A DNA stretch of 64,000 nt from a bacterium (lineage in GTDB: Bacteria > Patescibacteriota > UBA1384 > JAGGWG01): the NCBI GenBank assembly GCA_021157605.1, contig JAGGWG010000020.1:1110-65109 (forward strand), given 5' to 3'. Of this stretch, positions 1 to 64,000 are shown one piece after another. The translations under genes and the position numbers were made by a program. How positions within the stretch are numbered: the stretch's first letter is position 1; each line of letters opens with the position of its first letter. Under the pieces are notes generated by a model. That model saw nothing but the letters and a program-made list of their open reading frames with translations, was not told where the DNA came from and did no database searches.

Positions 1-302
1 AAAGAGTAGAACGAAAACCTACGCCACTAATTGCTAAACCAGAAAAAGCTCCAGTAAAAGAAAAACGAATAGAGATCGGAAACCTTGGCGGTATAAAAAT
101 AAATCTAAGAGGACAAATAGAAGAAATCCTTCCGCAAACAAAAATGTTAGTTAAAGAAGAGGAGATTATTTACAGTGGCCAAGAGATAACTCCCGGAGAA
201 AGAATCAGATTTACCTCCAAAGAAGGCAAATCCATTACTCTTGTTTATGAAGGTAAAGATTACAATGATAATGCGATCTTCCAAGTAATAGAACAATTTT
301 AA
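1..302 (+). CDS. 3' end of an upstream CDS (partial, ~99 codons, frame 3); hypothetical protein ending ...ITLVYEGKDYNDNAIFQVIEQF
   Basis: Uninterrupted reading frame from the window edge to TAA at 300-302 in AT-rich DNA; not in the supplied ORF track because it has no start in-window. No recognisable domain. Confidence 0.35.
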   Translation, partial: RVERKPTPLIAKPEKAPVKEKRIEIGNLGGIKINLRGQIEEILPQTKMLVKEEEIIYSGQEITPGERIRFTSKEGKSITLVYEGKDYNDNAIFQVIEQF

Positions 303-316
303 AATAAGTCAAAAAA

Positions 317-2398
317 ATGACCAAACCAAAAAACGAGCAAAGCCTTGAACAAGATACTGAAACCCAAATCCCTGTTATGCCTGAAGAACAAACAGCCCCA
401 ACTCCTCCTCCAACTGAACCAAGCAGTGAAGGGATAGAAGGAGAAGCTGAAACAACAAAACAGGAAAAAGAAGGAGAAGAAATAACAAAAACAGAAACAG
501 CCACAGAGATAAATAAAACTGAAGAAGAAACACAAAAAGAATTGCCAACTCTTGAGGAAGAAAAGCTGTCTGCTAAAGTAGAGGTTAAACCCGGAGCTGA
601 ACTGCCGCCATTAAAAACAGGAAAATCATATTATTATAAAGACCAATCAGGCAACCCAAGAATAATCCATATTGCTGCCAGAGATGGTGATAAACTAACA
701 GTTAGGTTTGAAAAACTCACACCTACAGATAAAGGAAATTGGCAGCTTGCTCCTGACCCAGAAGACAATCAAGAATATCAGATAGACCATGAGGATCTTG
801 CCCCAAGATTAAGAGCAAGAATCAGCCAAGCCAAGCTAGATCCAGAAACACTAGAAAGAGAGTTTGAACAAAAAGAAAAGGAATACAATATAGACAGCAA
901 AAGAAAATCTCAGCCAAGAAGTAGTTTTTCCGTCTCTCCAATCCAAACTCTTTCTGCAGCTCAACAAAAAGGAGAACAAAGAAAGCAAGAGCCAAAACCC
1001 AGGAAACAAACAAAAGAAACAAAAAAGAAAGCAGAAAAAATTTACCAAAGAACTAGTACAGGCGAAAAAACTCAAGAGTCTACACGTGAAAAACAGAGCG
1101 AATTTCCAGCAACAGAAACAAGAGAAATTGAGTTAGCTGAATCTGACCCTCTCTTAAAATGGGCACAAGAAAAATTAGGTTCCAAAGATCTCAAAGTAGA
1201 ACTGATGCCAGCCAAAGAAAAAAAAGAAAGAATAGTATTAATCTCTGGAGGCATATATAAAGACAAACACAGCGACACTTACTATATTGTACAAACTGTC
1301 TACCCTTTTCCCTTTTCAACTTCAGAGTGTATATACGACAACGAGGAAAAGAAATGGAAAATAAGAAAATCACAAATACCAGCAGGTGATTTTCTAAAAT
1401 TAATAAGAAGCGGTGATATCGAAATAATTAAACCTGACAAAGGCGAATCACCAGCTCAAAAAGTTCCAAAAAAATTAAGAGAAAATCGATATTTTGCTAA
1501 TCATTATCTTTTAGCAATTGCCCAAAGAGCAGCCAGTAAAGAGTTTAAAGGAAGCAGAAACGAAGGCGAAAAGAGAGCAAAAGAACGCCGTCAAAAAATT
1601 GTCGCTTTGAAAAATATGCTAATAAATGGTATGCGGCAAGGATTTATATGGGAAAAGATGCAAACTGGAGAAAAGTTTATTTTAGAAAAATTAACTCCGA
1701 CAAGAGTAAAGTTAAGAAATGCTGAAACAGGAGAAGAGCTTTTTCTCTCTAATCCCACATTCTTCCTTATGAATTATGACCCAGTAGAAAGAAGGCAAGA
1801 AAAGAAAACTCAAGAAACCGCACCAGAAAAAAAACAAACTGAAGAAAAAATAGAGAAACAACCGCAAGAACAGCCAGAAGAAATAGAAAACCAACCCTCA
1901 GAAGAACAACCTCAAGAACAAACAGAAGAAACAGCACAAGAACAAGCCGAAACCAAACCTTCTGACAACACTCCTGAAACATTCCAGATTACAAAACAAC
2001 TACCAACAAAGCCTTATTTTAGAGAACCTCCCTTTGAATCTAATCCTGAAGAGCCATCTTCTAACCCATACACAAATATCTTTCTGGAAAACGCTCAAAA
2101 TTATATAGGAGAACAAATTCTTCCTGAACAAGCCAGAACTCTAAAAATAGGAGAGATTATCTTTAGGGGTGAGGTTAGAGATAATACTATAAGCGGCCGT
2201 TATGCTAAAATTTCAGGCATTACAGATGAAGGAATAAGATACCGACTAATAAATTCAGACAATAATTTTGGTCCTAAAGAGCCAAAAAAACTAAGCAGGA
2301 AAAAAGAAAGAGAAATTGCTTTTTCTGAAATTGCTTCTTCTGAAGAAGAGGCAGAAAACCAGAATAAATATCTCCTTTACAGGGTAAACTTGGGATAA
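317..2398 (+). CDS. Large hypothetical protein (693 aa) with Glu/Lys/Thr/Gln-rich low-complexity N- and C-terminal regions and an internal duplicated module (EKLTPT motif twice)
   Basis: Long ORF with ATG at 317. N-terminus is P/T/E-rich (PTPPPTEPSSEG); the central segments KSYYYKDQSGNPRIIHIAARDGDKLTVRFEKLTPTDKG and GEKFILEKLTPTRVKLRNAETGEELFL repeat the exact hexapeptide EKLTPT. No family recognised by eye. Confidence 0.7.
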   Translation: MTKPKNEQSLEQDTETQIPVMPEEQTAPTPPPTEPSSEGIEGEAETTKQEKEGEEITKTETATEINKTEEETQKELPTLEEEKLSAKVEVKPGAELPPLKTGKSYYYKDQSGNPRIIHIAARDGDKLTVRFEKLTPTDKGNWQLAPDPEDNQEYQIDHEDLAPRLRARISQAKLDPETLEREFEQKEKEYNIDSKRKSQPRSSFSVSPIQTLSAAQQKGEQRKQEPKPRKQTKETKKKAEKIYQRTSTGEKTQESTREKQSEFPATETREIELAESDPLLKWAQEKLGSKDLKVELMPAKEKKERIVLISGGIYKDKHSDTYYIVQTVYPFPFSTSECIYDNEEKKWKIRKSQIPAGDFLKLIRSGDIEIIKPDKGESPAQKVPKKLRENRYFANHYLLAIAQRAASKEFKGSRNEGEKRAKERRQKIVALKNMLINGMRQGFIWEKMQTGEKFILEKLTPTRVKLRNAETGEELFLSNPTFFLMNYDPVERRQEKKTQETAPEKKQTEEKIEKQPQEQPEEIENQPSEEQPQEQTEETAQEQAETKPSDNTPETFQITKQLPTKPYFREPPFESNPEEPSSNPYTNIFLENAQNYIGEQILPEQARTLKIGEIIFRGEVRDNTISGRYAKISGITDEGIRYRLINSDNNFGPKEPKKLSRKKEREIAFSEIASSEEEAENQNKYLLYRVNLG

Positions 2399-2421
2399 TC
2401 CTTTATTTTTTATAATTTTTC

Positions 2422-2450
2422 TTGATTTTTCTCTTTTTTTATGCTAATTT
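2422..2450 (+). promoter_or_regulatory. Candidate sigma-70-type promoter (TTGATT -35, 17-nt spacer, TAATTT -10) upstream of the sigma-region-4 gene
   Basis: Hexamer spacing read by eye in the T-rich 79-bp intergenic region; a perfect TATAAT also sits at 2411-2416. Weak evidence. Confidence 0.2.
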
Positions 2451-2477
2451 TTGCTCTAATGTCAATAATTTTTTTAT

Positions 2478-3461
2478 ATGTTAGTAAAGCCTAAAAAAGA
2501 GCTGGACAAACTTTTTCAGATTCTGCCGCAACGCCCCAAAGAGCAAAGAGAAAAAGATGTTCTCTTTGCCCGTTTTGGTATTAATGGCAAAGAACAAAGC
2601 CTACAAGCAATAGGCAACCGCTACCATATTACTCGCGAAAGAGTACGGCAAATTCAGAATCAGGGGATAAAAAACCTGCACAAAGCAGCTAAAAAAATAA
2701 AAATCTACAGACAAATAGCCAAAAAAGTAGAAAAACAAGCAGGAATTCTCTCTCTTGAAACCGCTTATAAAATCTTTTTGCCCAAAAACGCTACTAAAAA
2801 AAGCAAAACATTTCTTTTTCTTTTCTTGGTAGCCAACCCCCATCTGCGTTATTTTAAAGAAACCTCTAAAAACAATCCGTTTTTTACTTTTAAAATCAGC
2901 CCTAAAAAAATTAAAAAAATCTTTCAGAGAACGCTTTCTTTATTCAAAAAAGAAAAACAAGCCTTAAAAATAAGTTTAGCAGCTAAAAAATTAAAAATAG
3001 AGACAAAGCAACTAAAGGAAGTGGCCAACATTCTTAAAGAAGTAGATATTAGAGAGGGAAAGATTGGTTTAACAAGTTTCCCAGAAATCAATCCTAAAAC
3101 AACTGAAGCTAAAATTGACTTTATTTTTAAAAAGTACCAAAAACCTCTGCATTTTAGTAAAATAGCTTATCTAATCCGCAAAGAAAAGCTTTATTCCAAA
3201 AAACCAACTGAAGCTACAGTGCATAATGAGCTCATTAGACATAGGCATAAATATACATTAATAGGCAGGGGTATATATGCTTTAAAAGAGTGGGGATATA
3301 CTGAAGGAACAGTTAAAGACATAATTGCGCAAATCATTAAAAAATCCAATCGCAAACTCAGCCGGGAAGAAGTAATTGCTGAAGTCTTAAAACAACGCCA
3401 AGTAAAAAGAAACACTATCCTTTTAAATTTAGCTGGCTTTAGAAAAGAACTCAAAGCTTAA
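2478..3461 (+). CDS. Sigma-70 region 4 (4.1+4.2 HTH) domain protein with ~240-aa Lys-rich C-terminal extension; no region 2
   Basis: REKDVLFARFGINGKEQSLQAIGNRYHITRERVRQIQNQGIKNLHK matches the sigma-70 region 4 consensus (RE.EVL..RFGL...TLEEVG..F.VTRERIRQIE..AL.KLR). It sits at the extreme N-terminus, and the remaining 240 aa are K-rich with no sigma regions 2 or 3. Confidence 0.7.
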   Translation: MLVKPKKELDKLFQILPQRPKEQREKDVLFARFGINGKEQSLQAIGNRYHITRERVRQIQNQGIKNLHKAAKKIKIYRQIAKKVEKQAGILSLETAYKIFLPKNATKKSKTFLFLFLVANPHLRYFKETSKNNPFFTFKISPKKIKKIFQRTLSLFKKEKQALKISLAAKKLKIETKQLKEVANILKEVDIREGKIGLTSFPEINPKTTEAKIDFIFKKYQKPLHFSKIAYLIRKEKLYSKKPTEATVHNELIRHRHKYTLIGRGIYALKEWGYTEGTVKDIIAQIIKKSNRKLSREEVIAEVLKQRQVKRNTILLNLAGFRKELKA

Positions 3462-3493
3462 AAACCATCTTTTTGCTTTTCTCCTCTTTGCTT

Positions 3494-3521
3494 TTGCGTA
3501 TTTTCCTGATATCTTTATAAG
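3494..3521 (+). promoter_or_regulatory. Candidate promoter (TTGCGT -35, 16-nt spacer, TATAAG -10) ending 5 nt before the ATG of the ATPase gene, which could give a leaderless or very short-leader mRNA
   Basis: Hexamers read by eye in the 64-bp gap; no Shine-Dalgarno motif between the -10 and the ATG at 3526. Confidence 0.2.
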
Positions 3522-3525
3522 AAAT

Positions 3526-6234
3526 ATGGATACAGCTTCAAGCTTTATTTTATTGTTAACTCTAACAGGAGTTTTTTTAGGATTATACTACTATCGCCAA
3601 AAGCAGAAACTAGCCTACACCAAAGAACAGTTAGATAAAGTGGAGTGGAGTCTTCTTTCTTTAGCAGTTCCCAAAGAAAATGAAAAAGGACCAGAAGCAG
3701 CTGAAAATATGTTTGCCGCTTTACACGGCATCTTTCAGGAAAACCTACCTGAAAATCTCCAATCCCAAATCAGCTTTGAAATAGTCTCTAAACCTCAAGC
3801 TATAAACTTCTATGTTGCTTGCCCTAAGTATTTAGTTGATTTTATTGAAAGCCAAGTTTATGCCCAATATCCCAGTGTAGAAATCAGAAAAGTAGAGGAT
3901 TACATCCGTTTTGCTCCACAAACGCACTTTGCCGTAGGGGAACTCGCTACTACCAAAGAAGATATTCTACCGATCAAAACCTTTCCCAACTTTGAAGTAG
4001 ATCCTTTGTCTTCACTAACTAGTATTCTCTCTAAAATCTCAGGAGACGAACAGATTTGGGTGCAGATTGTGGTACGACCCATAGCTGATGAATGGCAAAA
4101 AAAGAGCCTAAACTGGACCCAAAGCGTAAAGAATACAGGCCGCACTCCGGGATTAGCTTTAAGCACCAGCAGTGTTTTAAAAACATTAATCAATTTTCTT
4201 AAAGAACTGATACAAACAGCCAAAGGAGGCGAAACAGGTGGCGGTGAAGGAGGGGAAGTGCAAATTCCCGGCCCTTTGCAGGCAGCCATAGAAGGAGCAG
4301 AACAAAAAAGCACCAAACTGGGATATAAAACAAAAATTAGGTTAGTAGTTTTTGCTAATGACCCGCAGACAGCTCAGGGGAAACTGCAAAGTGCAGTTGG
4401 CTCTTTTAAGCAATTCAATACTCTTAATGCTAATGGTTTTGCCTTGGGTAAGGTAGTTATAGATGACCCACAGGCTTTAAATCAATACCAAAAAAGATAT
4501 TTTCTTAATGACGGTTTTATCCTTAATGTAGAAGAACTAGCTTCTCTCTTTCATTTACCCAATGTCTCTGTAGAAACTCCGAAAATAGCCTGGTCTGGAG
4601 CTAAAAAAGGCGAACCGCCAAAAAATTTGCCTATTAAAAAGAAAAAAATCAACAAAGACTTAACTATTTTTGCTGCTACTGATTTTAGAGGCTCAAAAAA
4701 AGAGTTTGGCATTTTAAGAGAAGACCGCAGACACCATATGTACTTTATTGGTAAAACCGGGGTCGGCAAATCAACGGTTTTACACAATATGGCTATTTCT
4801 GACATTCAAAAAGGGGAAGGGTTAGCGGTTATTGATCCCCACGGTGAATTAGTAGAATCTCTGCTAGATTTTATCCCTAAAGAAAGAATAAAAGATGTTG
4901 TTTATTTTAATCCTGCTGATCAAGACTATCCTATTGCCTTTAATCTTTTAGAAAATGTAAAACCTGAATTAAAAACCATTGTTGCTTCTGGACTAGTAGG
5001 GATATTTAAGAAAATTTGGGCTGAATCTTGGGGACCGAGATTAGAGTATATACTCAGAAACGATATTTTAGCTCTTTTAGACTATCCTGATGCCACCCTT
5101 TTGGGAGTAACCAGAATTTTAGTAGATAAAGATTTTCGCCAAGAGGTAATAAAACACATCAAAGACCCGGTAATAAAAGAATTTTGGATATCTGAGTTTG
5201 AACAATACGACCAACGTTTCCGCACTGAAGCTATTGCTCCCATACAAAATAAAGTAGGTCAATTCTTGGCTTCACCCTTAATCCGCAATATTGTGGGGCA
5301 AAAAAGATCAACTTTGGATATAGGCGAAATCATGAACTCACGAAAAATACTTTTAATAAACCTATCCAAGGGCAAAATAGGGGAAGATGCCTCTGGCCTT
5401 TTGGGGGCAATGTTAATTACTAAGATTCAGATTGCCGCTTTAGAACGGGCTTCTATTAAACCGGAAAAAAGAAAAGATTTCTATCTCTACGTAGATGAAT
5501 TCCAAAACTTTGCTACTGAGGCTTTTGCCACTATCCTTTCTGAGGCAAGAAAGTACCGCCTAAACCTCATTATGGCTAACCAGTATATTGCTCAAATGGA
5601 AGAGCAGGTAAGAGATTCTGTTTTTGGCAATGTCGGAACCTTGATATCTTTTAGAGTAGGGCCATCAGATGCTCCTTACTTAGCCAAAGAGTTTATGCCC
5701 ACTTTTGAAGAAACAGATCTTATAAATTTGGATAAATTCCATATCTACCTAAAGATGTCTATTAAAGGCATTACTTCGCCGCCTTTCTCAGCTGAAACTT
5801 TGCCTCCTTTTGACGGCAAAGAGGGACTGGCAAAAGAAGTAATTGAACACAGCCGCAAAATCTATGCCCAACCTTTAGTCAAAGTAAAAAAAGAAATAGA
5901 AGATCAAGCACAAAGCAAAATCATTGAGGCTTTTGAGGATTTGGTAAAACCCAAAAAAATAAAAGTAGGGGATAAAACCTTTCTTGTACGCAAAGGCACA
6001 ACTGGCCATTACTGGTATTTTCCTTTAAACAATTCAAAAAGGGAAAAGCCAAATAAAAAGAAAGACAACCCCACAACTCAAAAAGAATCTTCGCCAGAAC
6101 CAAAAAAGAAAAAAAGAGTTCTTAAAAAACTGATTCAAGAAGCACTAAAAGAAAAAGAAGAACCTAAAAAAGAATCAAAAGACAATCTTAATAATAGCAC
6201 ACTAAAAAAAGAAAAAGGGGAGATAGAGCTTTAA
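3526..6234 (+). CDS. Membrane-anchored P-loop NTPase, type IV secretion coupling-protein-like (VirD4/TraG/TraD family, FtsK-HerA superfamily), 902 aa
   Basis: N-terminal single TM (SSFILLLTLTGVFLGLYYY followed by RQKQK, so N-out/C-in). Walker A YFIGKTGVGKST is followed by a VIDPHGEL motif (compare the DPKGE motif of T4CPs), and the Walker B region is LYVDEFQNF. About 370 aa of unassigned domain with a Gly-rich linker (GGETGGGEGGE) separate the TM from the P-loop, and the C-terminus is a K/E-rich tail. Family assignment is by motif only. Confidence 0.55.
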   Translation: MDTASSFILLLTLTGVFLGLYYYRQKQKLAYTKEQLDKVEWSLLSLAVPKENEKGPEAAENMFAALHGIFQENLPENLQSQISFEIVSKPQAINFYVACPKYLVDFIESQVYAQYPSVEIRKVEDYIRFAPQTHFAVGELATTKEDILPIKTFPNFEVDPLSSLTSILSKISGDEQIWVQIVVRPIADEWQKKSLNWTQSVKNTGRTPGLALSTSSVLKTLINFLKELIQTAKGGETGGGEGGEVQIPGPLQAAIEGAEQKSTKLGYKTKIRLVVFANDPQTAQGKLQSAVGSFKQFNTLNANGFALGKVVIDDPQALNQYQKRYFLNDGFILNVEELASLFHLPNVSVETPKIAWSGAKKGEPPKNLPIKKKKINKDLTIFAATDFRGSKKEFGILREDRRHHMYFIGKTGVGKSTVLHNMAISDIQKGEGLAVIDPHGELVESLLDFIPKERIKDVVYFNPADQDYPIAFNLLENVKPELKTIVASGLVGIFKKIWAESWGPRLEYILRNDILALLDYPDATLLGVTRILVDKDFRQEVIKHIKDPVIKEFWISEFEQYDQRFRTEAIAPIQNKVGQFLASPLIRNIVGQKRSTLDIGEIMNSRKILLINLSKGKIGEDASGLLGAMLITKIQIAALERASIKPEKRKDFYLYVDEFQNFATEAFATILSEARKYRLNLIMANQYIAQMEEQVRDSVFGNVGTLISFRVGPSDAPYLAKEFMPTFEETDLINLDKFHIYLKMSIKGITSPPFSAETLPPFDGKEGLAKEVIEHSRKIYAQPLVKVKKEIEDQAQSKIIEAFEDLVKPKKIKVGDKTFLVRKGTTGHYWYFPLNNSKREKPNKKKDNPTTQKESSPEPKKKKRVLKKLIQEALKEKEEPKKESKDNLNNSTLKKEKGEIEL

Positions 6235-6264
6235 TTTTACTCTGAACAAAATTCAGCAGCCTCT

Positions 6265-6290
6265 TAATATTGTGCGACGCAAATAAAACT
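6265..6290. repeat. TTGTGCGAC motif copy A (near-palindromic core TGCGACGCA) at the start of the long noncoding tract
   Basis: ttgtgcgac at 6270-6278. The reverse complement of its core tcgcacaat recurs at 6890-6898 and a direct variant ttatgcgac at 6904-6912, about 610 bp away. Confidence 0.4.
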
Positions 6291-6561
6291 AAACCAAAAT
6301 CGTGGATTTGTCTAAAATACTGCAATCCCTAAATTTTAAATTTCGGCTATTAATTAAACATTAGAAAACAAAAAACTAAAAGCAAAAGAGGGAAGACTAA
6401 CACAAAAACTAAAAATTAAAGCTCAAACAAAAAATTTTTAAAAAATAATTAATTTAAAACTTCAAAAAGCCAAAAACAAACAAAGAACAAGAAAATGAAT
6501 TAAAAATTAGGTCTATACTTGCCAAACAGCCAGTCAAGACCTAGTTAGGAATATATAAAAA

Positions 6562-6603
6562 AGCCAAAAACAGGCTTATAAGGGCAGTTTTGGCTGTTTT
6601 TTA
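6562..6603 (+). terminator. Candidate intrinsic terminator (imperfect hairpin gccaaaaac...gttttggc followed by TTTTTT) about 330 bp downstream of the ATPase gene
   Basis: Stem plus U-run read from the sequence. It is preceded by a second hairpin (taggtct...agaccta at ~6507-6540), which could mark the end of a long 3'UTR or an independent small RNA. Confidence 0.35.
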
Positions 6604-6880
6604 TATTTTACCTCAAATAAGGCAAAAATAAAGCATTTATTTTTGTTTTTTAGAGCCATAAAAAACAAAGGGCATAAAAAAGGTTATAAAAACGAAAAAG
6701 AAAACAAGAGTTTAAAAATAAAACAGCAAAAAATATTTTAAGCACTAAAATCACAATAAAACAAAAAAGAGAAAGGGCATTATTATAAAAAAGTGCTAAA
6801 AGAAAAATATTTTTAAAAATAAAAACAAAAAAACTTAAAAAAGCAAAAAGAGTAGAAGGAAAGGAGGGAGGTTTGTTATT

Positions 6881-6922
6881 GGTATATCTTCGCACAATGT
6901 ATCTTATGCGACATAATATACC
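6881..6922. repeat. 42-nt element bounded by a 7-bp inverted repeat (GGTATAT...ATATACC) that encloses two TGCGA half-sites in inverted orientation (tcgcacaat / ttatgcgac)
   Basis: Read directly from the sequence. It lies just downstream of the strongest purine-rich SD-like sequence in the window (aggaaaggagggagg, 6857-6871). Confidence 0.4.
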
Positions 6923-7084
6923 TTAGGGATAAGAACTGGCAAAGGCCTAATTTCAAAAAATAAAAAAGAAAATTAAAAAACAACAAAATTGTTTAAGAAT
7001 ATTTCCAGAATATTGAACCTTTTGCTTTGATCAAAAACAACCAAAAAACAATTTTTTCTACCCCCTCTCCCCTATTCAAAAACT

Positions 7085-7984
7085 TTAGACCACCTTTTTC
7101 TTCTTTCTTTGCAAAAGATCCACTAAAAGAGGGGTGGCTAAAAATATAGAGGAATATGTGCCAATACCTACTCCGATTGCCAAAGCCAAAGAAAAGTTTT
7201 TAATACTCTCCCCTCCTAAGAGGTATAAAGACAAAAGAACCAAAATAGTAGTAAAAGCAGTTCCCACTGAACGAGCCAATGTCTGCCAAATAGATAAGTC
7301 AGCCAAATCAGCTAATGCCCCCTCCTCTTTGATAAGATTTTCTCTGACACGGTCAAAAACAACAATGGTATCATTTACAGAATAGCCAATAGTAGTCAAA
7401 AGAGCGGTAATAAAGTAAGAATCAATAACTATTTTTGGACTAAAATGGCCCAAAAAAGAAAAACTGCCCAAAACAATCAGAGCATCATGAATTAAAGCAA
7501 TAACTGCCACTATACCAAAAAACCAACTGGAATACCCCTCAGGCACACTGCGAAAAGCATAAGCTACATATAAAATAATAGCTATAGAAGCCAGAACAAC
7601 CCCTAATAATGCCTTGCGCTGTAAATCCTTACTGACTGAAGGGCCAACACTCTCATAAGAAAGTTCCTTAAAATCAGCTACTTTTCTTAAAGCTTCTTTG
7701 AGCTTGCAATAATCATTCTCCTCTAAGTTTTGGGTGCGGATAAAATACTCTTTTTCTGAAGGTTGGATTTGAAAATAATCAAAACCAGCCTGTTTTAGTT
7801 GGGCGGCTACTCTGTCTTTAGTCACTTCTTTTTCAAACCTAATTTTTAATACACTACCTCCGGCAAAATCTATACCAAGATTAAAACGCCAGAAAACAAC
7901 TAAAAGAATGGAAACCAAAACAAGCAATAAAGAAAAAAGGTAAAACACTTTTCTGAATTTTATAAAACTAAAAGGTAATTTCAT
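7085..7984 (-). CDS. secF: Protein translocase subunit SecF
   Basis: GIDFAGGSVL motif and multi-TM SecD/F architecture; 4-bp overlap with the upstream secD. Confidence 0.85.
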   Translation of the reverse strand: MKLPFSFIKFRKVFYLFSLLLVLVSILLVVFWRFNLGIDFAGGSVLKIRFEKEVTKDRVAAQLKQAGFDYFQIQPSEKEYFIRTQNLEENDYCKLKEALRKVADFKELSYESVGPSVSKDLQRKALLGVVLASIAIILYVAYAFRSVPEGYSSWFFGIVAVIALIHDALIVLGSFSFLGHFSPKIVIDSYFITALLTTIGYSVNDTIVVFDRVRENLIKEEGALADLADLSIWQTLARSVGTAFTTILVLLSLYLLGGESIKNFSLALAIGVGIGTYSSIFLATPLLVDLLQRKKKKVV

Positions 7985-9297
7985 TTTTTAGTTATTATTT
8001 TCCCTGCCCTTTCAGGCACAAAAGCCTGTAAAAATGTGCGCGTAATAGTAATAGCTGAAAACATGCTCATCAAAATCCCAATGCCTAAAGTAACAGCAAA
8101 ACCTTTTATTTGGCCAGTTCCAAAAGAGTATAAAATTAAAGCAATCAAAAGACTGGAAACATTAGAATCTCTAATAGAAGGCCAGGCTCTCTTAAAACCT
8201 TCATTAATAGCCAAGGAGAGATCAGACCCCGATCTAAATTCCTCTTTGGTCCGTTCAAAAATCAAGATATTAGCGTCCACCGCCATACCTATAGAAAGAA
8301 TAAAGCCAGCTATACCAGATAAGGTTAAGGTAAAACCACCCAATTTAAAAAGGGAGAGAACTAAAACTCCATAAATAGAAAGGGCAGCAATAGCCCAAAA
8401 GCCAAAATAACGATAGTTTATCAACATATAAAGAGCCACCAAAAAAAGACCAATAATGCCGGCTACCAAGCTTTTTTGTATTGCTTCCTCACCCAAACTT
8501 GCCTCTACTGTTCTTTCCTCAACCAATTTAATAGGCACTGGCAAAGCACCAGCATTGAGCTGAATAGATAGCCGCTTAGCTTCTTGGGGGGTAAACTGGC
8601 CAGTAATCACCGCTTTGCCGCCAACAATTGCCTCTCTAACTATAGGCAGAGAAACAACTTTATTATCTAAAACAATGGCTACAGGCTTGCCAACATTGCG
8701 TTTAGTTATCTCCTCAAAATGTTTAGCCCCTCTGGAATTAAACTCTATAGAAACCTCCCACTCTTGTGTTTGCTGATTAACTGTAGGCTGAGCCCTTTTT
8801 AGATCTTTGCCAGAAAGTTCAGTCGGCTTAAAGCCAGGCAAAACCTCATTATTTTGATATTTTTTGTCTTCAGTTTGCTCCCAAAACTCAAGCTGGGCAG
8901 TCTGACCTATCAGCTCCTTAGCTTCCTCTAAATCTTTTATACCCGGCAACTCAACCAGAATCCCCCGCTTACCAGAAACAGCAACAGGATTAATCACTGG
9001 TTCACCTATACCAAACTTGTCTACGCGATTACGTATTACTTCCAAAGTAGAATCTGAAGCCGCATTCCGATCCTTAGCCTCTATATTGGAAAGGTCCAGC
9101 TGGTAAAGAAGGTGGGCACCTCCCTTGAGATCCAATCCCAAACGCAAAGGAAAATCATGATGCAAAATCTTATTTCCCCAAGGTAAAATAATCAACAAAC
9201 CTAAAACTAATAAAGCAAAAATTAAAAACAAACGCCAAAAATGTTTTTTTAACCAAATCACAAACTCTATGATAGAAAAGCTTTCTTTACTTTGCAA
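7981..9297 (-). CDS. secD: Protein translocase subunit SecD
   Basis: LGLDLKGGAHLLYQLDL motif typical of the SecD periplasmic domain, followed by an RND-like TM bundle; located upstream of secF. Confidence 0.85.
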   Translation of the reverse strand: MQSKESFSIIEFVIWLKKHFWRLFLIFALLVLGLLIILPWGNKILHHDFPLRLGLDLKGGAHLLYQLDLSNIEAKDRNAASDSTLEVIRNRVDKFGIGEPVINPVAVSGKRGILVELPGIKDLEEAKELIGQTAQLEFWEQTEDKKYQNNEVLPGFKPTELSGKDLKRAQPTVNQQTQEWEVSIEFNSRGAKHFEEITKRNVGKPVAIVLDNKVVSLPIVREAIVGGKAVITGQFTPQEAKRLSIQLNAGALPVPIKLVEERTVEASLGEEAIQKSLVAGIIGLFLVALYMLINYRYFGFWAIAALSIYGVLVLSLFKLGGFTLTLSGIAGFILSIGMAVDANILIFERTKEEFRSGSDLSLAINEGFKRAWPSIRDSNVSSLLIALILYSFGTGQIKGFAVTLGIGILMSMFSAITITRTFLQAFVPERAGKIITKK

Positions 9298-9977
9298 CTA
9301 AGATCTAAATCTTTAATCTTTAAACTCACCCTCTCTTCTTTCCCTTGAGGTGTTAAAAAAGAAAGGGAAACTGAAAAAAGCTGCAAATGCGAAATGTCTA
9401 AAATTTTGCTTGCTTTTTTGCTTAACTTTGAAGCATAAATTTTATCCCCCAAAATCGGATAACCAAGATGGCTGAGATGAACCCTGATTTGATGCCGCCT
9501 TCCTGTGTGTGGCTGAGCTTTAATTAAACTCAAAAAATTAAATTGCTGATATTTTTTATCTTTAAAAATAGTTATCTTTTTAGCAGATATAAGCTTAAAA
9601 AAAGAAAAGGAATAGCGTGCCTTTTTGCCCAAAACTCTAAAACTCTTATGGTCAAGAGCCTCTTTCTGGCTAACAAAAACCAGTGGCTCAAAAGTAAAAG
9701 GTTTCTTATCCCCTCTGCGCAATAACCCCTCAACCTTGACTTCTTTTTCTCTAAACTTGCCCAAAACAACAGCCAGATATTCTTTTTTTACTTTTCTCTC
9801 TTTAAACTGCTTTTGCAAAAACTTTAAGGATTTTTTGTCCTTAGCCACTAAAAGCAAGCCTGAAGTCTCAAAATCCAAGCGGTGGCAAATTAAAGGCGAT
9901 ATCTTTTCTGAAAGCACAAAGGGAGGCTTAAAAACAACTAAAAAATCTTTGCCTTCTTTTATGATTCTGGCTTGCAT
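9267..9977 (-). CDS. RluA-family pseudouridine synthase
   Basis: HRLDFETSGLLLVAKD catalytic motif (HRLD..TSG...AK). Confidence 0.8.
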   Translation of the reverse strand: MQARIIKEGKDFLVVFKPPFVLSEKISPLICHRLDFETSGLLLVAKDKKSLKFLQKQFKERKVKKEYLAVVLGKFREKEVKVEGLLRRGDKKPFTFEPLVFVSQKEALDHKSFRVLGKKARYSFSFFKLISAKKITIFKDKKYQQFNFLSLIKAQPHTGRRHQIRVHLSHLGYPILGDKIYASKLSKKASKILDISHLQLFSVSLSFLTPQGKEERVSLKIKDLDLSCKVKKAFLS

Positions 9978-10945
9978 AGCTCCTTAATTAATTTTTTAGC
10001 TTCTGATGTATCTTTCACCTTGCCAAAACGAATCCGCCATTTTTTGCTGCCAAAAAAATTTTTTAAATACCAAAATATATGGGGCCGAAAATAAAACCAG
10101 GCATTTTCCCCGTATAACTCTTGGGCTAAACCAAAATGCTCTTTAATTACCTTTTTGCGCTCTGCTAGTAGCGGCTCTGCTTTTTGCCAGCCCCGACTAT
10201 TCAAAAACCTCTGTGGGTTCTCTTTAATTAAATCTAAGTTTTCAAATATCCAGGGGTTTCCCAAAGCGCCGCGGGCAACTAAAGCGCCATTAGGTTTTGC
10301 TTTTAAAAACAAACGAGCCAAATCCTTTTGGGAAAAAATATCACCAGTGGCTATTAAAGGAATACTTAATTTTTGTTTTACCAAATTAAACAGATTCCAG
10401 TCAGCTCTGCCGCCAAACTTTTGTTTTACTGTGCGCGGATGCAAAATCAAAGCATCAACCCCTATTTTGTTTAACTCTCCAGCCCATTTTAAAATCTCCT
10501 TCTTACTGCTAAAACCTGATCTTGTTTTTAAAGAAAGGGGAAGGGTAGTTTTGCGTCGCACAATATCAAGAAGAGAGAGGAGTTCCTTCACCTCTCTAAG
10601 CAAAAAACCACCCATTTTCTGCTTTAAAACATTTTTAACCGGACAGGCAAAATTAAGATCTATAGCATCTACTTTTATCTCTTTTTCTAAAATTTCAGCT
10701 GCTTCAGCTAAAACCTTCCCTTTTCTACCTATAAGCTGAGCCACAAGCGGCCGCTCCCTTTTTTTAAATTTAAGTTTTAAAAAAATAGGCTTCAGCCGCC
10801 GCACCAACCCCTCAGCCGGTATCATCTCAGTAAAAACAAAATCCGCCCCAAAAGAACGGGCAATCTGGCGAAAACAAGAATCAGTATAAGACTCCATTGG
10901 GCCTAAACCAACTTTTCTCAGAGACCAATCAAACTTAGAGTTCAT
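9959..10945 (-). CDS. tRNA-dihydrouridine synthase (Dus family, TIM barrel)
   Basis: DLNFACPVKNV, LILHPRT and ATGDIFS segments resemble the Dus FMN-binding barrel. The start may be a downstream Met. Confidence 0.7.
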   Translation of the reverse strand: MNSKFDWSLRKVGLGPMESYTDSCFRQIARSFGADFVFTEMIPAEGLVRRLKPIFLKLKFKKRERPLVAQLIGRKGKVLAEAAEILEKEIKVDAIDLNFACPVKNVLKQKMGGFLLREVKELLSLLDIVRRKTTLPLSLKTRSGFSSKKEILKWAGELNKIGVDALILHPRTVKQKFGGRADWNLFNLVKQKLSIPLIATGDIFSQKDLARLFLKAKPNGALVARGALGNPWIFENLDLIKENPQRFLNSRGWQKAEPLLAERKKVIKEHFGLAQELYGENAWFYFRPHIFWYLKNFFGSKKWRIRFGKVKDTSEAKKLIKELCKPES

Positions 10946-12308
10946 CCTTGCGCTTTATTCTGAAACCGCTAGCAGAATCCTCAACAACAAAACCTAAAGA
11001 TTCAATTTTTTTTCTAATTCTATCTGCCTGCACAAACTTTTTGGCATTTCTCAATTTTTCTCTTTGTTTAGCCAGTTGCCAAATCTCATCTGGCACTTTT
11101 TCCGGCTCTAACTTTAAACCAAAAATTGAAGTTAGACTTTTAAACAAAGTTTTGGAAATCTTTTCTCTCTCTTTATCCCATATACTTATTGCCAAAGCAA
11201 AATTAAAATCATCTTCAATAGCCCTCTTTATCTCTCCTAATACTGCTTTATCGTGAGAACTGCTTGCAGGGGCTTTTTCTTTTGCTTCTCTCAAACGGCT
11301 GACGATTTTAGCTAACTCTTGAATTCGGGAACGCTTGAAATCTAAAGGTTTACGATAATGAGTCAAAAGTAGCGACAATCTGATCCAATCAACCGGATAT
11401 TCAGCCAACAGATCTTCTAAAAGAGCAACATTTTGCAAAGACTTAGACATCTTTTTGCCTTCAATCATAACCTGCCCTAGATGAAGATAATATCTTACTG
11501 GCTCATCTCCGCTAAAAGCTAAACCTTGCGCTCTTTCATTTTCATGATGGGGGAAAATTAGATCTACACCACCGCCATGAATATCAATAGGAAAACCTAA
11601 AAGCTCATGGATCATTGTAGAACACTCAATGTGCCACCCCGGATAACCTTTACCCCACGGACTTTCCCACTGCAATAAATGACCTGGCTCAGCCTTAACC
11701 CAAAGGGCAAAATCTCTGGCTTCTTTTTTATCCTCTTTGGCAATAACACGCACCCCTTTTCTTTGTTCTTCAGGCCTCAATCGGCCAGACAAAAACCCAT
11801 AGTCCTTAATTTTTGCCACTGAAAAATAAACCCCTGTTTTGCTTTCATAGGCATAGCCTTTTTTGAGCAATTTTTGAATAAACTTAATCATTTGGGGAAT
11901 AAAATCTGAAGCCCGGGGAGCAAAAGTAGGCCGCAATACATTTAATTTATCCATTGCTTCAAGGTGTTTTTTTTCAAAATAACGCGCAATCTCAAGCGGC
12001 TCTTTGCCTTGTCGTCTTGCTTCTTTGACTATTTTGTCCTCTGGTTCTTCCCCTTCAGTTAAATGACCAACATCAGTAATATTTTGCACCAAAAGAACCC
12101 TCTTTTGGCTAAATTTAAAGTACCGCCGCACTACATCGTAAAAAACCCCTACTCTGCCGTGTCCTAAGTGGTCTAAAGAGTAAACAGTAGGACCGCAAAC
12201 ATACATAGTAATCTGTGTTTTGGACAACGGCCGAAATTTCTGCTTTCTTTTGGTAAGAGTGTTATAAAATTTAAGCATTATTAACTGATAATAAAAGGTT
12301 TTAGGCAA
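10935..12308 (-). CDS. cysS: Cysteinyl-tRNA synthetase
   Basis: MYVCGPTVYSLDHLGHGR (HIGH motif) and KMSKSLQNV; the length is typical. Confidence 0.9.
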   Translation of the reverse strand: MPKTFYYQLIMLKFYNTLTKRKQKFRPLSKTQITMYVCGPTVYSLDHLGHGRVGVFYDVVRRYFKFSQKRVLLVQNITDVGHLTEGEEPEDKIVKEARRQGKEPLEIARYFEKKHLEAMDKLNVLRPTFAPRASDFIPQMIKFIQKLLKKGYAYESKTGVYFSVAKIKDYGFLSGRLRPEEQRKGVRVIAKEDKKEARDFALWVKAEPGHLLQWESPWGKGYPGWHIECSTMIHELLGFPIDIHGGGVDLIFPHHENERAQGLAFSGDEPVRYYLHLGQVMIEGKKMSKSLQNVALLEDLLAEYPVDWIRLSLLLTHYRKPLDFKRSRIQELAKIVSRLREAKEKAPASSSHDKAVLGEIKRAIEDDFNFALAISIWDKEREKISKTLFKSLTSIFGLKLEPEKVPDEIWQLAKQREKLRNAKKFVQADRIRKKIESLGFVVEDSASGFRIKRKDEL

Positions 12309-12311
12309 ATC

Positions 12312-12509
12312 TCAGATTCCCGTATCCCAGATATTCTCCTCATCTTCCAAATCTAAGCTGTCCATCTTGGGCACCTCGGCCTCTTCCTCTACCTGAGCCA
12401 GATAACCCCCACAAACAGGACACTCGGGTAAAGTTTCATCTTTAGTTTCAAAACTGCAGTTTTCACAACGAAATCGCGGCATAGGTTTTATTTTAGGGTA
12501 CTTTTTCAA
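12312..12509 (-). CDS. Small zinc-ribbon protein (CxxC...CxxC) with acidic C-terminal tail
   Basis: CENCSFETKDETLPECPVCGG followed by the tail DSLDLEDEENIWD; 65 aa immediately upstream of cysS. Confidence 0.4.
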   Translation of the reverse strand: MKKYPKIKPMPRFRCENCSFETKDETLPECPVCGGYLAQVEEEAEVPKMDSLDLEDEENIWDTGI

Positions 12510-12546
12510 AATAAAGGGCTGACTTTTTTTGTCAAGTGGAAAAAAT

Positions 12547-13158
12547 CTAATCGTCGCTTTTGTCTATTGCTTTTCGCCCTTTTAAAGCTTCTCTTAAGGT
12601 GGTTTCATCTGTGTATTCTAAATCTGCTCCAATAGGGAGGCCGGCAGCCAAACGGGAAATTTTTATATTTGGGCTAAGGTTTTTAATCTCTTTGTTAACA
12701 TACATCGCTGTAGCCTCACCCTCAAGAGATGAATCAAAAGCCAAAATTACTTCTTTGGGCTTTTCTTTTTTAATCCTCTGTAAAAGCTCTTTTGTGTGTA
12801 ATTCCTCCTCGTCAGCTAAATATGAAGCAACTAAGCCTCCCAAAACAAAATAAACACCCCTAAACCCCGCTCTCTCTAAAGGCTGAATATGTAGGGGGGT
12901 TTCTACTACAGCAATAATATCTTGGCGACGTTTTTTATCCCGGCAAATCAGACATTCACCCCCATCAGAAAGGTTAAAACAGCGCGGACACTCTTTTAGC
13001 TCTCCAACACCTTTAAGCGCAGCAATAAACTCCTCCAGTTCAGAGGGGTCCATTTTAAAAATAAAGTTAGCCAGCCGTTCAGCTGTTTTCTCCCCAATCT
13101 GGGGCAGTTTTTTCAGTTTAGATATTAAAAAGCGGAATTTTTTAGGATAAAAAGCCAT
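12547..13158 (-). CDS. recR: Recombination protein RecR
   Basis: C4 zinc finger CPRCFNLSDGGECLICRD followed by a Toprim domain. Confidence 0.85.
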   Translation of the reverse strand: MAFYPKKFRFLISKLKKLPQIGEKTAERLANFIFKMDPSELEEFIAALKGVGELKECPRCFNLSDGGECLICRDKKRRQDIIAVVETPLHIQPLERAGFRGVYFVLGGLVASYLADEEELHTKELLQRIKKEKPKEVILAFDSSLEGEATAMYVNKEIKNLSPNIKISRLAAGLPIGADLEYTDETTLREALKGRKAIDKSDD

Positions 13159-13163
13159 AGTCT

Positions 13164-15200
13164 TTATTTAATCTTGTCTTTCTTGTTCTTTTTAGATTCA
13201 TAAAAAGGCAAAATCAAACGGCATTTAGGATAGTTGGCACAACCCAAAAAATAACCAAATCTGCTTTTTCGCAAAACAAGCTTTCCGCCGCATTCCGGAC
13301 ACTTAGGATGCTCTCGGCGGAGTTCTTTTAATCTCTTTTTTTCTTTAGCGCTTAACTCCTGCTCTAAATTGTCTTGATTATTTAAAGACTCTTTATAATT
13401 ACACTTCGGGAAATTGCGGCAACTAATGAATTTGCCAAAACGACCAAATTTAACCACTAATTCACCACCACATTTAGGACATTTTCTTTTTAAAACCTCA
13501 ACTTCAGTTTCCTTTGTCTTTTTAATCTGCGCATCCTTTTCTTTCAGCAGTTTTTCTAAAGGACCATAAAACTCTGCTACTACCTTGCTCCACTCTCTCT
13601 TGCCAAGAGCAATCTCGTCCAGCTCTTTCTCCATTTCAGCAGTAAATTGATAATCAACAAGATGAGGAAAATGTTTGAGCAAAAATTCTGTTACTTTTTC
13701 ACCCAAATCAGTAGGAAAAAGATAGCGTTTTTTCCGTTCAATATAGTGGCGCTTGTAAAGAATATCTATAATCGGCGCATAGGTAGAAGGCCGACCAATG
13801 CCTAAATCCTTGAGCTTTTTCACTAAGCTGGCTTCAGTATAGCGAGCTTTAGGTTTAGTTTGAAAAGCCAAAACCTGCAAATCCAGGGGCTTGAGTTTTT
13901 CTCCCTCTGTTAAATTAGGAATAATAGAGGTCGACATCCAATAAGGATAAATTTTTAAAAAACTTTCAAAAACCTGCTTTAGGCCTTTGGCTAAAAACAC
14001 ATAATCCTTATCTGCCTGAGCTAAAAGATAAATAGTATTTTCTTTAAACTCTGCTGGCTTCATCTGTGAAGCAACTGTCCGCCAAAAAATAAGCTCATAA
14101 AGACGCAACTGATCTTTTTCTAAAAAAGGTTTAACCTTGTCCGGAGAAAGCCCGATATCAGTCGGTCTGATAGCTTCATGTGCTTCCTGCGCATTTTTAG
14201 GAGCTTTATACTTTTTAATTGATTTAGACAAAAATTTAGAGCCAAACTTATTTTGCACAAAAGCTCTAATTTTCTCTACTGCTTCTTGAGCTAAAGTGGG
14301 AGAATCAGTACGCATATAAGTAATAAGACCAATCCTTTTTCCTGAAATCTCTACACCCTCATAAAGTTGTTGAGCTAAAAACATCGTCTTTTTGGCAGTA
14401 AAACCCAAACGTTGAAAAGCATCCTGCTGTAAAGTAGCGGTAATAAAAGGTGCTGGCGGAGAAACAAACTTGCTGCGGGAAATGATTTTTTGTACCTGAA
14501 ACTCTCTATTCTTAAGCTTTTCTTTTATCTTTTCCACTTCTTTTTTGTTCTTAAAATAAAACTTATCCAAAACTTTTTTACCTATCTGGTGCAAGCGAGC
14601 GCTAAATTGAGAACCTTTTTTAAAATCTGCCTGCAGGACAAAATAATCTTTTGGCTGAAACTCTTTAATCTCTTTTTCCCTTTCAACCAGCAAACGCAAA
14701 GCTGCAGACTGGACACGACCAGCAGACAAACCCCTAAGAATCTTGCGCCATAAAAAAGGAGAGAGCTTATAACCAAAAAGACGATCAATAATGCGGCGAG
14801 CTTTCTGCGCTCCCACTAAATCTTCTAAAATCTGGCGCGGCTTTTTTAATGACTCTTTTATTGCCCTTGGAGTAATCTCATGAAAGGTAATACGCTTAGG
14901 ATCTTTAAGTTTCAAAATTTCCTGCAAATGCCAAGCAATAGCTTCCCCTTCTCTGTCAAAATCAGTAGCCAAATAAACCTCTGCGTCCTTAACTGCTTTT
15001 CTAAGCTGACTGATAACTGCCTTTTTCTGAGGCAAAATCCTATACTGAGGAGCAAAATTCTTTTTTATCTCTACTCCAAGCTTAGAACGGGGCAAATCTC
15101 TGATATGCCCATAAGAGGAAAGGACAGAAAAATCCTTTAAAAAACGGGAGATAGTCCGGGCTTTTGCTGGAGACTCAACAATAATAACTTTTTGTTTCAT
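13164..15200 (-). CDS. topA: DNA topoisomerase I
   Basis: N-terminus MKQKVIIVESPAKARTISRFL (Toprim) and C-terminal Cys4 zinc ribbons (CPKCGGEL, CPECGGKL); 678 aa. Confidence 0.9.
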   Translation of the reverse strand: MKQKVIIVESPAKARTISRFLKDFSVLSSYGHIRDLPRSKLGVEIKKNFAPQYRILPQKKAVISQLRKAVKDAEVYLATDFDREGEAIAWHLQEILKLKDPKRITFHEITPRAIKESLKKPRQILEDLVGAQKARRIIDRLFGYKLSPFLWRKILRGLSAGRVQSAALRLLVEREKEIKEFQPKDYFVLQADFKKGSQFSARLHQIGKKVLDKFYFKNKKEVEKIKEKLKNREFQVQKIISRSKFVSPPAPFITATLQQDAFQRLGFTAKKTMFLAQQLYEGVEISGKRIGLITYMRTDSPTLAQEAVEKIRAFVQNKFGSKFLSKSIKKYKAPKNAQEAHEAIRPTDIGLSPDKVKPFLEKDQLRLYELIFWRTVASQMKPAEFKENTIYLLAQADKDYVFLAKGLKQVFESFLKIYPYWMSTSIIPNLTEGEKLKPLDLQVLAFQTKPKARYTEASLVKKLKDLGIGRPSTYAPIIDILYKRHYIERKKRYLFPTDLGEKVTEFLLKHFPHLVDYQFTAEMEKELDEIALGKREWSKVVAEFYGPLEKLLKEKDAQIKKTKETEVEVLKRKCPKCGGELVVKFGRFGKFISCRNFPKCNYKESLNNQDNLEQELSAKEKKRLKELRREHPKCPECGGKLVLRKSRFGYFLGCANYPKCRLILPFYESKKNKKDKIK

Positions 15201-16219
15201 AAAGCTTGATAAAATCCTGAGCCAAGATTTTTTATTTTACCTTTGACCTCTAACTCACTCAGTTTAGCCAAGGTTTTTGAAGCACTCAAGCCAAGATGTT
15301 TTTGAACCTCCTCTATATATCTGGGCTGAGACAAAAACAAAAGCAGAGAATCTGACTTTTTGTTCTTTGTTTTGGGCCAAAAACTAATAAACTCCTCCTC
15401 AATATCTTTAGCCTCAAAAACAGGTTTGGCACCTTGCCTCATTAAAGTAAAGCAACCCTTGCTTGTCAAGCGGAATATATTAGCCGGAACCGCCATAACC
15501 TCCCTGCCATAACGAGCCGCATAACTGGCAGTACTCAATGACCCAGATTTTTCTCCAGCCTCAACTACTACTGTAGCTAAGCTTAAACCGGCAATAATAC
15601 GATTGCGGGCTAAAAAATAGTATCTCTCTGGCTTAAATCGCGGCGGATACTCACTAATGACCGCTCCGCCGCTTCTTACTATTTTTTCCGCCAGCCCCTG
15701 GTTAAGAGAAGGATAAAGAGCTAAAAAACCAGAACCCAAAACCGCCACTGTTTTATGGTCTGACTCTAAAGCTGCTTGATGAGCAAAGCTGTCAATACCC
15801 ACAGCTAAGCCAGAAACAATCACCCAAGGACAGACAAGATTAAAAATTAAATTAAAAACAGCTTTCTTGCCGTACAAAGTCGCCCGTCTTGCTCCTACAA
15901 AAGACAAAGAACGCTGACTTAAACTTTTACTTTTGCCCCAAACAAAAAGATAAACCGGGGGATCAGCAATCTCTTTTAAAATTTGGGGGTAATTTTTTTG
16001 GTCTAGACGCAAAAGATTAAACTCTTTTGCTTCTTTAAACTCTTTTTCTAAAGCCGAGAGATTTAAACTTTCTAAACGTTTATAAAAACTGCGGCTCACA
16101 CCCTTGAGAGGTCTGGGATTTTTAAGATAGCGAGAATTCAGAGCTTGGGCAGACTTAAGAGCTAAAAAATCCTTTTGGGAAGGCAAAGCATTAGCTAAAC
16201 AAAAATCAACAAAACGCAT
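15197..16219 (-). CDS. dprA: DNA processing protein DprA (Smf)
   Basis: VSGLAVGIDSFAHQAALE Rossmann-fold motif; the conserved dprA-topA gene pair. Confidence 0.8.
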   Translation of the reverse strand: MRFVDFCLANALPSQKDFLALKSAQALNSRYLKNPRPLKGVSRSFYKRLESLNLSALEKEFKEAKEFNLLRLDQKNYPQILKEIADPPVYLFVWGKSKSLSQRSLSFVGARRATLYGKKAVFNLIFNLVCPWVIVSGLAVGIDSFAHQAALESDHKTVAVLGSGFLALYPSLNQGLAEKIVRSGGAVISEYPPRFKPERYYFLARNRIIAGLSLATVVVEAGEKSGSLSTASYAARYGREVMAVPANIFRLTSKGCFTLMRQGAKPVFEAKDIEEEFISFWPKTKNKKSDSLLLFLSQPRYIEEVQKHLGLSASKTLAKLSELEVKGKIKNLGSGFYQAL

Positions 16220-16264
16220 TAATTAAAAGATAGTGGCAAAATTTTTTAGAATCAACAAAAAATT

Positions 16265-18517
16265 TTAATCTTTTTGTTTTATTTTCTCCCAAGCTTGAGA
16301 AACCATTTCACTAAAAAGATAAGCCCCTACTTGGTTTATGATTCCATGCTGGCGTTTGCCAAATATCTCTCCCTCTCCCCTTTTCTCCAAATCCCTCAAA
16401 GAGATTTTATAAAACGCTTGCGGCTCTTTTATCAGCGAGAGAAAATCTACTAACCTTTCATAAGAACTATCGGGCAATTTTTTAGGCACAGCCACCCAAA
16501 AATAAGAAACTTGGCCAGCACGACCAATACGCCCTCGCAACTGATAAAGATCTCCTATACCCAACCTGGAGCCATACCAGAGAATCATTGTCTGCGCTCC
16601 GGAAATATCTAAACCATGCTCTACAATAGCAGTAGCCACCAACACATCTACTTTTCGCAAAGAAAAACGGCTTAAAGCCTGAGCCAGCTTATCCTTAGGC
16701 ATCCGGCCGTGAGCCACAGCCACCTCAAACCCCATGAATTTAAGTTTTGAAGATATGTTTAAAACATCTTTAATTAAAGGAGCCACAAAATAAACGCCTT
16801 TTTTCTTCTTGGCTGCCCTCTTAATTACTTTTTCAATCCGGGACCAATCACTTTGGGAAAGAACCCTGTCTTTGATTTTTCTTTCAACCCACCCTTCTAA
16901 AACAGACATTGTTTTGATTTTAGAAAGAGAAAGATAAAGGGTGCGAGGTATGGGGGTAGCGGTTAAGGAAAGAACACTTAGGGAAGGATTTTTAAGACGC
17001 CACTTTTCTTTTTGTTTCACACCAAAACGCTGTTCCTCATCAATAACTGCCAAACCTAAATTTTCAGCTTCTAAAGAAGCGAACAAAAGCTTGTGGGTGC
17101 CAATAAGCAAATCAATCTTTCCTTCATTAAACTTCTTTATTATTTCCTGATTCTTCTTTTCTTTTTGCAGACTGCAAACCAAGGCGACCCTAACGGGCAG
17201 GTTTTGCAAACGCTCTTTAAAAACCAAATACTGCTGTTGAGCCAAAATAGTAGTGGGAGCTAAAAAAACAACCTGCTTATCAGGTAAAAATAAAGAAGCT
17301 ACCCGCAACGCCACCTCAGTTTTGCCTGAACCTGCTGGACCGATCAAAAGATGGTCAAAAGGCCTCTTCTGAAATAACAAGTTTTGAATTTCCTGCAAAG
17401 CCTTTTTTTGGGCAGGGGTCAAACTAAAAGGACAGGTTTTTTCCAGATGCTTTAAAAAAAATTGTCCAAATCTTTTGATCTCTATTTTCTGCCTTTTTAA
17501 ACTTTTATAAAGGGCAAAAAGCTTTTTAGCCAGTTTTTCTGCTTCTGCCTCTGCCAATATTTTTGTTTTTTCCCACCCACTTTTGCCAAGAGAGGAAAGA
17601 TGAGGCTTAAGACCAATATATTTAGTCAGCCGTCTTTTTTCTTTTAAGGGAACATACAAATAAGCATTATTTTGAAAACGCAAGTGATAGTAAAATTCTC
17701 TTCTCTCCGCTTGAGGCAGGACTTGCTCATCTAAACTCAAAGGCAGTTGTTTAGGACCAATACCCTCTAGTTTAGCAATTCCGTGATCAATATGGACTAC
17801 ATAATCGCCAACAGAAAAATCAGTTATGCTCTTAAAACGACGAATTTTAATCTTTTTTTGAAAATCTTTGTCAGTAAAAAAATGCCAGCGGCCCAAACTA
17901 AAACCAGAAAAATCCAAAGGAGGTAAAAAATATATTTTTGCCTTTTTAGCCAAAGCCTTCAAAGCTAATTCATAACGGGAAAAGAGAACCACTCGTTGTT
18001 GAGAAGAATGCGCCAAACGGATTACTTCTTTGAAAGTTGAATAGGAATGGGGCTTACATAAAATTAAAGATTCTGAATGTTTAAGTTCAGAAAACTTTAT
18101 GGGATAAACAAAAAGGGAATCAACTATCTCAAGAGATTTTTGGCTGCGTTGGTCAAAAAAATAGATCCTCTCAAGAGTCTGGTCAAAAAACTCTAAACGC
18201 ACGGGATACAAAGAAACATTATCCCAAAAATCAACCACCTCTCCTCTAAAAGAAAATTGCCCTTTTTCATAAACTAGGGGGGATTCAACAAAACCCAAAG
18301 CAGAAAATTTCTGGCGCAAAACTCTCTGGGAATAATCTTTGCCTTGCCTCAGCCAAATACCCTCCCCTCTCTCTTTGGCCGATATGTGTCGCACAATATA
18401 TAGAAAAAGCTCTGGAGCTTGAGGAACCTCTCCTTTTTTTAAAAAAGAGAGAGTGCGCTGAACTTCGGGTTCAGCAGCGAACCCTGTTATTATTTTTTCT
18501 AACGGCCGCATTTCCAT
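16265..18517 (-). CDS. mfd: Transcription-repair coupling factor Mfd, short form lacking the N-terminal UvrB-homology/UvrA-binding module
   Basis: CarD/RID-like segment FSVGDYVVHIDHGIAKLEGI; SF2 helicase motifs GPAGSGKTEVA, DEEQRFGV and LSLTATPIPRTL; TRCF C-terminal domain. Only 750 aa, and rplK begins 48 bp upstream, so there is no room for a longer N-terminus. Confidence 0.8.
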   Translation of the reverse strand: MEMRPLEKIITGFAAEPEVQRTLSFLKKGEVPQAPELFLYIVRHISAKERGEGIWLRQGKDYSQRVLRQKFSALGFVESPLVYEKGQFSFRGEVVDFWDNVSLYPVRLEFFDQTLERIYFFDQRSQKSLEIVDSLFVYPIKFSELKHSESLILCKPHSYSTFKEVIRLAHSSQQRVVLFSRYELALKALAKKAKIYFLPPLDFSGFSLGRWHFFTDKDFQKKIKIRRFKSITDFSVGDYVVHIDHGIAKLEGIGPKQLPLSLDEQVLPQAERREFYYHLRFQNNAYLYVPLKEKRRLTKYIGLKPHLSSLGKSGWEKTKILAEAEAEKLAKKLFALYKSLKRQKIEIKRFGQFFLKHLEKTCPFSLTPAQKKALQEIQNLLFQKRPFDHLLIGPAGSGKTEVALRVASLFLPDKQVVFLAPTTILAQQQYLVFKERLQNLPVRVALVCSLQKEKKNQEIIKKFNEGKIDLLIGTHKLLFASLEAENLGLAVIDEEQRFGVKQKEKWRLKNPSLSVLSLTATPIPRTLYLSLSKIKTMSVLEGWVERKIKDRVLSQSDWSRIEKVIKRAAKKKKGVYFVAPLIKDVLNISSKLKFMGFEVAVAHGRMPKDKLAQALSRFSLRKVDVLVATAIVEHGLDISGAQTMILWYGSRLGIGDLYQLRGRIGRAGQVSYFWVAVPKKLPDSSYERLVDFLSLIKEPQAFYKISLRDLEKRGEGEIFGKRQHGIINQVGAYLFSEMVSQAWEKIKQKD

Positions 18518-18564
18518 GTAGCTTTTATGTGGAGTTCAAAATATTATCTCCTCTTGTTTACACC

Positions 18565-18993
18565 TTATATCTCTTCTGTCTCTATACCCATACTTTTAGC
18601 TGTACCTACCACTATCTTCATCGCTGCTTCTAAATCATTAGTATTAAGATCAGGCATCTTTATTTTAGCTATTTCCTCAATCTGCTGGCGAGTTAATCTG
18701 CCTACTTTTTTCTTATTAGGTTCACCCGAACCTTTGGCAATATTAAGAGTTTTTTTAATTAATTCTGAAACAGGCGGTGTCTTTACTACCAAATCAAATG
18801 TTCTGTCTTTATAAACCACTACCTCAGCTGTCACCTTCATACCTTTGTTTTCTTGAGTAAGCTGATTAAACTTATTGCAAAACTCAACAATATTCACTCC
18901 GTACTGGCCCAAAGCCGGACCCAAAGGAGGTGCAGGAGTAGCTTCGCCTGCTTTAGCCTGAATTTTAAACTTTACTTCTATCTCTTTTGCCAT
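18565..18993 (-). CDS. rplK: 50S ribosomal protein L11
   Basis: [24 protein letters not shown] matches the L11 N-terminal domain. Confidence 0.9.
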
Positions 18994-19007
18994 AACTTAT
19001 TATTATT

Positions 19008-19613
19008 TTAGATTTTGCGCGCTTGGTTAAACTCCACCTCAACAGGAGTCTCCCGACCAAACATATTTACCAAAACCTTAAGTTTACCTTTGGATTCATC
19101 TACTTCCTCTACTACCCCTTCAAAATCCTTAAATGTACCCCGAGTAATGCGGACATGTTCTCCTGCCTTAAAATCAGCCGCATAAACAGGCTCCTGTCTT
19201 TTAATCCGACCAAAAATTTCATTTAGTTCTTTGGGGTTGATTGGCGAGGGACGTGTGCCAAAACCTAAAAACCCAGTCACGCCGGGGGTGTTACGCACCA
19301 CATACCAAGAAGCATTATCCACTATCATCTCTACCAAAACATAACCCGGGTAAATATGCTTTTTTATTACTTTTTTCTCCCCTCCTTTAAGCTCTATCTG
19401 TTTCTCCTTAGGAGCAATGACTTGAAAAATTTTGTCTTCCATACCGAAAGATTTGACCCGTTGTTTAAGCTGCTTCACCACCCGATCCTCATAACCAGAA
19501 TTGGCATGAATCACATACCACCGCGCCTTAGGATGGGAAGAAAGCTTAAATCCTTGTTTGCGCTTAGAGTCTATCTTTTTTTTCTTGCTTTTTTTCTTTT
19601 CTGCTTTTGCCAT
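19008..19613 (-). CDS. nusG: Transcription termination/antitermination factor NusG (with Lys-rich N-terminal extension)
   Basis: NGN domain (WYVIHANSGYEDRV) and C-terminal KOW; the conserved secE-nusG-rplK order. Confidence 0.9.
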   Translation of the reverse strand: MAKAEKKKSKKKKIDSKRKQGFKLSSHPKARWYVIHANSGYEDRVVKQLKQRVKSFGMEDKIFQVIAPKEKQIELKGGEKKVIKKHIYPGYVLVEMIVDNASWYVVRNTPGVTGFLGFGTRPSPINPKELNEIFGRIKRQEPVYAADFKAGEHVRITRGTFKDFEGVVEEVDESKGKLKVLVNMFGRETPVEVEFNQARKI

Positions 19614-19623
19614 AGCTTTTATT

Positions 19624-19815
19624 TTATTTTAAAGCCACATACCAATTTATTAACTTGGCTAACACATAGTCAATACCAGCTACAACTAAAATGGAAATCA
19701 AAATAGCAATAATAACAATAACAGCGTTATAAACCACTACCTCTCTTTTTGGCCACTGGATCTGTTTTGTCTCCCTAACTACCCCTTGAAAAAAATCTCT
19801 TATTTTAGCCAACAT
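19624..19815 (-). CDS. secE: Preprotein translocase subunit SecE
   Basis: 63-aa single-TM protein directly upstream of nusG; the amphipathic N-terminus plus TM pattern is typical of SecE. Confidence 0.75.
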   Translation of the reverse strand: MLAKIRDFFQGVVRETKQIQWPKREVVVYNAVIVIIAILISILVVAGIDYVLAKLINWYVALK

Positions 19816-19820
19816 AATCT

Positions 19821-20186
19821 TTATTTACCTTGTTTTATACTCTCCACTCTGACTAAAGAATAAAGAGTACGAACCCCCTTTTTGCGGTGATAGCCTGTTT
19901 TTGGCTTGTATTTAAAGGCTATCTTTTTTTCTCCCTTTAGTTCTGACTCTACTACCTTAAGATGACAAACATAACTCCTGACTTCTGGTTTTCCTATTAA
20001 AACCTTATTGCCGTCAACAACCAAATAAGGCTTGATTTTAAGGCTTTTCTTGCCCTTAAGATAATCAACCAAAAACTCCTCCCCTTCTTTTATTAAAAAC
20101 TGCTGCCCAGACAAAAAAATCACCGCCACCTTCAGCTTTTTCTTTTGGGATTGAGAAGTTTTGTTTTGAGTTTTTGTCTTTGCCAT
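19821..20186 (-). CDS. rplU: 50S ribosomal protein L21 (with Lys-rich N-terminal extension)
   Basis: KIAFKYKPKTGYHRKKGVRTLYSLVRVESI matches the L21 C-terminal consensus (KI.VFKYK.KKNYRRKQGHRQ.YTK..I..I). Confidence 0.7.
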   Translation of the reverse strand: MAKTKTQNKTSQSQKKKLKVAVIFLSGQQFLIKEGEEFLVDYLKGKKSLKIKPYLVVDGNKVLIGKPEVRSYVCHLKVVESELKGEKKIAFKYKPKTGYHRKKGVRTLYSLVRVESIKQGK

Positions 20187-20268
20187 AAGAAAATTTTTAA
20201 CTCCAGAATTTTAACAGAGATAAGCCCCTCTGTCAATCAAAAGCCCTACAAATATCTTAAAATTAATT

Positions 20269-21345
20269 TTAGCTAAACTCAAGTTTGCGACTACGACGGC
20301 AAATATTAGAAATAATACCTAAGATTAAATAACTGGTCAGCAAAGAAGACCCCCCATAACCCAAAAAAACCAAAGGCAGACCAGTAATAGGCATAATTCC
20401 TAAATTCATACCAATATTAACTATAATTTGAAAAAGAAAAATAGAACCAAAAGCCAATGTTGCTAAATAAGCCAACTCTTCTTCAGCTTGATAAGCAATC
20501 TGCAAAATTCTAAAAACTAAACCCAGACATAGAAGGATTATTATCAGTGAACCAGCAAAACCCAATGCTTCGGCAGCGGTAGCAAAGATAAAATCAGCAT
20601 ACCTAATAGGAAGAAATTGTAATTGGCTTTGGGTCCCCCTTCCCAAGCCTTTTCCCCACATCCCCCCTGAACCTATAGCTATCATTGACTGCCAAACATT
20701 GTATCCAGAACCCAAAATATCTTCTTTAGGATTCAAAAAAGTAAAGATTCTTTCCTTTTGGTAAGGCTTGAGGACAAAATTAAAAACCAAAGGAATACTA
20801 ATCAAAAGAATAGCTAGAAAAATATACAAAAATTTGCGGTTTTTGCCTGAAAAAAAATAGATTAAAACCCCTGAAACCAAATAAACAATCGCTGTCCCTA
20901 AATCAGGTTCTTTAGCCACCAAAAACACAGGCAAAAACAATAAAAATAAAAAAATAAAAAATTCTTTGGCCTCTACCCTTTTCTGTTCTTTTAGATAACC
21001 AACTAAACTTATAACCAAAATAACTTTAAAAATCTCTGAAGGCTGAAGGTTAAAAAAACCAAGACTAATCCACCGCGAAGAACCAAACTTAGTTTCCCCT
21101 ACAATTAAAACCACAACCAATAATAAAACTCCAAAAACATAAAGATAAGGCCAAAAACCAAATAGAGTTTGGTAATAAAGACGAGAAAAAGAAAAGAAAA
21201 CTATCAGACCCAACACAAGGAAAACGCCCTGATAAATCGCTAAATGATCCTCACCTGAAAGAGTAGCCAAAAGAAGAATGCTTAAAAGAGAAAGGAAAAG
21301 AGCCGGCAAAAGAAGCCAAAGATCAAAAGAAAACCATTTTTTCAT
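20269..21345 (-). CDS. SEDS-family peptidoglycan glycosyltransferase (RodA/FtsW-like)
   Basis: GSGYNVWQSMIAIGSGGMWGKGLGRGTQSQLQFLP and ten TM helices. A second SEDS gene (ftsW) lies in the dcw cluster, so this copy is probably RodA. Confidence 0.8.
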   Translation of the reverse strand: MKKWFSFDLWLLLPALFLSLLSILLLATLSGEDHLAIYQGVFLVLGLIVFFSFSRLYYQTLFGFWPYLYVFGVLLLVVVLIVGETKFGSSRWISLGFFNLQPSEIFKVILVISLVGYLKEQKRVEAKEFFIFLFLLFLPVFLVAKEPDLGTAIVYLVSGVLIYFFSGKNRKFLYIFLAILLISIPLVFNFVLKPYQKERIFTFLNPKEDILGSGYNVWQSMIAIGSGGMWGKGLGRGTQSQLQFLPIRYADFIFATAAEALGFAGSLIIILLCLGLVFRILQIAYQAEEELAYLATLAFGSIFLFQIIVNIGMNLGIMPITGLPLVFLGYGGSSLLTSYLILGIISNICRRSRKLEFS

Positions 21346-24161
21346 TGGTATATCTTCACTTCTATATTAGCATCCAATAAAAACTGGGAGAGCTGCTTTT
21401 TACCTTTTTTTATCCTGAGCTCAGAATTAGTCTCTGCTTCCACCTCTTTAATAATTGAAGAAATAGCTTTTTCTGAACATTCTAAACAAAATACCGCATT
21501 TTGCCCATATTTATAACCCAATTTTTTACGTAAAGACTGAATTTGTCTCACCAATTCCCTCTTAAAACCTTCCTTTTTTAAAGCCGGGGTTATTTCTGTA
21601 TTCAGACCAAGTTTTTTTCTTGTTTTTACTTCTTTAACATTTACCTCTCCTTTGATTAAATCTGCTTCCTCTTGACTAACAGAAAAAGGCAAATAAGCCG
21701 CAGCCAAGGGCTGGCGAACTTTAATTTTTGCTTTGCTTCTCAACTCTAAAAGATCAGAAATCGCTTCTCTAATAAGCTCCATTTTTTTCAAAACATCCAA
21801 TTCAGGTTTTTGAGTAGTTTCTATCTGGCACAAATGAACACTTATAGGATCCTTTTCTTCTCTTAGTTTTTGAAAAATAATCTCACTTAAATAAGGCAAA
21901 AAAGGAGCTGAAAGAATGGAGAACTTTTTCAACACTTGGGATAAAATATAAAGTTTAGCGGTCGCTGAATTTTTATCCTTAATCAAACTCTTAACTCTGC
22001 GTACATACCAAAGAGAAAGTTCAGCAATAAAATCCTCAATTTTGCGAGCTGCTTTAACTAATTCATAGTTTTCCATCAACTCAATAACCTCTTGAGAAGT
22101 TCTCTCCAACAAAACAATAATCCATTTGTCTAAAAAGTGAAGTTTTCGCGGGCGCTTAAAATTATCAATCTTATATGTTTTAGCTGTGTAGTCTAAAAAG
22201 AGATAACAGTTGTAAAAACGCATTATTACATTGCGAAATGTATGCGCTAAAAGTCGCTCAGAAAAACGGTAGTTTTGCCCTAAAGGAGCAGAGCTAAGCA
22301 GAAAAAAACGCAAACTGTCAGCCCCATACTGATCAAAAACCCGCTGAGGATCAGGATAATTCTTTAAGCGCTTGCTAAGTTTTTTGCCATCTTCTGCCAA
22401 AATAATACCGTTAACTACTGCATTTTTAAAAGCAGGTTTATTTTTACCTAAACCGATATTTTTTAAAGTAAGAATGGCAGCTAAAACATGAAGCGTGTAG
22501 AACCACCCCCGTGTCTGATCTAAACCTTCAGCAATAAAATCTGCAGGGAAAGATTTTTCTGCTTTATTCTTATTTTCAAAAGGATAGTGCCAATGAGCAT
22601 AAGGCATTGATCCTGATTCAAACCAGCAGTCAAAAACCTCAGGCACTCTCCTCATTAACCCCTGACATTTAGGGCAGCTGTAAGTAACCTTATCAATATC
22701 AGGACGGTGTAGATCTTCAGGAACCTCTGCTCCTTTATCTTTCAACTCTTGAACCGAACCAATAACTTCCTGATAATGACAGCTCTCACACTCCCATATA
22801 GGCAAAGGAGCGCCCCAATAACGGTTTCTGGAAATAGCCCAGTCTTTAGCTTCAGCTAACCATTTGCCAAAACGCCCGTGTTTTAGATAATGGGGCAACC
22901 AGTGAATTTCTTCATTGTTTTTAAGCAACTGTTCTTTCAAAGCTGACACCTTCACATAGTAAGTTTCTACAGGATAATAAAGCAAAGGGGTTTCGCAACG
23001 CCAACAGTAAGGATAGCTATGTTTTACTTCTTCTTTTTTAAAAAGTAAGCCCCTTTCCTGAAGATCAGCTATCACCTTTTCATCTGCCTCCTTAATCCAG
23101 AGATTTTTGCCGGGTTCAACCAAACTCTTACCTTCCCCGTCAACTGTCAAAAGAATAGGAAGACCATTCTTTCTTCCCAACTCCATATCATCTTCTCCAA
23201 ACGCTGGGGCAATATGAACTATACCTGTACCCTCTTCCAAATTAACAAAATCACCTTCATAAACCTGATAAACCTTATCAATTTTTTCATTTTTGGGCAA
23301 TAAATTTAGAGCTTGAGGGTACAGAGGCTCATACTCAGAACCAAGCAAATCTTCTTTTTTTAGGGTAGCAATTTTTTTATAGTTAATATTCTCTAAAACC
23401 GGCAACCTCTCTTCAGCTAAAATCAAATTTTTATCCCCCACCTTGATTTTTACATAACGAAAATCACCTATAGCCAAAGCTAAGTTAGCTGATAAGGTCC
23501 AAGGTGTAGTTGTCCAGACCAAAAAATAAGTATTGGCTTCACCTTTGAGTTTGAAAAGAACATATATTGATTTATCCCTTACATCACGATACCCTTCGCT
23601 TACTTCAAAATTAGACAACGGTGTGCCGCAACGTGGGCAATACCCAGTAACTTTAAAATGCTTGTAAAGAAGACCCAGTTTATCAACCTCTTTCAAAACC
23701 CACCAAACCGTCTCAATATAAGAATTATCCATTGTGTAATAAGCGTTCTTGTAATCTGCCCAACGACCCAAGCGAGTCAAAACCTTAACAAAATCATCAA
23801 TATGACGTGTAACCGCTTGCCGACAAGCCTGATTAAATTTTCGAATACCTAATTTTTCAATCTCTTTTTTGGAACGAATACCAAGCTCTTTTTCTATTAA
23901 GGTCTCTACCGGCAAACCATGGCAGTCCCACCCCACTCTTCTTTCTACTTTATACCCACGCTGGCTAAAAAATCGACAAACAGTATCTTTTATAGACGAA
24001 GCTAAAATATGGCCGTAATGAGGTTTACCAGTAGCAAAAGGGGGGCCGTCATAAAAACTAAAGTTTTTCTTCTTGCCCTTAAGCGTCTTTTGATAAATCT
24101 TGTTTTTTTGCCAAAAAGAGAGTATCTCTTCTTCTTTTTGGCTAAAATTAAAACCGCTCAT
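21342..24161 (-). CDS. ileS: Isoleucyl-tRNA synthetase, eukaryote-like (type 2)
   Basis: PPFATGKPHYGHIL (type-2 IleS HIGH region), GWDCHGLPVE, KLSKRLKN; 939 aa. Its stop TGA overlaps the ATG of the downstream SEDS gene. Confidence 0.9.
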   Translation of the reverse strand: MSGFNFSQKEEEILSFWQKNKIYQKTLKGKKKNFSFYDGPPFATGKPHYGHILASSIKDTVCRFFSQRGYKVERRVGWDCHGLPVETLIEKELGIRSKKEIEKLGIRKFNQACRQAVTRHIDDFVKVLTRLGRWADYKNAYYTMDNSYIETVWWVLKEVDKLGLLYKHFKVTGYCPRCGTPLSNFEVSEGYRDVRDKSIYVLFKLKGEANTYFLVWTTTPWTLSANLALAIGDFRYVKIKVGDKNLILAEERLPVLENINYKKIATLKKEDLLGSEYEPLYPQALNLLPKNEKIDKVYQVYEGDFVNLEEGTGIVHIAPAFGEDDMELGRKNGLPILLTVDGEGKSLVEPGKNLWIKEADEKVIADLQERGLLFKKEEVKHSYPYCWRCETPLLYYPVETYYVKVSALKEQLLKNNEEIHWLPHYLKHGRFGKWLAEAKDWAISRNRYWGAPLPIWECESCHYQEVIGSVQELKDKGAEVPEDLHRPDIDKVTYSCPKCQGLMRRVPEVFDCWFESGSMPYAHWHYPFENKNKAEKSFPADFIAEGLDQTRGWFYTLHVLAAILTLKNIGLGKNKPAFKNAVVNGIILAEDGKKLSKRLKNYPDPQRVFDQYGADSLRFFLLSSAPLGQNYRFSERLLAHTFRNVIMRFYNCYLFLDYTAKTYKIDNFKRPRKLHFLDKWIIVLLERTSQEVIELMENYELVKAARKIEDFIAELSLWYVRRVKSLIKDKNSATAKLYILSQVLKKFSILSAPFLPYLSEIIFQKLREEKDPISVHLCQIETTQKPELDVLKKMELIREAISDLLELRSKAKIKVRQPLAAAYLPFSVSQEEADLIKGEVNVKEVKTRKKLGLNTEITPALKKEGFKRELVRQIQSLRKKLGYKYGQNAVFCLECSEKAISSIIKEVEAETNSELRIKKGKKQLSQFLLDANIEVKIYQ

Positions 24162-24619
24162 TGTTCTTTTTTAGTTTGGATTTTATCTAAAATTTGGTTA
24201 ACTAATTTATCAGCACGACTATTCTTTTTGCGGGGGATATAAACAAACTCAACTTCCATTCTAGTTTCCCAAATCAAACGCTTAATTGCAATAAAAAACT
24301 TCTGCATCCGTTCATTTTTAACTTTAAAATTTCCGCCTAGCTGTTTGGCTACCAACAAGGAATCAAGAAAAAAAATTGCTTTTTTAACCTTAAGTTTTTT
24401 GAGATGCTTTAAAGCCAAAATCACTGCCCGATATTCAGCCTCATTATTTGTCCCCTTGCCCCAAAACTTGCCTCCTTTTGCTATCAATTTACGCTTAGGA
24501 GATAGAACAAGATAAGCTGAAGCTGAGGGACCGGGGTTGCCCCTAGAAGCACCATCGCAATAAACAAAAAAATTTTCTTTCATCTGTTTTATCTTATCAG
24601 AAGCAAGTTTTCTTATCAA
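24158..24619 (-). CDS. rnhA: Ribonuclease HI
   Basis: VYCDGASRGNPGPSASAYLV RNase H-fold motif; 153 aa. Confidence 0.8.
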   Translation of the reverse strand: MIRKLASDKIKQMKENFFVYCDGASRGNPGPSASAYLVLSPKRKLIAKGGKFWGKGTNNEAEYRAVILALKHLKKLKVKKAIFFLDSLLVAKQLGGNFKVKNERMQKFFIAIKRLIWETRMEVEFVYIPRKKNSRADKLVNQILDKIQTKKEQ

Positions 24620-25551
24620 AACTCTGCCTGATAAATAGAATAATCCAAAACATCAGAAATACTCTTTAGGCGGTTGGGAAATTTAACAAATAAAGTGCGG
24701 CAATCAGTTGCAGAACATCCGTTACTAATAATTAATGTTTCCGGAACGCCTAATTTATCACCAGAGCCAAAATTAAAATAAAGTTGACCAGCGCTGTTAA
24801 AAACCTTAATTTTTAATAAGCGGAAACGAGAAAAATTACGCACCATAAAACTGCATTTCTCTACTCCGTTTTCGTAAGCGCACCTTGTCCTACTTAATCG
24901 CAGTTGATTTTCTCCGCTGCCAAAAAGAGAGCCCAAAGACTCCAATCGGGATGAGCCACCAACGAAATGATAGCGCACCAACCCCTCAATCATCTCTTGA
25001 TTATTAGGATCTTCAGCCCTGAACCAAACCAAAGCTTTTTCTTTTTCTGCTGGGTTGCTGCCCAAAGGCACAAAACTGACATTTAGACGACCTTCATAGC
25101 GAGAAACATCAAAAAGAAGCGAGTCATCCTTTTTAAGGTCAAAAATTTGCGGGGAAACAGCAGTATAGCTACTTATGGCAAGAGTGTTATTAAAATTACT
25201 ATCGTAGTAATGAACTCGTGGGTAATGAGTTGCCTTTTGGTAATAACTACGAGCACTACTAAAATCTAAATATTCGGAAGTTGTAGAACTCAAAAAACCT
25301 TTTATTGCTGTCCTTGGCCAATTTAGAAAAAGAAGCGAATCAGAATTGTAAGGTGTATAGTTATCAATTTTGTATAAAGCTGTCTCAATTCCTCCCCAAG
25401 CCATCCAGTACTTTAACTCATCTTGGTAAGACTGACGCCTAGATAGCACAGAAAAAACCACTAAATTAAAACTCAATTGCATTATTGCGACCAAAGCTCC
25501 TATAAGCATCACTGAGTAAAGCAAAGCTGAGCCGCGATTTGTCCTTTTCAT
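24616..25551 (-). CDS. Hypothetical bitopic membrane protein at the distal end of the pilus operon (non-canonical pilin-like N-terminus)
   Basis: N-terminal TM MKRTNRGSALLYSVMLIGALVAIM without the G/FTLIE prepilin signature; 4-bp overlaps with the upstream pseudopilin gene and the downstream rnhA. Confidence 0.4.
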   Translation of the reverse strand: MKRTNRGSALLYSVMLIGALVAIMQLSFNLVVFSVLSRRQSYQDELKYWMAWGGIETALYKIDNYTPYNSDSLLFLNWPRTAIKGFLSSTTSEYLDFSSARSYYQKATHYPRVHYYDSNFNNTLAISSYTAVSPQIFDLKKDDSLLFDVSRYEGRLNVSFVPLGSNPAEKEKALVWFRAEDPNNQEMIEGLVRYHFVGGSSRLESLGSLFGSGENQLRLSRTRCAYENGVEKCSFMVRNFSRFRLLKIKVFNSAGQLYFNFGSGDKLGVPETLIISNGCSATDCRTLFVKFPNRLKSISDVLDYSIYQAEF

Positions 25552-26288
25552 AAATAAGGATTAGCTTTAACTAAAGGCACAAAAACTTGCTTAAGCTCTC
25601 GCCAATAGGTTTTCTTGCCCCATTGCTCTACTAAAGTAACCTCCATTTTAACCCATAAATCAAAAGGTCTTATCTCTGTTTGGGGATCAAAAATACTTTT
25701 AGCTACCTTCTTTTGGGACGGCTTAGCTGTTATTTGGAAAAAATGTCTTTTGTTCTTGTCAAAATTACCTAATTCAGACCACCCTACACCCTCTTCGCGC
25801 CAAATAGTTCTGCCGCCCTCCTCTTCTTCAACCCAGTTTTTAACCTTTATTTTGCCTGTTTCCCCGCTATCATCTAACCAAAAAACATATATTTTACCCG
25901 ATCGTTCATCTTTAATATACAAATAACGGCCACGCGCAGAATGGTTTAAAACCCCTCTAATTTTTCTCAAAACTGCATTGTTGTGTTGAGTATTGCCTGG
26001 ATCCAAAAAGTCTTTAGAAGCAAAGAAAAGATTAGCTTTTTTATCCAAAAGAGTTGGCCAAAAGTCAGAACCGTCCAGCAAATCTCCATTAGCTTCCCTT
26101 ACTGCTGACCTGATTGTTTCTGTAATATTTTTAGCGTTTTGCCCCAAAACTACTGTCATTTCCAATTCTTTCCTGCTTCTTAGTGCTCCTGTCAATATGC
26201 CGTACACCACAACTAAAAGAGAAGTAAAAATAAAACTAGCCAACAAAAGCTCAATTAAAGTAAAACCTTTTTGGTTCTTTGCCATCAT
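25548..26288 (-). CDS. Minor pilin / pseudopilin (prepilin-type N-terminal cleavage/methylation domain)
   Basis: MMAKNQKG|FTLIELLL: Gly at -1, Phe at +1, Glu at +5. Confidence 0.7.
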   Translation of the reverse strand: MMAKNQKGFTLIELLLASFIFTSLLVVVYGILTGALRSRKELEMTVVLGQNAKNITETIRSAVREANGDLLDGSDFWPTLLDKKANLFFASKDFLDPGNTQHNNAVLRKIRGVLNHSARGRYLYIKDERSGKIYVFWLDDSGETGKIKVKNWVEEEEGGRTIWREEGVGWSELGNFDKNKRHFFQITAKPSQKKVAKSIFDPQTEIRPFDLWVKMEVTLVEQWGKKTYWRELKQVFVPLVKANPYL

Positions 26289-26290
26289 TT

Positions 26291-26839
26291 TTAAAGATAA
26301 TTGCCAAGTAGGGTGTAGAATTTCTTTATTTTTTCTCTGCCAAACCTATCTTGCCATTTAACCTCAAATTTTACCTTAACCAAACCCTCTTCTTTTTGGG
26401 TAGAATCTCTATCTTTATAAACAGGCTCTAAGCAAAGGCGATAATTAAGACGCACTGAACCACTATCGTTAACTATTTTATTCACCTCCTGCCAAGAATG
26501 AGCGCCCAAAAGAGTATTTATCTTCCAAGTATTGTCGTCCAAAGAAAGATAAAAACAAGAAGCATCTCTCAAAGGCAAGATACTGCTTTCCCAATTAGTT
26601 GTTTTGTCTTTGTCAAAAGCTATTTGGTTCCTATAAGCAACTAAAGCTGAAAACTGCTCTTCAGCTAATAAATTAATATAGCTTTCAGCGTTATGCCTTA
26701 AAATCTCATTTAAATTGTTAATATTCATATAAACCACAATTAAAACTATTCCTCCTAAAATTCCTAAAGAAACCAAAACCTCCATCAAAGTAAAACCTGC
26801 ATTTTTAAAATTTTTAAACCTCTTTAAGCTCAAAGCCAT
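26291..26839 (-). CDS. Minor pilin / pseudopilin
   Basis: ...FKNAG|FTLMEVLVSLGILG prepilin signature. Confidence 0.7.
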   Translation of the reverse strand: MALSLKRFKNFKNAGFTLMEVLVSLGILGGIVLIVVYMNINNLNEILRHNAESYINLLAEEQFSALVAYRNQIAFDKDKTTNWESSILPLRDASCFYLSLDDNTWKINTLLGAHSWQEVNKIVNDSGSVRLNYRLCLEPVYKDRDSTQKEEGLVKVKFEVKWQDRFGREKIKKFYTLLGNYL

Positions 26840-27359
26840 AAATTATCTTCTTTTTATCAACAACCATACACTTTTTCTCTTTTTGGCGCTTAAAACAAAT
26901 CTCGACTAAAAAATCACCATTTTCTTTTTTTAATGTAGGAATAGCATTGATTTTTTCAAGATTTAAACCACCTAAACCCTGATTAAGTATTTCAATTTCT
27001 ATTTTCTCTAAATCACGACCGCCGTTCTTATCTTTCCCCTCAATAACAATATCATTCTCTTGGTAGTTAATAAATGCCAAACATGTTCTCAAAGAAACAC
27101 CAGGTCCTGTTTTACACTCTGTTGCAAATTCCTGGTTTTCAAAATCAAAAGTAATAAATACATCTTGACATCTTCCTTGACGCAATGATTCTTGGGCAAA
27201 AATAAGAGCTTTCTTAGTTCTAATTATTACTGAATCCAGCAGCTCTTTTTGAGACATAGAGGAAAAATTATACAAAACTCCTCCGCTAAGAATAGCAATA
27301 ACACCTAAAACTAAAATTATTTCCACCAAGCTAAAACCCCTATTCTTAGCAAAAGCCAT
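26814..27359 (-). CDS. Minor pilin / pseudopilin
   Basis: MAFAKNRG|FSLVEIILVLGVIAIL prepilin signature. Confidence 0.7.
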   Translation of the reverse strand: MAFAKNRGFSLVEIILVLGVIAILSGGVLYNFSSMSQKELLDSVIIRTKKALIFAQESLRQGRCQDVFITFDFENQEFATECKTGPGVSLRTCLAFINYQENDIVIEGKDKNGGRDLEKIEIEILNQGLGGLNLEKINAIPTLKKENGDFLVEICFKRQKEKKCMVVDKKKIIYGFELKEV

Positions 27360-27373
27360 TACTTTTTATTTTA

Positions 27374-28150
27374 TCACAAAAAATTAAGCAAAAAACCCCT
27401 CGCTTGGGGAAAGAAATAAAGAACAAAAAAAGAAAAAATTAAAAACGGAGCAAAAGGAACCAAGCTTTGACGTTCCTTAACCTTTAACAAAAGCAAAAAA
27501 ACAGCCACTATCCCCCCAAAAACAAAAGCTAACCAAATAAAAATCAAACTCAACCTCCATCCCCAAAAAAGACCCAAAACCCCTCCTAATTTAGCATCAC
27601 CAAGACCAAACCATTTGCCTTGAGAAAATAAATAAAGCGACCAAAAAAGAATAAAAACTAAAACCCCTCCCAACAAACTTTGCCATATTGAGATATTAGC
27701 TAAGGGCGGAATTTTAAAAATATATTTTACTAGCCACAAGCCAAAAATAATTAGAATAAATCCATCAGGAATAACCATTTTTCTAAGATCATAAAAAGCA
27801 ACAACTAAAAGAAAAGAAGTAAAAAAACAGGCAAAAATAAATGCTTTGCTAAAGCCAAACTGCCAAAAAGATAAAACAAAAACTAAACCACTAAACAATT
27901 CGATCAATAATACTCTCCAGCCTATAGGTTGCTGGCAATATCGGCACTTCCCTCTTAAAAGCAAAAAACTAATTAAAGGTATTAAATCTTGAGCATAAAG
28001 ACGGTGGCGGCAATGAGAACAAAAAGAATAACCTCTCAAATTAAGACGCAAACCTTTATGAGAAACAAACTGCAATCTGCTGACTATTACCTCTAAAAAG
28101 CTCCCCCAAATTATCCCACCAACAAAAGCACTTAATAAATTCCAATACAA
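27374..28150 (-). CDS. pilD: Prepilin peptidase (A24 family)
   Basis: N-terminal CSHC...CRYC zinc-binding region, multi-TM body, catalytic GLGDAKL motif. Confidence 0.8.
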   Translation of the reverse strand: MYWNLLSAFVGGIIWGSFLEVIVSRLQFVSHKGLRLNLRGYSFCSHCRHRLYAQDLIPLISFLLLRGKCRYCQQPIGWRVLLIELFSGLVFVLSFWQFGFSKAFIFACFFTSFLLVVAFYDLRKMVIPDGFILIIFGLWLVKYIFKIPPLANISIWQSLLGGVLVFILFWSLYLFSQGKWFGLGDAKLGGVLGLFWGWRLSLIFIWLAFVFGGIVAVFLLLLKVKERQSLVPFAPFLIFSFFVLYFFPQARGFLLNFL

Positions 28151-28171
28151 GATATAATTTAACTCTTTAAC

Positions 28172-28600
28172 CTACATTTCTTGGCAACTCCCTCCTGTAG
28201 AACAAATAAAACGTTTGCCTCTTTTGCTTTCGTAATATGTCTGCACAGTATAATCAGTAATAGAAGCATTATGATAAGAACTCCCCTGCCGCCACGCATA
28301 AGCCCCTATGTCAGTACCCCTGACATTACACGGCCCTATTTTTCCTGTAGCTGGATCACTACTTAAATAGGGGGAAAGATCTGCCCAAGAAGTAGCATAT
28401 TTGCCGTTATCATTGTAATAAGACTCTTGCGCTTCTGAAATAGATCTCACAATTGCTTTTCTTTGCGTATCTCTTGCTTGCGACCTTACTCTTGAGGTGG
28501 CCACTAATACCAAACCAGCCAAAATTCCCAAAATAGCGATTACTGCCAAAAGCTCAATAAGGGTAAAGCCTCTGCTTTGTTTAAGGGCGGTTTTAATCAT
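28172..28600 (-). CDS. pilA: Type IV major pilin (PilA-like) with C-terminal Cys-containing loop
   Basis: MIKTALKQSRG|FTLIELLAVIAILGILAG, and a C-terminus with several Cys (CNVRG...CSTGGSC); 142 aa. Confidence 0.8.
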   Translation of the reverse strand: MIKTALKQSRGFTLIELLAVIAILGILAGLVLVATSRVRSQARDTQRKAIVRSISEAQESYYNDNGKYATSWADLSPYLSSDPATGKIGPCNVRGTDIGAYAWRQGSSYHNASITDYTVQTYYESKRGKRFICSTGGSCQEM

Positions 28601-28670
28601 AACTAATAAATTAGTTTTTAACTATATTAATTTTATTCTATCCCACCTTATCTTCCAAGTTATCCACAAG

Positions 28671-29873
28671 TTAACTTATTGGCAATTGAACTAAGCCATA
28701 AATAGGCCCAAATACTGACCAAACCATTATTGCCACCCCTACAGCCAAAACTACAATTATAATTGGTTCCACCAAAGACACGACTTTTTTGACATAAGAA
28801 TCTGTTTTTTCCTGATAATACTGGGCCAAACGCAGAAACATCTTTTCTAAACTCCCTGTTTGTTCCCCAACACTAATAAGCTGGGATTCTAAAGTAGGAA
28901 AAACGCTTTCCTGTGCCAAAGAAGAACTAAAAGGCAAGCCTCTTTCTACTTTAGCCTTAATTCTATCTAAAGACTCTTTAATAATTAAAAAAGACATTGA
29001 GTTTTTAACTAAGTCAATCGCCTCTAAAATAGGGGTGGCAGATTTAAAAAGAAGATAGAAAAGACGATTAAGTCTAGCCATTTGGCTCCGCAGCAGCACG
29101 TCTTTAACTACAGGCAAAGAAAAAAGCAGTCTTTCTGTCCACATCTTTACTTTTTTACTGGAATTAATACACCAGTAAAAAAAGATGCCAATAACAATTA
29201 AACCTAAAAGCAATGCCCACCAATAATGGGCTAAAAACATACCTACTCCAACTACCAATTTTGTTTGCCAAGGAAGATCAACATTAGCTTCTTCAAAGAG
29301 TACTTTAATTCTAGGCACAAAATCAGTAATCACTAAAAAACCAACAACTAACATTGCTGCTACTACAAATATAGGGTAAAGAAGAGCTGACCAAAGTGAG
29401 CTGGAAAAATGTGCTTCATCCTCTAGGATTTTAGCTAAAGTCTCAAAAACCTCGGGCAGATTTCCTGAAGCCTCTCCTGAACGCACCACCGCAATAATTA
29501 CTGGTTCAAAAACATCACTATAGCTTTCCATAGCTTTACTCAAACTATTGCCAGCCCTTACCTGTTCGCCAACATTTCCGACTATTTCTTGAAAATACTT
29601 GTTTTGTGTCTCTGTTTCAATAATTGCTAAAGCTTTATCAATAGGAAAACCAGCCTTAAGCATGGTAGCTAACTGACGCATAAAAACAGCTTTTGCTCCA
29701 ACACTCACCTTTTTAAAAAAAGTAAAACTTCCCTCCTGTTTCTCTTTTATCCACAAAACCAAAAGACTTTGTTGTTCTAAATGCTTTTTGGCTGAAAGCG
29801 CATCTTGGGCTTCAATAACACCAGTTTGAATTGTTCCTTTTTTATCCTGAGCGCTGTAAAAAAAATTTTTCAT
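28671..29873 (-). CDS. pilC: Type IV pilus platform protein PilC (GspF family)
   Basis: 400 aa with two GspF-like repeats and three TM segments; sits between pilT and the pilin gene. Confidence 0.85.
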   Translation of the reverse strand: MKNFFYSAQDKKGTIQTGVIEAQDALSAKKHLEQQSLLVLWIKEKQEGSFTFFKKVSVGAKAVFMRQLATMLKAGFPIDKALAIIETETQNKYFQEIVGNVGEQVRAGNSLSKAMESYSDVFEPVIIAVVRSGEASGNLPEVFETLAKILEDEAHFSSSLWSALLYPIFVVAAMLVVGFLVITDFVPRIKVLFEEANVDLPWQTKLVVGVGMFLAHYWWALLLGLIVIGIFFYWCINSSKKVKMWTERLLFSLPVVKDVLLRSQMARLNRLFYLLFKSATPILEAIDLVKNSMSFLIIKESLDRIKAKVERGLPFSSSLAQESVFPTLESQLISVGEQTGSLEKMFLRLAQYYQEKTDSYVKKVVSLVEPIIIVVLAVGVAIMVWSVFGPIYGLVQLPIS

Positions 29874-29876
29874 AGT

Positions 29877-30980
29877 TTAGTAAAGTTCTTGTTTAAAAAC
29901 TTGGGGGTTTTCAGCCCAAACCAAAGCATCCTCAATCTTTACTTCACCCCTTTTGACCAACTCTATTAGGGTTTTATCCAAACTAATCATACCCTCAGCA
30001 AAAGAAGTTTGAATAATATTGGGAATCTGATGTGATTTACCTTCCCTAATGGCATTTCTTACAGCTACATTGGCAATCAAAACCTCACAAGCAACAATCC
30101 TACCCCCTTTAGTACGAGGCAAAAGGCGTTGAGAGATAACACCTAAAAGAGTGTTAGCTAGCTGCTGTCTAATTTGCCGCTGTTGATGTTCAGGAAAGAT
30201 ATCTACGATTCTATCTACTGTTTGAGCTGCGTTATTAGTATGCAAAGTAGTCAAAACTAAATGTCCGGTCTCAGCTAAAGTTAAAGTAGCTTCAGCACTA
30301 TCCTTATCTCTCATTTCTCCCAAAAAAATTACATTAGGATCTTCTCTTAAAGCTGAACGCAAAGCCCGTTTAAAAGAAAGGGTATCAGTATAAACCTCCC
30401 TTTGGGCAATAATTGATTTTTTATTTACAAAAACATACTCTATAGGATCCTCAACAGTAATAATATGTTCACTGCGGGTCTGATTAATGTATTCAAGCAT
30501 TGAAGCAATAGTGGTTGATTTTCCGTGCCCAGTAGGACCAACCACAATAAAAAGCCCTTGTTTGGCTGAAGCAAACTTTTCCAGAATCGGAGGCAAACTT
30601 AATTCAGCAAAACTCCTAATTTCTGAAGGGATAACTCTTAAAGAAACACTAACATCCCCTTTTTGACGAAAGATATTTACTCTCATTCGATGGTTGTCAA
30701 AAGCAAAAGAAAAATCAGCCTCCTTTTCCCGCTCAAACCTTTGCCTTTGCCAATCGTCCATAAAGGGAGAAACCATCTTTAGTATCTCTTCCGAAGTAAA
30801 TTTTGGAGTCTTTTGTACTACCAAATTACCGTTTATCCTAAAAACCGCCGGCATGCCCGGGAAAAAATGAACATCAGAGGCCTTGCTTTGGCAAGCCAAA
30901 TGAAATACCTCCTCTGCTTGAGCTTTGTAATTTGCCCCTTCTGCACTAGTAGGAGGGGAGGTGAAATTTTCTTTAACCAT
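29877..30980 (-). CDS. pilT: Type IV pilus retraction ATPase PilT
   Basis: Walker A VVGPTGHGKSTT and GHLVLTTLHTNNAAQTVDRIVDIFP (the PilT His-box region); 367 aa. Confidence 0.85.
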   Translation of the reverse strand: MVKENFTSPPTSAEGANYKAQAEEVFHLACQSKASDVHFFPGMPAVFRINGNLVVQKTPKFTSEEILKMVSPFMDDWQRQRFEREKEADFSFAFDNHRMRVNIFRQKGDVSVSLRVIPSEIRSFAELSLPPILEKFASAKQGLFIVVGPTGHGKSTTIASMLEYINQTRSEHIITVEDPIEYVFVNKKSIIAQREVYTDTLSFKRALRSALREDPNVIFLGEMRDKDSAEATLTLAETGHLVLTTLHTNNAAQTVDRIVDIFPEHQQRQIRQQLANTLLGVISQRLLPRTKGGRIVACEVLIANVAVRNAIREGKSHQIPNIIQTSFAEGMISLDKTLIELVKRGEVKIEDALVWAENPQVFKQELY

Positions 30981-31037
30981 ACCTAAGTATAATTTTATCC
31001 CACCGCTGACTTCTCTTTATCCACAGGTAAACTTATT

Positions 31038-32891
31038 CTAAAACTGCTCTTTTAGTTCTGCCCCCATAATTGAAACCCGCAAAGCCTCCTCTAATGTTGT
31101 TTCTCCTCTGGCAGCTTTAACTAAAGCATCTTCAAACATAGTCACCATACCTTTTTTTCTAGCTGCCCTTAAGATGTCTGTCCCCCTAACTCTTTGAGTA
31201 ATAAGTGCCTGTATTTCGTCATCTATCTCTATAGCCTCAAACACGCCAATTCGTCCCAAATACCCCTGATGGCAACGCGAATCCTCTATCCCTTTATAAA
31301 ATCTATAAGGAGGCTCGGGAATATCTAAACCGCTATTTTTAGGTATCTGTTTAATAATGCGAGCCACTTTTTCATAAAGAGCTTCAGGTATCTTTTCTTC
31401 AGTTTTGCCATAAGGGCAGATGCGTCTAACCAAACGCTGAGCTATAACTAAATTAATTGCAGAAGCAATCAAAAACGGCTCAATCCCCATATCAACTAAA
31501 CGTGGAATGGCGCCAGAAGCATTGTTGGTATGCAAAGTAGTCAAAACTAAATGGCCGGTCAAAGCCGCGTGGATTGCCATTTCTGCTGTTTCTTTATCCC
31601 TAATTTCACCAATCATAATAATATCTGGATCTTGCCTTAAAATCGACCGCAAACCAGAAGCAAAAGTAAAACCCGCCTGCGGTCTAATTTGTGACTGGGC
31701 AATACCTTCAATTTCATATTCAACTGGATCCTCTAAGGTGACAATATTAACTTCGGACCTGTTAATCATTGAAAGAGCTGCATAAAGAGTTGTTGTTTTT
31801 CCTGAACCAGTAGGGCCGGTAACAACCACCATGCCAAAAGGTTTTCTAATATTTTCTACCATATGCTCATAACTTGCCCCCCTTAAGCCAAGGGTTCTTA
31901 AATCCATCAATTTTTTTTCTTTTTCTAAAATGCGCATTACCACCTTTTCTCCATAAACAGTAGGCAAAGTGGAAATACGCAAATCAATTTTTTTCTCTCC
32001 AAACATCACACTAAAACGACCATCCTGAGGTTTTCTTCTCTCATCAATCCGAAGATCAGCCAAAATTTTGACACGGCTGACTAAAGCCGGAAGCAACTCC
32101 CTTTTAATCTCTGCTACCTGAGACAAAACTCCGTCAATACGATACCGGACTAAAACCTTATGAGAAAAAGGCTGAATATGGATATCTGAAGCTCTTTTAG
32201 AAATAGCAAAACTAATAATAGCAGCTATCATTTGGGGCACATAACCTTTAGCTAAAATATCTCGCAACTCCTGCACAGAACGCGGCTGCTCAACTAATAA
32301 TTTTTCTAAAGATGCCAACGCCTCCTTTTTTGTAGTATCAACAGCTGAAACTTGAGATTTTTTTGTGATCACCCGAGAAACAATATGAGCTGCACCGGCT
32401 TTCTTTTTAAGAATTTCTTTTTTGTAGTCTTTTATAGTTTTTTCTATTTGCGAAGGCAAAGCTCCATAAACCTCTAACTTAACTCTATTCTTATCCTCTA
32501 TATACCTGACCAATGCCCGAACTGCAGGATGCGTAGGCCAAGCAGTAGCTACTTTGTAAACCTTATCCCCCAAATGCTCAAATACTAAAATTTTGTACTT
32601 CTTAGCGATATCTAAAGGTATTTTTTTTAAAAGTTCTTTTGGTTTATGACTATAAAGATTTATTTCAGACACATTAGCTATCTGGCAAAGCACCTTGAGT
32701 ATCTCTCTTTCTCTCTGGCTAAACTTAGTGTATAAAATCTCTTCTAAGCGGTGGTTTTCTTTTTGTTTTATTCTCCTTAAAAGCTCTATCTCTTCTGGAC
32801 TAAAAACTCTTTGCTTTTCTAAGGCCAAAATTATCTCCTCCTCTTGGTCAATAGCCTTTTGGGGACGCAAAGATATCACTTTATTCAACAT
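31038..32891 (-). CDS. pilB: Type IV pilus assembly ATPase PilB (GspE family)
   Basis: N-terminal GSPII_E_N-like region, Walker A VVVTGPTGSGKTTTLYA, GHLVLTTLHTNNASGAIPRLVDMGIEPFLIASA, and a C-terminal tetracysteine-like region. Confidence 0.85.
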   Translation of the reverse strand: MLNKVISLRPQKAIDQEEEIILALEKQRVFSPEEIELLRRIKQKENHRLEEILYTKFSQREREILKVLCQIANVSEINLYSHKPKELLKKIPLDIAKKYKILVFEHLGDKVYKVATAWPTHPAVRALVRYIEDKNRVKLEVYGALPSQIEKTIKDYKKEILKKKAGAAHIVSRVITKKSQVSAVDTTKKEALASLEKLLVEQPRSVQELRDILAKGYVPQMIAAIISFAISKRASDIHIQPFSHKVLVRYRIDGVLSQVAEIKRELLPALVSRVKILADLRIDERRKPQDGRFSVMFGEKKIDLRISTLPTVYGEKVVMRILEKEKKLMDLRTLGLRGASYEHMVENIRKPFGMVVVTGPTGSGKTTTLYAALSMINRSEVNIVTLEDPVEYEIEGIAQSQIRPQAGFTFASGLRSILRQDPDIIMIGEIRDKETAEMAIHAALTGHLVLTTLHTNNASGAIPRLVDMGIEPFLIASAINLVIAQRLVRRICPYGKTEEKIPEALYEKVARIIKQIPKNSGLDIPEPPYRFYKGIEDSRCHQGYLGRIGVFEAIEIDDEIQALITQRVRGTDILRAARKKGMVTMFEDALVKAARGETTLEEALRVSIMGAELKEQF

Positions 32892-32958
32892 TGTTCTAAT
32901 TATACCATCTTTTCCTTTTCAAAACTTTTATATCACGGGTTCCAAAAAAGAAAAAAAC

Positions 32959-33174
32959 CTATTGAAAAGGATTTGTTTTGCCAATCTGCTCAGCTGAATA
33001 AGTAATGGGAAGATTGGTATAGGAAGATCTATTTTTTAATTCAGAAACTGTTTTTTCTTTTTGCACTGAAACATAGGAAGTATTGGTTTCCTCGGGACGG
33101 GAAAACCAATAAAGCAAAACCACAGCTGCTACCCCAATAATAGCCAACAGGATAAAATTTCCAGTTTTTTTCAT
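32959..33174 (-). CDS. Small bitopic membrane protein (71 aa) between pilO-like and pilB; possible PilP-like accessory protein
   Basis: Single N-terminal TM (FILLAIIGVAAVVLLYWF); position only. Confidence 0.3.
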   Translation of the reverse strand: MKKTGNFILLAIIGVAAVVLLYWFSRPEETNTSYVSVQKEKTVSELKNRSSYTNLPITYSAEQIGKTNPFQ

Positions 33175-33179
33175 AAATT

Positions 33180-33713
33180 TTATTTAGCTAAATAGTAAAC
33201 TATTAATTTAAAATTAGCACTCAAATTGCCATCAAGATTCTTAGAAAGAGTAAGGCTATCTATACGAGAAACACGTTTTATTTTTTCTAAACGAGAGATA
33301 AAATTTTTAAGATTATTATAGCTTCCTTCTGCAGTTATGGTTAACTCATAAGAAGTAATGGTCCCTTTTTTAGCTGAATTGGCAGAATAATCTAAAGAAG
33401 GAGAAAAATCACTTAAGCCCACTTGTGACTTAAAGGCAGCTGCCTCAATACTGGACAATAACTCTGCTGTCGCTGAACTATCAGGAAGAGCTATCTGTAA
33501 TTCTTGTTGGAAAGTACTTTCTTTTATCTTTTCACTTAAAGCACGAGTAAAATCTTGGCGCGCCTCCCAATTGACTAGTTCTTGTTTTGTTTCTCCTAAT
33601 TCTTGACCAGAAGCAAAAAGCAATTTTGCTCCTTGGAAAATACCAAAATAAAGTACTACTATGCCTAAAACAACTAAACCGATTGATACCAAACTTGATT
33701 TATTAAACCTCAT
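33180..33713 (-). CDS. PilO-like pilus alignment protein (bitopic)
   Basis: N-terminal TM, 177 aa, immediately downstream of the PilN-like gene; assigned from size, topology and position, not from a motif. Confidence 0.4.
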   Translation of the reverse strand: MRFNKSSLVSIGLVVLGIVVLYFGIFQGAKLLFASGQELGETKQELVNWEARQDFTRALSEKIKESTFQQELQIALPDSSATAELLSSIEAAAFKSQVGLSDFSPSLDYSANSAKKGTITSYELTITAEGSYNNLKNFISRLEKIKRVSRIDSLTLSKNLDGNLSANFKLIVYYLAK

Positions 33714-33714
33714 T

Positions 33715-34239
33715 TTAAAGTTTAGATTCTAAAATAAAAGAAACAATCACTTTACCGTTTTCTGCTGAATGGTTGGCTTCCCTAACCTCTACATTATCTA
33801 ATAATGCACTCTGCTGTTTTAAAGCGGTAGCAAAAAGAGGCACAGAACGGTAATCAGTAGTAATCCCACCAATAATTAACTTATCCTTCTCAATCTCTAT
33901 TGAAGAAAGAACAGTATTTTTGGGAATAGATTTTTCAATATCAGCGAGAAGTTTGCTCACCACTGGCTGACCATACAAAGTAGCTAACTTGCCTATTCGG
34001 CCTTCCAATTGAGAAAGCTCTTCCTCATCAACCTGAGCATAAACCTCAGCTTTGATTGACTGAATTTTTGAATTTTGACGCTGAACAACAATCATCCTCC
34101 AAGCATATCCTAACCAAATAATTAAAGCTAAAGCCAAAAAATATATTACCCCTCCTACTAAAAGACGGTTATCTCCTGATAATGTTAATTTTTTCTCTGT
34201 TTCTTCCATTCTGTCTTTTATTATACTAAATTTCGCCAA
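33715..34239 (-). CDS. PilN-like pilus alignment protein (short cytoplasmic N-terminus, TM, coiled-coil)
   Basis: ~24-aa cytoplasmic N-terminus, then a TM (LLVGGVIYFLALALIIWLGY), then a predicted coiled-coil; first gene after the vWA gene. Confidence 0.4.
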   Translation of the reverse strand: MAKFSIIKDRMEETEKKLTLSGDNRLLVGGVIYFLALALIIWLGYAWRMIVVQRQNSKIQSIKAEVYAQVDEEELSQLEGRIGKLATLYGQPVVSKLLADIEKSIPKNTVLSSIEIEKDKLIIGGITTDYRSVPLFATALKQQSALLDNVEVREANHSAENGKVIVSFILESKL

Positions 34240-34260
34240 TTTAAGTTATCCACACCAACT

Positions 34261-36480
34261 TTATTCGGAAGGTGGGTAATAAAGATATATTTTTTCTAAC
34301 AAAGGAGAAAGTCCAGGGATATCACGCCAATAAGCCTCTTTATCTCTTCCCTGAATTTCAACATTGCCTTCAATCTTTTTAGCAATAAAAGCCCCTAAAA
34401 GATTAACTGGCGACTGAACCTTTATTGTTCCTCCGATATCCCCATAGGGCAAAACAATAAATACACCGCGCGCGCAGCTTATATCAGAAGATAAATTTAA
34501 ATTTCCTCCCCAAACTAAAACGCCAAAAGTTTTTTCACAAACAGCACTCGCTAAATCAGAACTCAAAATATATTCTCTACCCGGCGAACTTCTGGAATCA
34601 AGAATATAAAGCCTGCCTGAACGCAAAGTCAAACCATCCAAACTATCAACTACCTTTATACCTGTCGGCTGCTCACTGAGAAAATATTCCAAAATTCCAC
34701 TTACCTCTTTTTGAAATCGTTGTGAAGCAGAATAACTCTCTTCCTCAAAATCATAATCACGCAAAAGAGCCAAACTGCCTTGGGGATAATGAAAACTGCT
34801 ATTAGCAGAAAGCACAACCAAATCAGCTCTCAAGGGAATATCCTGACTTTCTAAATATATATCACCTTGACCTGAAATTCCGGGAGAAACAAGAAGGTTG
34901 TATTGGGGCAAACTGTTTTCCTCCAAACGACCTTCCTGAGAAGCAAACCACTGTATTTTAGAACCAGCACAATCCACACATCCGGAACCTAAAGCACTAT
35001 CTTTAATAGAAAAATATATCTTTAAATTTAAGTTTTCAAATATGGTATCTTCTGGAAAAACAATCTCTAACTGCCCATTATTCTCATTTACACTATCAGG
35101 CACAACCTGAACTCCACCGGCAAAAGCCTCAACACTATTAAAAGTAAGCAAAGATGGGGAAAAACTTTCCACTACTTTTATGCCTCCCGTACCACTCAAA
35201 GCTTCTAATATCTGGCGGAAAATACTCTCAATGTTTTCACTTCCTTGAGGAATATAGTAGTACATTCCTCCAGTTTCAAAAGATAAGCCATTTAAAAGAT
35301 TAAATTTGACACCTGGCAAAGGCAAATCTGTCTTGACCAAAGAATATTGGATTCCTGACCTTTCCCTAACTTCAAAAACCGCACTTCTGTCTCCGCCTCT
35401 ACCATCAATGCTGCCTGGACACACAGAAGACGGACAGTTATAAATAGGATGAATAGATGTTAAAGACGAGGATTCTCTCGGAGGGCTCCCATCCGCATCT
35501 TCGCCATAACCTACATTGTATAATTTAATATTATCGCTCTTAAGCGCCTCAATTAATTCTAAGGAATTAGCTGGCGGATGATTGGTGTCACAATCATAAT
35601 GCGGATTCCGACTAGGATTCTCAAGATATCTCTTAAAATCCCAATTTTCTGTGCAGGCATACTGAGGATTGTTTTGATTTAAATAACAAGCGCTTTCATT
35701 CCCCGGACTAGGATTAGCAATATAAAATATATTTTCTTTACCCTGTCTGCCATCTGTAAAATTTAAAATTACTTTTTTGGCTGAATTATTTTTTACCTTG
35801 TTATTAAACAACCTTAATCCTTCTGAAAGTCCCCACCCCATTGCTGTCTGGTGGCATTTGCGATCAGCAATACGGTCTTCGGTAATTTTCTCAACTTGCT
35901 GACGTAAACTACTAACTTGAGAAGTAAAATTAATTTCTTCTACCCAATTAGGGTTATTATAGGTCTCTTTCCATTCACCGTTATAATAACCAATCATTGT
36001 GTCATAACGCAGTAAAGCCACCCTTATCTTTGTTGAAGAAGTTCTTCTTAAATTAATTTGCTCTAAACTATCCAAAAAAGTTAATAAACCTTCCTGTGCC
36101 GCTTCCATTTTACTCCGACAACTCTCGTTTAATTCCCTTCCATCTTCACATTTATTGGTCATAGACCAACTACTATCTACCAAAAGAAGTAAATAAGTCT
36201 CCTGGGCTTCTTTTTTTAATGGTTCTATTTCTAAATCAATCTGAATATTAGCTCTATTTCTTACTTCATTAGTTGTGGAGGAAGAAAGGAGACGGTTTTG
36301 CCCTCGATAAACCTCGTAAACACTCTTAGCAAAAACAGGGAGCTCACCCTCTTCTATTCCTTCTTCTGAAAAAAGAAAAAGATGCGCTGCTGGCGGTGGA
36401 ACCATTCCTAAAACTGTATTAGAGGACAACATCAAAAATAAAGCTACTGCTAAAACAAACAATTTTTTAAAACTATGCAT
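34261..36480 (-). CDS. Secreted von Willebrand factor A (MIDAS) domain protein, 739 aa, at the head of the pilus operon (candidate pilus-associated adhesin)
   Basis: Signal peptide MHSFKKLFVLAVALFLMLSSNTVLG; LLLVDSSWSM contains the DxSxS MIDAS motif. The large C-terminal region is rich in short repeated beta-like segments and carries many Cys. Confidence 0.65.
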   Translation of the reverse strand: MHSFKKLFVLAVALFLMLSSNTVLGMVPPPAAHLFLFSEEGIEEGELPVFAKSVYEVYRGQNRLLSSSTTNEVRNRANIQIDLEIEPLKKEAQETYLLLLVDSSWSMTNKCEDGRELNESCRSKMEAAQEGLLTFLDSLEQINLRRTSSTKIRVALLRYDTMIGYYNGEWKETYNNPNWVEEINFTSQVSSLRQQVEKITEDRIADRKCHQTAMGWGLSEGLRLFNNKVKNNSAKKVILNFTDGRQGKENIFYIANPSPGNESACYLNQNNPQYACTENWDFKRYLENPSRNPHYDCDTNHPPANSLELIEALKSDNIKLYNVGYGEDADGSPPRESSSLTSIHPIYNCPSSVCPGSIDGRGGDRSAVFEVRERSGIQYSLVKTDLPLPGVKFNLLNGLSFETGGMYYYIPQGSENIESIFRQILEALSGTGGIKVVESFSPSLLTFNSVEAFAGGVQVVPDSVNENNGQLEIVFPEDTIFENLNLKIYFSIKDSALGSGCVDCAGSKIQWFASQEGRLEENSLPQYNLLVSPGISGQGDIYLESQDIPLRADLVVLSANSSFHYPQGSLALLRDYDFEEESYSASQRFQKEVSGILEYFLSEQPTGIKVVDSLDGLTLRSGRLYILDSRSSPGREYILSSDLASAVCEKTFGVLVWGGNLNLSSDISCARGVFIVLPYGDIGGTIKVQSPVNLLGAFIAKKIEGNVEIQGRDKEAYWRDIPGLSPLLEKIYLYYPPSE

Positions 36481-36540
36481 TAAGTCAATTATAGCAGAAC
36501 TAAAAAAATATTAAAAAGTGGAATAAAAAACTACCTTACT

Positions 36541-37008
36541 TTACTTTTTAAACCCCACCCATTTAGCTAATTCATCCAACTCTCGTACCCCTACTTTTGC
36601 TTCCCCTTTATACTTCCAAGTAGGCACTCCCTCAATTTGCGCCTGATTACACACAGCCATATTTTCTTCAAAATAGCAATCTATACTCTTTAGATATTTT
36701 TGCGCTTCCCCAAACATCTCCAATTGATCATGGCAATGAGGACAACTATTTCCATAGTAAAGCACCACACCTTTCTCTGCTAAAAACTTTGCCAACCTCT
36801 CTTTATCTTTGTTGCTCCAATCAGCTGAATAGTTCTGCTCCTCATTATTGCTTTCTAACGGACCCGTTACTTCGCCAGCAACATTTTGGGTAGATTTGCT
36901 TTTAATATACCAATACATACCGCCAACAGCAGCCAAAAAAATAATAAAAAAACCTAACACTGCCAAACCAATTCGCTCACCAATCTTATCTGCTTGTTTC
37001 TTTTTCAT
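36541..37008 (-). CDS. Membrane-anchored thioredoxin-fold thiol-disulfide oxidoreductase (CPHC active site, DsbA-like)
   Basis: YYGNSCPHCHDQ active site preceded by an N-terminal TM. The track ORF extends to 37062, but that extension overlaps tRNA-Trp, so the start is taken at the internal Met (cat at 37006-37008). Confidence 0.7.
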   Translation of the reverse strand: MKKKQADKIGERIGLAVLGFFIIFLAAVGGMYWYIKSKSTQNVAGEVTGPLESNNEEQNYSADWSNKDKERLAKFLAEKGVVLYYGNSCPHCHDQLEMFGEAQKYLKSIDCYFEENMAVCNQAQIEGVPTWKYKGEAKVGVRELDELAKWVGFKK

Positions 37009-37035
37009 AAAAGGAATTGTTTTAAAAATAACAAA

Positions 37036-37107
37036 CAGGAGCGGGAGGACTCGAACCCCCAACTCCGGTTTTGGAGACCGGCAGTTTACCAGTTAGCCTA
37101 CGCTCCC
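37036..37107 (-). tRNA. tRNA-Trp(CCA): tRNA-Trp (anticodon CCA)
   Basis: Reverse complement folds as a cloverleaf GGGAGCG/...CCGGT-CTCCAAA-ACCGG.../TTCGAGT T-loop, with anticodon CCA; 72 nt, CCA tail not encoded. Confidence 0.85.
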
Positions 37108-37129
37108 ATTATTAAAACTTAATTTTTAA

Positions 37130-37312
37130 CTACCTTACTTCCTCATGTAGTGTTCTTTGACGGCAAACAGAACAATACTTTTTAAGTCTAAGCTTCTCTT
37201 GTTCTTGCACTAAACGCCGCGACTTACTTACGCGGTAATTTAAGCGCTTGCATTTTTGACAAGCTAATTTTACCAAATTTTTCTTTTCCTTTTTTGCTGT
37301 TGCTTCTGCCAT
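37130..37312 (-). CDS. rpmG: 50S ribosomal protein L33
   Basis: LACQKCKRLNYRVSK...KKYCSVCRQRTLHEE matches the L33 zinc-ribbon pattern (LAC..C..RNY...K......KKYC..C..HT.H.E); lies directly upstream of tRNA-Trp, the conserved arrangement. Confidence 0.85.
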   Translation of the reverse strand: MAEATAKKEKKNLVKLACQKCKRLNYRVSKSRRLVQEQEKLRLKKYCSVCRQRTLHEEVR

Positions 37313-37378
37313 AACTAATTTTTATTTTATCTAATTGATTTTAATTAGCAACCAAAAGATACCCTCCTTTGATTATTT

Positions 37379-37464
37379 TGCCCGGGGAGGGAGTCGAACC
37401 CTCACGTCCGCAAGCGGACAAGGGATTTTAAGTCCCTTGCGTCTACCAATTCCGCCACCCGGGC
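37379..37464 (-). tRNA. tRNA-Leu(TAA): tRNA-Leu (anticodon TAA)
   Basis: 86-nt cloverleaf on the reverse strand: acceptor GCCCGGG, anticodon arm AGGGA-CTTAAAA-TCCCT, long variable arm, T-loop TTCGACT, discriminator A. Confidence 0.85.
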
Positions 37465-37549
37465 ACAAAACCTCTGGACAAAGGGCCTTAAATTTTTTAA
37501 TGCCACCCAAATCAATCTCTTTAATTCCGTTTAGGCATCCTATTCTTTT

Positions 37550-37633
37550 TGGGGAGGGCAGGATTCGAACCTGCGTAGCCACAAGGGCGCCAGTTTTACA
37601 GACTGGTGCGTTTGACCACTCCGCCACCTCCCC
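37550..37633 (-). tRNA. tRNA-Tyr(GTA): tRNA-Tyr (anticodon GTA)
   Basis: 84-nt cloverleaf on the reverse strand: acceptor GGGGAGG, anticodon arm CCAGT-CTGTAAA-ACTGG, long variable arm (bacterial Tyr type), T-loop TTCGAAT. Confidence 0.85.
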
Positions 37634-37665
37634 GGAAAAAATACTCTCACTTTAAGATCCCTTTT

Positions 37666-38298
37666 TCAAGCAATTTTGCGCTCTACTGATTCTAAAATAG
37701 CTCTATACCTTACATTGTGGGGCTCGATTTCAAGCGCCTGCTTTATTGCCTCTCTTGCTTCCTTAAAACGTTCTAAACCAACCAGAGCCAAAGCCAAATC
37801 AGCCCAACGGTAAGCAATTTTATTGTTAAAATGCAGAGCCTTATCAAAGCTTTCAGCTGCCTGACGATAATCTTTATTTTTCAAAAAAGCTAAACCTAAA
37901 GCATGGTAGTAAAATCCATTTTCTGAATCTCGTCTAATAGCTGTTTTTAAAGCAGAAATAGCATTTTTGTATTTCTTCTGTTCAAGATACAAAAGACCCA
38001 ACTCATAAAAAACTACTGCTTTTTGAGAAAAAATACCCAATAGTTTTAGCAAAACCTTTTCCGCCTTATCTACTTCACCTTTACGTTTCAAACTTCTCAC
38101 TTTTTCTAAAGCCTTTTCAAGCTTCAATTTTTTCTTTAACAAAGTTTCTCTTTTTTTCTTTTGATTCTGTAGTTTAGATGAAAGAGGAGTTTTAACTAAA
38201 CTCTGTTCACTTACACCTTGAGAAGCAATTAAATGAAAACGTTTAAAAAGAACAACTAAAATAACACTAAGGATCAAAACCAAAACAACTTGCAGCAT
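37666..38298 (-). CDS. Tetratricopeptide-repeat protein with N-terminal TM anchor
   Basis: Repeated TPR-like 34-residue units (AxxYxxLGxxYxxxGxYxxAIxxxxKAL pattern) read by eye; N-terminal hydrophobic helix. Confidence 0.7.
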   Translation of the reverse strand: MLQVVLVLILSVILVVLFKRFHLIASQGVSEQSLVKTPLSSKLQNQKKKRETLLKKKLKLEKALEKVRSLKRKGEVDKAEKVLLKLLGIFSQKAVVFYELGLLYLEQKKYKNAISALKTAIRRDSENGFYYHALGLAFLKNKDYRQAAESFDKALHFNNKIAYRWADLALALVGLERFKEAREAIKQALEIEPHNVRYRAILESVERKIA

Positions 38299-38311
38299 AA
38301 CTTTAAATAAG

Positions 38312-39118
38312 TTAGTTTTTTTTGGGAACTACCTGGTCAGCTTTTACTACTGCTGTTCCTCCGTCTTTAAAACGCACCACAACCTCTCTAGTCAAGATAT
38401 TACCAGAAATTACCTCCCCCTCTTTGTCTCCAATTTTAACAGCTGTTCCTATCTTTGGCAACTTTTTGGCTTCTTCTTTATAAACCCCTTGTTCATAAAG
38501 CAGACAGCAACGCAAACGACCACATACCCCTTTAGACTTCTCTCTTGAAGCAACAGCTGACAACTGCTCTTTAACCATATCTGGAGTAATCTTAACTAAA
38601 TTTGATAAAAACCTTTGGCAACAAAGCTCTTGTCCACAAATCCCAATCCCTCCTTTAATCAAAGCAGACTGGCGAGGAGTAATCTGTTGCAAACGAATTA
38701 CCTGAGGAAAAAGAGAAATAAGCTCTCTTAAAAGCTCTCTAAAGTCAATCCTTTGCGGAGCAGTATAGTAAAAAATAAGCCTTTTTTGATCAAAAGTAAT
38801 ATATGCCTTTATAGGTTTCATCCCTTCTTTATCTAATTTATATTTTTTTACGAGATCGCTAAAAACTTTAAAGGATTTCTTTTCTTTAATTTTCGCGTTC
38901 AATAAATAAGTTTCAAGTTCTTTTTCTTTGCCGCTTAAAAAACGAATGATTTTTCCTTTAACTTCTTTCTTGTCTGGATGCTTAACCAAACCTAAAACCC
39001 TTCCAATTTCACGCCCCCACTCACTTTCTACTACAGCGTAAGGTTCTATCTTTCCTTCAAACTCAAAAATGCCTCTTTCTTCTCCTCCTCTTGTTTGCAA
39101 AAGAATATATTTCTTCAT
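38312..39118 (-). CDS. ricT: PSP1 C-terminal domain protein (RicT/YaaT-like, Cys-rich)
   Basis: CGRLRCCLLYE and GICGQELCCQRF motifs characteristic of YaaT/RicT; conserved position directly downstream of holB. Confidence 0.65.
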   Translation of the reverse strand: MKKYILLQTRGGEERGIFEFEGKIEPYAVVESEWGREIGRVLGLVKHPDKKEVKGKIIRFLSGKEKELETYLLNAKIKEKKSFKVFSDLVKKYKLDKEGMKPIKAYITFDQKRLIFYYTAPQRIDFRELLRELISLFPQVIRLQQITPRQSALIKGGIGICGQELCCQRFLSNLVKITPDMVKEQLSAVASREKSKGVCGRLRCCLLYEQGVYKEEAKKLPKIGTAVKIGDKEGEVISGNILTREVVVRFKDGGTAVVKADQVVPKKN

Positions 39119-39771
39119 ACTTTATTTAATTTTCTCTTTTTTAATAGAATATAAAGGTTTAACCAAAAAAGATCCAGATTTATATTAATTTTTTTAGCTT
39201 GGAGATAAGCAGACAGAATAATCGGCAAAAAAATCTTATTCTTCTCTTTTCTTAAAGCTAAAAGCCATGAAAAAAGCAACTTTTTAAGCTCTTCTCTATT
39301 TTTAGGTTTATCCTGCATCCAGCTGTCTAGATTAATTAATTCTAAATGGTTATCTTTTTCATCTTGAGTAAAGTAAAAATAGTACTTCTGACAACGAGAA
39401 AGAACGGTTTCCAAAACCCCCTCTTCTGAAGAAGCAAAAAGAATATACACTTGCCCAACTCTTGTTTCCTCTAATGCCTTTAAAAGTGCGTTTTGAACAC
39501 TTTTGTTGGCAAGATTAAAGTGTTTTAGAGCCAAAACCTTAAAATCCGAAATGGGTTTTTTCTCCATTTTTGATAACAAAAAACGAACTGAGTCCACTTT
39601 TTCTTCTCCCGGCTCAAGCCAGTCTAAAACCTGAAGCCTCTTGCTGTTAAAAAGCTCTTTCTTTAAAAACTGGCTGCAGCTTTCCATCTCTTTTTCTGGC
39701 ACAAACAACAAAAAACTGCCTTTTTTCTCTGTCTTTATCTTTTGGACAAACTCTTTTAGTTGTTTTTCCAT
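39115..39771 (-). CDS. holB: DNA polymerase III delta-prime subunit-like clamp-loader protein (HolB-like, no Walker A)
   Basis: NALLKALEE and LSRCQ (sensor-2 SRC) motifs. The track ORF extends to 39837 through an unlikely hydrophobic leader, so the start is set at the internal Met (cat at 39769-39771). Confidence 0.65.
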   Translation of the reverse strand: MEKQLKEFVQKIKTEKKGSFLLFVPEKEMESCSQFLKKELFNSKRLQVLDWLEPGEEKVDSVRFLLSKMEKKPISDFKVLALKHFNLANKSVQNALLKALEETRVGQVYILFASSEEGVLETVLSRCQKYYFYFTQDEKDNHLELINLDSWMQDKPKNREELKKLLFSWLLALRKEKNKIFLPIILSAYLQAKKININLDLFWLNLYILLKKRKLNKV

Positions 39772-39811
39772 AAATACATTAATATAATGAAACAAGAAAA
39801 AAAGAAAAACA

Positions 39812-40132
39812 ATGGCAGAAGAAATCAAAACAGACAAAACTATTATTTGCGCTAAATGTAATAAACCATTTGTTTGGTCTAAAGAAGAACAAGCTTACTA
39901 TCAAAAAATTGGACTTAAACATGAACCCAAACTCTGCCCCAAGTGTCGCGAGGAAAGAAAAAAAATGAAAGCCAAGGAAATAACCTGCCTTAAGTGCGGA
40001 AGAAAAGGGCATATACGGGGAGAGATACCTGATCTAAAGGGCTATTGTGAGCCTTGTTTTGAAGAAATTATTCAAGAGGCAAAAAATAAAGGGGAAGAGA
40101 TTAAAGAAATTCGCGAACCAGAAAAACAATAA
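39812..40132 (+). CDS. Zinc-ribbon protein with four CxxC pairs (two tandem ribbons), Lys/Glu-rich
   Basis: CAKCNK...CPKCREE and CLKCGRKG...CEPCFEE; 106 aa, divergent from holB. Confidence 0.5.
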   Translation: MAEEIKTDKTIICAKCNKPFVWSKEEQAYYQKIGLKHEPKLCPKCREERKKMKAKEITCLKCGRKGHIRGEIPDLKGYCEPCFEEIIQEAKNKGEEIKEIREPEKQ

Positions 40133-40140
40133 AACAAAAC

Positions 40141-40335
40141 TTACTTTATTTTTATCTTCTCCTCTTGTAAAAGCTTTTTACGACACTTTGTACAGATTTT
40201 AAGCCTCTGCCACTTCCCCTTATAAAAAACCAAAGCCTTTTGGATGTTGGGCTTAAATCGTCTGATCGCACGTTTTTTTGAATAACTTACGCTTCTGCCT
40301 TTTGCCGGTTTTTTCCCGCAGATTTCACATCTCAT
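40141..40335 (-). CDS. rpmB: 50S ribosomal protein L28
   Basis: MRCEICGKKPAKGRSVSYSKKRAIRRFKPNIQKA fits the L28 N-terminal pattern (C.ITGK....G..VSHS..KT.R.F.PNLQ). Confidence 0.7.
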   Translation of the reverse strand: MRCEICGKKPAKGRSVSYSKKRAIRRFKPNIQKALVFYKGKWQRLKICTKCRKKLLQEEKIKIK

Positions 40336-40397
40336 AATATAGCATTTTAAAAAATACTTAGTTAGAATAACAAAGAAAGATTAAATAATCAAGATAA

Positions 40398-41048
40398 ATG
40401 CTTATTCTTAATGTTCTTTCTAATCCTTTATTGGCCATTGCTTTTTTAGTGGGTATTCTTTTGGCTATTTCTGTCCATGAATTTGCCCATGCTTTAGCAG
40501 CTGTTAGAGCCGGAGACCTTACTCCAAAATTAGCCGGCCGCCTAACTTTAAATCCCCTTGCCCATTTAGATCCTTTGGGAACTCTATTTTTGCTCTTGGC
40601 TGGGTTTGGCTGGGGCAAACCTGTGCCAATTAACCCTTTTAATCTGCCTAATCCTCAAAAAAGCCAGGCATGGATAGCTTTAGCTGGTCCTTTAGCTAAC
40701 ATTATTTTAGCTCTTATTTTAGCTATACCCATTAGGCTCTCCCACTTTGGACTATGGCCAGAAGGATTAATAGCAGCACAAATTATACAAATACTGCAAA
40801 TAATTATTGAGCTCAATCTGCTTTTAGCGGTTTTTAACCTTTTGCCAATCCCTCCTCTTGACGGTTCAAAAATAATCTTTGCCTTTGTTTCTCAAGAGAC
40901 TCAAGTAGCTATTGAACAGATTGGACCTTGGGTTTTGTTTGCTCTGCTTTTTCTTTCCTTTGCCACCCCTGTAAATATCTTTTCTGCCACCCTTTTCCCT
41001 CTAATCCAATATCTAAACTATCTTATCACCGCTTTTCCCTTTAGCTGA
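40398..41048 (+). CDS. Site-2 protease family (peptidase M50-like) intramembrane metalloprotease
   Basis: HEFAHALAA (HExxH) in a TM helix plus NLLPIPPLDGSKI (the LDG motif) in a later TM; multi-TM, 216 aa. Confidence 0.75.
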   Translation: MLILNVLSNPLLAIAFLVGILLAISVHEFAHALAAVRAGDLTPKLAGRLTLNPLAHLDPLGTLFLLLAGFGWGKPVPINPFNLPNPQKSQAWIALAGPLANIILALILAIPIRLSHFGLWPEGLIAAQIIQILQIIIELNLLLAVFNLLPIPPLDGSKIIFAFVSQETQVAIEQIGPWVLFALLFLSFATPVNIFSATLFPLIQYLNYLITAFPFS

Positions 41049-41146
41049 CTTTATAATTTAAAAGCCTCCCAAGAAACGTTCTGGACAGGCTTTGGTTTAA
41101 GTGGGATCCCGCATCTGCCTGCCACAGCAAGCAGAGATGTTGGGAA

Positions 41147-41180
41147 CCCCGCTGTAAATTTAGAATAATTTACGGCGGGG
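41147..41180 (+). other. 14-bp stem hairpin (ccccgctgtaaatt / aatttacggcgggg) inside a locally GC-rich ~150-nt noncoding patch (41090-41240); candidate structured RNA or riboswitch-like leader of the downstream gene
   Basis: Pairing read from the sequence. Flanked by further GC-rich segments (gggatcccgcatctgcctgcc..., ...catccgcaaaggactccc) that contrast with the AT-rich surroundings. Confidence 0.25.
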
Positions 41181-41320
41181 CATCCGCAAAGGACTCCCTT
41201 AAGAAACATTTTGACCCTGTCAGAATCGATCTTGAGAGGCGTTTTAATTTTAAAATAAAAAATAATTATTTTCAAAATCTCAATTGCCAATATTTCTTTT
41301 TTTGGCTAACATATAAATTA

Positions 41321-43345
41321 ATGCAAAGCCAAATTGCCAAAATCATTACTTCTCCAAAAATAGAATCCCGTTATTTTTTAACAGGTAGCTACACCCCCAG
41401 AGAAGAAAATCTAATTCAAAAAGGAACAATATTTTGGCTTATAGAGATAACTGCTCCGGGACAGGAAAAAATAGCTTCTCTAATTATCAAACGTTTTAAA
41501 CAATACTACACCCAAAAAGAAGACGGGCTTTGGGGTTTTGAAGCAGTATTAAAAAAGATAAACCGCCGTTTAGGTAAAGAACTACAACATAAAAACAGCA
41601 GTTGGGTTAATCATTTAAATGCAGTTCTGGGGTTAATTCAGGACAACTCTTTACATCTTGCCCCTACTGGCGAAGCAACTGCTTATCTTTTTAGAGAAAA
41701 CAAGATCTCCAATATTCTGGAAGTAGAAGAATCACCCCCGCCTTTACAAACCTTTATCAGCGTTATTTCAGGCGACCTACAACCTAATGACAAGGTCTTT
41801 CTGGGCAGCAGCGAGTTTTCTTCATATATGACTATTGAAACTTTAGCGGATTTTTTAAACTCCCCTACTGAAAAAGCGCTCCAAGAGATCGCCAACTACT
41901 TCAGAGAGAGAAATTTAAGAAAAATAAACGCTCTTATTGTTGACTGCTCTGAACAGCCGCTACATGTAGACACAATTTATTTAGACCAAGCCCCTGAAAA
42001 CAACTGGCAGAAAACGCTTAAATTTATTAAACAGAGCAAAGAAAAACTCTTTGTTTTAATCAACCAAGCAGCTTTAAACATTGGCTCCCAAGAATTAAAA
42101 TGGCTAAAAAAATACTGGCAAAATAAAAAAAATATCGAAACTGAAAAAAAATCTGCTTTTGTTGGCTCAGCTTTAAAAATAGAGGCAGTTAAAAAAATTA
42201 GCGGCTTAAGCAGTTTTTTTGCACAAAAGAAATTTAGGGAATTTTTGCAAAAACACAGAAGAAATATCACTTTGGTTGCTATTATTTTAACTCTTATAGC
42301 CTTTGCTTCTCTTACTGTTTGGCAAAAAAGCGGCTCCCACAAAAAAGACTTAATAGCTAAATTCGAACAAGCGCAAAAATTAGTAGAAGAAGCTAAAATA
42401 AAAAAGACAACCCGACAAACAGAAGAAGCTTATAACCTCTTAAATCAAGCCGAATCATTAGCTAAAGAAGTAAAATCTTACGCTCCCCTTTCTTCGCAGG
42501 CAGAAGACTTAAGTAAAATTATTAATGAAGAACTTAATACTCTCACCAATACCATCCGCCTTTCGCCCTTAACCCCTATACTCAGCGACCTCAATTCTCA
42601 AGGCGAAGTGGAAACAGAAAAACTACTTAATCTAAACGGCAAAATTATTACTTACAATCTTAAACACAACCAATTTTTCAGCATTGACCCTGCCACTAAA
42701 AAAACAGAAACTTACTTTTATCTACCGCAAGCAGTTGGCAACCCAGAGAAAGCAACCTTATTTTCCAGCGATACCACCTATTTCTTTATCCAAACTAATC
42801 AACAAAGCTTTTTTCTCTATTCCACTAAAGACAAAAATTTAGTTGAAGCCCCTCAGGCAGGAAGTTTTGATTGGCCAGCTCAAATTAAAGATCTGCTTAA
42901 TTTCCGCAACCGCGTCTATTTCTTTACGCCCTCTGGACTCTGGCGCTCAAGCTATACTGCCTCTGGCTTTACCTCTCCGCACAAAGCTTTGGAAACAGAC
43001 CTAAATAATGCTCTCTCAGCAACTATTGACGGAGCTATTTACTTGCTTTTTCCTCAGGGAGAAATAAAAAAATTTTTAGCCGGAAAAGAAACAGACTTTA
43101 GTCTAAAAATACCTTTTTATTTAGATCTCTCCCAAGCAGATAAAATCTTTACCCAACCTGATTTAGGCTCTTTATTTATTTTAATTAAAAACCAAAGAAA
43201 AATCGTTGTTTTTGATAAAGCCGGTGAATTCAAACAACAGATTGTTTTTCCTGAGGAATGGGGCGAAATTCAAGACTTTATTGCCGATGTTTCTGGCAAC
43301 CTCTTTGTTTTAGCGCAAAACAAGATATACCAAACAAAGTACTAA
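41321..43345 (+). CDS. Hypothetical bitopic membrane protein (674 aa): cytoplasmic N-domain, central TM, extracytoplasmic C-domain with beta-propeller-like repeats
   Basis: TM at ~residues 310-335 (ITLVAIILTLIAFASLTVW); the C-terminal half carries recurring YFF, IYLLF and LFVLAQN beta-strand-like blocks; no family recognised. Confidence 0.6.
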   Translation: MQSQIAKIITSPKIESRYFLTGSYTPREENLIQKGTIFWLIEITAPGQEKIASLIIKRFKQYYTQKEDGLWGFEAVLKKINRRLGKELQHKNSSWVNHLNAVLGLIQDNSLHLAPTGEATAYLFRENKISNILEVEESPPPLQTFISVISGDLQPNDKVFLGSSEFSSYMTIETLADFLNSPTEKALQEIANYFRERNLRKINALIVDCSEQPLHVDTIYLDQAPENNWQKTLKFIKQSKEKLFVLINQAALNIGSQELKWLKKYWQNKKNIETEKKSAFVGSALKIEAVKKISGLSSFFAQKKFREFLQKHRRNITLVAIILTLIAFASLTVWQKSGSHKKDLIAKFEQAQKLVEEAKIKKTTRQTEEAYNLLNQAESLAKEVKSYAPLSSQAEDLSKIINEELNTLTNTIRLSPLTPILSDLNSQGEVETEKLLNLNGKIITYNLKHNQFFSIDPATKKTETYFYLPQAVGNPEKATLFSSDTTYFFIQTNQQSFFLYSTKDKNLVEAPQAGSFDWPAQIKDLLNFRNRVYFFTPSGLWRSSYTASGFTSPHKALETDLNNALSATIDGAIYLLFPQGEIKKFLAGKETDFSLKIPFYLDLSQADKIFTQPDLGSLFILIKNQRKIVVFDKAGEFKQQIVFPEEWGEIQDFIADVSGNLFVLAQNKIYQTKY

Positions 43346-43351
43346 TAAAAA

Positions 43352-43379
43352 AGACCAGAAGAAATCTTTCTTCTGGTCT
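43352..43379 (-). terminator. Intrinsic terminator: perfect 13-bp stem (agaccagaagaaa / tttcttctggtct) followed on the minus strand by TTTTTT; probably bidirectional between convergent genes
   Basis: Read from the sequence. The A-run on the plus strand at 43346-43351 becomes the U-run for the minus-strand tyrS-argS transcript. Confidence 0.5.
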
Positions 43380-43388
43380 TGAGAAATT

Positions 43389-43595
43389 CTATTCCGCCGG
43401 AGACAAAAAAGCATAAGTCTCCGGTACCTCCACATTGGTAAGAAACAAATGATGCCTATATCGATTTTCCAAAAGCTTCTTCTGCCTTATTCCCCTAATC
43501 TTCAGGAAATGAGACACCTCTTCCGGGAAAAACCCCTGCTCTCGCAGGTCAACATACCTCATAACCAAATTTGAATTAATCCTCATTCCCGACAC
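43389..43595 (-). CDS. Small hypothetical ORF (68 aa) downstream of argS; coding status doubtful
   Basis: Present in the ORF track only; lies in a locally GC-richer stretch with hairpins; no motif. Confidence 0.2.
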   Translation of the reverse strand: MSGMRINSNLVMRYVDLREQGFFPEEVSHFLKIRGIRQKKLLENRYRHHLFLTNVEVPETYAFLSPAE

Positions 43596-43675
43596 CTCCT
43601 TTTGGAAATGTGCTAATCAAACTATAACTCAAAAACCAAAAAAATCAAGACTACACCCCCTCGCTTAACCTCCCC

Positions 43676-45274
43676 TTACATCTTTTGGGGTAGATCAATA
43701 CCTAAAATTTGCGCTAAAACTTGAGCAGTCAAAAGAGCACCTTTAAGAATTTCAAAACGGGCTTTTTTAAGACCTAAATCTTTTTCGTCTTTAAGAGGAC
43801 AATTGTCGTAAAACCTGTGAAAACTCTCAGCAAAACGCAGTGCTTCTTCATAAATAAAATGCGGCTCTAAAAGCTGAGCGGTTTTGTAAATCTTATAAGG
43901 CAAAAGGACAAAACGCTTGATCAAATCCATTTCATAATCACCTAATTTTTTATAATTAGCCTCAACATTCGGCTCTTCCACTTTTGCTAAAATCCCATAA
44001 ATTCTGGCAGACATATACTTTAAATAGTAAACCGGACTTTTCTTAGCCTCTTTTTTAAAAAGGTCCAAATCAAAATCAAGAGGAGCATTTAAAGTTCGGC
44101 TTAAGAGATAAACCTTAAAAACATCAGGCTCTACCAAATCCAAAACTTGATCAGCAGTGATATAAGTCCCTTTCCTTTTTGCCATTAATAAAACTTCCCC
44201 TGCTTTTTTTAACCGAACCGGCTGGTAAAAAACAATTTCAAGATTTGCTTTGGCATCCAAAACTTCTAAAGCCGCTTTAAGACGAGGCTTGTGGCCAAAA
44301 TGGTTAGCTCCCCAAACATCAATCATTTCTTCAGCCCCACGTTTAACCTTGTCCAAATGGTAAGCAATATCATTTAAAAAATAAGTTGGGCGGCCGTCAG
44401 AACGGACCAAAACACACTCTCTATCTCCCAGTAAATCTTTGTGTTTAGGGCTAATAAACCAAACTGCCCCCTCTTTTTTAAGAGTGCATCCTTTTTTATT
44501 AAGCTTTTTTAAAACCAAGTCGCTTTTTAAAGAGCTTTCATTGCTGACCACATCAAAACTGACCCCTATTTTTTTCAAAGTCTTAAATATATCAGCTAAA
44601 GAAAGGGAAATAACTTTTGGCCGCAGCTTCTCTTTTAATTTAGCTAAAGTTATCTTTTGGCTCTTAAAATCCTCTATCAAATCCTTAATTTCCCTCTTCT
44701 TTTTTAGCTTAAGAGCAATCTGACGTGGATAATCTCCCTTGTATCCCCCCTCAGGAAAACTATAAACACTACCTGCTAACCAATAAATCACGGTTTCTAG
44801 AAAATTCTCTGTTTGAGTGCCTAAATCATTGACATAATACTCTTTTATAACTTCATTTCCGCGCCAGCGAAAAACTTGAGAAAGAACCTCTCCGGCAGGA
44901 GCACCTCTTAAATTACCAAGATGTAAAGGACCGGTAGGATTAGCAGAAACAAACTCTAAATTAATTTTTTTCTTTCTGCCTTTAACTCGGAAAAAATCCT
45001 CCTTTTCTAAGAGCAAGCGCTTCAATTCCTTTATTAGAGCCTCTTTTTTAAAAAAGAAATTCAAAAAACCAGAACTAAACTCTACTCTAAAATCTGAAAA
45101 AAACTCTTTTATTTCACAAAGATAGGTATCAGCTATCTGTTGAGGGGATTTTTTCTTTTTTTTAGCCAAAACAAAAAATAAACTGCTTTCCAAATCAGCC
45201 ACTTTAGATTCTTTAAACTCAAAATCAAACTTAAATTTTTCTCTTAAACGCTGTTCCGCTTTTTCAATAAGCAT
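43676..45274 (-). CDS. argS: Arginyl-tRNA synthetase
   Basis: SANPTGPLHLGNLRGA (the ArgRS HIGH-region signature) and a C-terminal DALR-type anticodon-binding domain. Confidence 0.85.
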   Translation of the reverse strand: MLIEKAEQRLREKFKFDFEFKESKVADLESSLFFVLAKKKKKSPQQIADTYLCEIKEFFSDFRVEFSSGFLNFFFKKEALIKELKRLLLEKEDFFRVKGRKKKINLEFVSANPTGPLHLGNLRGAPAGEVLSQVFRWRGNEVIKEYYVNDLGTQTENFLETVIYWLAGSVYSFPEGGYKGDYPRQIALKLKKKREIKDLIEDFKSQKITLAKLKEKLRPKVISLSLADIFKTLKKIGVSFDVVSNESSLKSDLVLKKLNKKGCTLKKEGAVWFISPKHKDLLGDRECVLVRSDGRPTYFLNDIAYHLDKVKRGAEEMIDVWGANHFGHKPRLKAALEVLDAKANLEIVFYQPVRLKKAGEVLLMAKRKGTYITADQVLDLVEPDVFKVYLLSRTLNAPLDFDLDLFKKEAKKSPVYYLKYMSARIYGILAKVEEPNVEANYKKLGDYEMDLIKRFVLLPYKIYKTAQLLEPHFIYEEALRFAESFHRFYDNCPLKDEKDLGLKKARFEILKGALLTAQVLAQILGIDLPQKM

Positions 45275-45275
45275 C

Positions 45276-46460
45276 TTAGACCTTGATTTTTTTAAATCTA
45301 TACTTGCCTACCCGCACTATCTCACCTCCTCTAAGTTTAATCACTTTAAAAGGGTTGTCTATTATAGAACCATCAATCTCTACTGCCTTTTGCTCAATAA
45401 GGCGCTGGGCTTCTGACTTGGAGGAAACTAATCCTAAAGCGACCAACAAATCTTTAGCTAAATATTCTTTATTTTCTAAAACCACCTCCTCTACTTCTTG
45501 AGGAGTTTTGTTTTGGGAAAAAACTTTAACAAAATACTCTTTTGCTTTTTGAGCCTCTTTTTTCCCTTTTAAATCTTGAACTATTTCTAAAGCTAAGCGC
45601 ATCTTAATATCTCTGGGATTTCCTCCTTTGGTTAAAGATTTTTTGAGTAAATCAATTTCTTCTCTGGGTACATCAGTCAGCATTTCAAAATACTCAAAAA
45701 TTAGACCATCAGGGATAGACATAATCTTGGCAAAGATTTCTTGGGCAGGAAGAGCAAGAGGAATATCATTACCTAAACTTTGACTCATCTTCTCTTTACC
45801 ATCTGTGCCTGTCAAAATTTTCAATAAAACTACTTCCTGCGGAGTTTGTCCTAACTCTTTTTGTATTTCCCGTCCCAAAAGCTCATTAAATTTCTGATCT
45901 GTACCTCCTAAAGCCACGTCTGCTTCAAGAACCACTGAATCATAAGCCTGAAGCACAGGGTACAACAACTCATGCATTCTTATAGGTTTATTCTTTTTAA
46001 TCCTCTCCTGAAACATATCCCTTTCAATCAGACGAGCATAGTTAAAGCGAGACACAATCTGCAAAAACTTTTCCAAATTCATCTTATCATACCATTCGCT
46101 GTTATCTCTTACTTCAATTCTTTTCATATCTAAAACAAGCCTTGCCTGATCTAAATAAGAACGCGCCATCTTCTCTACTTCTTTTTTAGGCCGCAATTCT
46201 CTGACTTTAAGCTTATCAGTAGGATCACCAAATCTGGCTGTAAAGCCGCCGATTAAAAGAATAACTTTGTGCCCCAATTCCTGAAACTGCCGTAGCTTTC
46301 TTAAAACAGCATAATGGCCCAAGTGTAAATCAGCTGTAGTTGGATCTACACCATATTTAACCCGTAAAGGCTGATCTTGGCGCAACCTTTCCCGCAAAGC
46401 TGATTCTGAAATAATCTCTTCCACACCCCGACTAAATAAAAAATCTATTTTTTCTTCCAT
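45276..46460 (-). CDS. tyrS: Tyrosyl-tRNA synthetase (KMSQS variant, C-terminal S4 domain)
   Basis: YGVDPTTADLHLGHYAVL (HIGH), GGTDQKFN, EKMSQSLGN, and a C-terminal S4-like RNA-binding domain (LLVALGLVSSKSEAQRLIEQKAV). TrpS is a less likely alternative. Confidence 0.7.
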   Translation of the reverse strand: MEEKIDFLFSRGVEEIISESALRERLRQDQPLRVKYGVDPTTADLHLGHYAVLRKLRQFQELGHKVILLIGGFTARFGDPTDKLKVRELRPKKEVEKMARSYLDQARLVLDMKRIEVRDNSEWYDKMNLEKFLQIVSRFNYARLIERDMFQERIKKNKPIRMHELLYPVLQAYDSVVLEADVALGGTDQKFNELLGREIQKELGQTPQEVVLLKILTGTDGKEKMSQSLGNDIPLALPAQEIFAKIMSIPDGLIFEYFEMLTDVPREEIDLLKKSLTKGGNPRDIKMRLALEIVQDLKGKKEAQKAKEYFVKVFSQNKTPQEVEEVVLENKEYLAKDLLVALGLVSSKSEAQRLIEQKAVEIDGSIIDNPFKVIKLRGGEIVRVGKYRFKKIKV

Positions 46461-46543
46461 ACCTAATTAAAATAATAGAAAAAAAGGCAATAAACAAGAG
46501 GGGGTTTGTGGGAGAATAAATCTTTGTCTATAATATTAAAGAG

Positions 46544-49321
46544 ATGCCGCGCAAAAATAAAAAACCCTCTTTTTTTCTCCCTCAAGCTTTAAAAACAAAG
46601 TTATCGCGCCGAAGATTAAAAAAACTTTGGCGTAATAAAAAGTTTAAAAAAGCTTTTATTTTTACCCTTATAGGTTTAGGAATTATATTTGTGGGCACTA
46701 TTGCCTGGTTCTCAAAGGACCTCCCTACCCCAAGCAAAATAAAGCAATGGCGCCCTGCTCTATCTACAAAAATTTTGGATCGCAATGGCAAACTATTATA
46801 TGAGGTTCACGGCGAAGAAAAACGTACTTGGACTGAAATCAAAGACATCCCTGAAAATATGCAGAAAGCTACTATTGCCGCTGAAGACAAAGAGTTTTAC
46901 CACCACTTTGGCATTAACCTCAAAGGTTTAACCAGAGCTTTCTTGAGAGATGTATTGCATCGTTCCTATAAAGAAGGAGGATCAAGCATCACTCAGCAGT
47001 TTGTAAAAAACGCCCTTCTGACCCCCAAACGCACCCTAACACGCAAAATTAAAGAAGCTATTCTCTCCATTGAACTTGAGGTTCTTTATTCTAAAGAGCA
47101 GATTTTAGAGATGTACCTTAATACTATCCCTTATGGTTCCAATGCTTATGGCGTGGAAGCCGCTGCTCAAACTTTTTTTGGTAAATCAGCAAAAGATCTT
47201 AATCTGGCTGAGTGCGCTCTTTTGGCTTCTTTGCCTAAGGCACCTACTTACTACTCTCCTTACGGATCTCATCTCGACTCTCTAATGGCACGTAAAAACT
47301 ATGTACTGGACCAAATGGTTGACATCCAAGCCATATCCCCTGAAGAAGCAGAAAAAGCCAAAAAGACAAAAATTAGTTTTAAGCCTTACCGGGAACAAAT
47401 CTTCGCCCCCCACTTTGTTATGTGGATTAAAGAACAACTAGCACAGAAATATGGGCAAAAGATTTTAGAAACAGGAGGACTTAAGGTATATACCACCTTA
47501 AATTGGGAAATACAACAAGCTGCTGAAGAAGCGGTTTATGAAGGAGCAGAAAGAAATAAAAACCGCTTTGGCGGCGAAAATGCTTCTTTAGTGGCAATTG
47601 ACCCCAAAAGCGGAGAAGTTTTGGCAATGGTCGGCAGTAAAAACTATTTTGAGGAAGAGATACAGGGAAGAGTAAATGTTGCTTTAAGACCCAGACAACC
47701 CGGTTCTTCTTTTAAACCTATAGTTTATGCCACCTTACTTAAAGGTCAGTGGGCTCCGGGCTACACTCTTTTTGATTTAGAAACCGATTTTGGCGGCGGT
47801 TATAAGCCGCATAATTATGATCATAATCAATATGGCCCAGTAACAATCCGCTTTGCTTTAGCTAACTCCCTTAACATCTCTGCTGTTAAAGCCCTATATT
47901 TAGCCGGATTAGACAATGTTTTAGCCACAGCTAAAGATTTAGGTATCACTACTCTTACAGAACCAGAAAGGTACGGGCTTTCTTTAGTTTTGGGCGGAGG
48001 CGAAGTTAAGCTTTTAGAGCTTACTGGCGCTTACACCGCTTTTGCCCAAAAAGGCCGTTTTGCCCAACCTTTTGGAATTATCAAAGTTTTAGACAGCTCA
48101 GAAAAAGTTTTAGAGGAAAACAAACCACAGGTAAAACAAGTACTGCCTGAAGAGATAGCTTATGAAATTTGGGATATTCTTTCAGATACAACAGCCCGCT
48201 CTGCTGTATTTGGCTGGTCAAAATATATGAGCCTTCCCGACAGAAAAGTGGCGCTTAAAACCGGCACTACTGACGATTTTCGTGATGCCTGGACCATTGG
48301 TTTTGTGCCCAATTTAGTGGCTGGTGTCTGGGCAGGAAATAGTGACAATCGCCCTATGTATAATGCCCCGGGATCAATGGCAGCAGCGCCAATCTGGCAT
48401 AGTTTTATGACAAAAGTTAAGGACAAATTTCCTATTGAAGAATACAAGCAGCCTGAAGGAATCAGTAAAACTTCAATTGCTTGGGTTTCTAATAAAAAAC
48501 CAACAGGAGACTCTCCTAAAATAATCTGGGATATTTTTGCTCCGTGGCAATTGCCCAAAGAATGGGACGATATCTTTATAAAAAAGAAAATCTGCAAACT
48601 GAATGGCTTGCTGGCAAATGACGACCACCCTGAAGAACTAACTGAAGAAAAGACATTCGCTAATGTCCATTCAGAGGTACCTGATAATCCGAACTGGGAA
48701 GCTCCGGTTTTAGCTTGGGCCAAAGCCAATGGCTATACCAACTATCCCCCCCAAGAGTACTGCTCAGAGCACTCAAATAAACAGCGGCCCGAAATAACCT
48801 TTAATTCCCCTAAAGACAAATCAACTGTGGCTGGCGAGATCTCTGTTGAAGTACAAATAAGCTCTGTTTGGGGACTGAAAACTTTGAGTTTTTATTTAGA
48901 CGGCACACAAATTAAAAAATTTACCTCTCCCCCATTTAGCTTCAGCTTACAAACGTCTCTCTATAAAAATGGAGAGCATACATTAAAAGCTAAAGCTGTA
49001 GACGAATTGGGGTTGAGTAGTGAAAAAACTATCAATCTAAATTTTAACAACACTACTCCAGAAGTTCTCAATCTTAATGCTTCTCTCTACAATACAAACA
49101 GCGTGCTTTTAAAATGGGGCAACCCTGCAAATATCTCTTATCTAAAAATCTATCGTTCAATTTATCCGGAAAACTTAGGTGTACTAATTAAAGACAACTA
49201 CCACGGTGAAAGTTATTTAGATGCTTCCCTGTCTGCAAACACCTACTACTTTACTGTTCGCACTGTAAACAGCAAAGGAGAGGAAAGTGTGGGTAAAAGA
49301 GTGAGTATTACTATTCCTTAG
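46544..49321 (+). CDS. Class A penicillin-binding protein (glycosyltransferase GT51 + transpeptidase) with extra C-terminal Ig/FN3-like domains
   Basis: N-terminal TM; GT51 motifs (AAEDKEFYHHFGIN, GSSITQQFVKN); transpeptidase SxxK/SxN/KTG(T) (SFKP, KTGTT); a ~200-aa beta-rich C-terminal extension. Confidence 0.85.
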   Translation: MPRKNKKPSFFLPQALKTKLSRRRLKKLWRNKKFKKAFIFTLIGLGIIFVGTIAWFSKDLPTPSKIKQWRPALSTKILDRNGKLLYEVHGEEKRTWTEIKDIPENMQKATIAAEDKEFYHHFGINLKGLTRAFLRDVLHRSYKEGGSSITQQFVKNALLTPKRTLTRKIKEAILSIELEVLYSKEQILEMYLNTIPYGSNAYGVEAAAQTFFGKSAKDLNLAECALLASLPKAPTYYSPYGSHLDSLMARKNYVLDQMVDIQAISPEEAEKAKKTKISFKPYREQIFAPHFVMWIKEQLAQKYGQKILETGGLKVYTTLNWEIQQAAEEAVYEGAERNKNRFGGENASLVAIDPKSGEVLAMVGSKNYFEEEIQGRVNVALRPRQPGSSFKPIVYATLLKGQWAPGYTLFDLETDFGGGYKPHNYDHNQYGPVTIRFALANSLNISAVKALYLAGLDNVLATAKDLGITTLTEPERYGLSLVLGGGEVKLLELTGAYTAFAQKGRFAQPFGIIKVLDSSEKVLEENKPQVKQVLPEEIAYEIWDILSDTTARSAVFGWSKYMSLPDRKVALKTGTTDDFRDAWTIGFVPNLVAGVWAGNSDNRPMYNAPGSMAAAPIWHSFMTKVKDKFPIEEYKQPEGISKTSIAWVSNKKPTGDSPKIIWDIFAPWQLPKEWDDIFIKKKICKLNGLLANDDHPEELTEEKTFANVHSEVPDNPNWEAPVLAWAKANGYTNYPPQEYCSEHSNKQRPEITFNSPKDKSTVAGEISVEVQISSVWGLKTLSFYLDGTQIKKFTSPPFSFSLQTSLYKNGEHTLKAKAVDELGLSSEKTINLNFNNTTPEVLNLNASLYNTNSVLLKWGNPANISYLKIYRSIYPENLGVLIKDNYHGESYLDASLSANTYYFTVRTVNSKGEESVGKRVSITIP

Positions 49322-50676
49322 AAACCTAATTTTTTTATCACTTCTTTTAAATCCTTAACAGGAATAATTTTAAGTTTCTTTGAAGCAAAAATCTTTTTTG
49401 ATTCTGGAACTATAACTTTTTTAAAACCTAATTTTTTAGCTTCTTTTAGCCGTAACTGATGGCCAACAACTTCTTTGACCTCACCTGATAAGGATACCTC
49501 GCCCCAAAAGGCAGAGTAAGGATCTATTTTTTTGTCTTTTAAAGAAGAAATCAAGGCGACAGCTACAGCTAAATCTCCGGCTGGCTCTTTTAGATTAAGA
49601 CCTCCGGAAACTTTAACAAAAACGTCTTTGTCAAAAAAACGCAGACGCAGACGTTTTTCTAAAACCGCTAAAATCAAAAGCAGGCGGTTAAGTTCAATAC
49701 CAATAGCAGTGCGCTTGGGATAAGGAGAAAAACTCTTGGTAGTTAAAGCCTCAATAGTAACAAATAAAGGCCTTGTCCCTTCCAAAACACAAGCCTGTAC
49801 ACTACCAGAACTTTTGGCAAAAGAAAGAAATATTTGTGACGGATTTTTCACCGGCAAAAGACCCTCTTTTTTCATTTCAAAAACCCCTACCTCAGAAACC
49901 GGACCGAAGCGGTTTTTGACTGAACGCAATAGGCGATAAAAACCATACCTTTCCCCCTCTAAATAGAGCACAACATCTACCATATGCTCTACTGTTTTTG
50001 GTCCAGCTACTACACCCTCTTTAGTAACATGCCCAATAAGCAAAACTGCTATCTTCTCTTCCTTAGCAAACTGCATTAACTTAAGAGTAACCGCTTTTAC
50101 TTGAGGAATTGAACCAGCAGAAGCATCAATTGTTTCATCTGTAAGAGTTTGCAAAGAATCAACAATAAGAAGTTTGGGTCTTCTGTTTTTAGCTTCTTCT
50201 AAAACTTGACTAAGAGAGTTGGTGGCTAAAAAGTCTGGTTTTTTCTTTCCTTTTATTCTCTGCCAACGCTCAGAAACCTGAAACAGGTTTTCTTCACCAG
50301 AAACATAAAAAGAATCAACCAGTCCAGCAATTTGTAAAGCTAAAGTTGACTTCCCGACTCCCGGATCACCTCCCAACAGCACTAACGCCCCTTCCACCAA
50401 ACCGCCCCCCAACACTCTGTCCAGCTCAGAAATACCAGAAAAAATACGCTTAAACCCTGCTTTTTTCAATTTTTCTGTTTTGGCTGGCAAAAACTTTTTT
50501 TTCTCTCGGATTTTTCCACCCAAATGTAGCTCCTTAAAGCTATTCCACTGACCGCAGTGAGGACATTTTCCCAACCATTTAGCGGATTCAAAACCGCAAT
50601 TAGAACAAACATACACTGAAGCTACCATTAACTCCAGTATAAACAAAATAACAAAACCAACAAGCGAAAAACTCAA
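49318..50676 (-). CDS. radA: DNA repair protein RadA (Sms)
   Basis: N-terminal C4 zinc finger CSNCGFES...CPHCGQW, RecA-like Walker A GGDPGVGKSTL, and a Lon-protease-like C-terminal domain. Confidence 0.9.
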   Translation of the reverse strand: MSFSLVGFVILFILELMVASVYVCSNCGFESAKWLGKCPHCGQWNSFKELHLGGKIREKKKFLPAKTEKLKKAGFKRIFSGISELDRVLGGGLVEGALVLLGGDPGVGKSTLALQIAGLVDSFYVSGEENLFQVSERWQRIKGKKKPDFLATNSLSQVLEEAKNRRPKLLIVDSLQTLTDETIDASAGSIPQVKAVTLKLMQFAKEEKIAVLLIGHVTKEGVVAGPKTVEHMVDVVLYLEGERYGFYRLLRSVKNRFGPVSEVGVFEMKKEGLLPVKNPSQIFLSFAKSSGSVQACVLEGTRPLFVTIEALTTKSFSPYPKRTAIGIELNRLLLILAVLEKRLRLRFFDKDVFVKVSGGLNLKEPAGDLAVAVALISSLKDKKIDPYSAFWGEVSLSGEVKEVVGHQLRLKEAKKLGFKKVIVPESKKIFASKKLKIIPVKDLKEVIKKLGF

Positions 50677-52361
50677 GAACCAATTTTCAAATCTTGAATC
50701 TTTAACTCTACCTTTGGACGACCAGCATAGTTGTCACAAATAAGAGAATAAACTAAATCTACTTTTTGCCCCCTACTTAAATGATTATTCAGGTCTCCTC
50801 CGTTAAAATAAACAGCCCGCATAACCTGACCCCCTTCCTGTAGAAAAATAGAAAGATGCCTGTTGCCATTCCCCATTGTTTTTAAATCCACAACCTCTGC
50901 TTCTTGGGTTAAAAATAAAGGTTTAGGATTACCCATACCAAAAGGTTCAAAATCCTGCATTAACTGCCAAAAACTAAAATCAATATCCTTAAAACTCAAT
51001 ATAGCGTCAATCTCTAACACCGGTAGCAAATCTTCTTCTTTTATTTTCTCTTCTGCCAATTGCAACAGCTTTTCGTAAAATTCCTCAACCTTATCCAACG
51101 CCAACTCTACACCAGCAGCTTTGGCATGACCGCCACCTTTGATAATAAAATCTTTAACTTCAGCCAAAGCCTCAACCAAATGAAAACCATCAATAGAACG
51201 TGCTGATCCTCTTGCTGTTTTTTCTCCTCTCTGTAAAACAAAAACCGGACGGTTAAAAGTTTCTTTTAGTTTGGAAGCTATTAAACCAACTAAACCAGAA
51301 GGCCATTCTTTATCTTGCACTAAAATAATCTTATGGCGGTGAAGTTTATTTTTTTCAATCTGCTTCAAAGCCTCTTTAACAAACCTTTCTGTCTGGCGCT
51401 GACGTTCACGATTCACTCCGTCTAAAATCTGGGCTAAACGACAAGCCTCCTTTCTGTCTTGAGTAGTCAAAAGTTTAAAAGAAGTTTGGGGATTGTAAAT
51501 TCTTCCCGGAGCATTAATTCTGGGAGCAAGAATAAAACCTACTCGATAAGCATCAATAGTATCAGATTCCAACCCTGATATCTTGATTAGCTCCTGCAAC
51601 CCTACCCTTTTTGTCTTTTGCAACACCCTAAGACCAAATTTAGCCAAAACCCTGTTTTCAGAAATTAAAGGAACCATATCAAAAATCACTGAAATTGCCA
51701 TTAAATCTAAAGACCAACGCAAAAAATCATTACTAATCCTTTTGTCCATCCTGGAAATACCCTGAATCAACTTAAAAGCAACAGCCGCTCCAGAAAGCTC
51801 TCTAAAAGGGTACTTTTCGTCTTTTCTCTTGGGATCAATTACTGCCAAAGCTTGAGGCAAAACTCTGCCGGTCTCATGATGATCACAGATTATAACATCT
51901 ATACCTAATTTTTTTGCCAAACGGCAAGCTTTTAAGTCTTTAATACCAGCATCTACAACTACTATTAATTTTACCCCTTTGCTAGAAAAATAGTTAACCG
52001 CTTGAGGAGAAAAACCATAACCCTCAGAACGGGAAGGAATATAGACCAAAGTCTTAAGCCCTAATTTTTTAAAAGCTTCAGATAAAAAAGCGGCTCCAGG
52101 TATACCATCAGCATCATAATCACCAAAAATACCGACCTTTTCCTTGTTTTTGGAAGCTTGAATAATACGTTTTGCTGCTTTTTCTAAATCACGAAGCCTA
52201 AAAGGGTCAAATAAATCTTTTTTGGTATCTGGCTGCAAAAAAGACTGCACCTCCTTTTCAACCTTTTTCAAAGAAGAAATAACTCCCCGATTGTATAAAA
52301 GTTGAACTTTTAGGTCATTACTAACTTTAGGGAAAATTCGCCACTTAAACTTTGATTTCAT
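50673..52361 (-). CDS. recJ: Single-stranded-DNA-specific exonuclease RecJ
   Basis: DHH motifs (IFGDYDADGI, ICDHHE) and a DHHA1 domain; 562 aa. Confidence 0.85.
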   Translation of the reverse strand: MKSKFKWRIFPKVSNDLKVQLLYNRGVISSLKKVEKEVQSFLQPDTKKDLFDPFRLRDLEKAAKRIIQASKNKEKVGIFGDYDADGIPGAAFLSEAFKKLGLKTLVYIPSRSEGYGFSPQAVNYFSSKGVKLIVVVDAGIKDLKACRLAKKLGIDVIICDHHETGRVLPQALAVIDPKRKDEKYPFRELSGAAVAFKLIQGISRMDKRISNDFLRWSLDLMAISVIFDMVPLISENRVLAKFGLRVLQKTKRVGLQELIKISGLESDTIDAYRVGFILAPRINAPGRIYNPQTSFKLLTTQDRKEACRLAQILDGVNRERQRQTERFVKEALKQIEKNKLHRHKIILVQDKEWPSGLVGLIASKLKETFNRPVFVLQRGEKTARGSARSIDGFHLVEALAEVKDFIIKGGGHAKAAGVELALDKVEEFYEKLLQLAEEKIKEEDLLPVLEIDAILSFKDIDFSFWQLMQDFEPFGMGNPKPLFLTQEAEVVDLKTMGNGNRHLSIFLQEGGQVMRAVYFNGGDLNNHLSRGQKVDLVYSLICDNYAGRPKVELKIQDLKIGS

Positions 52362-52365
52362 CGTT

Positions 52366-53118
52366 CTATTTTACAAAAACCCGATGAGAAAAGCGAAGAT
52401 CAATATATTCAGTAGGAGCAATCATCTCTTTAGCCCTGATAAATTGAGATAACATCTCCTGAGGAGAACGCGTCGGAGAAACAATCAAGGCTATGCCATT
52501 ATCAGTAAAAGCCCAAAGATCAAACAAAGACTCATTAATTTCAAAATGATCTATTTTTATTCCTTTTTCTTTGGCTTCTTTTTGAAAACTTAAAAGAAAC
52601 TCCCCAAAAGAGTAAGGTATAATTTTTCTGCCAATCGCAACAGGCAGATTTTTATTATCCTTAACTCTTAAGAGCTTGCTATTTTTACCCTCTTTAATCA
52701 CCCGCCCCTTTTCTCCAAGCAAAAAAGTTTTTCCTCCTGTTTCCCAATTCATTATTGGAGTTGTCTCCTGAAGCACTATTTTGACTGTGTGAGGCAAACC
52801 TTTGAAAATCAAAACTTCTAAAACTAAAGGGTTTTTACTCAAGATCTGATCTTTAAGATTTTGACCCTGCCAAAGAAAGATATTTTTGCCTAAAGCTTCT
52901 GATTTGGCTATCTCTTCTATTTCCTTTTTTTCCACACCCGCGGTATGCCCTATCTCTATCTCCTTAATAACAAAAACAGGTGAAAGCAGAAAAAGATAGA
53001 ACAAGGCGGAAATAATAGCTACAAAAAAAATAACCAAAAATATCTTTTTCCAAGGTATTTCTGTTTTTTTTGAAGACCTGTAACCGGGAATAACTTTAGG
53101 CATGCGCTGAATGCTCAT
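52366..53118 (-). CDS. ftsQ: Cell division protein FtsQ/DivIB-like (bitopic, POTRA-like)
   Basis: Single N-terminal TM; 250 aa; canonical position downstream of murB in the dcw cluster. Assigned from position and topology. Confidence 0.5.
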   Translation of the reverse strand: MSIQRMPKVIPGYRSSKKTEIPWKKIFLVIFFVAIISALFYLFLLSPVFVIKEIEIGHTAGVEKKEIEEIAKSEALGKNIFLWQGQNLKDQILSKNPLVLEVLIFKGLPHTVKIVLQETTPIMNWETGGKTFLLGEKGRVIKEGKNSKLLRVKDNKNLPVAIGRKIIPYSFGEFLLSFQKEAKEKGIKIDHFEINESLFDLWAFTDNGIALIVSPTRSPQEMLSQFIRAKEMIAPTEYIDLRFSHRVFVK

Positions 53119-53155
53119 CTAAAAAATTAATTAACCAACCTTGTTAGCAAACTTT

Positions 53156-54154
53156 TTACTTTTCTTCTTTAAGTTCAGCTACCTCTATCTCCTCTTCCAG
53201 CATTATAGCAAATTTTTTCCTCACCGCCTCTTTGGCTCGCTCTGCTAATAACAAGTAGTCTTTGCTTTTGCCACCACCCAAATTCACAAAAAAATTAGCG
53301 TGAATTTCAGAAATCTGGATTCTGCCTAAACGTTGACCTTTGAGGCCAGCGCTATCAAGCAGAAATCCAGCTGAAATCCGCCCCTCTCTTTTGGGACCTT
53401 TAAAACCAGCCGGAGCTAAAGGATTTTTAAAAACACAACCCAAAGAAGGCAACCGAGGTTGGCTTTTCTGTCTGATAAGAAAATGAGACTGAATCATTCG
53501 CTTAACCTCAACCATTTGCTTAGGCTCAATCTTTAGCCTGACATTTAAAACCACAGGATAAGAAAGAAAACCGCTTCTTTTCCCTGCTCCCTTAAGCGCA
53601 GAAGAACGATAATTAAGAGCTAATTTTTCTTGCGACCAATAAGACTCATTCCCCTTTTTGTCCAAAACATTTATCCCTAAAAGCACATCTTTAATCTCTT
53701 TAGAAAAGGCACCAGCGTTATTTACCACTGCCCCAGCCAAAGTGCCTGGTATAGTAGCCAAAAACTCCAAACCGCCCTTATTACGCTGGGCTAACTCTTT
53801 AACTAATGACAAAAGAGTGATACCTGAAGGAGCCAAAACTTCATTCTCACTTACCCTTACAGCCTCTTCAGAAGATAAACGATTGTAACGGTTAACTATT
53901 ACCAAACCAGAAAATCCTTCATCTAAAAAAAGAATATTGCTGGCACTACCAACTACTACATGAGGCAGATTTAAAGAACGGGCTATTTTAACCGCTTTTA
54001 TCAACTGCTTTTTATTAAACGCCTTAAAAAGATAACGCGCTCTTCCTCCTAAACGAACAAAACTCAATTTTTTCAAAGGGAAACCACGCTCAATTGGGCC
54101 TAACTTTTGCTTAAGAATAGCTTCAGTTTCGTCTTTGGCGGAAAAGAAAATCAT
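53156..54154 (-). CDS. murB: UDP-N-acetylenolpyruvoylglucosamine reductase
   Basis: FAD-binding N-domain (LSFVRLGGRARYLF...VVGSASNIL) and the MurB C-terminal domain; 332 aa. Confidence 0.85.
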   Translation of the reverse strand: MIFFSAKDETEAILKQKLGPIERGFPLKKLSFVRLGGRARYLFKAFNKKQLIKAVKIARSLNLPHVVVGSASNILFLDEGFSGLVIVNRYNRLSSEEAVRVSENEVLAPSGITLLSLVKELAQRNKGGLEFLATIPGTLAGAVVNNAGAFSKEIKDVLLGINVLDKKGNESYWSQEKLALNYRSSALKGAGKRSGFLSYPVVLNVRLKIEPKQMVEVKRMIQSHFLIRQKSQPRLPSLGCVFKNPLAPAGFKGPKREGRISAGFLLDSAGLKGQRLGRIQISEIHANFFVNLGGGKSKDYLLLAERAKEAVRKKFAIMLEEEIEVAELKEEK

Positions 54155-55152
54155 AATCCCAATACCTCCTTTACTTTAGCTTGGATTTTGGCAAAATTCC
54201 CCCCGTAAGGCAAAAGCACATAAGCCCCATTACGATAACTGCTGTACAACAATCCATCCTTGCGGTTATCAATCACATAATTATTTTTTAGAGAAAAATT
54301 AGGTATTTCTTTAAGAAAAGATATGGTCTGATTATAAGAAATATCAGTTCTCAAATGGGAAGAAAGAATTTTAATAATATGGTAAAGCCTGAAGGGGTTA
54401 AGATAAACCTTATCTTTTAAAAACTTATCTTTGAGTGCCAAAATAACCTGCTGCTGTCTGCGGGAGCGGTCAAAATCAGAATCAGTATACCGAGAACGAA
54501 CATATCTCAAAACCGTTTCCCCATCCAGATGGTGCCAGCCGGCAGTTAGATAAAGATCGACTACAGAATCATTAAAGTTTTTCTCCACTTCAATATCTAA
54601 ACCCCCTAAAGCATCAATTAATTCCCTAAATCCATAAAAATCCATCTTTACATAGTAATTAATAGGAATACCCAAGACAGAAGAAACCAACTCTTTTGCA
54701 TAATCTCCCCCGCCACCATAATACCTGTCTCCACACCAAAACATGGTATTAATTTTATGAAAACCGCATTTCCCCACCTTTAAATAAAGATCTCTGGGCA
54801 AAGAAATCAAATAAGCTTCTCCAGAATCCTTAAGAATCAATACCTGAATGCTATCTACTAAAGCGCCGCCGGGGTGGCCAGCCCCGCCTGACCCTAAAAG
54901 CAAAAAAGAGGTATAACCGGAAAAATCAACACTTGAAGGTATATAAGCGCTTTGGCTTTTATCCTCTTCAGTTTCATAAGAGGCAATGGAACTAACTTTG
55001 GGTTGGAAAATATTATTTTTAGCCTGAGCAAGAAAAAAATAACCATAAGCTAAAAAACCAGTAAAGAGCAAGACTACTGCCAAGGCCACAATCTCCCACC
55101 AAAAAAGCCTAAAGTTGCTCTTTTTGTTTTTGGAAAGATCAAAATTAGGCAT
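54151..55152 (-). CDS. LytR-CpsA-Psr (LCP) family cell-envelope glycopolymer transferase
   Basis: N-terminal TM; the LCP core region LLGSGGAGHPGGALVDSIQVLIL...ISLPRDLY. Confidence 0.7.
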   Translation of the reverse strand: MPNFDLSKNKKSNFRLFWWEIVALAVVLLFTGFLAYGYFFLAQAKNNIFQPKVSSIASYETEEDKSQSAYIPSSVDFSGYTSFLLLGSGGAGHPGGALVDSIQVLILKDSGEAYLISLPRDLYLKVGKCGFHKINTMFWCGDRYYGGGGDYAKELVSSVLGIPINYYVKMDFYGFRELIDALGGLDIEVEKNFNDSVVDLYLTAGWHHLDGETVLRYVRSRYTDSDFDRSRRQQQVILALKDKFLKDKVYLNPFRLYHIIKILSSHLRTDISYNQTISFLKEIPNFSLKNNYVIDNRKDGLLYSSYRNGAYVLLPYGGNFAKIQAKVKEVLGL

Positions 55153-56269
55153 CTTTTTTGTCCTTTAATAAAGCGAGAATCTCCTGGGCTATTCTTTCTG
55201 CTGAATGAGGATAAAAAAGCTGGAAAAGATTATTGCCCATTTTCTCCCTTTCTTCAGGATGGGCGATAAGATAACTTACTGTTTGCCAGAATTTTTTTGG
55301 ATCAAATCGGGACTCAACAAACATCTTTGCCCCTCCCAATGAAGTAGCAAATTTAGCATTAAAGTACTGGTGATTCTGGGCTGCATAAGGATAAGGAATA
55401 AAAAGCACTGCCTTTTTCAAAAAAGCCAGCTCAAATAAAGTATTAGCCCCTGCCCGAGAAATTACCAAATCAGCAGCCGCCAAAAACAAAGGCATTTTAT
55501 AGGAAAAAGCAAAGATGTGATATTTTTTTTGCAAAACTTGAGGAAGTCTGGCTTTGACTTCTTTTGTTTTAATAATCCCCTGTTTACCAGTCAAATGAAC
55601 CACCTGTACTTTTTTCAAAAGATAATCTATATTTTGCCAAACTAGCTCATTTAAAAACATTGCTCCTAAACTGCCGCCAGTAATAACTAATATCGGTTTG
55701 CCATTATCAAGATTAAGCTTACTTAAAATACTTTTGCGATTTTTAATTTTAAAAAAATCTGAACGAATAGGAATGCCAGCATGGAATAACTTAGGACGAA
55801 GACGCTTGGGGTACAAGGAACAAGGAAAAGCCACAGCCATTTTTTTCATAAAACGCAATAGATAGGCATTAGTTTTCCCCATAATGCTGTCCGACTCATG
55901 ACCAATAATAGGGATTTTCAGGCTGTAGGCAGCTAAAACCATAGGAAAACTCACAAACCCTCCTTTGGCAAAAAGAACTTTAACATCCTCTTTTCTCAAT
56001 AACGCTCTTGCTTGACAAATCCCACACCCAATTTTTAAAGGGGTAAATAGATTAGAAAAACTAAAAAAACGGTGCCATTTTCCTGAAGTAATAGAGAAAA
56101 ATTCAAACCCGGCTTTTTTAGCCAACTCCTCTTCTAAAGAATTTTTAAGACCAAAATAAACAATCCTTGCTTTTGGCTCTTTTGCTTTTAGGGCTTTGCC
56201 CACTTCAATTGTAGGCCAAATATGCCCAGCCGTTCCTCCCCCAGTTAAACCAATTGTAATCTTAGCCAT
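55145..56269 (-). CDS. murG: Undecaprenyldiphospho-muramoylpentapeptide beta-N-acetylglucosaminyltransferase
   Basis: ITIGLTGGGTAGHIWP (the GGTGGH-type motif), GT28 fold, 374 aa, and its dcw position. Confidence 0.85.
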   Translation of the reverse strand: MAKITIGLTGGGTAGHIWPTIEVGKALKAKEPKARIVYFGLKNSLEEELAKKAGFEFFSITSGKWHRFFSFSNLFTPLKIGCGICQARALLRKEDVKVLFAKGGFVSFPMVLAAYSLKIPIIGHESDSIMGKTNAYLLRFMKKMAVAFPCSLYPKRLRPKLFHAGIPIRSDFFKIKNRKSILSKLNLDNGKPILVITGGSLGAMFLNELVWQNIDYLLKKVQVVHLTGKQGIIKTKEVKARLPQVLQKKYHIFAFSYKMPLFLAAADLVISRAGANTLFELAFLKKAVLFIPYPYAAQNHQYFNAKFATSLGGAKMFVESRFDPKKFWQTVSYLIAHPEEREKMGNNLFQLFYPHSAERIAQEILALLKDKKDA

Positions 56270-56280
56270 AAAAAATTACC

Positions 56281-57390
56281 CTAAGTTATTATTTCTTTAC
56301 GCTGACGAGATATATTTAACAAAATACCTACAGCAGCAAGAGAAAGCACTAAAGAACTGCCTCCATAACTAATAAAAGGCAAAGGCACACCTGTTAAAGG
56401 CAAAACCCCTATCATCCCGCCTAAATTAATTAAAGCCTGAAGAGTAAACCAGCTGACAATACCCAAAGAAAGAAAACGGCCAAAATCATCTGGAGCTTTT
56501 TTAGCCACAATCCAACCCCGCCAAATCAAAAAAGCAAAAAACAGAATAACAAAACAGCTTCTTAAAAAACCTAACTCCTCAGCAATAACAGCAAAAATTG
56601 AATCTGTATGAGCTTCAGGAAGATAAAAATACTTTTGTCGTGATTGGCCAAATCCTAAACCCCACAAACCTCCTGAACCCACAGCAATAGATATGTTGCG
56701 GGCATGATACCCAATACCTAAAGGATCATTTTCCGGATTTATAAAAGCTAAAAGACGATGCATTCTATAAGGGGAAGAAACGCTTAAAACCACCACTGCC
56801 AAAACACCAACTAAAAGAACTAAGGCAAAATGGCTCCACCTTGCTCCAGCCACAAAAAAAAGAATCAAGCCAATACCCAAAAATATGGTAGCTGTTCCCA
56901 AATCCGGCTCAAGAAGAATTAAAAAACCAATAAGCCCCACTATTAACCAATAAGGTAAAACCCCTTTAGTAAAACTCTCCATTCTTTCTTTATGGGAAGA
57001 AAGCCAGGAAGCTAAATAAATCACAAAAAATACCTTTGCTAATTCTGAAGCCTGGAAATTAATTGGGCCAAAATAAAGCCATCTTTTGGCACCACCAATA
57101 GTAGGAGCAAAAGGCAAAGGCAAAACTACAAGAACCAGCAAAAGAAGAGTTAAAAGCAAAAACCAAACTGAATATTTTTTCCAAAAATGATAATCAATAC
57201 GCTGAATAACAAACCAAAAAACCAAACCTACGCCCAAAGCAATAGCTTGGCGCACAAGATAATGGTAAGGATTGCCAAACCTTTCTAAAGAAATCACTAC
57301 TGAGGCAGAATAAACAAAAACCAAACCTACAACTACCAAAAGAAAAACCACTATACTCAACCAAGGATCTGCCTTTTTAAACCTTGCCAT
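56281..57390 (-). CDS. ftsW: Cell division SEDS protein FtsW
   Basis: SEDS-family TM protein (GYHARNISIAVGSGGLWGLGFGQS) located between murD and murG. Confidence 0.8.
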   Translation of the reverse strand: MARFKKADPWLSIVVFLLVVVGLVFVYSASVVISLERFGNPYHYLVRQAIALGVGLVFWFVIQRIDYHFWKKYSVWFLLLTLLLLVLVVLPLPFAPTIGGAKRWLYFGPINFQASELAKVFFVIYLASWLSSHKERMESFTKGVLPYWLIVGLIGFLILLEPDLGTATIFLGIGLILFFVAGARWSHFALVLLVGVLAVVVLSVSSPYRMHRLLAFINPENDPLGIGYHARNISIAVGSGGLWGLGFGQSRQKYFYLPEAHTDSIFAVIAEELGFLRSCFVILFFAFLIWRGWIVAKKAPDDFGRFLSLGIVSWFTLQALINLGGMIGVLPLTGVPLPFISYGGSSLVLSLAAVGILLNISRQRKEIIT

Positions 57391-58861
57391 ATTTAAATTT
57401 AGCTATCTGTTCTTTAACTAATTTTTTGAACTTTCTGCCTCTCTCCCGATAGTCTTTAAACTCACCAAAACTCTCGCAAGCAGGCGAAAGAAGCACTACT
57501 TCCCCACCATCAAGAAGAGAAAAAACTTTTCTTAATGCTTCCTCTAAAGAGGAGCATTTTTTTACTAAAACTTTACTATTGCCCATTTCTAACCAAAGTT
57601 TAGCTATCTGCTCTTTAGCTTCACCGATTAAAAACAAAGCCTTAACTTCTCTGGCTACTACTTTTAACCAATCAGCAAAATCATTAGGATTTGGTTTGGA
57701 CTTGCCGCCAGCAATAACAATTTTTTTCCTGCCCGGAAAGGCCTCAATTGCCGCCGCCGCTGCCTCCGGATTTGTAGCTTGGGAATCGTTATAAAACTCT
57801 ACTCCACGCCACTTAGCTATTAGCTCTAAACGATGTTTTAATCCTTTAAAACTCTGCAAACCTTTTCTTATCTTTTCTATTGGCGCCCCTACTCTTTTAG
57901 CCACCAAACTGGCAGCTAAAGCATTTAAAACATTGTGTCTGCCCGGTATAAGAAGCTCTTCCTTTCTAATAATCTCTTCTTTTTTGCCAAAATAAAAATA
58001 CAATGTCTCTTTATCTAAAAAAGCACCTTTTTTCTTAACCGGTTTTAGACCAAACCAATAAACATCAGCTGGTGTAGCAGAAGCAAAACTGCGTAAATAG
58101 TGATTTTCATAATTAAGCACAGCCAAGGAAAAAGGCTTCTGATAACGCACTAGGTTCTTTTTAACTTCAACATATTCAGAAAAAGAAGCATGGTCATCAA
58201 GATGGGTCGGCGAAACAGTAGTCAAAACAGCGATATCAGGTGAATGTTTCAAACCAATAAGTTGGCGATTAGAAATCTCCAAAATAAGTATGTCTTTTTT
58301 GTTGGCTTCTTCAATCTTATCTAAAACCGGTGGATTATTTCTGTCATTTCCTGAAAGCCAAACTTTTCTTTGCGGCAGATTTTTTAAAAGATGGTATATA
58401 AGAGCTGAGGTTGTTGATTTGCCCGAACTGCCGCTAATGCCAATAATTAAACCCTTAAAAAGAAGAAAATAAAGCTCTGTAAGCTGCATAAATTTAACCT
58501 TGCCTTCTACTCTATGCAGAGATTCGTTTTGGGGGTATCTAAACCAAGATTGGGGAACAAAAACAATATCAGCTTTATTGACACCCTCAAGATATCTTTT
58601 TCGCAAACGCAACCCCTCTTTCTCTGCTAAAATCTCCTGCCAAATATCTTTTTTCTCTTTGGTTGTTAAATAATCATGAAAAGAAAAAAAGTTTTCTTTT
58701 AAAGCTGTTAAATTAGGGGAAAAATCATGCAAGATAGCCCTGATTTGGTGTTTTTTCAACCACCTGAAAATCGCCAACCCCTCCATCCCGGAAATACCAA
58801 CTATATGGATTTTTTTGTTTTTGAGAAAATCAAGAGACATTCTAAAAAAAAGATACCACAA
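57377..58861 (-). CDS. murD: UDP-N-acetylmuramoylalanine--D-glutamate ligase
   Basis: Mur ligase P-loop GISGSSGKSTTSALI and the MurD-specific NDSQATN (NDSKATN-type) motif; located between mraY and ftsW. Confidence 0.75.
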   Translation of the reverse strand: MWYLFFRMSLDFLKNKKIHIVGISGMEGLAIFRWLKKHQIRAILHDFSPNLTALKENFFSFHDYLTTKEKKDIWQEILAEKEGLRLRKRYLEGVNKADIVFVPQSWFRYPQNESLHRVEGKVKFMQLTELYFLLFKGLIIGISGSSGKSTTSALIYHLLKNLPQRKVWLSGNDRNNPPVLDKIEEANKKDILILEISNRQLIGLKHSPDIAVLTTVSPTHLDDHASFSEYVEVKKNLVRYQKPFSLAVLNYENHYLRSFASATPADVYWFGLKPVKKKGAFLDKETLYFYFGKKEEIIRKEELLIPGRHNVLNALAASLVAKRVGAPIEKIRKGLQSFKGLKHRLELIAKWRGVEFYNDSQATNPEAAAAAIEAFPGRKKIVIAGGKSKPNPNDFADWLKVVAREVKALFLIGEAKEQIAKLWLEMGNSKVLVKKCSSLEEALRKVFSLLDGGEVVLLSPACESFGEFKDYRERGRKFKKLVKEQIAKFKYGKV

Positions 58862-58888
58862 ATAAGCCTAAAAACAAAGGTTATTTGT

Positions 58889-59575
58889 TTACTCTATAGT
58901 GCCTGTAATTCTCCACTCTGAAGGATGAAAAGTACCTGCTGCTGTATGACAAGGGCACCAATTCCCCATGTCTTCTATGGAATGATAACATATTTTATAA
59001 TATGCTCCAACTACCCAACCATAAGAACCATAAGAGTTGATACTATTATAGCAAAAAAAACTTTTAAAGCCTAAATCTTTAAAAAGAGACAAGCCTCTTA
59101 TGCTAAAATTAAAAATACCTTTATAATAATAAGGAGGCGGTGCCTCTGGGTCTACATTTTGATCAGGATTAGAAATAACAGGAGAAGACTCAAGACTAAT
59201 TTCGGTAAAGGAACCTTGACCATTCTTGGCAGCATTATAATCACTATAAAGTGGGATACTAGATTGAACCTTAACTAAATCCCATGTCTCCCGGATAGTT
59301 TTACCCCCCATAGTCCCTCGAATTTGCCACTGGGCAGGCCCAATTGAGATTTTGCCTCTTCCCCAATCTTGCACATCAAGCCACTGGCTCACTTTATAGG
59401 TCAAATCATAACTGCTTGCTCCTGCTACTGTTGGCAGCAAAGGCGAACCAATAGTTAAGCCTCCGATCTTAACAGGAGGCAAAAAAAGCAAAAACAAACC
59501 TAAAGCCAAAAAGACAATTCCTCCTGCTAATAACTTCCACTCTTTTTGAAATATGTTTTTGATTTTCATACCCAA
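58889..59575 (-). CDS. Hypothetical exported protein (N-terminal TM anchor, Cys/Trp/Tyr-rich C-terminus) inserted in the dcw cluster
   Basis: TM LLAGGIVFLALGLFLLFL; the C-terminus FFCYNSINSYGSYGWVVGAYYKICYHSIEDMGNWCPCH has no recognised family. Confidence 0.4.
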   Translation of the reverse strand: MGMKIKNIFQKEWKLLAGGIVFLALGLFLLFLPPVKIGGLTIGSPLLPTVAGASSYDLTYKVSQWLDVQDWGRGKISIGPAQWQIRGTMGGKTIRETWDLVKVQSSIPLYSDYNAAKNGQGSFTEISLESSPVISNPDQNVDPEAPPPYYYKGIFNFSIRGLSLFKDLGFKSFFCYNSINSYGSYGWVVGAYYKICYHSIEDMGNWCPCHTAAGTFHPSEWRITGTIE

Positions 59576-59627
59576 ATTTCGTATTTATAATATCAAATTT
59601 TTAAATGCCAAAAAAGTGGATAAAAAA

Positions 59628-59924
59628 TTATTGGGCCACAGGAGGCAAACCACTAGATTCAAAACTATAATCGCAGATATTTTCCTGCAAACAACGTAGT
59701 ATTGCCTGATAACGGGCGTAAAGGGGATGGGTGACAGGGATATCTTTAAGGATTCTTTTAATTTTATAAACCTGCATCACTTTACTCTTCTGCACCCAAG
59801 GAGTATATAGAAAGACTACAGCTAAAAAAAACAACAAACTAACAACAAAAAAAGCAACTATGCCAAAACAATATTTTTTCTTATTTTTTCTCCTTTTTGT
59901 CTGACCAGACTTGATTATTGCCAT
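59628..59924 (-). CDS. Small bitopic membrane protein (~98 aa; basic N-terminus, then TM); possible FtsL/DivIC-like
   Basis: The track ORF (to 59990) overlaps the mraY 3' end. The internal Met at 59924 gives MAIIKSGQTKRRKNKKK followed by the TM IVAFFVVSLLFFLAVVFLY, with no overlap. Confidence 0.35.
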   Translation of the reverse strand: MAIIKSGQTKRRKNKKKYCFGIVAFFVVSLLFFLAVVFLYTPWVQKSKVMQVYKIKRILKDIPVTHPLYARYQAILRCLQENICDYSFESSGLPPVAQ

Positions 59925-59926
59925 CT

Positions 59927-60949
59927 TTACCCTCTCCCAATTAAAGCAAACAAAAGGCCAACTACCGCTGTCACTATGCCTATAACCCAAAACCTCATTG
60001 TCACCTTAACTTCAGCCCAACCTTTAGCCTCAAAGTGATGATGAATCGGAGCGGCAACAAAAATTTTACGTTTAAACACCTTTTTGGAAAAAATCTGCAA
60101 AGCTGAAGAACAAAGCTCAACCAAAAACACAAAAGCAATTATAGGCAATATCACTACTGTGTCTGTAAGCATAGCCATAACTCCCAAAGTGGCTCCCAAA
60201 GATAAAGAGCCTGTATCTCCCATAAAAAATCTGGCTGGATAGATATTAAACCACAAAAAAGCCAGAAGCGCCCCTACTAAAGAAGCATTAAAATAAGCCA
60301 AACCAAACTGACCCTTTAGTAAACAAACAACTACATAAGCCCCAAAAACAAAAGCAGAAAGCCCAGCCGCTAACCCGTCTAAACCGTCAGTGATATTAAC
60401 CGCATTAGCAGCAGAAACTACTACAAAGATAAAGAGAGGAACATACCAAAAACCAAGTTCCACATCCCCTACCCGCGGAATATGAAGGGTATGGAAACCT
60501 AATTTATAAAAAAACCACCATGCCCCTAAAGCGGCAATCAAAAAAAGCCAGATTAACTTTGTCCGGGCTCTAATACCTTTTATTTTGCCTATCCCTCTAA
60601 TATTGGCCCAATCGTCTACAGCCCCTAAAATCCCTACCCCTACCAAAACCGCTAAAGGCAGGTATGTCTGCGAACGACTAAAGTTAAAAAGCAAAGTAAT
60701 AATAGCTACAGTTCCCCAAATTAATACTCCAGCCATAGTTGGGGTATTCCGTTTCAAAGCATGAAGCTTAGCCACAATCGTTGATTTTTCTCCAGTAGCA
60801 GTGTTCTCTCTAATCTGCTTCCAGAATCGGTAACGGTACAAAAGATAAGATACCAAAGGAGTTAAAATAACAGCCAAAATAAAACTGCCTATAGTAAACC
60901 AGCCTGATTTAAATAAGCTCTGCAGATTTAAACTAAAGACCTCTTCCAT
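59927..60949 (-). CDS. mraY: Phospho-N-acetylmuramoyl-pentapeptide transferase
   Basis: NAVNITDGLDGLAAG and 10-TM architecture; 340 aa. Confidence 0.9.
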   Translation of the reverse strand: MEEVFSLNLQSLFKSGWFTIGSFILAVILTPLVSYLLYRYRFWKQIRENTATGEKSTIVAKLHALKRNTPTMAGVLIWGTVAIITLLFNFSRSQTYLPLAVLVGVGILGAVDDWANIRGIGKIKGIRARTKLIWLFLIAALGAWWFFYKLGFHTLHIPRVGDVELGFWYVPLFIFVVVSAANAVNITDGLDGLAAGLSAFVFGAYVVVCLLKGQFGLAYFNASLVGALLAFLWFNIYPARFFMGDTGSLSLGATLGVMAMLTDTVVILPIIAFVFLVELCSSALQIFSKKVFKRKIFVAAPIHHHFEAKGWAEVKVTMRFWVIGIVTAVVGLLFALIGRG

Positions 60950-60983
60950 TTTTCTAAATTTTAGTTTTTAATTTTCCTTTTTT

Positions 60984-62219
60984 CTATCCTTGCCACTCTT
61001 TTTCCTGCCTTACCAACACCTCTTTTGGATTATACTTCTCTGACAAAATCTTAGCAACCGCCTTCTCCAACCTAATGCTCTGCGAGGCTTTAAAGAGAAT
61101 TAAATCATTGGGCTTAATAACACTCTCTAAATTCTTTAACAGATCCTCCACCCTCCGGTAGTAAAAACAAGGCAAACCATCTTGAGCTGCTTTTTTAAAA
61201 GCAGGCTTAATCTCTGGCCCTACAAAAATCACTAAATCAGCAAAAAGAATATGCGGCACTAAACGCAAATGCTCTTTATGTGAAAGACTGCCGAGTTCCT
61301 TCATATCCCCCAAAACCAACACCTTTCTTCCCTGCCACTTAATCTCTTTAATAAAATCTAATGCTGTTTGCACTGAGAGCGGATTAGCGTTGTAGCTTTC
61401 ATCAACAATAAGAGTCTGTTTTTTGCCAGCTAAAATTCTTCCTCTGCCGGGCAAAGGTTTAAAATAAGCAAGATTTCGCAATATCTCAGAAGGCTCCAGC
61501 CCTAAAATTACACCTACAGAAAAAGCAGCTAAAGCAGTATAAACAAAGTGCTTACCAGCCGCTTCAATCTCTAAAGAATAAGACCGCCCTTTGTATTGAA
61601 TCTTAAAACTCAGCTTTTCGTTTCTGATATTTATGTCAAAAGCCCAGACATCAGCCTTTTTATCCAAACCATAATAAAGAACCTGGCAAGGCGACCTTAA
61701 ACCCAATTCCCTAAGGACCTCGTCGTCGTAATTCAAAACCGCCCACTCTTTTGATCGCAAAACTTTTATCAAAGTGCTCTTTTCTTCAATCAGCTTATCC
61801 ATATCTTCAAAAGCTTGAAAGTGAGCCGCTCCAATGCGGGTAAGTACGGCAATATCAGGTTTAGCAATACTTACTAAATACTTTAAATCTCCGGGTTTAT
61901 CAGACCCCATCTCCAAAACCAAAACTTGGGGATATTGGCGCTTAAAAAAACCAAAAAAGGCTTTAATAAACAGCCACTTCCAAAGAAAAATATTCTTTGC
62001 CGGGCTTTTAAAACCTAAAATTGCCAGAGGAACCCCTATTTCATTGTTATAACTTTTAGCCGAAGCCCTTACCCTAAAACCGCTATTTAAAGCCAAACGA
62101 ATCGCTTCTTTGGTAGAGGTTTTGCCCACACTACCGCTAACTGCCACAATTTTAGGCTTAAATTTGCGCAGATACAGGCGGGCAAAAACTTTAAGCCAAA
62201 ATTGAATTACTTTTTTCAT
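60984..62219 (-). CDS. murF: UDP-N-acetylmuramoyl-tripeptide--D-alanyl-D-alanine ligase
   Basis: Mur ligase P-loop AVSGSVGKTSTKEAI and the MurF-type VDESYNANPLS motif; directly upstream of mraY. Confidence 0.7.
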   Translation of the reverse strand: MKKVIQFWLKVFARLYLRKFKPKIVAVSGSVGKTSTKEAIRLALNSGFRVRASAKSYNNEIGVPLAILGFKSPAKNIFLWKWLFIKAFFGFFKRQYPQVLVLEMGSDKPGDLKYLVSIAKPDIAVLTRIGAAHFQAFEDMDKLIEEKSTLIKVLRSKEWAVLNYDDEVLRELGLRSPCQVLYYGLDKKADVWAFDINIRNEKLSFKIQYKGRSYSLEIEAAGKHFVYTALAAFSVGVILGLEPSEILRNLAYFKPLPGRGRILAGKKQTLIVDESYNANPLSVQTALDFIKEIKWQGRKVLVLGDMKELGSLSHKEHLRLVPHILFADLVIFVGPEIKPAFKKAAQDGLPCFYYRRVEDLLKNLESVIKPNDLILFKASQSIRLEKAVAKILSEKYNPKEVLVRQEKEWQG

Positions 62220-62228
62220 TGTTTAAGT

Positions 62229-63959
62229 TTAACCACCCCCTGTTTCCTTTTCTTTTGGTACCTGATAATAATTTATCAAAAATTGGGCCATACGGCGAAA
62301 GGTAGGAGCTGCTGAAAGCGACCCCCAACGGCTTTTAATAGGATAATCTAACTTAACCAAAATAACAAACTGGGGGTCATCAGCCGGAAAAAAACCGGCA
62401 AATGACTGGATAGTTTTATCAGGATAGTACCCTCCCTGGGGTGAAGGAACTTGTGCTGTCCCTGTTTTTCCAGCAATTTTATAGCCATCAATTTTGGCTA
62501 AAACCCCATAACCTTCCTCCACTACTCCTACTAACATATCTTTTAACTTTTCTGCACTCTGCTCAGAAATAACTCTGCCAATTTCTTGGGGACGAATAAC
62601 CTCCTCTTCGCCTTGGGAATTAACTTTTCTCCCTACTACATAAGGCCTCATTAACAAACCTTTGTTGGCAATAGCAGAAAAAACTGATGTTGCCTGCAGG
62701 GGGCTAACAGCTACACCCTGCCCAAAAGCCATTGTTGCCCCCTCAATTTCTTTTAGATGTTTTGGATCTGGCAACTGGGCAAATACTTCGTTAGGCAAAT
62801 CTACACCTAAAGGCAAAGCTAAATGAAAGCGTTCAGTTAAAAACCGAAAAAACTTATCTTTGCCCAATAGCTGTTCTACTTTAACAATCCCCACATTGTC
62901 TGAGAGCTCTAAAACTTGGGTCATAGTAATCTCGCCATGAGCTTTTCTGTCTGAGGTCCAAATTTTATGCCCTTGAACTTCGGTATAGGCACCTAAATTC
63001 ATTTTTGTGTAAGGCTCAACTAAACCTTCTTCTAAAGCGGCAGCCATAGGGATAACTTTAAATATTGAACCCGGCTCAAATAATTTGGAAACCATTGGAT
63101 TATAAAAAACTTCAATACCTTTTTCTTTAGCTTCTTCAGCATAGTTCTCAGGATTAAATCCTGTACTGGCTGCTAAAGCAATGACTGCTCCTGTTTTTGG
63201 GTTAAGAATAATCATCTGTCCTGACTCTGCCCCGTAGGTCTCAACCGCCTCTTTTATAATTTCCTCAGCTTTGTGTTGTACCGGCAACTCAATAGTTAAA
63301 TATAAATCCTTGCCATCTTGTGGAGGTGTCTCCTGGCTAATACTGATATAACGACCATAGACGTCTCTTTCTGCTAAAAACCGTCCTGAATCCCCCTCTA
63401 GCTCCTCATTGTAGTACTGCTCTAAGCCATAATTCCCTTTACCTTCAACATCCACATAACCCAAAACATAAGAAAGAGAGCTGCCATGGGGGTAAAAACG
63501 CACATCTTCAGGCAAAAGATAAACACCCTCAATATGACTTTGAATAATTTTCTTTGCCTCCTGATAGCTCAACCTTCTCTTTAAAGGAGGAATATAGGGC
63601 TTGTTGTTATTTATAGCCTCAAAAACATCTTGAAAATTAAGGCCGCTGCACTCTGCTATTTTTTTAGCTGCTTCTTCCTTATCTTTTATCTGACGAGGAA
63701 CAGCATTAAGGGAAAAAAGCTTCTGGTTTCCAGCCAAAAGAAAAGGCTCTTTTTGGTAAATTGAAGAAGCAAATATCCTGCCTCTATGGGCAGGGATCTC
63801 TTTGGCTAAAAAATGTTGAGACTTAGCCAGAGCTAAATAATAACTGTGTTTTATAACCTGGCGGTTGAAAAGAAAAACCAAAAGGGCAAAGTAAGCAAGC
63901 AGAAGAAAAAATAAAACTATTTTGAGACGCTGAAAATATACTCTCTCTTCATTAGCCAT
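62229..63959 (-). CDS. ftsI: Class B penicillin-binding protein (FtsI/PBP2-like transpeptidase)
   Basis: N-terminal TM, dimerisation domain, transpeptidase motifs SIFK (SxxK), SDN, KTGT (AGKTGTAQV). Confidence 0.85.
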   Translation of the reverse strand: MANEERVYFQRLKIVLFFLLLAYFALLVFLFNRQVIKHSYYLALAKSQHFLAKEIPAHRGRIFASSIYQKEPFLLAGNQKLFSLNAVPRQIKDKEEAAKKIAECSGLNFQDVFEAINNNKPYIPPLKRRLSYQEAKKIIQSHIEGVYLLPEDVRFYPHGSSLSYVLGYVDVEGKGNYGLEQYYNEELEGDSGRFLAERDVYGRYISISQETPPQDGKDLYLTIELPVQHKAEEIIKEAVETYGAESGQMIILNPKTGAVIALAASTGFNPENYAEEAKEKGIEVFYNPMVSKLFEPGSIFKVIPMAAALEEGLVEPYTKMNLGAYTEVQGHKIWTSDRKAHGEITMTQVLELSDNVGIVKVEQLLGKDKFFRFLTERFHLALPLGVDLPNEVFAQLPDPKHLKEIEGATMAFGQGVAVSPLQATSVFSAIANKGLLMRPYVVGRKVNSQGEEEVIRPQEIGRVISEQSAEKLKDMLVGVVEEGYGVLAKIDGYKIAGKTGTAQVPSPQGGYYPDKTIQSFAGFFPADDPQFVILVKLDYPIKSRWGSLSAAPTFRRMAQFLINYYQVPKEKETGGG

Positions 63960-64000
63960 AGTCTTAATCCTTCACTACTGCGTCCACCTGCTCCACCTCT

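Follow-up and report, generated by a model that had tools for sequence, protein, structure and literature searches.

The window, the whole 64,000-nucleotide stretch that was analysed, comes from a Patescibacteria (CPR) bacterium near Berkelbacteria. An earlier note on this DNA described three plus-strand genes, (a), (b) and (c), separated by 79 and 64 bp and followed by an 850-bp noncoding tail, and ORF calling reproduced this layout (Table 1). They also belong, as claimed, to the only long plus-strand block early in the window, the next plus-strand ORF of at least 150 aa appearing only at 40398. No promoter-like or terminator-like site was found in the two short gaps, which, judged from the sequence, is compatible with one transcript.

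Table 1. Features at the left end of the window.
Feature	Position (nt)	Strand	Remark
Fourth plus-strand gene, 3′ end (99 codons + stop)	3–302	+	Translation open to window edge
(a), 693 aa, Glu/Lys/Gln/Pro-rich	317–2398	+	Fast-evolving, lineage-restricted
(b), 327-aa DNA-binding protein	2478–3461	+	Sigma-70 region 4 HTH + HARE-HTH
(b) Sigma70_r4, residues 23–67	2544–2678	+	Pfam, E 5e-12
(b) HARE-HTH, residues 217–254	3126–3239	+	Sub-threshold, 23.6 bits vs cut-off 25.9
(c), 902-aa membrane-anchored ATPase	3526–6234	+	Pfam, TM prediction, structure models
(c) single predicted TM helix, residues 3–21	3532–3588	+	
(c) VirB4-type N-domain (DUF8128)	3634–4575	+	
(c) P-loop domain with inserted helical domain	about 4648–5910	+	
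(c) Walker A, G409–T417	4750–4776	+	
(c) Walker B, Y653–E658	5482–5499	+	
(c) low-complexity Lys/Glu tail	beyond residue 800	+	
Convergent noncoding spacer, GC 26%, between (c) and secF stop codons	6235–7084		Local replichore junction
Inverted half-dif, TATTGTGCGAC	6268–6278	+	~620 bp left of dif; 11/11 bases invariant in all relatives
Conserved island 2, AATTAGGT	6505–6512	+	Conservation in relatives
Bidirectional terminator-like hairpin	6550–6607		Window and L210; not conserved in more distant relatives
Conserved island 3, CTCAAATAAGGCAAAAATAAAGCA	6612–6637	+	Conservation in relatives
dif-type site, TCTTCGCACAA / TGTATC / TTATGCGACAT	6887–6914	+	28-bp palindrome
secF	7085–7984	−	With secD, last genes of opposite replichore's minus-strand block; convergent with (c); ortholog Pfam labels
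secD	7981–9297	−	Same minus-strand block; ortholog Pfam labels; context only

That the cassette seems to hold just three genes is due only to where the window begins. The plus-strand block runs on upstream into a fourth gene, a homolog of fast-evolving proteins of 715-842 aa found upstream of (a) in relatives (tblastn match to the 842-aa protein of relative L002), and a further 885 bases of it are present on L001, an ENA contig of the same sequence. In L210, a relative 98-99% identical, the block reaches ~13 kb further upstream. The gene order in L001 and L210 is a paralogous DUF8128 ATPase (833 aa), genes of 380 aa, 281 aa (minus strand), 123 aa and 715 aa, and then (a), (b) and (c), so that (c) has one paralog, which lies upstream and outside the window; across the window's clade the two ATPases bracket 5-6 orphan genes.

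On the evidence of its sequence, (a) is an orphan-like, fast-evolving protein. It had been described as a Glu/Lys-rich repeat protein, and it is Glu/Lys-rich and of low complexity, but its tandem repeats are weak (24-nt period, 61% matches). No TM helix, signal peptide, or Pfam or NCBIfam family was found in it, and a search of 5.8 billion proteins returned only two homologs. Between the window and L210 it is 79.8% identical, against 99.4% for (b) and 98.3% for (c); identity to its positional ortholog in L002, where two genes (312 and 528 aa) stand, is 27%, and its tetranucleotide composition is an outlier by >5 SD. Like the other genes between the two ATPase paralogs, (a) is lineage-specific and fast-evolving and lies outside the conserved core; co-occurrence of the trio in relatives, proposed earlier as a test, breaks down for (a) and holds for (b) with (c).

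Protein (b) is a multi-HTH DNA-binding protein that combines sigma-70 region 4 with HARE-HTH/winged helices, a two-domain make-up common to at least 4,727 homolog clusters. Region 4, taken earlier for its only recognisable part, is present, but the HARE-HTH had been overlooked; sigma region 2 was absent in the Pfam domain search, in line with the view of (b) as an incomplete sigma factor. In Southlakia epibionticum, SEML1_0294 is probably the ortholog of (b) and SEML1_0293 that of (c), both matched by gene order, protein length and domain coordinates rather than by sequence comparison. The supplement to Wang et al. 2023 (PMC10633639) gives SEML1_0294 one tri-helical and three winged-helix domains; by Tn-seq this gene is essential, and SEML1_0293 is non-essential in the co-culture. 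Since the likely (b) ortholog is essential and the likely (c) ortholog is not, (b) probably has a role beyond serving (c).

Protein (c) is a hybrid of one TM helix, a VirB4-type N-domain (DUF8128) and an ATPase domain to which the VirB4 C-domain and TrwB/VirD4 are equally near. The one TM helix, Walker A and B motifs invariant among 65 homologs, and above-cut-off scores for the Pfam models TrwB_AAD_bind, TraG-D_C and T4SS-DNA_transf bear out its assignment to the T4SS ATPase lineage as a single-TM P-loop protein. Pfam searches gave no match to FtsK_SpoIIIE and, at E ≤ 0.1, none to the VirB4 family CagE_TrbE_VirB. Structure models are confident (pLDDT 83 and 88.7); the N-domain folds like VirB4, with T7SS EccE3 as second-best structural match, and (c) also resembles TrwB, DotL and Cag-beta strongly in structure. 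By tetranucleotide distance (c) is host-like (0.0146 vs background 0.0154 ± 0.0023). The earlier note knew the cassette's domain combination from no described system, but the N-domain is Pfam DUF8128, and the window genes belong, with no essential difference, to a family that Quinonero-Coronel et al. 2025 (PMC12102498) list as patescibacterial VirD4-like T4CP homologues.

Rfam and tRNA searches of the spacer behind (c) gave no family and no tRNA, and a long spacer is retained here in relatives (617-1,813 bp). It carries a dif-type site, built of two inverted 11-bp arms around a 6-bp centre, whose core is invariant in 7 relatives with otherwise unalignable spacers. The site is also the window's best match to E. 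coli dif (20/28, a score reached by 8 of 100 shuffled windows). The inverted half-site TATTGTGCGAC matches, in reverse complement, the left arm of the CPR consensus together with the first centre base, and many CPR loci show an excess of further half-sites close to dif (41 observed vs ~15 expected). Conserved RNA structure was tested for in islands 2 and 3 and none was found. Of the motifs and hairpins earlier ascribed to the tail, the palindrome, the half-site, the two islands and one lineage-specific hairpin stand, and the remaining “repeats” are mostly A-rich low complexity.

A dif-type site lies 3′ of (c) in 42 of 68 species loci, in one orientation and always downstream (median 721 bp past the end of the tblastn match); no recognisable site was found within 4 kb in the other 26. 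A motif-anchored scan of 120 loci gave a single dif-type copy per contig. In 10-11 of these loci, which are without (b) and (c), a XerC/D-like recombinase is encoded ~0.3-0.9 kb from the site; in XerS-difSL and XerH-difH the recombinase gene stands beside its own site. Where there was 4 kb of upstream room, (b) with or without (c) was found on the expected side and strand in 11 of 34 motif-anchored loci, on the wrong side in none, and neither gene in 23; in 5 of the 34, (b) lies ~0.9 kb from the motif although (c) is absent. Among 36 loci with enough flank, the plus strand carries 83% of long-ORF residues left of dif and 12% right of it, and GC skew is greater on the left in 33 (Wilcoxon p 1e-6), with a sign change at dif in only 13. 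The cumulative-skew peak falls ≤100 bp from dif in 7 of 35 loci, vs 0.6 expected. Cumulative skew turns down at the spacer in L210 and L009, and gene orientation converges there. Read from contigs, the tail thus appears to be the chromosome's replication terminus with its dif recombination site. The idea that the downstream repeats form a cis site survives as far as a cis-acting DNA site is concerned, but not its clt/oriT nature, given the dif architecture and the replichore junction. Linkage of dif to (c) is lineage-limited, and symmetric inversions around the terminus alone could keep the two close with no functional link.

More than 6,450 homologs of (c) were found, every named source being Patescibacteria. 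The 80 GTDB species loci, which are the best-scoring matches and in which Saccharibacteria predominate, align at 41-55% identity over nearly full length and include Saccharibacteria, Berkelbacteria, Nomurabacteria, Peregrinibacteria, Gracilibacteria, Dojkabacteria, Uhrbacteria and Buchananbacteria. A same-strand (b) lies directly 5′ of (c) in 53 of 75 species loci (71%; median gap 129 bp), secF directly after (c) in only 4 of 53, and a (c) paralog within 10 kb in only 5 of 80. Saccharibacteria have the pair by itself, arranged as topA-(b)-(c)-GNAT-dif. The window and Saccharibacteria share the (b)-(c) flank of dif, and the opposite flank varies by class (secDF in the window, the dcw operon's end in Saccharibacteria). 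The conserved core of the locus is the (b)-(c) gene pair, which is vertically inherited across CPR classes. PMC12102498 counts 5,713 VirD4-like T4CP homologues in 2,918 of 3,035 CPR genomes, only 148 of them near virB4. Conservation of the pair, the VirB4-type fold of the N-domain and the adjacency to dif are not described in the accessible parts of that paper and of PMC10633639.

Several known systems share parts of this arrangement. SEML1_0293 has TrwB_AAD_bind at 402-719 (401-716 in (c)) and, like the window, an upstream Sigma70_r4 + HARE-HTH gene in a chromosomal setting far from virB4 and with no relaxase (Wang et al. 2023, PMC10633639). VirB4 itself (TrwK of R388; T. pseudethanolicus VirB4) differs from (c), which has its own N-terminal TM helix, no CagE_TrbE_VirB match and no recognised VirB3, VirB6 or VirB8 genes nearby; a separate bona fide VirB4 is present in most CPR genomes according to the literature. 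VirD4/TrwB coupling proteins usually have two TM helices, whereas (c) has one, carries a ~330-residue VirB4-like N-domain between anchor and ATPase, and is unlinked to a relaxase or T4SS. FtsK/SpoIIIE with XerCD-dif resembles (c) in ATPase superfamily, membrane anchor and a gene adjoining a dif-type site; winged-helix DNA recognition is likewise available here, but on the separate protein (b). Streptomyces TraB/clt is similar in its single ATPase gene, nearby cis DNA element and lack of a relaxase, but TraB is FtsK-like, has its own C-terminal wHTH, resides on plasmids or AICEs and binds 8-bp repeats, and (c) shares none of these traits.

The segment forms the distal part of a larger CPR chromosomal locus, which is inherited vertically and abuts the replication terminus. 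As the best overall explanation we favour, as on balance probable, such a locus end with the (b)-(c) pair as core and a T4SS-derived motor. Its chromosomal position, vertical inheritance and dif-bearing tail mean that this is no mobile DNA-transfer cassette. The functional part is more tentative: possibly, though this is clearly short of probable, a T4SS-derived membrane motor acts with its DNA-binding partner on terminus DNA. In such a scheme (c) would form an ATPase ring at the cytoplasmic side of the membrane and (b) would provide DNA recognition, by analogy with relaxosome accessory proteins for coupling proteins and the gamma domain for FtsK, so that the pair would act on DNA at the membrane. 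Terminus DNA is suggested as the substrate because the pair recurrently sits, in the same orientation, immediately before dif; the motor would have been exapted for a chromosomal function rather than conjugation, and would be auxiliary to FtsK and Xer. We know of no VirB4-type ATPase that pumps DNA. Replacement of FtsK by (c) is refuted, Saccharibacteria having a true, essential FtsK with gamma domain (SEML1_0096 of S. epibionticum; PMC10633639 supplement).

Two other readings keep the T4SS ancestry and place the function elsewhere. An export module in a reduced-genome bacterium was the earlier note's own alternative and keeps some probability. The paralogous DUF8128 ATPases may energise a CPR-specific T4SS/T7SS-like export route with (a)-type genes as cargo or variable structural parts, which we consider unlikely. 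The bracketed orphans, several of them single-TM or highly disordered, the fast evolution of (a) and its lack of a signal peptide, the VirB4 and then EccE3 likeness of the N-domain, and a CPR T4SS locus without recognisable coupling protein all suit it; yet the bracketing is lineage-specific, Saccharibacteria keep the pair alone, no VirB3, VirB6 or VirB8 families were detected among the neighbours (Pfam), and the conserved partner is a DNA-binding protein and no chaperone or adaptor of known secretion type. Sigma region 4 and RpoE delta (HARE-HTH) are RNA-polymerase-binding relatives of the two (b) domains, and homologs of (b) carry the name RNA polymerase delta subunit in some sources. This fits a reading, to which we give still less credence, in which (c) is the missing or spare coupling protein of a distant CPR T4SS, (b) an unrelated RNA-polymerase-associated factor sharing its operon, and proximity to dif historical synteny. 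The T4CP Pfam and structural matches, the split in essentiality between the likely orthologs and the frequent distance of t4cp genes from virB4 reported in the literature agree with it. Against it, S. epibionticum needs its T4SS core genes but not the likely (c) ortholog (literature), canonical T4CPs lack the VirB4-type N-domain, unrelated genes would not usually be adjacent in 71% of species loci across classes, and (b) has neither a delta-like acidic tail nor sigma region 2.

The Streptomyces-TraB-like minimal module put forward in the earlier note, in which the ATPase would pump double-stranded DNA to another cell with the downstream repeats clt-like, now looks very improbable. A single membrane-anchored FtsK-HerA superfamily ATPase beside a DNA-binding protein and a conserved cis element, with relaxase absent, is what it would predict, but the (c) family is near-universal in CPR, vertically inherited and native in composition, and has no FtsK_SpoIIIE match. 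The note's own observation that relaxase, integrase and transposase are lacking nearby was confirmed, as was the lack of a VirB4-HMM match; the locus gave no indication of mobility or a clt site, nor of island-flanking repeats or variable presence, and the cis element is dif-like, at a replichore junction and, in other genomes, beside Xer genes. We give equally little credence to the palindrome being an operator or loading site of (b), in the manner of parS beside parB. The loci in which (b) keeps its distance to the motif without (c) would suit this, and the likeness to E. coli dif alone is not significant; opposed to it are the single copy per contig, the lack of a nearby (b) in 23 of 34 motif loci, the XerC/D-like genes adjoining it where (b) and (c) are lacking, and an 11-6-11 architecture with TGTATC centre and ATAA-type inner arms.

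The three plus-strand open reading frames of the locus, coding for a 693-aa Glu/Lys-rich protein (a), a 327-aa protein with Sigma70_r4 and HARE-HTH domains (b) and a 902-aa membrane-anchored ATPase (c), lie where the earlier note had placed them, with gaps of 79 and 64 bp, and no other long plus-strand gene occurs before 40 kb of the window. The description as a three-gene unit did not hold: the left edge of the window is the open end of a further plus-strand gene, which is extended in the identical ENA contig L001. In the near-identical relative L210 (protein identity of 99.4% for (b) and 98.3% for (c)), the plus-strand block begins ~13 kb upstream and includes a paralog of (c) as a second ATPase (833 aa, 39% identity), along with five more genes without Pfam families. 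We also noticed that the G+C content of L210 rises to 0.49-0.50 at positions 1001-4000, against ~0.37 elsewhere, a stretch that lies upstream of the left edge of the window and holds the gene of a 287-aa protein with two TM helices and the beginning of the paralogous ATPase gene.

Positions of the features discussed, in window coordinates
Feature	Position	Strand	Remarks
Further gene, open end	3-302	+	extended in L001
Gene of (a)	317-2398	+	693 aa
Gene of (b)	2478-3461	+	327 aa
Gene of (c)	3526-6234	+	902 aa
C-tail motif of (c)	5950-6030	+	K.G...Y.E.....G..WY, residues ~810-835
Spacer	6235-7084		noncoding, 26% G+C; right end is the stop codon of minus-strand secF
12-mer ATATTGTGCGAC	6267-6278	+	dif left arm and centre bases
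Half-dif	6268-6278		inverted left-arm copy plus one centre base; invariant in all relatives
Island 2	6505-6512		sequence and spacing kept in otherwise unalignable spacers of 6-7 relatives
Island 3	6612-6637		as island 2
Small ORF	6650-6895	-	81 aa
Dif-type site	6887-6914	+	28 bp, TCTTCGCACAA-TGTATC-TTATGCGACAT; two inverted 11-bp arms and 6-bp centre (dif architecture); core invariant in relatives
Strongest island	6889-6912		TTCGCACAATGTATCTTATGCGAC
12-mer ATATTGTGCGAC	10555-10566	-	
12-mer ATATTGTGCGAC	18388-18399	-	
PilB-type T2SSE ATPase	31038-32891		
Large ORF	34261-36480	-	739 aa
tRNA cluster	37035-37633		
Large ORF	41321-43345	+	674 aa

The coupling-protein motifs recognized earlier in (c) are borne out by three T4CP models of Pfam, and its P-loop NTPase domain, matched by T4CP profile HMMs, carries the inserted all-alpha domain of VirD4-type proteins. 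A single TM helix (residues 3-21) is followed by Arg and Lys; positive residues after a TM helix mark the cytoplasmic side (positive-inside rule), so the remainder of (c) should be cytoplasmic. In VirD4-type coupling proteins the N-terminal TM domain directly precedes the NTPase domain, whereas (c) has a folded domain of 310-330 residues in between, catalogued as DUF8128 and of the VirB4 N-domain type. The AlphaFold models are of good quality (pLDDT = 83 for residues 1-805; pLDDT = 88.7 and pTM = 0.85 for residues 37-350), and the best Foldseek matches of the full-length model are TrwK chains. Both parts of the VirB4 architecture, the N-terminal domain fold and the C-terminal RecA-like ATPase domain, are present; the VirB4 family of Pfam (CagE_TrbE_VirB) gives no match to (c) at E <= 0.1, and VirB4_plasma of NCBIfam reaches only E = 1.2e-3, over the P-loop. 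The VirB4 N-domain fold of DUF8128 makes these proteins VirB4/T4CP hybrids rather than plain coupling proteins, and (c) combines the VirB4 architecture with a coupling-protein sequence profile and a membrane anchor of its own. The features of FtsK/SpoIIIE (FtsK_SpoIIIE motor domain, gamma winged helix, multi-TM N-terminus) were looked for in (c) and not found. Since Walker A, Walker B and many further positions are invariant across 65 homologs, the enzyme should be catalytically active, as judged from its sequence.

A phmmer search with the N-domain alone returned 2,127 representative clusters, many of them proteins of ~415-535 aa (P0297-P0392) that hold hardly more than the DUF8128/VirB4-N-like module and have no ATPase domain. 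They are candidates for the TrsD-like proteins described beside virB4 in CPR genomes, where such proteins are the most abundant T4SS-associated component (PMC12102498). PADLOC assigns the ATPase domain of (c) to mad8 (3e-13) and HerA, and (b) to MzaA over region 4 only; an anti-phage role was rejected, there being no partner genes and the family being universal and vertically inherited. The low-complexity C-terminal tail of (c) keeps one short motif across the family, with W830 and Y831 nearly invariant.

For (b), the earlier reading of sigma-70 region 4 as the only recognizable part was half right: Pfam places Sigma70_r4 at residues 23-67, and a sub-threshold HARE-HTH domain lies at residues 217-254. 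Sigma region 2 was not found, and no NCBIfam sigma model comes anywhere near its cut-off; being without region 2, (b) is not a sigma factor. RNA polymerase delta (RpoE) has an N-terminal HARE-HTH and a long acidic tail, whereas the HARE-HTH of (b) is central and its C-terminus basic. At least 4,727 homolog clusters share the domain make-up and size of (b), under names such as HTH protein, sigma-like protein and RNA polymerase delta subunit.

All named homologs of (c) are from Patescibacteria, the nearest from Berkelbacteria. Scanning a single genome for each GTDB species gave at least 600 matches, the best 80 of which cover almost the whole protein at 41-55% identity and come from Saccharibacteria, Berkelbacteria, Nomurabacteria, Peregrinibacteria, Gracilibacteria, Dojkabacteria, Uhrbacteria and Buchananbacteria. 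Of the 75 species loci with room for it, 53 have the gene of (b) as the immediate same-strand predecessor of (c). A published survey counted 5,713 "T4CP homologues to VirD4" in 2,918 of 3,035 Patescibacteria genomes, only 148 of them near virB4, and its authors state that exaptation cannot be ruled out (PMC12102498); some two homologues per genome fits the two paralogs at this locus. The G+C content and tetranucleotide profile of (c) are typical of the window, and composition deviates only in the low-complexity (a) and in the spacer; a horizontally acquired island was rejected. Together with the CPR-wide spread, this shows the locus to be native and vertically inherited.

The published Tn-seq tables of Southlakia epibionticum (Saccharibacteria) contain two neighbouring genes whose order, length and domain coordinates agree with those of (b) and (c): SEML1_0294 (349 aa; PF04545 at 27-72, PF05066 at 225-283; one tri-helical and three winged-helix ECOD domains), which is essential and annotated "RpoS", and SEML1_0293 (921 aa; PF10412 at 402-719), which is non-essential (PMC10633639). 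We infer orthology from these agreements rather than from an alignment; "RpoS" is then a misnomer for the gene paired with the ATPase. S. epibionticum, where that gene is essential, is the sole CPR species with Tn-seq data. Its FtsK, which has an alpha and a gamma domain as well as a 4TM region, is essential too, and a XerC-like recombinase is also encoded (PMC10633639); this FtsK rules out that (c) stands in for a missing one.

Protein (a) is lineage-specific, fast-evolving and outside the conserved core. It has no Pfam or NCBIfam family, and neither TM helix nor signal peptide was found; a large protein search returned only itself and one relative at 81% identity. Its identity to the L210 ortholog is 79.8%, against 98-99% for the neighbours, and it falls to 27% for the positional counterpart in the more distant locus L002, where (c) is at 83%. 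Two adjacent L002 genes together correspond to (a), residues 89-311 to a 312-aa protein (6354-7292) and residues 303-690 to a 528-aa protein (7309-8895), a case of gene fusion or fission inside a fast-evolving family. Short beta-rich motifs are common to (a) and the truncated gene upstream.

The spacer between (c) and secF is noncoding, as had been claimed: no ORF kept in relatives, no tRNA and no Rfam match were found in it. Its small ORFs (53-87 aa in relatives) have no DNA-level conservation, and a known or structured RNA was rejected, as nothing came from Rfam (gathering and E-value thresholds), from scanning for tRNAs or from RNAalifold run over the conserved islands, islands 2 and 3 included. 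In relatives whose ATPases are 69-83% identical, almost nothing of the spacer can be aligned except four islands, the strongest of which lies within a dif-type palindrome. E. coli dif is GGTGCGCATAA-TGTATA-TTATGTTAAAT (PMC3025954). The palindrome matches it at 20 of 28 positions, the top match in the window, and 8 of 100 shuffled windows equal this; the likeness alone thus proves little and is not significant as a stand-alone test.

From comparison with other loci, we take the palindrome to be, very probably, the dif site of the chromosome, with the spacer as the replichore junction. There is one full copy in 64 kb, and a motif scan of metagenome contigs gave 120 loci with one copy each. With the consensus GTCGCACAAT-RTATN-TTTTRCGAC at <=4 mismatches, a site is present downstream of (c) in 42 of the 68 species loci with >=1.5 kb of downstream sequence, always on the same side and at a median of 721 bp past the end of the tblastn match to (c); in four further loci, one Peregrinibacteria and one Gracilibacteria genome among them, the PWM scores highest on weaker palindromes, at +565 to +755 bp. 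Gene orientation converges on the site, the plus-strand share of long-ORF residues being 83% on its left and 12% on its right (36 loci with enough flank), and in 33 of these 36 the left side has the higher GC skew (p = 1e-6), with a change of sign in only 13. Cumulative skew peaks at the site in locus L009, and in L210 it rises, levels off along (a)-(c) and, starting at the site, declines. A local maximum lies <=100 bp from the site in 7 of 35 loci (0.6 expected); roughly half of the loci have negative skew to the left and to the right alike, which makes this marker a mixed one, and we rejected it as universal.

Xer recombinases are candidates to act at the predicted site. In 10-11 of the 120 metagenome loci the motif has, at a distance of 0.25-0.9 kb, a gene for a tyrosine recombinase (Phage_integrase, 2e-40; catalytic half, XerC TIGR02224 at 1e-55 and XerD TIGR02225 at 3e-54), namely in L095, L101, L110, L129, L155, L174, L184, L190, L192 and L209, and on the other side in L170, an arrangement that resembles XerS-difSL and XerH-difH. 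In ~79 Saccharibacteria loci (e.g. L033, L043, L051, L173 and L200) the site directly follows the last gene of a dcw-type operon (+0.4 to +6 kb from the motif) convergent with (b)-(c), whose genes we take to be ftsI (transpeptidase), mraY, ftsW, murG and one for a 305-aa ftsQ-like membrane protein. The flank opposite (c) is the dcw operon end in Saccharibacteria and secDF in the window's clade. Around dif, many CPR loci are enriched in extra half-sites (41 observed, ~15 expected), which may be remnants left by Xer-exploiting elements or else serve as accessory sites. The exact 12-mer ATATTGTGCGAC occurs three times in 64 kb, in the spacer and in the unrelated genes dus and mfd, each copy facing dif; its 7-mer core occurs nowhere else in the window, and similar same-strand copies occur in cysS and dus of relatives. 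A KOPS-like polar motif was rejected, the clade having only ~4 independent sites and orientation being mixed in the wider set.

The linkage of (b)-(c) with dif is frequent and orientation-specific, not universal, and it is common to classes that differ in the opposite flank. In the 34 motif-anchored loci with >=4 kb on the relevant side, both genes precede the site in six, (b) alone in five and neither in 23, and every match to (b) or (c) had the expected side and strand; loci without (c) retain (b), together with a small gene, ahead of the site. Symmetric inversions about the terminus could, without selection, keep the pair near dif. The palindrome might also be an operator of (b), an improbable reading that has the adjacency in its favour and, on the other side, the 23 loci with the motif and neither gene.

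TrwA and TraM act on coupling proteins, and a gamma domain serves FtsK; by analogy, the multi-HTH protein (b), as the conserved partner of a T4SS-derived, membrane-anchored ring ATPase, would supply DNA recognition to (c), and from the position before dif, terminus DNA would be the most economical substrate. This is the best-supported reading of function, though a tentative one that we hold to be less likely than not. Still less probable, and in our view unlikely, is its specific form, a CPR-specific terminus-handling machine in which (b) would bind the surroundings of dif, with islands 2 and 3 and the conserved half-dif as candidate sites, and load (c), which, at the division site and beside FtsK and Xer, would then move or tether the DNA of the terminus; if true, a lineage of T4SS ATPases would have been exapted to chromosome segregation or dimer resolution. 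The locus may instead be an export module with the fast-evolving neighbour genes as cargo, but the bracketed layout that suggests this is specific to the window's clade. It may also be that (c) is the detached coupling protein of a distant T4SS, as its sequence profile would allow, and (b) an RNA-polymerase factor; Pfam finds no T4SS or relaxase families in the large ORFs of the window or within +/-10 kb in seven relatives, and no VirB3, VirB6 or VirB8 among neighbouring proteins, CPR homologs of which are very divergent. The Streptomyces-TraB-like DNA-transfer module of the earlier note, with the downstream repeats as a clt-like cis site, is disfavoured on every testable point, the family being vertically inherited across the CPR, its composition native and the cis element dif-like.

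The genes belong to families already catalogued and functionally uncharacterized, and literature searches on DUF8128, FtsK or dif in Patescibacteria, XerC in Patescibacteria, and HARE-HTH with sigma returned nothing on this module. In the literature searched, no paper assigned a VirB4 fold to DUF8128, described (b) and (c) as a pair throughout the CPR, or gave a candidate CPR dif consensus or its recurrent place behind (c). For the orphan T4SS-type ATPases, about two in nearly every CPR genome, these observations offer three handles on their role: the VirB4 N-domain fold of DUF8128, the pairing with a Sigma70_r4/HARE-HTH DNA-binding protein across CPR classes, and the recurrence of the pair in one orientation immediately before a candidate dif, the last of which also yields a consensus usable for finding termini in CPR genomes. 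All three are directly testable in genetically tractable Saccharibacteria.

Elsewhere in the window, the two large ORFs of 739 and 674 aa, near the PilB-type T2SSE ATPase and the tRNA cluster, match no Pfam family at E <= 1e-5.

Follow-up and report, generated by a model that had tools for sequence, protein, structure and literature searches.

A primary-sigma-type region 4 joined to four winged helices in a Patescibacteria protein family encoded beside a T4SS-type ATPase

The gene described here lies near the start of the window, by which we mean the whole 64-kb stretch of DNA that was analysed, and encodes a protein identical to NCBI entry J7K05_02535, where it is labelled as a hypothetical protein. 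The upstream DNA is occupied by ORF 317-2398 (693 aa), which is unrelated and without a family match in Pfam, and the genes around the locus are chromosomal housekeeping genes, including those for SecDF, tRNA-modification enzymes, CysRS, RecR, TopA and DprA. The gene, its domains and the spacer in front of it are as follows.

2399..2477, no strand: AT-rich spacer of 79 bp that follows the stop of ORF 317-2398 and precedes the ATG at 2478
2478..3461, plus strand: sigma4 plus four-winged-helix (sigma4-4WH) gene, an ORF of 327 aa with its ATG at 2478 and its stop ending at 3461
2478..2693, plus strand: sigma-70 region 4 domain (residues 1-72), from Pfam Sigma70_r4, a profile comparison against the PDB and Foldseek
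nt 2544-2678, plus strand: Pfam Sigma70_r4 match (residues 23-67)
2700..2897, plus strand: winged helix 1, WH1 (residues 75-140), from AF2 secondary structure
2901..3089, plus strand: winged helix 2, WH2 (residues 142-204), from AF2 secondary structure, ending in a conserved GL..WPEINPK
3090..3305, plus strand: winged helix 3, WH3, of HARE-HTH type (residues 205-276), with the Pfam HARE-HTH match at 217-254
3306..3458, plus strand: winged helix 4, WH4, a second HARE-HTH-like domain (residues 277-327), corresponding to the second HARE-HTH stretch in homologues

The 79-bp spacer is presumed to be the promoter region of sigma4-4WH. A consensus scan of 2399..2477 found no sigma-70-type promoter match, and scanning for promoters and terminators around the sigma4-4WH and ATPase genes returned nothing informative. 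The spacer does contain one TTGACA, located on the minus strand at 2460-2465, 13 bp before the start codon of sigma4-4WH. However, TTGACA is not enriched in the 64-kb window, with 23 copies observed versus 27 expected, and no clustering of its sites was seen. The copy at 2460-2465 is not above chance.

The N-terminal part of the protein carries a complete Sigma70_r4 domain (E 5.2e-12), scoring 45.5 bits where the curated cut-off is 24.1 bits, and this bears out an earlier note on this DNA, which had placed regions 4.1 and 4.2 at residues ~25-70. The helices of the HTH are formed by residues 42-49 and 53-71. Matches in NCBIfam all fall at the C-terminal, region-4 end of the RpoD, RpoS and SigA models, the best of them scoring 23-38 bits, below the cut-offs of 43-800 for the RpoD, RpoS, RpoH and ECF whole-protein models. 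When a profile of 120 family members was compared with solved structures, it matched the region-4 chains of sigma-A/RpoD (E 6e-18) in an alignment that includes the TRERxRQIE stretch, and the predicted domain superposes in Foldseek on sigma-A region 4, including that of the -35 DNA complex 1ku7, at 1.7-2.2 A and with 32-42% identity. Across the 120 sequences R53, E54, R55, R57 and Q58 are invariant, with L42 and R32 invariant or nearly so; the family residues at the -35-contacting positions of sigma do not vary and align with TRERIRQ of the solved sigma-A region 4, and conservation extends to the RFG motif of region 4.1. Judged by sequence and by predicted structure, this is a genuine region 4 of the group-1 (primary-sigma) type. 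A factor that binds promoters would need just such a reading head, kept identical to the one in the primary sigma, and this counts against reading the protein as the partner of an ATPase.

The full fold of regions 4.1 and 4.2 is common to the window protein and the primary sigma factors RpoD/SigA/RpoS. However, the window protein is without regions 1.2, 2 and 3, and its region 4 is N-terminal and followed by four winged helices, whereas that of sigma is C-terminal. No region 2 or 3 was detected in the protein by Pfam or NCBIfam, a full sigma-70 query searched with phmmer against all six frames of the 64-kb window matched only this region-4 segment, and homologues likewise have no region 2. Consequently, the earlier opinion that this is not a conventional sigma factor holds, and a protein with regions 1.2, 2 and 3 absent cannot bind a -10 element or open DNA. 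The notion of a frameshifted or decayed ordinary sigma, or of one half of a split two-subunit sigma, retains practically no probability, its sole supports being region 4 itself and the 'RpoS'-type names given by automatic annotation. Regarding a frameshift, region 2 or 3 is found upstream in no frame, the 693-aa ORF that fills the DNA there is unrelated, and ~970 homologue clusters show a uniform architecture. Regarding a split sigma, there is no second region-2 protein in the window or in the Southlakia epibionticum proteins of Table S2 (PMC10633639). We are close to certain that the protein is a predicted DNA-binding protein of a non-sigma kind, composed of region 4 and four winged helices, and neither a sigma nor a broken one.

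Of the rest of the chain, the earlier note had said that 240 aa were Lys-rich and unassigned. The first half of that description is accurate, as the protein is 17.7% K with a pI of 10.4 and a net charge of +49, but the second is superseded. In the AF2 model (pLDDT 96.3, pTM 0.85) the whole chain is ordered and five domains are packed rigidly together, namely region 4 and four winged helices, the last two of the HARE-HTH type. WH1 (H75-86, E90-92, H93-100, H107-118, E124-126 and E135-137) is variable and non-basic across the family, with a median net charge of -1, and residues G197, L198 and P206, at the end of WH2, vary little or not at all. The HARE-HTH model (PF05066) matches residues 217-254 of WH3 at 23.6 bits, just below its cut-off of 25.9, homologues reaching 35-54 bits, and H249, N250 and the GRGxYAL..WG wing are invariant. 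In WH4, R307, T313, N317 and L318 are conserved; its wing hairpin is missing in the clade of the window protein, which stops ~12 residues before the rest of the family. Region 4, WH3 and WH4 are basic family-wide, with median charges of +6, +5 and +6, respectively, and the median net charge of the whole protein is +17 in the family compared with +49 in the window protein. The 2012 paper that defined HARE-HTH reportedly mentions sigma-like fusions.

The best whole-chain fold matches are to other tandem winged-helix arrays, those of the SelB C-terminal WH1-4 and of UFL1/DDRGK1 (8b9x, 1lva and 2uwm). However, these similarities of fold are weak (E 3e-3 to 0.3, TM 0.19-0.25) and without sequence similarity, and SelB and UFL1/DDRGK1 bind RNA or act in ufmylation, such that the likeness is architectural only. 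The family also has the HARE-HTH domain in common with the delta subunit (RpoE) of Firmicutes, which it anchors on RNA polymerase (RNAP), and several relatives are named as delta by JGI. That the family is the patescibacterial orthologue of delta is nevertheless very improbable. Delta, at about 170 aa, has a single HARE-HTH domain and an acidic tail that carries a net charge of -47 (PMC7749165), whereas the window protein has two HARE-type domains in a non-N-terminal position and no long, acidic, disordered C-terminal region. It also has a net charge of +49, three further winged helices and a sigma4 domain. The missing acidic tail led us to reject this orthology, and the sigma4/HARE-HTH family was found in the ultrasmall Patescibacteria (CPR), not in Firmicutes.

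Homologue searches returned ~970 clusters, all with region 4 at residues 20-70 and with lengths of 317-397 aa, and found the family only in Patescibacteria. Coverage of the query is 99-100% for homologues at 52-76% identity and 90-97% for those at about 36-40% identity, and the window protein has the full-length family architecture with all invariant columns present. There is little room for doubt that one fixed build, a primary-sigma-type region 4 and then four winged helices, is maintained Patescibacteria-wide. Within this build, the window clade differs from the clade of S. epibionticum in being more basic and in missing the last wing. Full-text literature searches found no paper describing the sigma4/HARE-HTH family.

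Downstream of sigma4-4WH, on the same strand, is a gene for a membrane-anchored ATPase, the features of which are listed here together with the intervening spacer.

3462..3525, no strand: spacer of 64 bp between the sigma4-4WH stop and the start of the ATPase gene
3526..6234, plus strand: membrane-anchored T4SS-type ATPase gene, 902 aa, from Pfam, DUF8128 and synteny
3541..3597, plus strand: N-terminal hydrophobic (predicted transmembrane) helix (~residues 6-24), with sequence SFILLLTLTGVFLGLYYY followed by basic residues
3643..4635, plus strand: DUF8128 domain (~residues 40-370) with a VirB4 N-terminal-domain-like fold, from the AF2 model and a PDB fold search
4726..5673, plus strand: T4CP-like P-loop motor (residues 401-716), from Pfam TrwB_AAD_bind
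nt 4750-4773, plus strand: Walker A, GKTGVGKS (residues 409-416)
~nt 5479-5499, plus strand: Walker B, YLYVDE (~residues 653-658)

In Pfam the ATPase scores 36 bits for TrwB_AAD_bind (cut-off 20.5) and 25.2 bits for TraG-D_C (cut-off 22). It also has a precomputed match to DUF8128, and its motor is closest among solved sequences to TrwB (1e9r) and DotL (6sz9). Residues 2-38 are modelled as a single long helix that would span the membrane at its hydrophobic stretch. A sequence profile of DUF8128 returned no relative from either the PDB or a local copy of Pfam, but the AF2 model of the domain (pLDDT 87, pTM 0.81) has significant PDB fold matches to R388 TrwK/VirB4 alone (E ~1e-5, probability 1.0, TMq only ~0.4). 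Therefore, the ATPase is a hybrid with a VirB4-like N-domain (DUF8128) and a TrwB/VirD4-like motor, and its earlier designation as VirD4-like is right for the motor but not for the protein as a whole, in which a VirB4-like domain is fused to it. To our knowledge, the VirB4 N-domain is no docking site for DNA adaptors. The likeness of DUF8128 to this domain counts against an ATPase partnership of sigma4-4WH. The window neighbours of the ATPase gene include no relaxase or T4SS channel genes, and no relaxase or other T4SS gene was recognised in the annotated parts of the 64-kb window, which also speaks against the partnership. Patescibacteria as a whole contain 5,713 'T4CP' homologues, only 148 of them near virB4, with few relaxases and with function unknown (PMC12102498).

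Two other origins for the pair were considered and rejected. PADLOC returned domain-level matches only, to the region-4 end of MzaA and to the P-loop of HerA/mad8, and the wide spread of the family in Patescibacteria together with the essentiality described below argues against an anti-phage defence module. As for a phage origin, a fold search of BFVD returned nothing beyond region-4 or generic HTH matches, and the neighbours are chromosomal housekeeping genes.

A consensus scan found no terminator-like site between the sigma4-4WH and ATPase genes, and the two are probably co-transcribed. We examined the same locus in 63 genomes. The DUF8128/ATPase gene is the next same-strand gene in 48 of them, which range over Saccharibacteria, Parcubacteria/Paceibacteria, Peregrinibacteria, Doudna-, Kaiser-, Niyogi- and Buchananbacteria, with a median spacer of 44 bp, and lies within four genes in four more; looked up reciprocally from DUF8128 proteins, the sigma4-HARE gene was directly upstream in three of three cases. 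The remaining neighbours are lineage-specific housekeeping genes. In one clade the adjoining gene is the DUF8128 half alone, without a motor domain, and at two Peribacteria loci (L007 and L054) the ATPase gene is 5-8 kb off and not adjacent. Nine loci have no ATPase gene in the sequence examined: two at which the contig stops soon after the gene (L015 and L055) and seven from Saccharibacteria, where neither the ATPase nor a pseudogene remnant of it occurs within 10 kb. At one further locus (L044) the contig stops before a downstream neighbour could be scored. Linkage to the ATPase is well founded but, as these seven loci show, not constant, and the exceptions weigh against a partnership. The 48 of 63 genomes and the three reciprocal look-ups support, as a lead, its suggestion that the protein is a DNA-recognition subunit for the adjacent ATPase.

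Tn-seq data published for S. epibionticum ML1 bear directly on how far this lead can be taken. Its protein SEML1_0294, named 'RpoS', contains PF04545 at 27-72 and PF05066 at 225-283 in 349 aa, the same Pfam pair as the window protein. It is parsed as one sigma-like and three winged domains, like the window family, and its gene lies between that of TopA, upstream, and that of a T4CP-like ATPase, downstream, as in the Saccharibacteria loci that we examined. We took it to be the counterpart from these domains, length, parse and neighbours. In DPAM, residues 6-155 of SEML1_0294 are merged into one domain, and the protein is absent from the main-text discussion (PMC10633639). SEML1_0294 is essential, as are the T4SS cluster and a paralogous ATPase, SEML1_0142, whereas the adjoining ATPase, SEML1_0293, is non-essential (PMC10633639 Tables S1/S2). 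The same tables mark both SEML1_0294 and SEML1_0142 as core families enriched in Patescibacteria. Given that SEML1_0294 is essential and SEML1_0293 dispensable, the protein cannot be an accessory of that ATPase alone, such that the subunit idea does not survive as a sole role, and a partnership with ATPases needs cross-talk with SEML1_0142 or a second function. In Table S2 region 2 is found in RpoD only and HARE-HTH in one protein only, SEML1_0294, indicating that S. epibionticum has a single sigma factor and lacks a delta subunit of its own (PMC10633639).

These same data fit a CPR-specific general transcription factor or RNAP accessory subunit, for which the operon link to the ATPase would be secondary. 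In such a case sigma4 would bind the -35 element in trans and HARE-HTH would dock on RNAP as that of delta does, modulating initiation genome-wide. We regard this, the main rival of an ATPase partnership, as possible but somewhat doubtful. The -35-reading residues are invariant and are those of primary sigma factors, HARE-HTH has the fold of the delta N-terminal domain, whose binding site on RNAP lies between the beta-prime shelf and jaw (PMC7749165, PMC11156646), the counterpart is an essential member of a Patescibacteria-enriched core family while its neighbour ATPase is not essential, and S. epibionticum has one sigma factor and no delta of its own. However, this explanation leaves unaccounted for the gene order with a membrane ATPase, which is conserved when approached from either side, the HARE-HTH domains are basic here and there is no acidic tail, the defining feature of delta function, and TTGACA is neither enriched nor clustered in the window. 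The regulator that binds a -35 element, one of three options raised in the earlier note, is a live rival, favoured by its invariant reading residues and disfavoured by the TTGACA counts.

Regulation on a smaller scale, by a dedicated repressor or activator of its own operon that controls the downstream ATPase gene alone, would agree with the tendency of regulator genes to adjoin their targets, with the short spacer and conserved orientation, and with the single opposite-strand TTGACA before the start codon. This is improbable, given that the counterpart is essential though the downstream ATPase is dispensable, that seven genomes retain the gene although an ATPase is absent for 10 kb around it, and that the DNA-reading residues are invariant over ~970 diverged clusters, when a local operator would be expected to drift. 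Less probable still is the sigma decoy of the earlier note, an anti-sigma-like competitor in which free region 4 would sit on the beta flap-tip helix, or on proteins directed at sigma region 4, and so displace or imitate region 4 of the primary sigma. Its region 4 fold is near-identical to that of sigma-A, region 4.1 keeps its RFG motif, and sigma4 does touch the flap-tip helix in holoenzyme (PMC11156646). However, a decoy needs no invariance of every DNA-contact residue, region 4 is packed rigidly on WH1 (pTM 0.85; DPAM 6-155) in a manner that may bury the flap-binding face, and synteny gives no pointer to RNAP genes, leaving the decoy without specific support.

Our best reading, which we hold tentatively, is that sigma4-4WH is a sequence-reading, dsDNA-binding partner of membrane T4SS-type ATPases. 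Sigma4 recognises the -35 element as dsDNA (PMC11156646), and the sigma4 HTH of the family would read a short dsDNA element like the -35 hexamer (TTGACA-type), a target that we infer from the invariance of the TRERxRQ residues. The two basic HARE-HTH domains may hold the flanking DNA, as their charge and conservation suggest. The rigid winged-helix array would then link the bound DNA to the membrane-anchored ATPase encoded downstream, making the protein a DNA-recognition or loading partner of this ATPase class; here it is operon conservation only that points to a physical link. DNA-recognition modules of this general kind serve other translocases of the FtsK/T4CP type, in the form of winged-helix or ribbon-helix-helix proteins that work with FtsK and with conjugative coupling proteins, examples being the FtsK gamma winged helix, TraM-TraD and TrwA-TrwB. 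Like them, sigma4-4WH is a predicted DNA-binding HTH/winged-helix unit genetically tied to a membrane ATPase of the FtsK/TrwB superfamily, and the analogy is one of function. In contrast to them, it has a sigma4 head and is a polypeptide of its own, its putative partner ATPase has a VirB4-like N-domain, and no relaxase or oriT context was seen.

A bolder version of this proposal, which we consider unlikely, is that sigma4-4WH is the missing DNA-handling component of a relaxase-less T4SS-type machinery in Patescibacteria, which would recognise a promoter-like hexamer on dsDNA and pass this DNA, at the membrane, to orphan VirB4/T4CP-hybrid ATPases. If so, the essential machines would be devices for DNA (nucleotide) acquisition or transfer. 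This would also account for the conservation and essentiality of a sigma-derived head in organisms that have only one sigma.

Patescibacteria are a large and diverse bacterial division in which gene regulation and the role of the essential type IV secretion genes are described as unknown (PMC11665869, PMC12102498). In this division the -35-reading head of a primary sigma has been reused outside any sigma factor, in a Patescibacteria-enriched core family that is essential in the sole species screened and is tied by gene order to an orphan T4SS-type ATPase. The identification corrects several annotations, including 'RpoS', 'RNAP delta subunit' and plain 'T4CP', and both main readings can be tested in genetically tractable Saccharibacteria. 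If the protein is a transcription factor, it would be one that is lineage-specific and essential; if it is a DNA adaptor, it would bear on the DNA supply of Patescibacteria, which lack nucleotide synthesis.

The open reading frame at 2478-3461 (+) is clean over 327 codons, its start being the first ATG to follow a stop codon. Its product, the sigma4-4WH (or sigma4-HARE) protein, matches Pfam Sigma70_r4 over residues 23-67 (E 5e-12) and scores 45.5 bits where the curated cut-off is 24.1 bits. Its NCBIfam matches all fall on region 4, at the C-terminal end of RpoD, RpoS and SigA-type models, every one scoring far under the whole-protein cut-offs. A profile of 120 family members finds solved sigma-A/RpoD region-4 chains at an E of about 6e-18, and in the profile alignment the family's recognition helix, TRERxRQIE, matches that of sigma-A/RpoD residue for residue. 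In addition, superposing the predicted structure on sigma-A region 4, with the Thermus -35 DNA complex 1ku7 among the targets, gives an rmsd of 1.7-2.2 A. Therefore, the region-4 assignment is far beyond chance, and the stand-alone region 4 described in the earlier note is upheld. The note's companion claim, that region 2 is missing, also holds: neither region 2 nor region 3 was detected in the protein by Pfam or NCBIfam, and a phmmer search of every stop-to-stop segment in the six frames of the 64-kb window, with a sigma-70 sequence as query, matched solely the region-4 segment of this frame. An unrelated ORF of 693 aa, acidic and of low complexity, takes up the DNA 5' of the gene. Within the region 4.1 coding sequence, at 2543-2569 (+), the terminator scan picks out a terminator-like hairpin of 10 pairs with a T-run after it, most probably by chance. 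A perfect TTGACA is found on the minus strand at 2460-2465, 13 bp 5' of the start codon; given that it is a single site and that the hexamer is not enriched across the window, it may be either chance or an operator.

Searching 5.8 billion proteins with the sigma4-4WH sequence returned more than 4,700 matches, the best 120 of which are all 317-368 aa long and almost without exception have both Pfam domains, Sigma70_r4 and HARE-HTH. When 1.84 billion cluster representatives were searched with a profile, 970 clusters matched at E <= 1e-30; among the cluster matches listed, alignment is full length and protein length is 317-397 aa. The lone exception is the 659-aa homologue P0186, in which SecF (SecD_SecF_C, Sec_GG) is in frame with a full sigma4-4WH. 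This probably reflects read-through where the genes stand in the common order SecD-SecF-sigma4-4WH, but could be a real fusion. SecDF is near the gene, in either orientation, at 17 of 64 loci. Full-length matches in GTDB genomes are to Patescibacteria (CPR) throughout, spanning Saccharibacteria, including cultured Nanosynbacter, Parcubacteria/Paceibacteria, and Peregrini-, Peri-, Doudna-, Kaiser-, Niyogi- and Buchananbacteria. The neighbour genes in a single matching bin labelled 'Gammaproteobacteria' are CPR-like, and GTDB matches outside Patescibacteria cover nothing beyond region 4 of ordinary sigma factors. Occurrence of the family in CPR alone, within the present searches, is firmly supported. 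Since sigma4-4WH forms a widespread full-length family of uniform build, and the window holds no region 2 or 3, the frameshifted ordinary sigma factor that the earlier note had weighed is ruled out. Automatic names for the family are conflicting and misleading, comprising 'RNA polymerase sigma factor RpoS' from PROKKA for relatives (PMC10633639 Table S1) and, from JGI, 'DNA-directed RNA polymerase delta subunit', 'uncharacterized membrane protein' and 'predicted Zn-ribbon and HTH transcriptional regulator'.

The AlphaFold2 model, computed from a 120-sequence alignment, has a pLDDT of 96.3 and a pTM of 0.85, indicating a rigid body of five domains. The 240 residues left unassigned in the earlier note are modelled as four winged helices (WH1-WH4).

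Domains of the sigma4-4WH protein in the AlphaFold2 model
Residues 1-72: region 4 (sigma4), with HTH helices 42-49 and 53-71
Residues 75-140: WH1
Residues 142-204: WH2
Residues 205-276: WH3, with the HARE-HTH Pfam match
Residues 277-327: WH4

At 23.6 bits, the HARE-HTH match of the window protein falls slightly short of the cut-off; the score is 35-54 bits in homologues, whose WH4 often contains a second HARE-HTH stretch. Whole-chain fold matches are weak and are to tandem winged-helix proteins (UFL1/DDRGK1, the SelB C-terminus); the fold search found no solved full-length relative. Family-invariant positions lie in three places: R53, E54, R55, R57 and Q58 of the region-4 recognition helix, together with R32, L42 and G46; H249, N250 and GRGxYAL..WG of the HARE-HTH recognition helix and wing; and R307, T313 and N317 of the third helix of WH4. 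By the computed profile alignment to sigma-A/RpoD, the first five correspond to E. coli R584, E585, R586, R588 and Q589, the -35 contacts in the sigma70 and Taq sigma-A literature. Three domains, region 4, WH3 and WH4, are basic across the whole family (median charge +6, +5 and +6), and WH1 is neutral to acidic (median -1). The window protein is a charge extreme, with a net +49 versus a family median of +17, a pI of 10.4 and 17.7% Lys. Its clade (with relatives P0002-P0013) has a five-residue insertion (PQRPKEQ) ahead of region 4.1 and a WH4 without the last beta-hairpin wing. Taken together, the evidence firmly supports a protein that is not a sigma factor but joins a genuine sigma4 reading head of the primary type to four winged helices.

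Genes were called and clustered in 64 loci, 63 of which have a downstream gene.

Neighbouring features in the window
317-2398 (+): 693-aa product, Glu/Lys/Gln/Thr-rich, low-complexity, pI 5.6
3526-6234 (+): partner ATPase, 902 aa
12547-19613 (-): DNA/transcription housekeeping cluster of RecR, topoisomerase I, DprA, Mfd (TRCF) and NusG

In 48 of these 63, the gene that immediately follows on that strand is a homologue of the partner ATPase, at a median spacing of 44 bp; it is no more than four genes away in four further loci and 5-8 kb away in two from Peribacteria. In the window, no terminator lies between the two genes. A reverse look-up from three DUF8128 proteins, picked for long contigs, found the sigma4-HARE gene directly 5' in all three. 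The association, which the earlier note proposed to check in homologues, is common but not universal: in seven Saccharibacteria loci (L021, L023, L037, L039, L043, L046 and L052) neither an ATPase gene nor any recognisable trace of one lies within 10 kb; there the gene sits in a TopA ... FtsQ/MurG/FtsW context. Coupling of the gene to that of a T4SS-type membrane ATPase is firmly supported. The remaining neighbours are lineage-specific housekeeping genes (SecDF, TopA/DprA, LeuRS, AlaRS, FtsQ/MurG/FtsW), and the wider window is chromosomal in content (SecDF, RluA-like, Dus, CysRS, RecR, TopA, DprA, Mfd, NusG, FtsW, IleRS). TopA and DprA lie directly 5' of the gene in Saccharibacteria and about 10 kb off, on the other strand, in the window. 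The 317-2398 product has no match in Pfam, NCBIfam or PADLOC and is related to two tandem genes 5' of sigma4-4WH in the closest relative (locus L001, 5394-7935), within a run of unannotated genes that starts with a second DUF8128/DUF87 ATPase.

The motor half of the partner ATPase (Walker A, residues 409-416; Walker B, about 652-658) is above Pfam cut-offs for TrwB_AAD_bind and TraG-D_C, and its closest solved sequences are the coupling proteins TrwB and DotL. The N-terminal 370 residues are DUF8128 in precomputed Pfam (domain at 3643-4635, from about residue 40), with no sequence relative in the PDB or the local Pfam copy. The AF2 model of this domain (pLDDT 87, pTM 0.81) has significant PDB fold matches to TrwK/VirB4 of the R388 T4SS only (E about 1e-5, probability 1.0, TMq about 0.4). 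The N-domain thus resembling TrwK/VirB4 and the motor TrwB/DotL, the ATPase is a hybrid of membrane helix, VirB4-like N-domain and T4CP-like motor, and the label 'VirD4-like' in the earlier note suits the motor but not the N-domain. The partner occurs as a single gene of about 900 aa, as a split pair (N-part about 430 aa, motor about 550-630 aa) or, in one clade, as the N-part only, followed by MltG.

Loci with DUF8128 only (genes 3' of the match, about 10-13 kb)
L025, L026, L027, L032, L051, L053, L056, L060, L064, L069

Gene order in this clade is LeuRS, sigma4-4WH, DUF8128, MltG, MnmA; the lone DUF8128 protein ends in a conserved GEPPxNLP motif, and no motor domain was found nearby in the ten loci. 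The constant partner therefore seems to be the DUF8128 domain and not the motor. A survey of Patescibacteria counted 5,713 'T4CP' homologues in 2,918 genomes, only 148 of them near virB4 and with relaxases almost absent, and raised exaptation for other functions as a possibility (PMC12102498). The thousands of orphan homologues may be of the DUF8128-hybrid type.

Gene order kept across so deep a radiation is the usual mark of jointly acting proteins, and for this reason we favour, tentatively, a protein that binds dsDNA and serves DUF8128/T4CP-type ATPases as DNA-recognition or loading partner. The sigma4 head would read a hexamer resembling the -35 element, and flanking DNA would be gripped by the two basic HARE domains (WH3 and WH4), the protein acting with the ATPase in recognition or loading. 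Winged-helix or ribbon-helix-helix partners are common among FtsK/TrwB-type motors, although the likeness is one of analogy only.

Transposon data from Southlakia epibionticum ML1 bear on this proposal. The counterpart there, SEML1_0294, is labelled 'RpoS' (349 aa; PF04545 at 27-72, PF05066 at 225-283), is parsed into one sigma-like and three winged domains, and has TopA two genes 5' and a 921-aa TrwB-type protein adjoining (PMC10633639), the same arrangement as in our Saccharibacteria loci. It is flagged as core, as Patescibacteria-enriched and, at each of the three time points, as essential: the 24 insertions of the input DNA fell to 1, 1 and 2 after selection (PMC10633639). The adjoining ATPase, SEML1_0293, is non-essential (82 input insertions, 87-120 afterwards), while its paralogue SEML1_0142, the T4SS cluster and a canonical FtsK are essential; in Table S2 only RpoD matches sigma region 2 and only SEML1_0294 matches HARE-HTH (PMC10633639). 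Essentiality of the counterpart in this one species is firmly supported. The pattern fits an ATPase partner provided that sigma4-4WH acts for the essential paralogue, or for the essential T4SS, as well. The chief rival, somewhat less likely, is a CPR-specific general transcription factor supplying sigma4 in trans, with delta-like HARE-HTH domains on RNAP; it would account more simply for the essentiality and the unchanged -35 contacts, but leaves the synteny with the ATPase unaccounted for. Less likely than either are a purely local regulator, which is improbable, a sigma decoy, slightly more so, a delta orthologue, very improbable despite the JGI name, and a broken or split sigma factor, which is scarcely credible.

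The constituent domains are already known, and the names under which existing catalogues list the family are generic or wrong; full-text searches found no description of it. No account of the sigma4-4WH architecture, or of the link to the ATPase, was found within the literature searched. SEML1_0294 does not enter the discussion in the main text of PMC10633639, and the essentiality of this CPR protein has stood unremarked in a supplementary table.

Follow-up and report, generated by a model that had tools for sequence, protein, structure and literature searches.

A Patescibacteria-wide family of coupling protein-like ATPases, represented by a gene near a dif-like site, with a putative role in substrate translocation

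INTRODUCTION

Patescibacteria account for a considerable part of bacterial diversity, and other cells have to supply them with nucleotides, lipids and amino acids. In S. epibionticum, the one species tested, T4SS genes are essential, and the cluster that encodes them lacks a recognizable coupling protein (PMC10633639). We examined a gene for a coupling protein-like ATPase in a 64,000-nucleotide stretch of bacterial DNA (GCA_021157605.1 JAGGWG010000020.1:1110-65109; hereafter 'the window', with positions counted from its first letter). An earlier annotation made without database searches (the sequence-only reading) had described the gene product as a VirD4/TraD-like coupling ATPase with an atypical architecture and no partner T4SS genes.

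RESULTS AND DISCUSSION

An intact gene whose product carries one membrane anchor

The gene and the parts of its product are as follows.

3526..6234, + strand: ATPase gene (ORF with ATG start), 902 aa, DUF8128 plus T4CP-type, 'B-type' paralog
3529..3591, + strand: single N-terminal TM helix, residues ~2-22, N-out/C-in (Kyte-Doolittle)
3646..4638, + strand: DUF8128 N-terminal domain, residues ~41-371, VirB4-NTD-like fold (local HMM, domain model)
4138..4269, + strand: insertion inside the N-domain, residues 205-248, with an amphipathic helix and a Gly-rich disordered loop (model, sequence)
4657..5814, + strand: T4CP-type nucleotide-binding domain, residues 378-763 (local HMM, Foldseek)
4750..4776, + strand: Walker A GKTGVGKST, residues 409-417; G409, G412, G414 and K415 invariant
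4963-5325, + strand: all-alpha insert in the nucleotide-binding domain, residues ~480-600 (model helices 480-590)
5494..5511, + strand: Walker B DEFQNF, D657-F662, all invariant (60-ortholog comparison)
5548..5550, + strand: Arg675, candidate arginine finger, invariant (HMMER alignment to 1gl6/1e9r)
5824..6039, + strand: small C-terminal beta domain, residues ~767-838, typical of B-type paralogs (model, HMM)
6040..6231, + strand: disordered K/E-rich tail (pLDDT, composition)

The ORF is a real, intact gene and not a chance occurrence, because its product has at least 6450 homologs (E<=1e-3) and public data contain an identical protein. An AF2 monomer model of the whole 902-aa protein has a mean pLDDT of 80.3. 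Hydropathy analysis (Kyte-Doolittle) yields one hydrophobic segment, residues 2-22, and an N-terminal TM segment was found in 56 of 60 orthologs. Across these orthologs no K or R precedes the helix, whereas the 15 residues that follow it contain a mean of 3.75, and the positive-inside rule therefore gives the N-out/C-in orientation that had been proposed earlier. This lone N-terminal helix is a membrane anchor that leaves the remainder of the protein in the cytoplasm. Near the other end, the predicted model contains beta strands at 810-833, followed by the K/E-rich tail noticed from the sequence alone (20 K and 11 E among the 67 residues of 836-902), for which pLDDT falls below 50 at 837-862 and 875-902.

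The ATPase half resembles type IV coupling proteins

Profile, sequence and structure comparisons support the placement of the ATPase half, within the FtsK-HerA superfamily, among the T4CPs (VirD4/TrwB/TraD). The Pfam profiles that score above their cutoffs are PF10412 (TrwB_AAD_bind; 36.0 bits, cutoff 20.5), PF12696 (TraG-D_C; 25.2 bits, cutoff 22) and PF02534 (T4SS-DNA_transf; 20.2 bits, cutoff 20.1). Among PDB sequences, the only meaningful matches are to TrwB (top, 9e-5) and DotL (2e-3). Foldseek aligns the ATPase half with TrwB 1e9s over ~420 columns (TMt 0.61-0.64, rmsd ~5 A), and Cagbeta and DotL are likewise among its matches.

The Walker A, VIDPHGEL (residues 435-442) and DEFQNF motifs, from which the sequence-only reading had recognized a T4CP/FtsK-HerA-type ATPase, are all present. 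Residues K415, D657, E658 and R675 are invariant across 60 orthologs with 47-83% identity. Moreover, Arg675 pairs in a HMMER alignment with the Arg of the TrwB 'GRK' sequence, which by counting along the chain index is Arg375, the arginine finger of TrwB. The arginine finger that the sequence-only reading had asked for thus has an invariant candidate, and the best profile match is to a T4CP; none of KAP, AAA+ or FtsK_SpoIIIE scores best for this protein. The T4CP identity rests on these Pfam, PDB sequence and Foldseek matches together with the invariant catalytic residues.

Searches with models of other ATPase families gave no match or only low scores. Pfam shows no match to the FtsK_SpoIIIE, alpha or gamma domains or to the VirB4 ATPase profiles AAA_10 and CagE_TrbE_VirB, and no FtsK chain appears among PDB sequences at E<=1. 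DUF87/HerA reaches 19.8 bits, under its cutoff of 23.2, and the NCBIfam model for CedD, whose cutoff is 600 bits, gives 23.8 (E 1.6e-5, P-loop region only). PADLOC returned weak matches only (mad8 E 3e-13, 48 bits; HerA 7.5e-7). The NCBIfam TraD/VirD4 models also remain far under their cutoffs (SXT_TraD 42.5 bits versus 366; TraD_Ftype 18.8 versus 521), which, like the lack of a canonical two-TM N-terminus, counts against a coupling function.

A folded N-terminal domain with structural similarity to VirB4

The sequence-only reading had assigned the ~370 residues between the TM helix and the P-loop to a region with a Gly-rich linker. The Gly-rich stretch is real, but the region is a folded, conserved domain rather than a linker. 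The local N-domain HMM matches residues 41-371 with 477 bits, the domain modelled alone reaches a pLDDT of 88.1 and a pTM of 0.84, and comparison of 60 orthologs reveals strong conservation with many invariant columns. Its assignment to PF26449 (DUF8128), on which literature searches under either name found no paper, was made via the identical public protein (P0001), which carries PF26449.1, PF10412.16 and PF12696.14. The Gly-rich sequence GGETGGGEGGE (residues 234-244) lies inside the insertion within this domain, where pLDDT is below 50 at 210-217 and 234-243; the counterpart of the insertion helix is TM-like by hydrophobicity in 11 of 60 orthologs.

A Foldseek search of the PDB with the N-domain gave 14 significant matches, all to chains of R388 T4SS/TrwK (VirB4) entries, with E values between 9e-8 and 7e-5 and a TMq of 0.39-0.48; 7o42 and 7o43, which contain TrwK only, are among them. 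These matches came without target ranges, and the pairing of NTD with NTD is backed by the colinear full-length alignment, in which TrwK/VirB4 is again the best match (E 7e-16, ~900 aligned columns, whole-chain TM-score 0.25-0.34). At the sequence level, nothing was found to connect DUF8128 with VirB4, either by a profile search of all PDB sequences or by an HMM search of plasmid VirB4, and hhalign gave a probability of 0.1%. The DUF8128-VirB4 link, as drawn from predicted models, is structural only.

Because the top full-length matches are to VirB4 and all significant N-domain matches to chains of the R388 T4SS/TrwK entries, and because the NTD plus CTD layout is that of VirB4, the protein might be a second, divergent VirB4-type assembly ATPase that energises T4SS or pilus assembly and is not a coupling protein. 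We regard this as very unlikely. Both VirB4 ATPase profiles fail to match, the whole-chain TM-score to VirB4 stays at 0.25-0.34 whereas the ATPase half reaches 0.6 with TrwB, and our HMMs skip the VirB4 of a Bacillus plasmid while matching a separate gene in the T4CP position of the same operon (see below). Furthermore, Patescibacteria possess a separate, monophyletic VirB4 nested in MPF-FATA (PMC12102498), and the S. epibionticum data suggest that VirB4 is required whereas the ATPase gene is dispensable.

An annotated family with paralogs and plasmid relatives

The N-domain score given above and the 736 bits obtained with the local CTD HMM place the gene in the Patescibacteria-wide DUF8128-T4CP family (PF26449 + PF10412), which was already annotated and of which it is an ordinary representative. 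It belongs to the B-type paralogs on the basis of its high NTD score, a match of 66 bits to the Ctail HMM, which recognizes B-type but not A-type paralogs, and an HTH gene 65 bp upstream. The architecture that appeared atypical from the single sequence is standard in a family of thousands and occurs also in a Bacillus conjugation operon. In close relatives, a second paralog is located 0.5-9 kb upstream of the ATPase gene, a place that here would fall past the 5' end of the window. The observed A/B pair agrees with a published survey in which T4CP homologues were present in 2918 of 3035 Patescibacteria genomes at about two per genome (Quinonero-Coronel et al. 2025, PMC12102498). In that survey, VirB4 was encoded in 2417 of the 3035 genomes, usually far from T4CP homologues, only 148 of 5713 of which were near virB4 (PMC12102498).

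The Bacillus operon resides on B. licheniformis plasmid NZ_CP035190, whose gene 1 is matched by both the N-domain HMM (4.8e-24) and the ATPase HMM (5e-52). It is followed by genes for a Replic_Relax protein, 'conjugal transfer' proteins and VirB4 (AAA_10, E 1.9e-116), so the DUF8128-T4CP architecture occupies the T4CP position of a conjugation operon. Neither the CTD HMM nor the N-domain HMM matches the bona fide VirB4 of this plasmid. The B. licheniformis DUF8128 protein, as annotated, shows no TM segment. Bacillus plasmids with DUF8128 are in this respect not of the pLS20 type, as pLS20 itself has a canonical T4CP with two TM segments. Two adjacent genes encode the N-domain and the ATPase domain in Parcubacteria and in haloarchaeal plasmids (e.g. 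pSTJ001).

More generally, the nearest plasmid relatives of the ATPase domain, in a collection whose entries do not include R388 (BR000038), come from Bacillus, Streptomyces, Staphylococcus, haloarchaea and Sulfolobus, and most of the plasmids concerned are typed non-mobilizable. These host groups are also hosts of MPF-FATA (PMC12102498).

Genes surrounding the ATPase gene

Two genes precede the ATPase gene on the same strand.

317..2398, + strand: 693-aa K/E-rich protein, module membership uncertain
2478..3461, + strand: 327-aa Sigma70_r4 + HARE-HTH DNA-binding protein, conserved upstream partner gene (Pfam)

The DNA-binding HTH neighbour mentioned in the sequence-only reading is real and is a recurrent companion: it lies immediately upstream on the same strand in 50 of 80 loci, and the pairing is recovered also when distant HTH homologs are used as the starting point. 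Its family comprises at least 4727 proteins. Sigma70_r4 is matched at E 5e-12, while HARE-HTH remains under threshold (23.6 bits versus a cutoff of 25.9). An apparent HTH-ATPase fusion in one locus (L018, a 1340-aa ORF) is an artefact in which a run of N representing a scaffold gap joins two genes. The 693-aa protein has no Pfam, NCBIfam or PADLOC match and is homologous only to two ORFs of the closest relative (L001).

Genes for DNA uptake and processing are found at greater distances. A type IV pilus cluster (pilins, PilD, PilC, PilT, PilB, PilO, PilN) at ~24.6-36.5 kb corresponds to the competence pilus previously placed about 20 kb away. DprA is encoded at 15197-16219, with recR-topA-dprA 6-10 kb from the ATPase gene; in Saccharibacteria, dprA-topA is upstream of the ATPase gene.

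The scan covered ORFs of at least 110 aa over 317-59575, with three ORFs at 59.6-64 kb lying beyond this region, and none of the scanned ORFs matched a VirB4, VirB6 or relaxase family. A 674-aa ORF at 41321-43345 was considered as a VirB6 candidate and rejected, as it has a single mid-protein TM segment and no family match. The earlier statement that partner T4SS genes are missing accordingly holds within the scanned part of the window but not for the phylum, given the frequency of VirB4 noted above. No defence genes adjoin the ATPase gene, whose neighbours are housekeeping genes. The 850-bp gap yielded no ncRNA at Rfam gathering scores, only sub-threshold microRNA-like hairpins at E up to 1, and promoter and terminator scans showed no enrichment over shuffles.

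A dif-like site adjoins the module

6889..6912, + strand: dif-like Xer site at the replication terminus, TTCGCACAATGTATCTTATGCGAC (sequence match; unique in the window)

This 24-bp palindrome begins 655 bp past the ATPase stop codon, and its core is identical to E. coli dif at 16 of 18 positions. At this position the genes change orientation and the GC skew shows a step. Among 93 loci, 46 carry one such site and none carries two, even when up to 6 mismatches are allowed. In most of the 46, the ATPase gene is followed by the site at a distance of 70-1500 bp; the left neighbour of the site is always the HTH/ATPase module, whereas the right neighbours vary by lineage. The adjacency is seen in several classes but in none of the Parcubacteria, Dojkabacteria or WWE3 loci, and it could be inherited synteny.

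In one arrangement that we consider improbable, a single DNA-handling module linked to the terminus would comprise the HTH protein, the DUF8128-T4CP ATPase and the palindrome. Loading of the ATPase would take place at dif or close to it, and a relaxosome would be replaced by Xer or the HTH protein. The ATPase would move chromosomal DNA, either in relaxase-independent export or exchange of the chromosome between cells, or as a second route, besides FtsK, by which the terminus is resolved or cleared. The dif-like site would then be a cis-acting element comparable to oriT or clt beside a coupling-protein gene.

Mobile elements can also reside at such sites, as the gonococcal T4SS island integrates at dif (IMEX-like). 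The ATPase gene might be a relic of an element integrated at dif, or an anti-phage component (HerA/mad8-like), with no conserved cellular role. The directly adjoining site, the weak PADLOC matches to mad8 and HerA and the mostly non-mobilizable typing of relatives' plasmids are in keeping with this explanation, yet we judge it highly improbable. No locus has the second dif-like site of an IMEX relic, and the defence reading was likewise rejected, since PADLOC matches are weak and defence neighbours absent. Gene order follows taxonomy, the catalytic and N-domain residues are invariant, and the evidence for purifying selection is already strong. The S. epibionticum counterpart described below is flagged 'core family' and 'Patescibacteria enriched', and the family is near-universal in the phylum at about two copies per genome (PMC12102498).

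Evidence from S. epibionticum

By annotation, length and gene order, the ortholog of the ATPase gene is taken to be SEML1_0293 of S. epibionticum; that the orthology was assigned on these grounds is counted against the coupling explanation. In published Tn-seq data, SEML1_0293 is non-essential while its HTH neighbour SEML1_0294 is essential, and the HTH protein is therefore not merely an adaptor for the ATPase. Normalised reads for SEML1_0293 drop ~4-fold from T0 to T2, whereas flanking non-essential genes remain flat. The putative A-type paralog, SEML1_0142, is essential. S. epibionticum also has a XerC-like recombinase and a canonical FtsK (PF01580 + gamma + 4TM) that is essential; the presence of the latter rules out the DUF8128-T4CP family as an FtsK replacement.

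These data bear on a further possibility, namely that the A and B paralogs constitute their own membrane motor, an autonomous Ced-/FtsK-like DNA translocase that needs no T4SS. Such a motor would either cooperate with DprA and the type IV pilus in DNA import or exchange, or have an auxiliary part in terminus processing at dif. Its architecture and paralog pair parallel CedB/CedD of Sulfolobales (PMC11868833), to which the weak CedD match may be added. The dif-like site just downstream, with the HTH/ATPase module always on its left, and the dprA-topA linkage also point this way. In addition, SEML1_0293 resembles comEC and dprA in being non-essential in co-culture (PMC10633639), and its ~4-fold read drop is compatible with such a function. 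However, the ATPase cannot be acting as FtsK in S. epibionticum, its domain fits T4CP profiles and not those of HerA, CedB or FtsK_SpoIIIE, the dif adjacency is missing from three groups and could be inherited synteny, and SEML1_0142, unlike the competence genes, is essential. We hold an autonomous translocase to be a possible but rather unlikely explanation.

A putative role in T4SS coupling

The most likely putative role is coupling or translocation of a substrate, probably DNA, at the membrane. For the complete explanation, in which this occurs in the service of a T4SS, we consider the chances to be about even. The protein would form a ring ATPase at the membrane, perhaps jointly with the A-type paralog. 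Its VirB4-like N-domain might dock the ATPase to membrane partners, much as the R388 VirB4 NTD engages VirB3/VirB8, and ATP hydrolysis would serve to recruit the substrate (most probably DNA or nucleoprotein) or to push it into a channel. This channel would most likely be the MPF-FATA-derived T4SS which the majority of Patescibacteria encode elsewhere and whose own gene cluster has no coupling protein.

The connection to conjugation machinery is made because of the match in the B. licheniformis operon, the MPF-FATA host groups, the coupling-free T4SS cluster and the near-universal T4CP homologues, and that to DNA because of the conserved HTH neighbour and the nearby dprA-topA or recR-topA-dprA genes. 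Evidence counted against coupling also includes the absence of T4SS and relaxase genes from the window as scanned and the small number of T4CP homologues near virB4. In addition, since SEML1_0293 is non-essential and the T4SS essential, the ATPase, if it serves that system, must be dispensable for its essential role.

For the substrate receptor that is missing, this family is the obvious candidate, and its ligand would reveal what the patescibacterial T4SS moves. Experiments in S. epibionticum, which is transformable, are sharpened by the VirB4-like N-domain and the T4CP position in a Gram-positive operon, by an essential multi-winged-helix gene as the conserved upstream partner, and by the dif-like site that adjoins the module at the terminus in several classes.

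Comparison with known systems

The closest counterparts are other patescibacterial T4CP homologues, including SEML1_0293, with which the protein shares domain content, the ~900 aa class, an HTH gene upstream and dprA plus topA nearby. They are likewise chromosomal and far from virB4, and close homologs share the NCBI product name. Nothing substantive sets the gene apart from the rest of its family; in this lineage the A-type paralog is absent from the window, and inserted genes for K/E- or Pro-rich proteins lie upstream. The Bacillus and haloarchaeal DUF8128-ATPase genes differ in being plasmid-borne, and the conjugation context in Bacillus is missing from the CPR genes.

With TrwB (R388), VirD4, TraD, Cagbeta and DotL the protein has in common a P-loop domain with an all-alpha insert, the Walker A and B motifs, the Arg and N-terminal anchoring. 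Canonical T4CPs, however, possess two TM segments and a periplasmic loop, whereas here one TM segment is followed by an extra ~330-residue VirB4-like domain that precedes the ATPase; structure-based identity is ~14%, and relaxase/Mpf linkage is lacking in the scanned window. VirB4/TrwK (R388) shares the two-domain layout but differs in relative domain orientation.

FtsK/SpoIIIE, of the same superfamily, is a membrane-anchored ring DNA pump whose partners are a winged-helix DNA reader and, at dif, Xer. The ATPase gene here lies between a multi-winged-helix gene and a dif-like site, although the protein has no FtsK_SpoIIIE, alpha or gamma match. Finally, the Ced system is required for DNA import in Sulfolobales (PMC11868833). 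The ATPase domains of CedB and CedD are of HerA/VirB4 rather than T4CP type, and each N-domain corresponds to only part of the VirB4 NTD, yet these proteins share with the present family a TM segment, a VirB4-NTD-like domain and an FtsK/HerA-superfamily ATPase, and they form a paralog pair that works beside type IV pili (PMC11868833).

A membrane-anchored ATPase with a T4CP-type active site

The window comes from the core chromosome of a Patescibacteria (CPR) genome and carries secF, secD, rluA, dus, cysS, recR, topA, dprA, mfd, ribosomal protein genes, rodA, ileS, tRNAs, holB, argS, tyrS, a class A PBP gene, radA, recJ and part of the dcw cluster. Genes for type IV pili cluster at about 24.6-36.5 kb, and at the edge of that cluster lies a gene (34261-36480, - strand) for a 739-aa VWA-domain protein, possibly a pilus-associated adhesin. 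A 674-aa ORF (41321-43345, + strand) with a single mid-protein transmembrane (TM) helix has no match in Pfam or PADLOC. Our analyses show that the gene of interest here encodes a membrane-anchored cytoplasmic ATPase with an intact active site of the type IV coupling protein (T4CP) kind, a predicted VirB4-like N-terminal domain and a conserved helix-turn-helix (HTH) neighbour. All motifs named in a sequence-only reading of this gene were located:

3526-6234, + strand: ATPase ORF, 902 codons, ATG start
residues 234-244: Gly-rich GGETGGGEGGE
residues 409-417: Walker A, GKTGVGKST
residues 435-442: VIDPHGEL
residues 657-662: Walker B, DEFQNF

The ORF has not arisen by chance: the ATPase has at least 6450 matches among database proteins (E<=1e-3), and one public protein is identical to it. 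Its named relatives come from Berkelbacteria and 'Patescibacteria group' MAGs (50-83% identity). The protein encoded upstream is identical to NCBI 'hypothetical protein J7K05_02535 [bacterium]'.

The only hydrophobic segment comprises residues 2-22, and an N-terminal TM is kept in 56 of 60 orthologs; K/R residues are absent ahead of it and average 3.75 over the 15 positions that follow. By the positive-inside rule, this distribution indicates an N-out/C-in topology, in agreement with the single N-out TM proposed earlier. The K/E-rich C-terminus likewise stands, with 20 K and 11 E among the final 67 residues.

The proposed T4CP-type assignment is borne out by profile searches. In Pfam, TrwB_AAD_bind covers residues 401-716 (36 bits versus a cutoff of 20.5), TraG-D_C and T4SS-DNA_transf likewise exceed their cutoffs, DUF87/HerA scores below cutoff, and FtsK_SpoIIIE, AAA_10 and KAP are unmatched. 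The best family is thus TrwB_AAD_bind rather than a non-translocase such as KAP or AAA+. NCBIfam TraD models score far under their thresholds, and a PDB sequence search returned only TrwB (E 9e-5) and DotL (2e-3). The Walker A glycines, K415, D657-F662 and R675/K676 are invariant in the 60-ortholog alignment (47-83% identity). Arg675, the candidate arginine finger, pairs in the PDB sequence alignment with the arginine of the TrwB 'GRK' motif (Arg375 by counting). We regard a relic or defence reading of the gene as very unlikely.

A folded domain in place of a linker

The approximately 370 residues between the TM and the P-loop had been taken for a linker, a view that our results overturn. PF26449 (DUF8128) precedes the ATPase domain in the public copy and in all 120 homologs listed, so that the supposed linker corresponds to a curated Pfam domain that has no assigned function. 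Dozens of further positions within residues 48-370 are invariant in the same 60 orthologs, and the region is folded in an AlphaFold2 model of the full-length protein (mean pLDDT 80.3), which contains the following elements:

residues 3-38: helix
residues 41-345: alpha/beta N-domain, with a disordered insertion at 210-247
residues 379-760: P-loop domain, with a helical insert at about 480-600
residues 810-833: small beta domain, followed by a disordered tail

The best Foldseek PDB matches of the full model are to full-length TrwK/VirB4 of R388 (E 7e-16), aligned over about 900 columns with a TM-score of only 0.25-0.34. TrwB ranks second (TMt 0.61-0.64 across some 420 columns), ahead of HerA, Cagbeta and DotL. 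Modelled alone, the N-domain (residues 39-375; pLDDT 88.1, pTM 0.84) yields just 14 significant PDB matches (E 9e-8 to 6.7e-5), all of them chains of R388 T4SS/TrwK entries, including the TrwK-only 7o42 and 7o43; the remaining matches all have E >1e-3. The Foldseek output gives no target ranges for these matches, and the N-domain carries no sequence-level signal of a relation to VirB4. We read the model as a fold like that of the VirB4 N-terminal domain. The structural matches of the N-domain to TrwK and of the P-loop domain to TrwB would thus make the protein a VirB4-like N-domain joined to a T4CP-like ATPase domain.

The insertion at residues 205-248 (window 4138-4269) consists of an amphipathic helix followed by a Gly-rich loop. 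The helix is hydrophobic enough for a TM-like score in 11/60 orthologs, which suggests contact with the membrane surface rather than a second membrane pass.

The same architecture in other genomes

A tblastn plasmid search with the ATPase domain found 686 records (about 27-39% identity), mostly from Bacillus, Streptomyces, Staphylococcus, haloarchaea and Sulfolobus. These are host groups of MPF-FATA T4SSs, within which patescibacterial VirB4 is nested (PMC12102498). The first gene of B. licheniformis plasmid NZ_CP035190 encodes an 885-aa 'DUF87 domain-containing protein' that is matched by both our N-domain HMM (E 4.8e-24) and our ATPase-domain HMM (E 5e-52). Downstream lie genes for a Replic_Relax protein, 'conjugal transfer' proteins and a true VirB4 (AAA_10, E 1.9e-116) that neither HMM matches; a VirB4-type role for the ATPase itself seems quite unlikely.

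The two domains also occur as separate genes. Haloarchaeal plasmids (e.g. pSTJ001) carry a 387-aa DUF8128 gene immediately 5ʹ of a 1030-aa T4CP-like gene, and two Parcubacteria loci have adjacent genes of 435 + 528 aa (L091, 8015-10929) and 393 + 586 aa (L092, 8113-11060), the ATPase ending in a treble-clef zinc finger (zf_Tbcl_2). This split form explains the many DUF8128-only proteins of about 420 aa among the 2427 clusters found with the N-domain (E<=1e-3). The Parcubacteria genes are preceded on the same strand by secA..secD-secF-HTH, so that the SecDF linkage recurs in another orientation. The closest plasmid relative of the ATPase (38.7% identity, E 3e-92) is a 395-aa ORF that comprises the ATPase domain alone (L087, 7983-9170, Sulfitobacter mediterraneus plasmid NZ_CP081110); it adjoins transposases in this alphaproteobacterium and may have been acquired by transfer from a CPR-like source.

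These sequences show that neither this gene nor the CPR is alone in having the DUF8128 + T4CP architecture. The earlier interpretation therefore holds for the T4CP family but not for an atypical, singular architecture: the gene is an addition to a known, already annotated family.

A second paralog and a conserved HTH partner

Berkelbacteria-like loci encode, in this order, a small protein, an A-type paralog of the ATPase and a protein of 171-190 aa; the B-type gene (the type found in the window) and convergent secF-secD follow. The A-type protein (about 830 aa) has the TM, DUF8128 and ATPase with intact Walker motifs and is without the C-terminal beta domain. Locations in relatives (L001 being the closest) are:

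A-type paralog: L002 6851-9346; L004 6862-9363; L005 6934-9423; L006 4963-7452; L001 1-1144
conserved 170-190-aa protein between A and B: L002 9486-10001; L004 9465-9992; L005 9424-9996; L011 9395-9907

The latter protein has no Pfam match and occupies the position held elsewhere by the HTH gene. The closest relative (83% identity) and L006 have the A-type gene 2.5-9 kb upstream of the B-type gene and a Sigma70_r4/HARE-HTH gene directly 5ʹ of B-type, as in the window; by analogy, the window organism's A-type gene would lie beyond the window's 5ʹ end. Within the window, the K/E-rich 693-aa protein encoded at 317-2398 (+ strand) has no family match; its sole relatives are two neighbouring ORFs (312 + 531 aa) of the closest relative, whose two ATPase paralogs are separated by inserted genes for further Pro/Glu-rich repetitive proteins.

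The reported HTH neighbour, encoded at 2478-3461 on the + strand, is a conserved partner. Of the 80 loci whose upstream sequence was long enough, 50 have a full-length homolog of the 327-aa HTH protein encoded immediately before the ATPase gene on the same strand, usually across a gap of 10-130 bp, and three distant HTH homologs used as starting points again had DUF8128 + ATPase directly downstream. The HTH family is phylum-wide, and its members, of which there are at least 4727, carry the NCBI name 'sigma factor-like helix-turn-helix DNA-binding protein'. What looked like an HTH-ATPase fusion in L018 is an artefact of a scaffold gap that joins two genes.

A dif-like site downstream

The ATPase and convergent secF stop codons are separated by 850 bp (6235-7084, 26% G+C), which contain:

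6889-6912, + strand: dif-like 24-bp palindromic box, TTCGCACAATGTATCTTATGCGAC

In distant relatives the box of about 24 nt (consensus GTCGCACAATGTATATTTTGCGAC, 6-bp inverted arms) is all that is conserved in the gap, the flanks having diverged. It is unique in the window (chance expectation 0.05). Allowing <=6 mismatches, 46 of 93 loci have exactly one copy and none has two, usually 70-1500 bp 3ʹ of the B-type gene; the box is absent from the Parcubacteria, Dojkabacteria and WWE3 loci examined. Gene orientation flips at every box, from the + strand on the left (e.g. 5/5, 6/6) to the - strand on the right (e.g. 0/7, 0/10 on +), and GC skew usually falls across it (in the window, from about 0 to -0.2 at 7 kb). 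To the left the same module is found across lineages, and to the right the genes are lineage-dependent (secF-secD in the window, ftsQ and the dcw cluster in Saccharibacteria). The core is identical to E. coli dif, confirmed in MG1655, at 16/18 positions. The box is probably a Xer site at the replication terminus; our literature search found no paper describing dif in these bacteria. The same gap holds a long hairpin (6548-6609, AAAAAAGCCAAAAACAGGCTTATAAGGGCAGTTTTGGCTGTTTTTT) that may be a bidirectional terminator, with only sub-threshold microRNA-like Rfam matches on both strands.

Possible functions and comparison with known systems

VirD4-type T4CP homologues number 5713, in 2918/3035 Patescibacteria genomes, of which only 148 lie near virB4; VirB4 occurs in 2417/3035 genomes and relaxases are almost absent (Quinonero-Coronel et al., PMC12102498). 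The A-type and B-type paralogs of one genome would account for about two homologues per genome. Consistent with the earlier remark on missing partner T4SS genes, VirB4, VirB6 and relaxase families had no match among the window ORFs scanned (317-59575).

In S. epibionticum, the T4SS cluster has no recognizable coupling or relaxase proteins (Wang et al., PMC10633639). The Tn-seq calls in Tables S1 and S2 of that study cover a one-strand cluster that includes:

SEML1_0298: dprA, non-essential
SEML1_0296: topA, essential
SEML1_0294: 'RpoS', Sigma70_r4 + HARE-HTH, 349 aa, essential
SEML1_0293: ATPase counterpart, non-essential (dispensable in co-culture)

Annotation, length and gene order are our only grounds for matching the window gene to SEML1_0293. 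The normalised reads of SEML1_0293 went from 5817 to 2940 to 1372, with flanking non-essential genes flat (PMC10633639). The essential SEML1_0142 (1019 aa, P-loop at 381-800; PMC10633639) is a second family-like protein, probably the A-type paralog. One XerC-like recombinase, SEML1_0117, is present, as is a canonical essential FtsK, SEML1_0096 (PMC10633639), and we reject the ATPase as the cell's FtsK.

The reading that we favour, with perhaps an even chance, is that the ATPase couples substrate to the patescibacterial T4SS. Monomers would assemble into a ring, the VirB4-like N-domain would dock it to membrane partners, and ATP would drive delivery of DNA or nucleoprotein to the channel. This coupling role is favoured by the same architecture at the T4CP position of a Gram-positive conjugation operon, by the CPR T4SS cluster without its own T4CP, and by the near universality of both ATPase family and T4SS in the phylum. 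An autonomous motor, serving Ced-like DNA import/exchange or an auxiliary terminus role, is the main alternative, possible but doubtful, and draws on the CedB/CedD parallel (PMC11868833), linkage to dif and dprA-topA, and dispensability in co-culture. Exaptation of a T4CP homologue was also kept possible by Quinonero-Coronel et al. (PMC12102498). The VirB4-like N-domain, HTH partner and dif adjacency, which we did not find in the literature searched, are leads rather than demonstrations.

That the HTH gene is essential while the ATPase gene is not implies that the HTH protein has a role beyond serving the ATPase. The tus and rtp genes also adjoin Ter sites, and a multi-winged-helix HTH gene beside a probable terminus recalls their placement.
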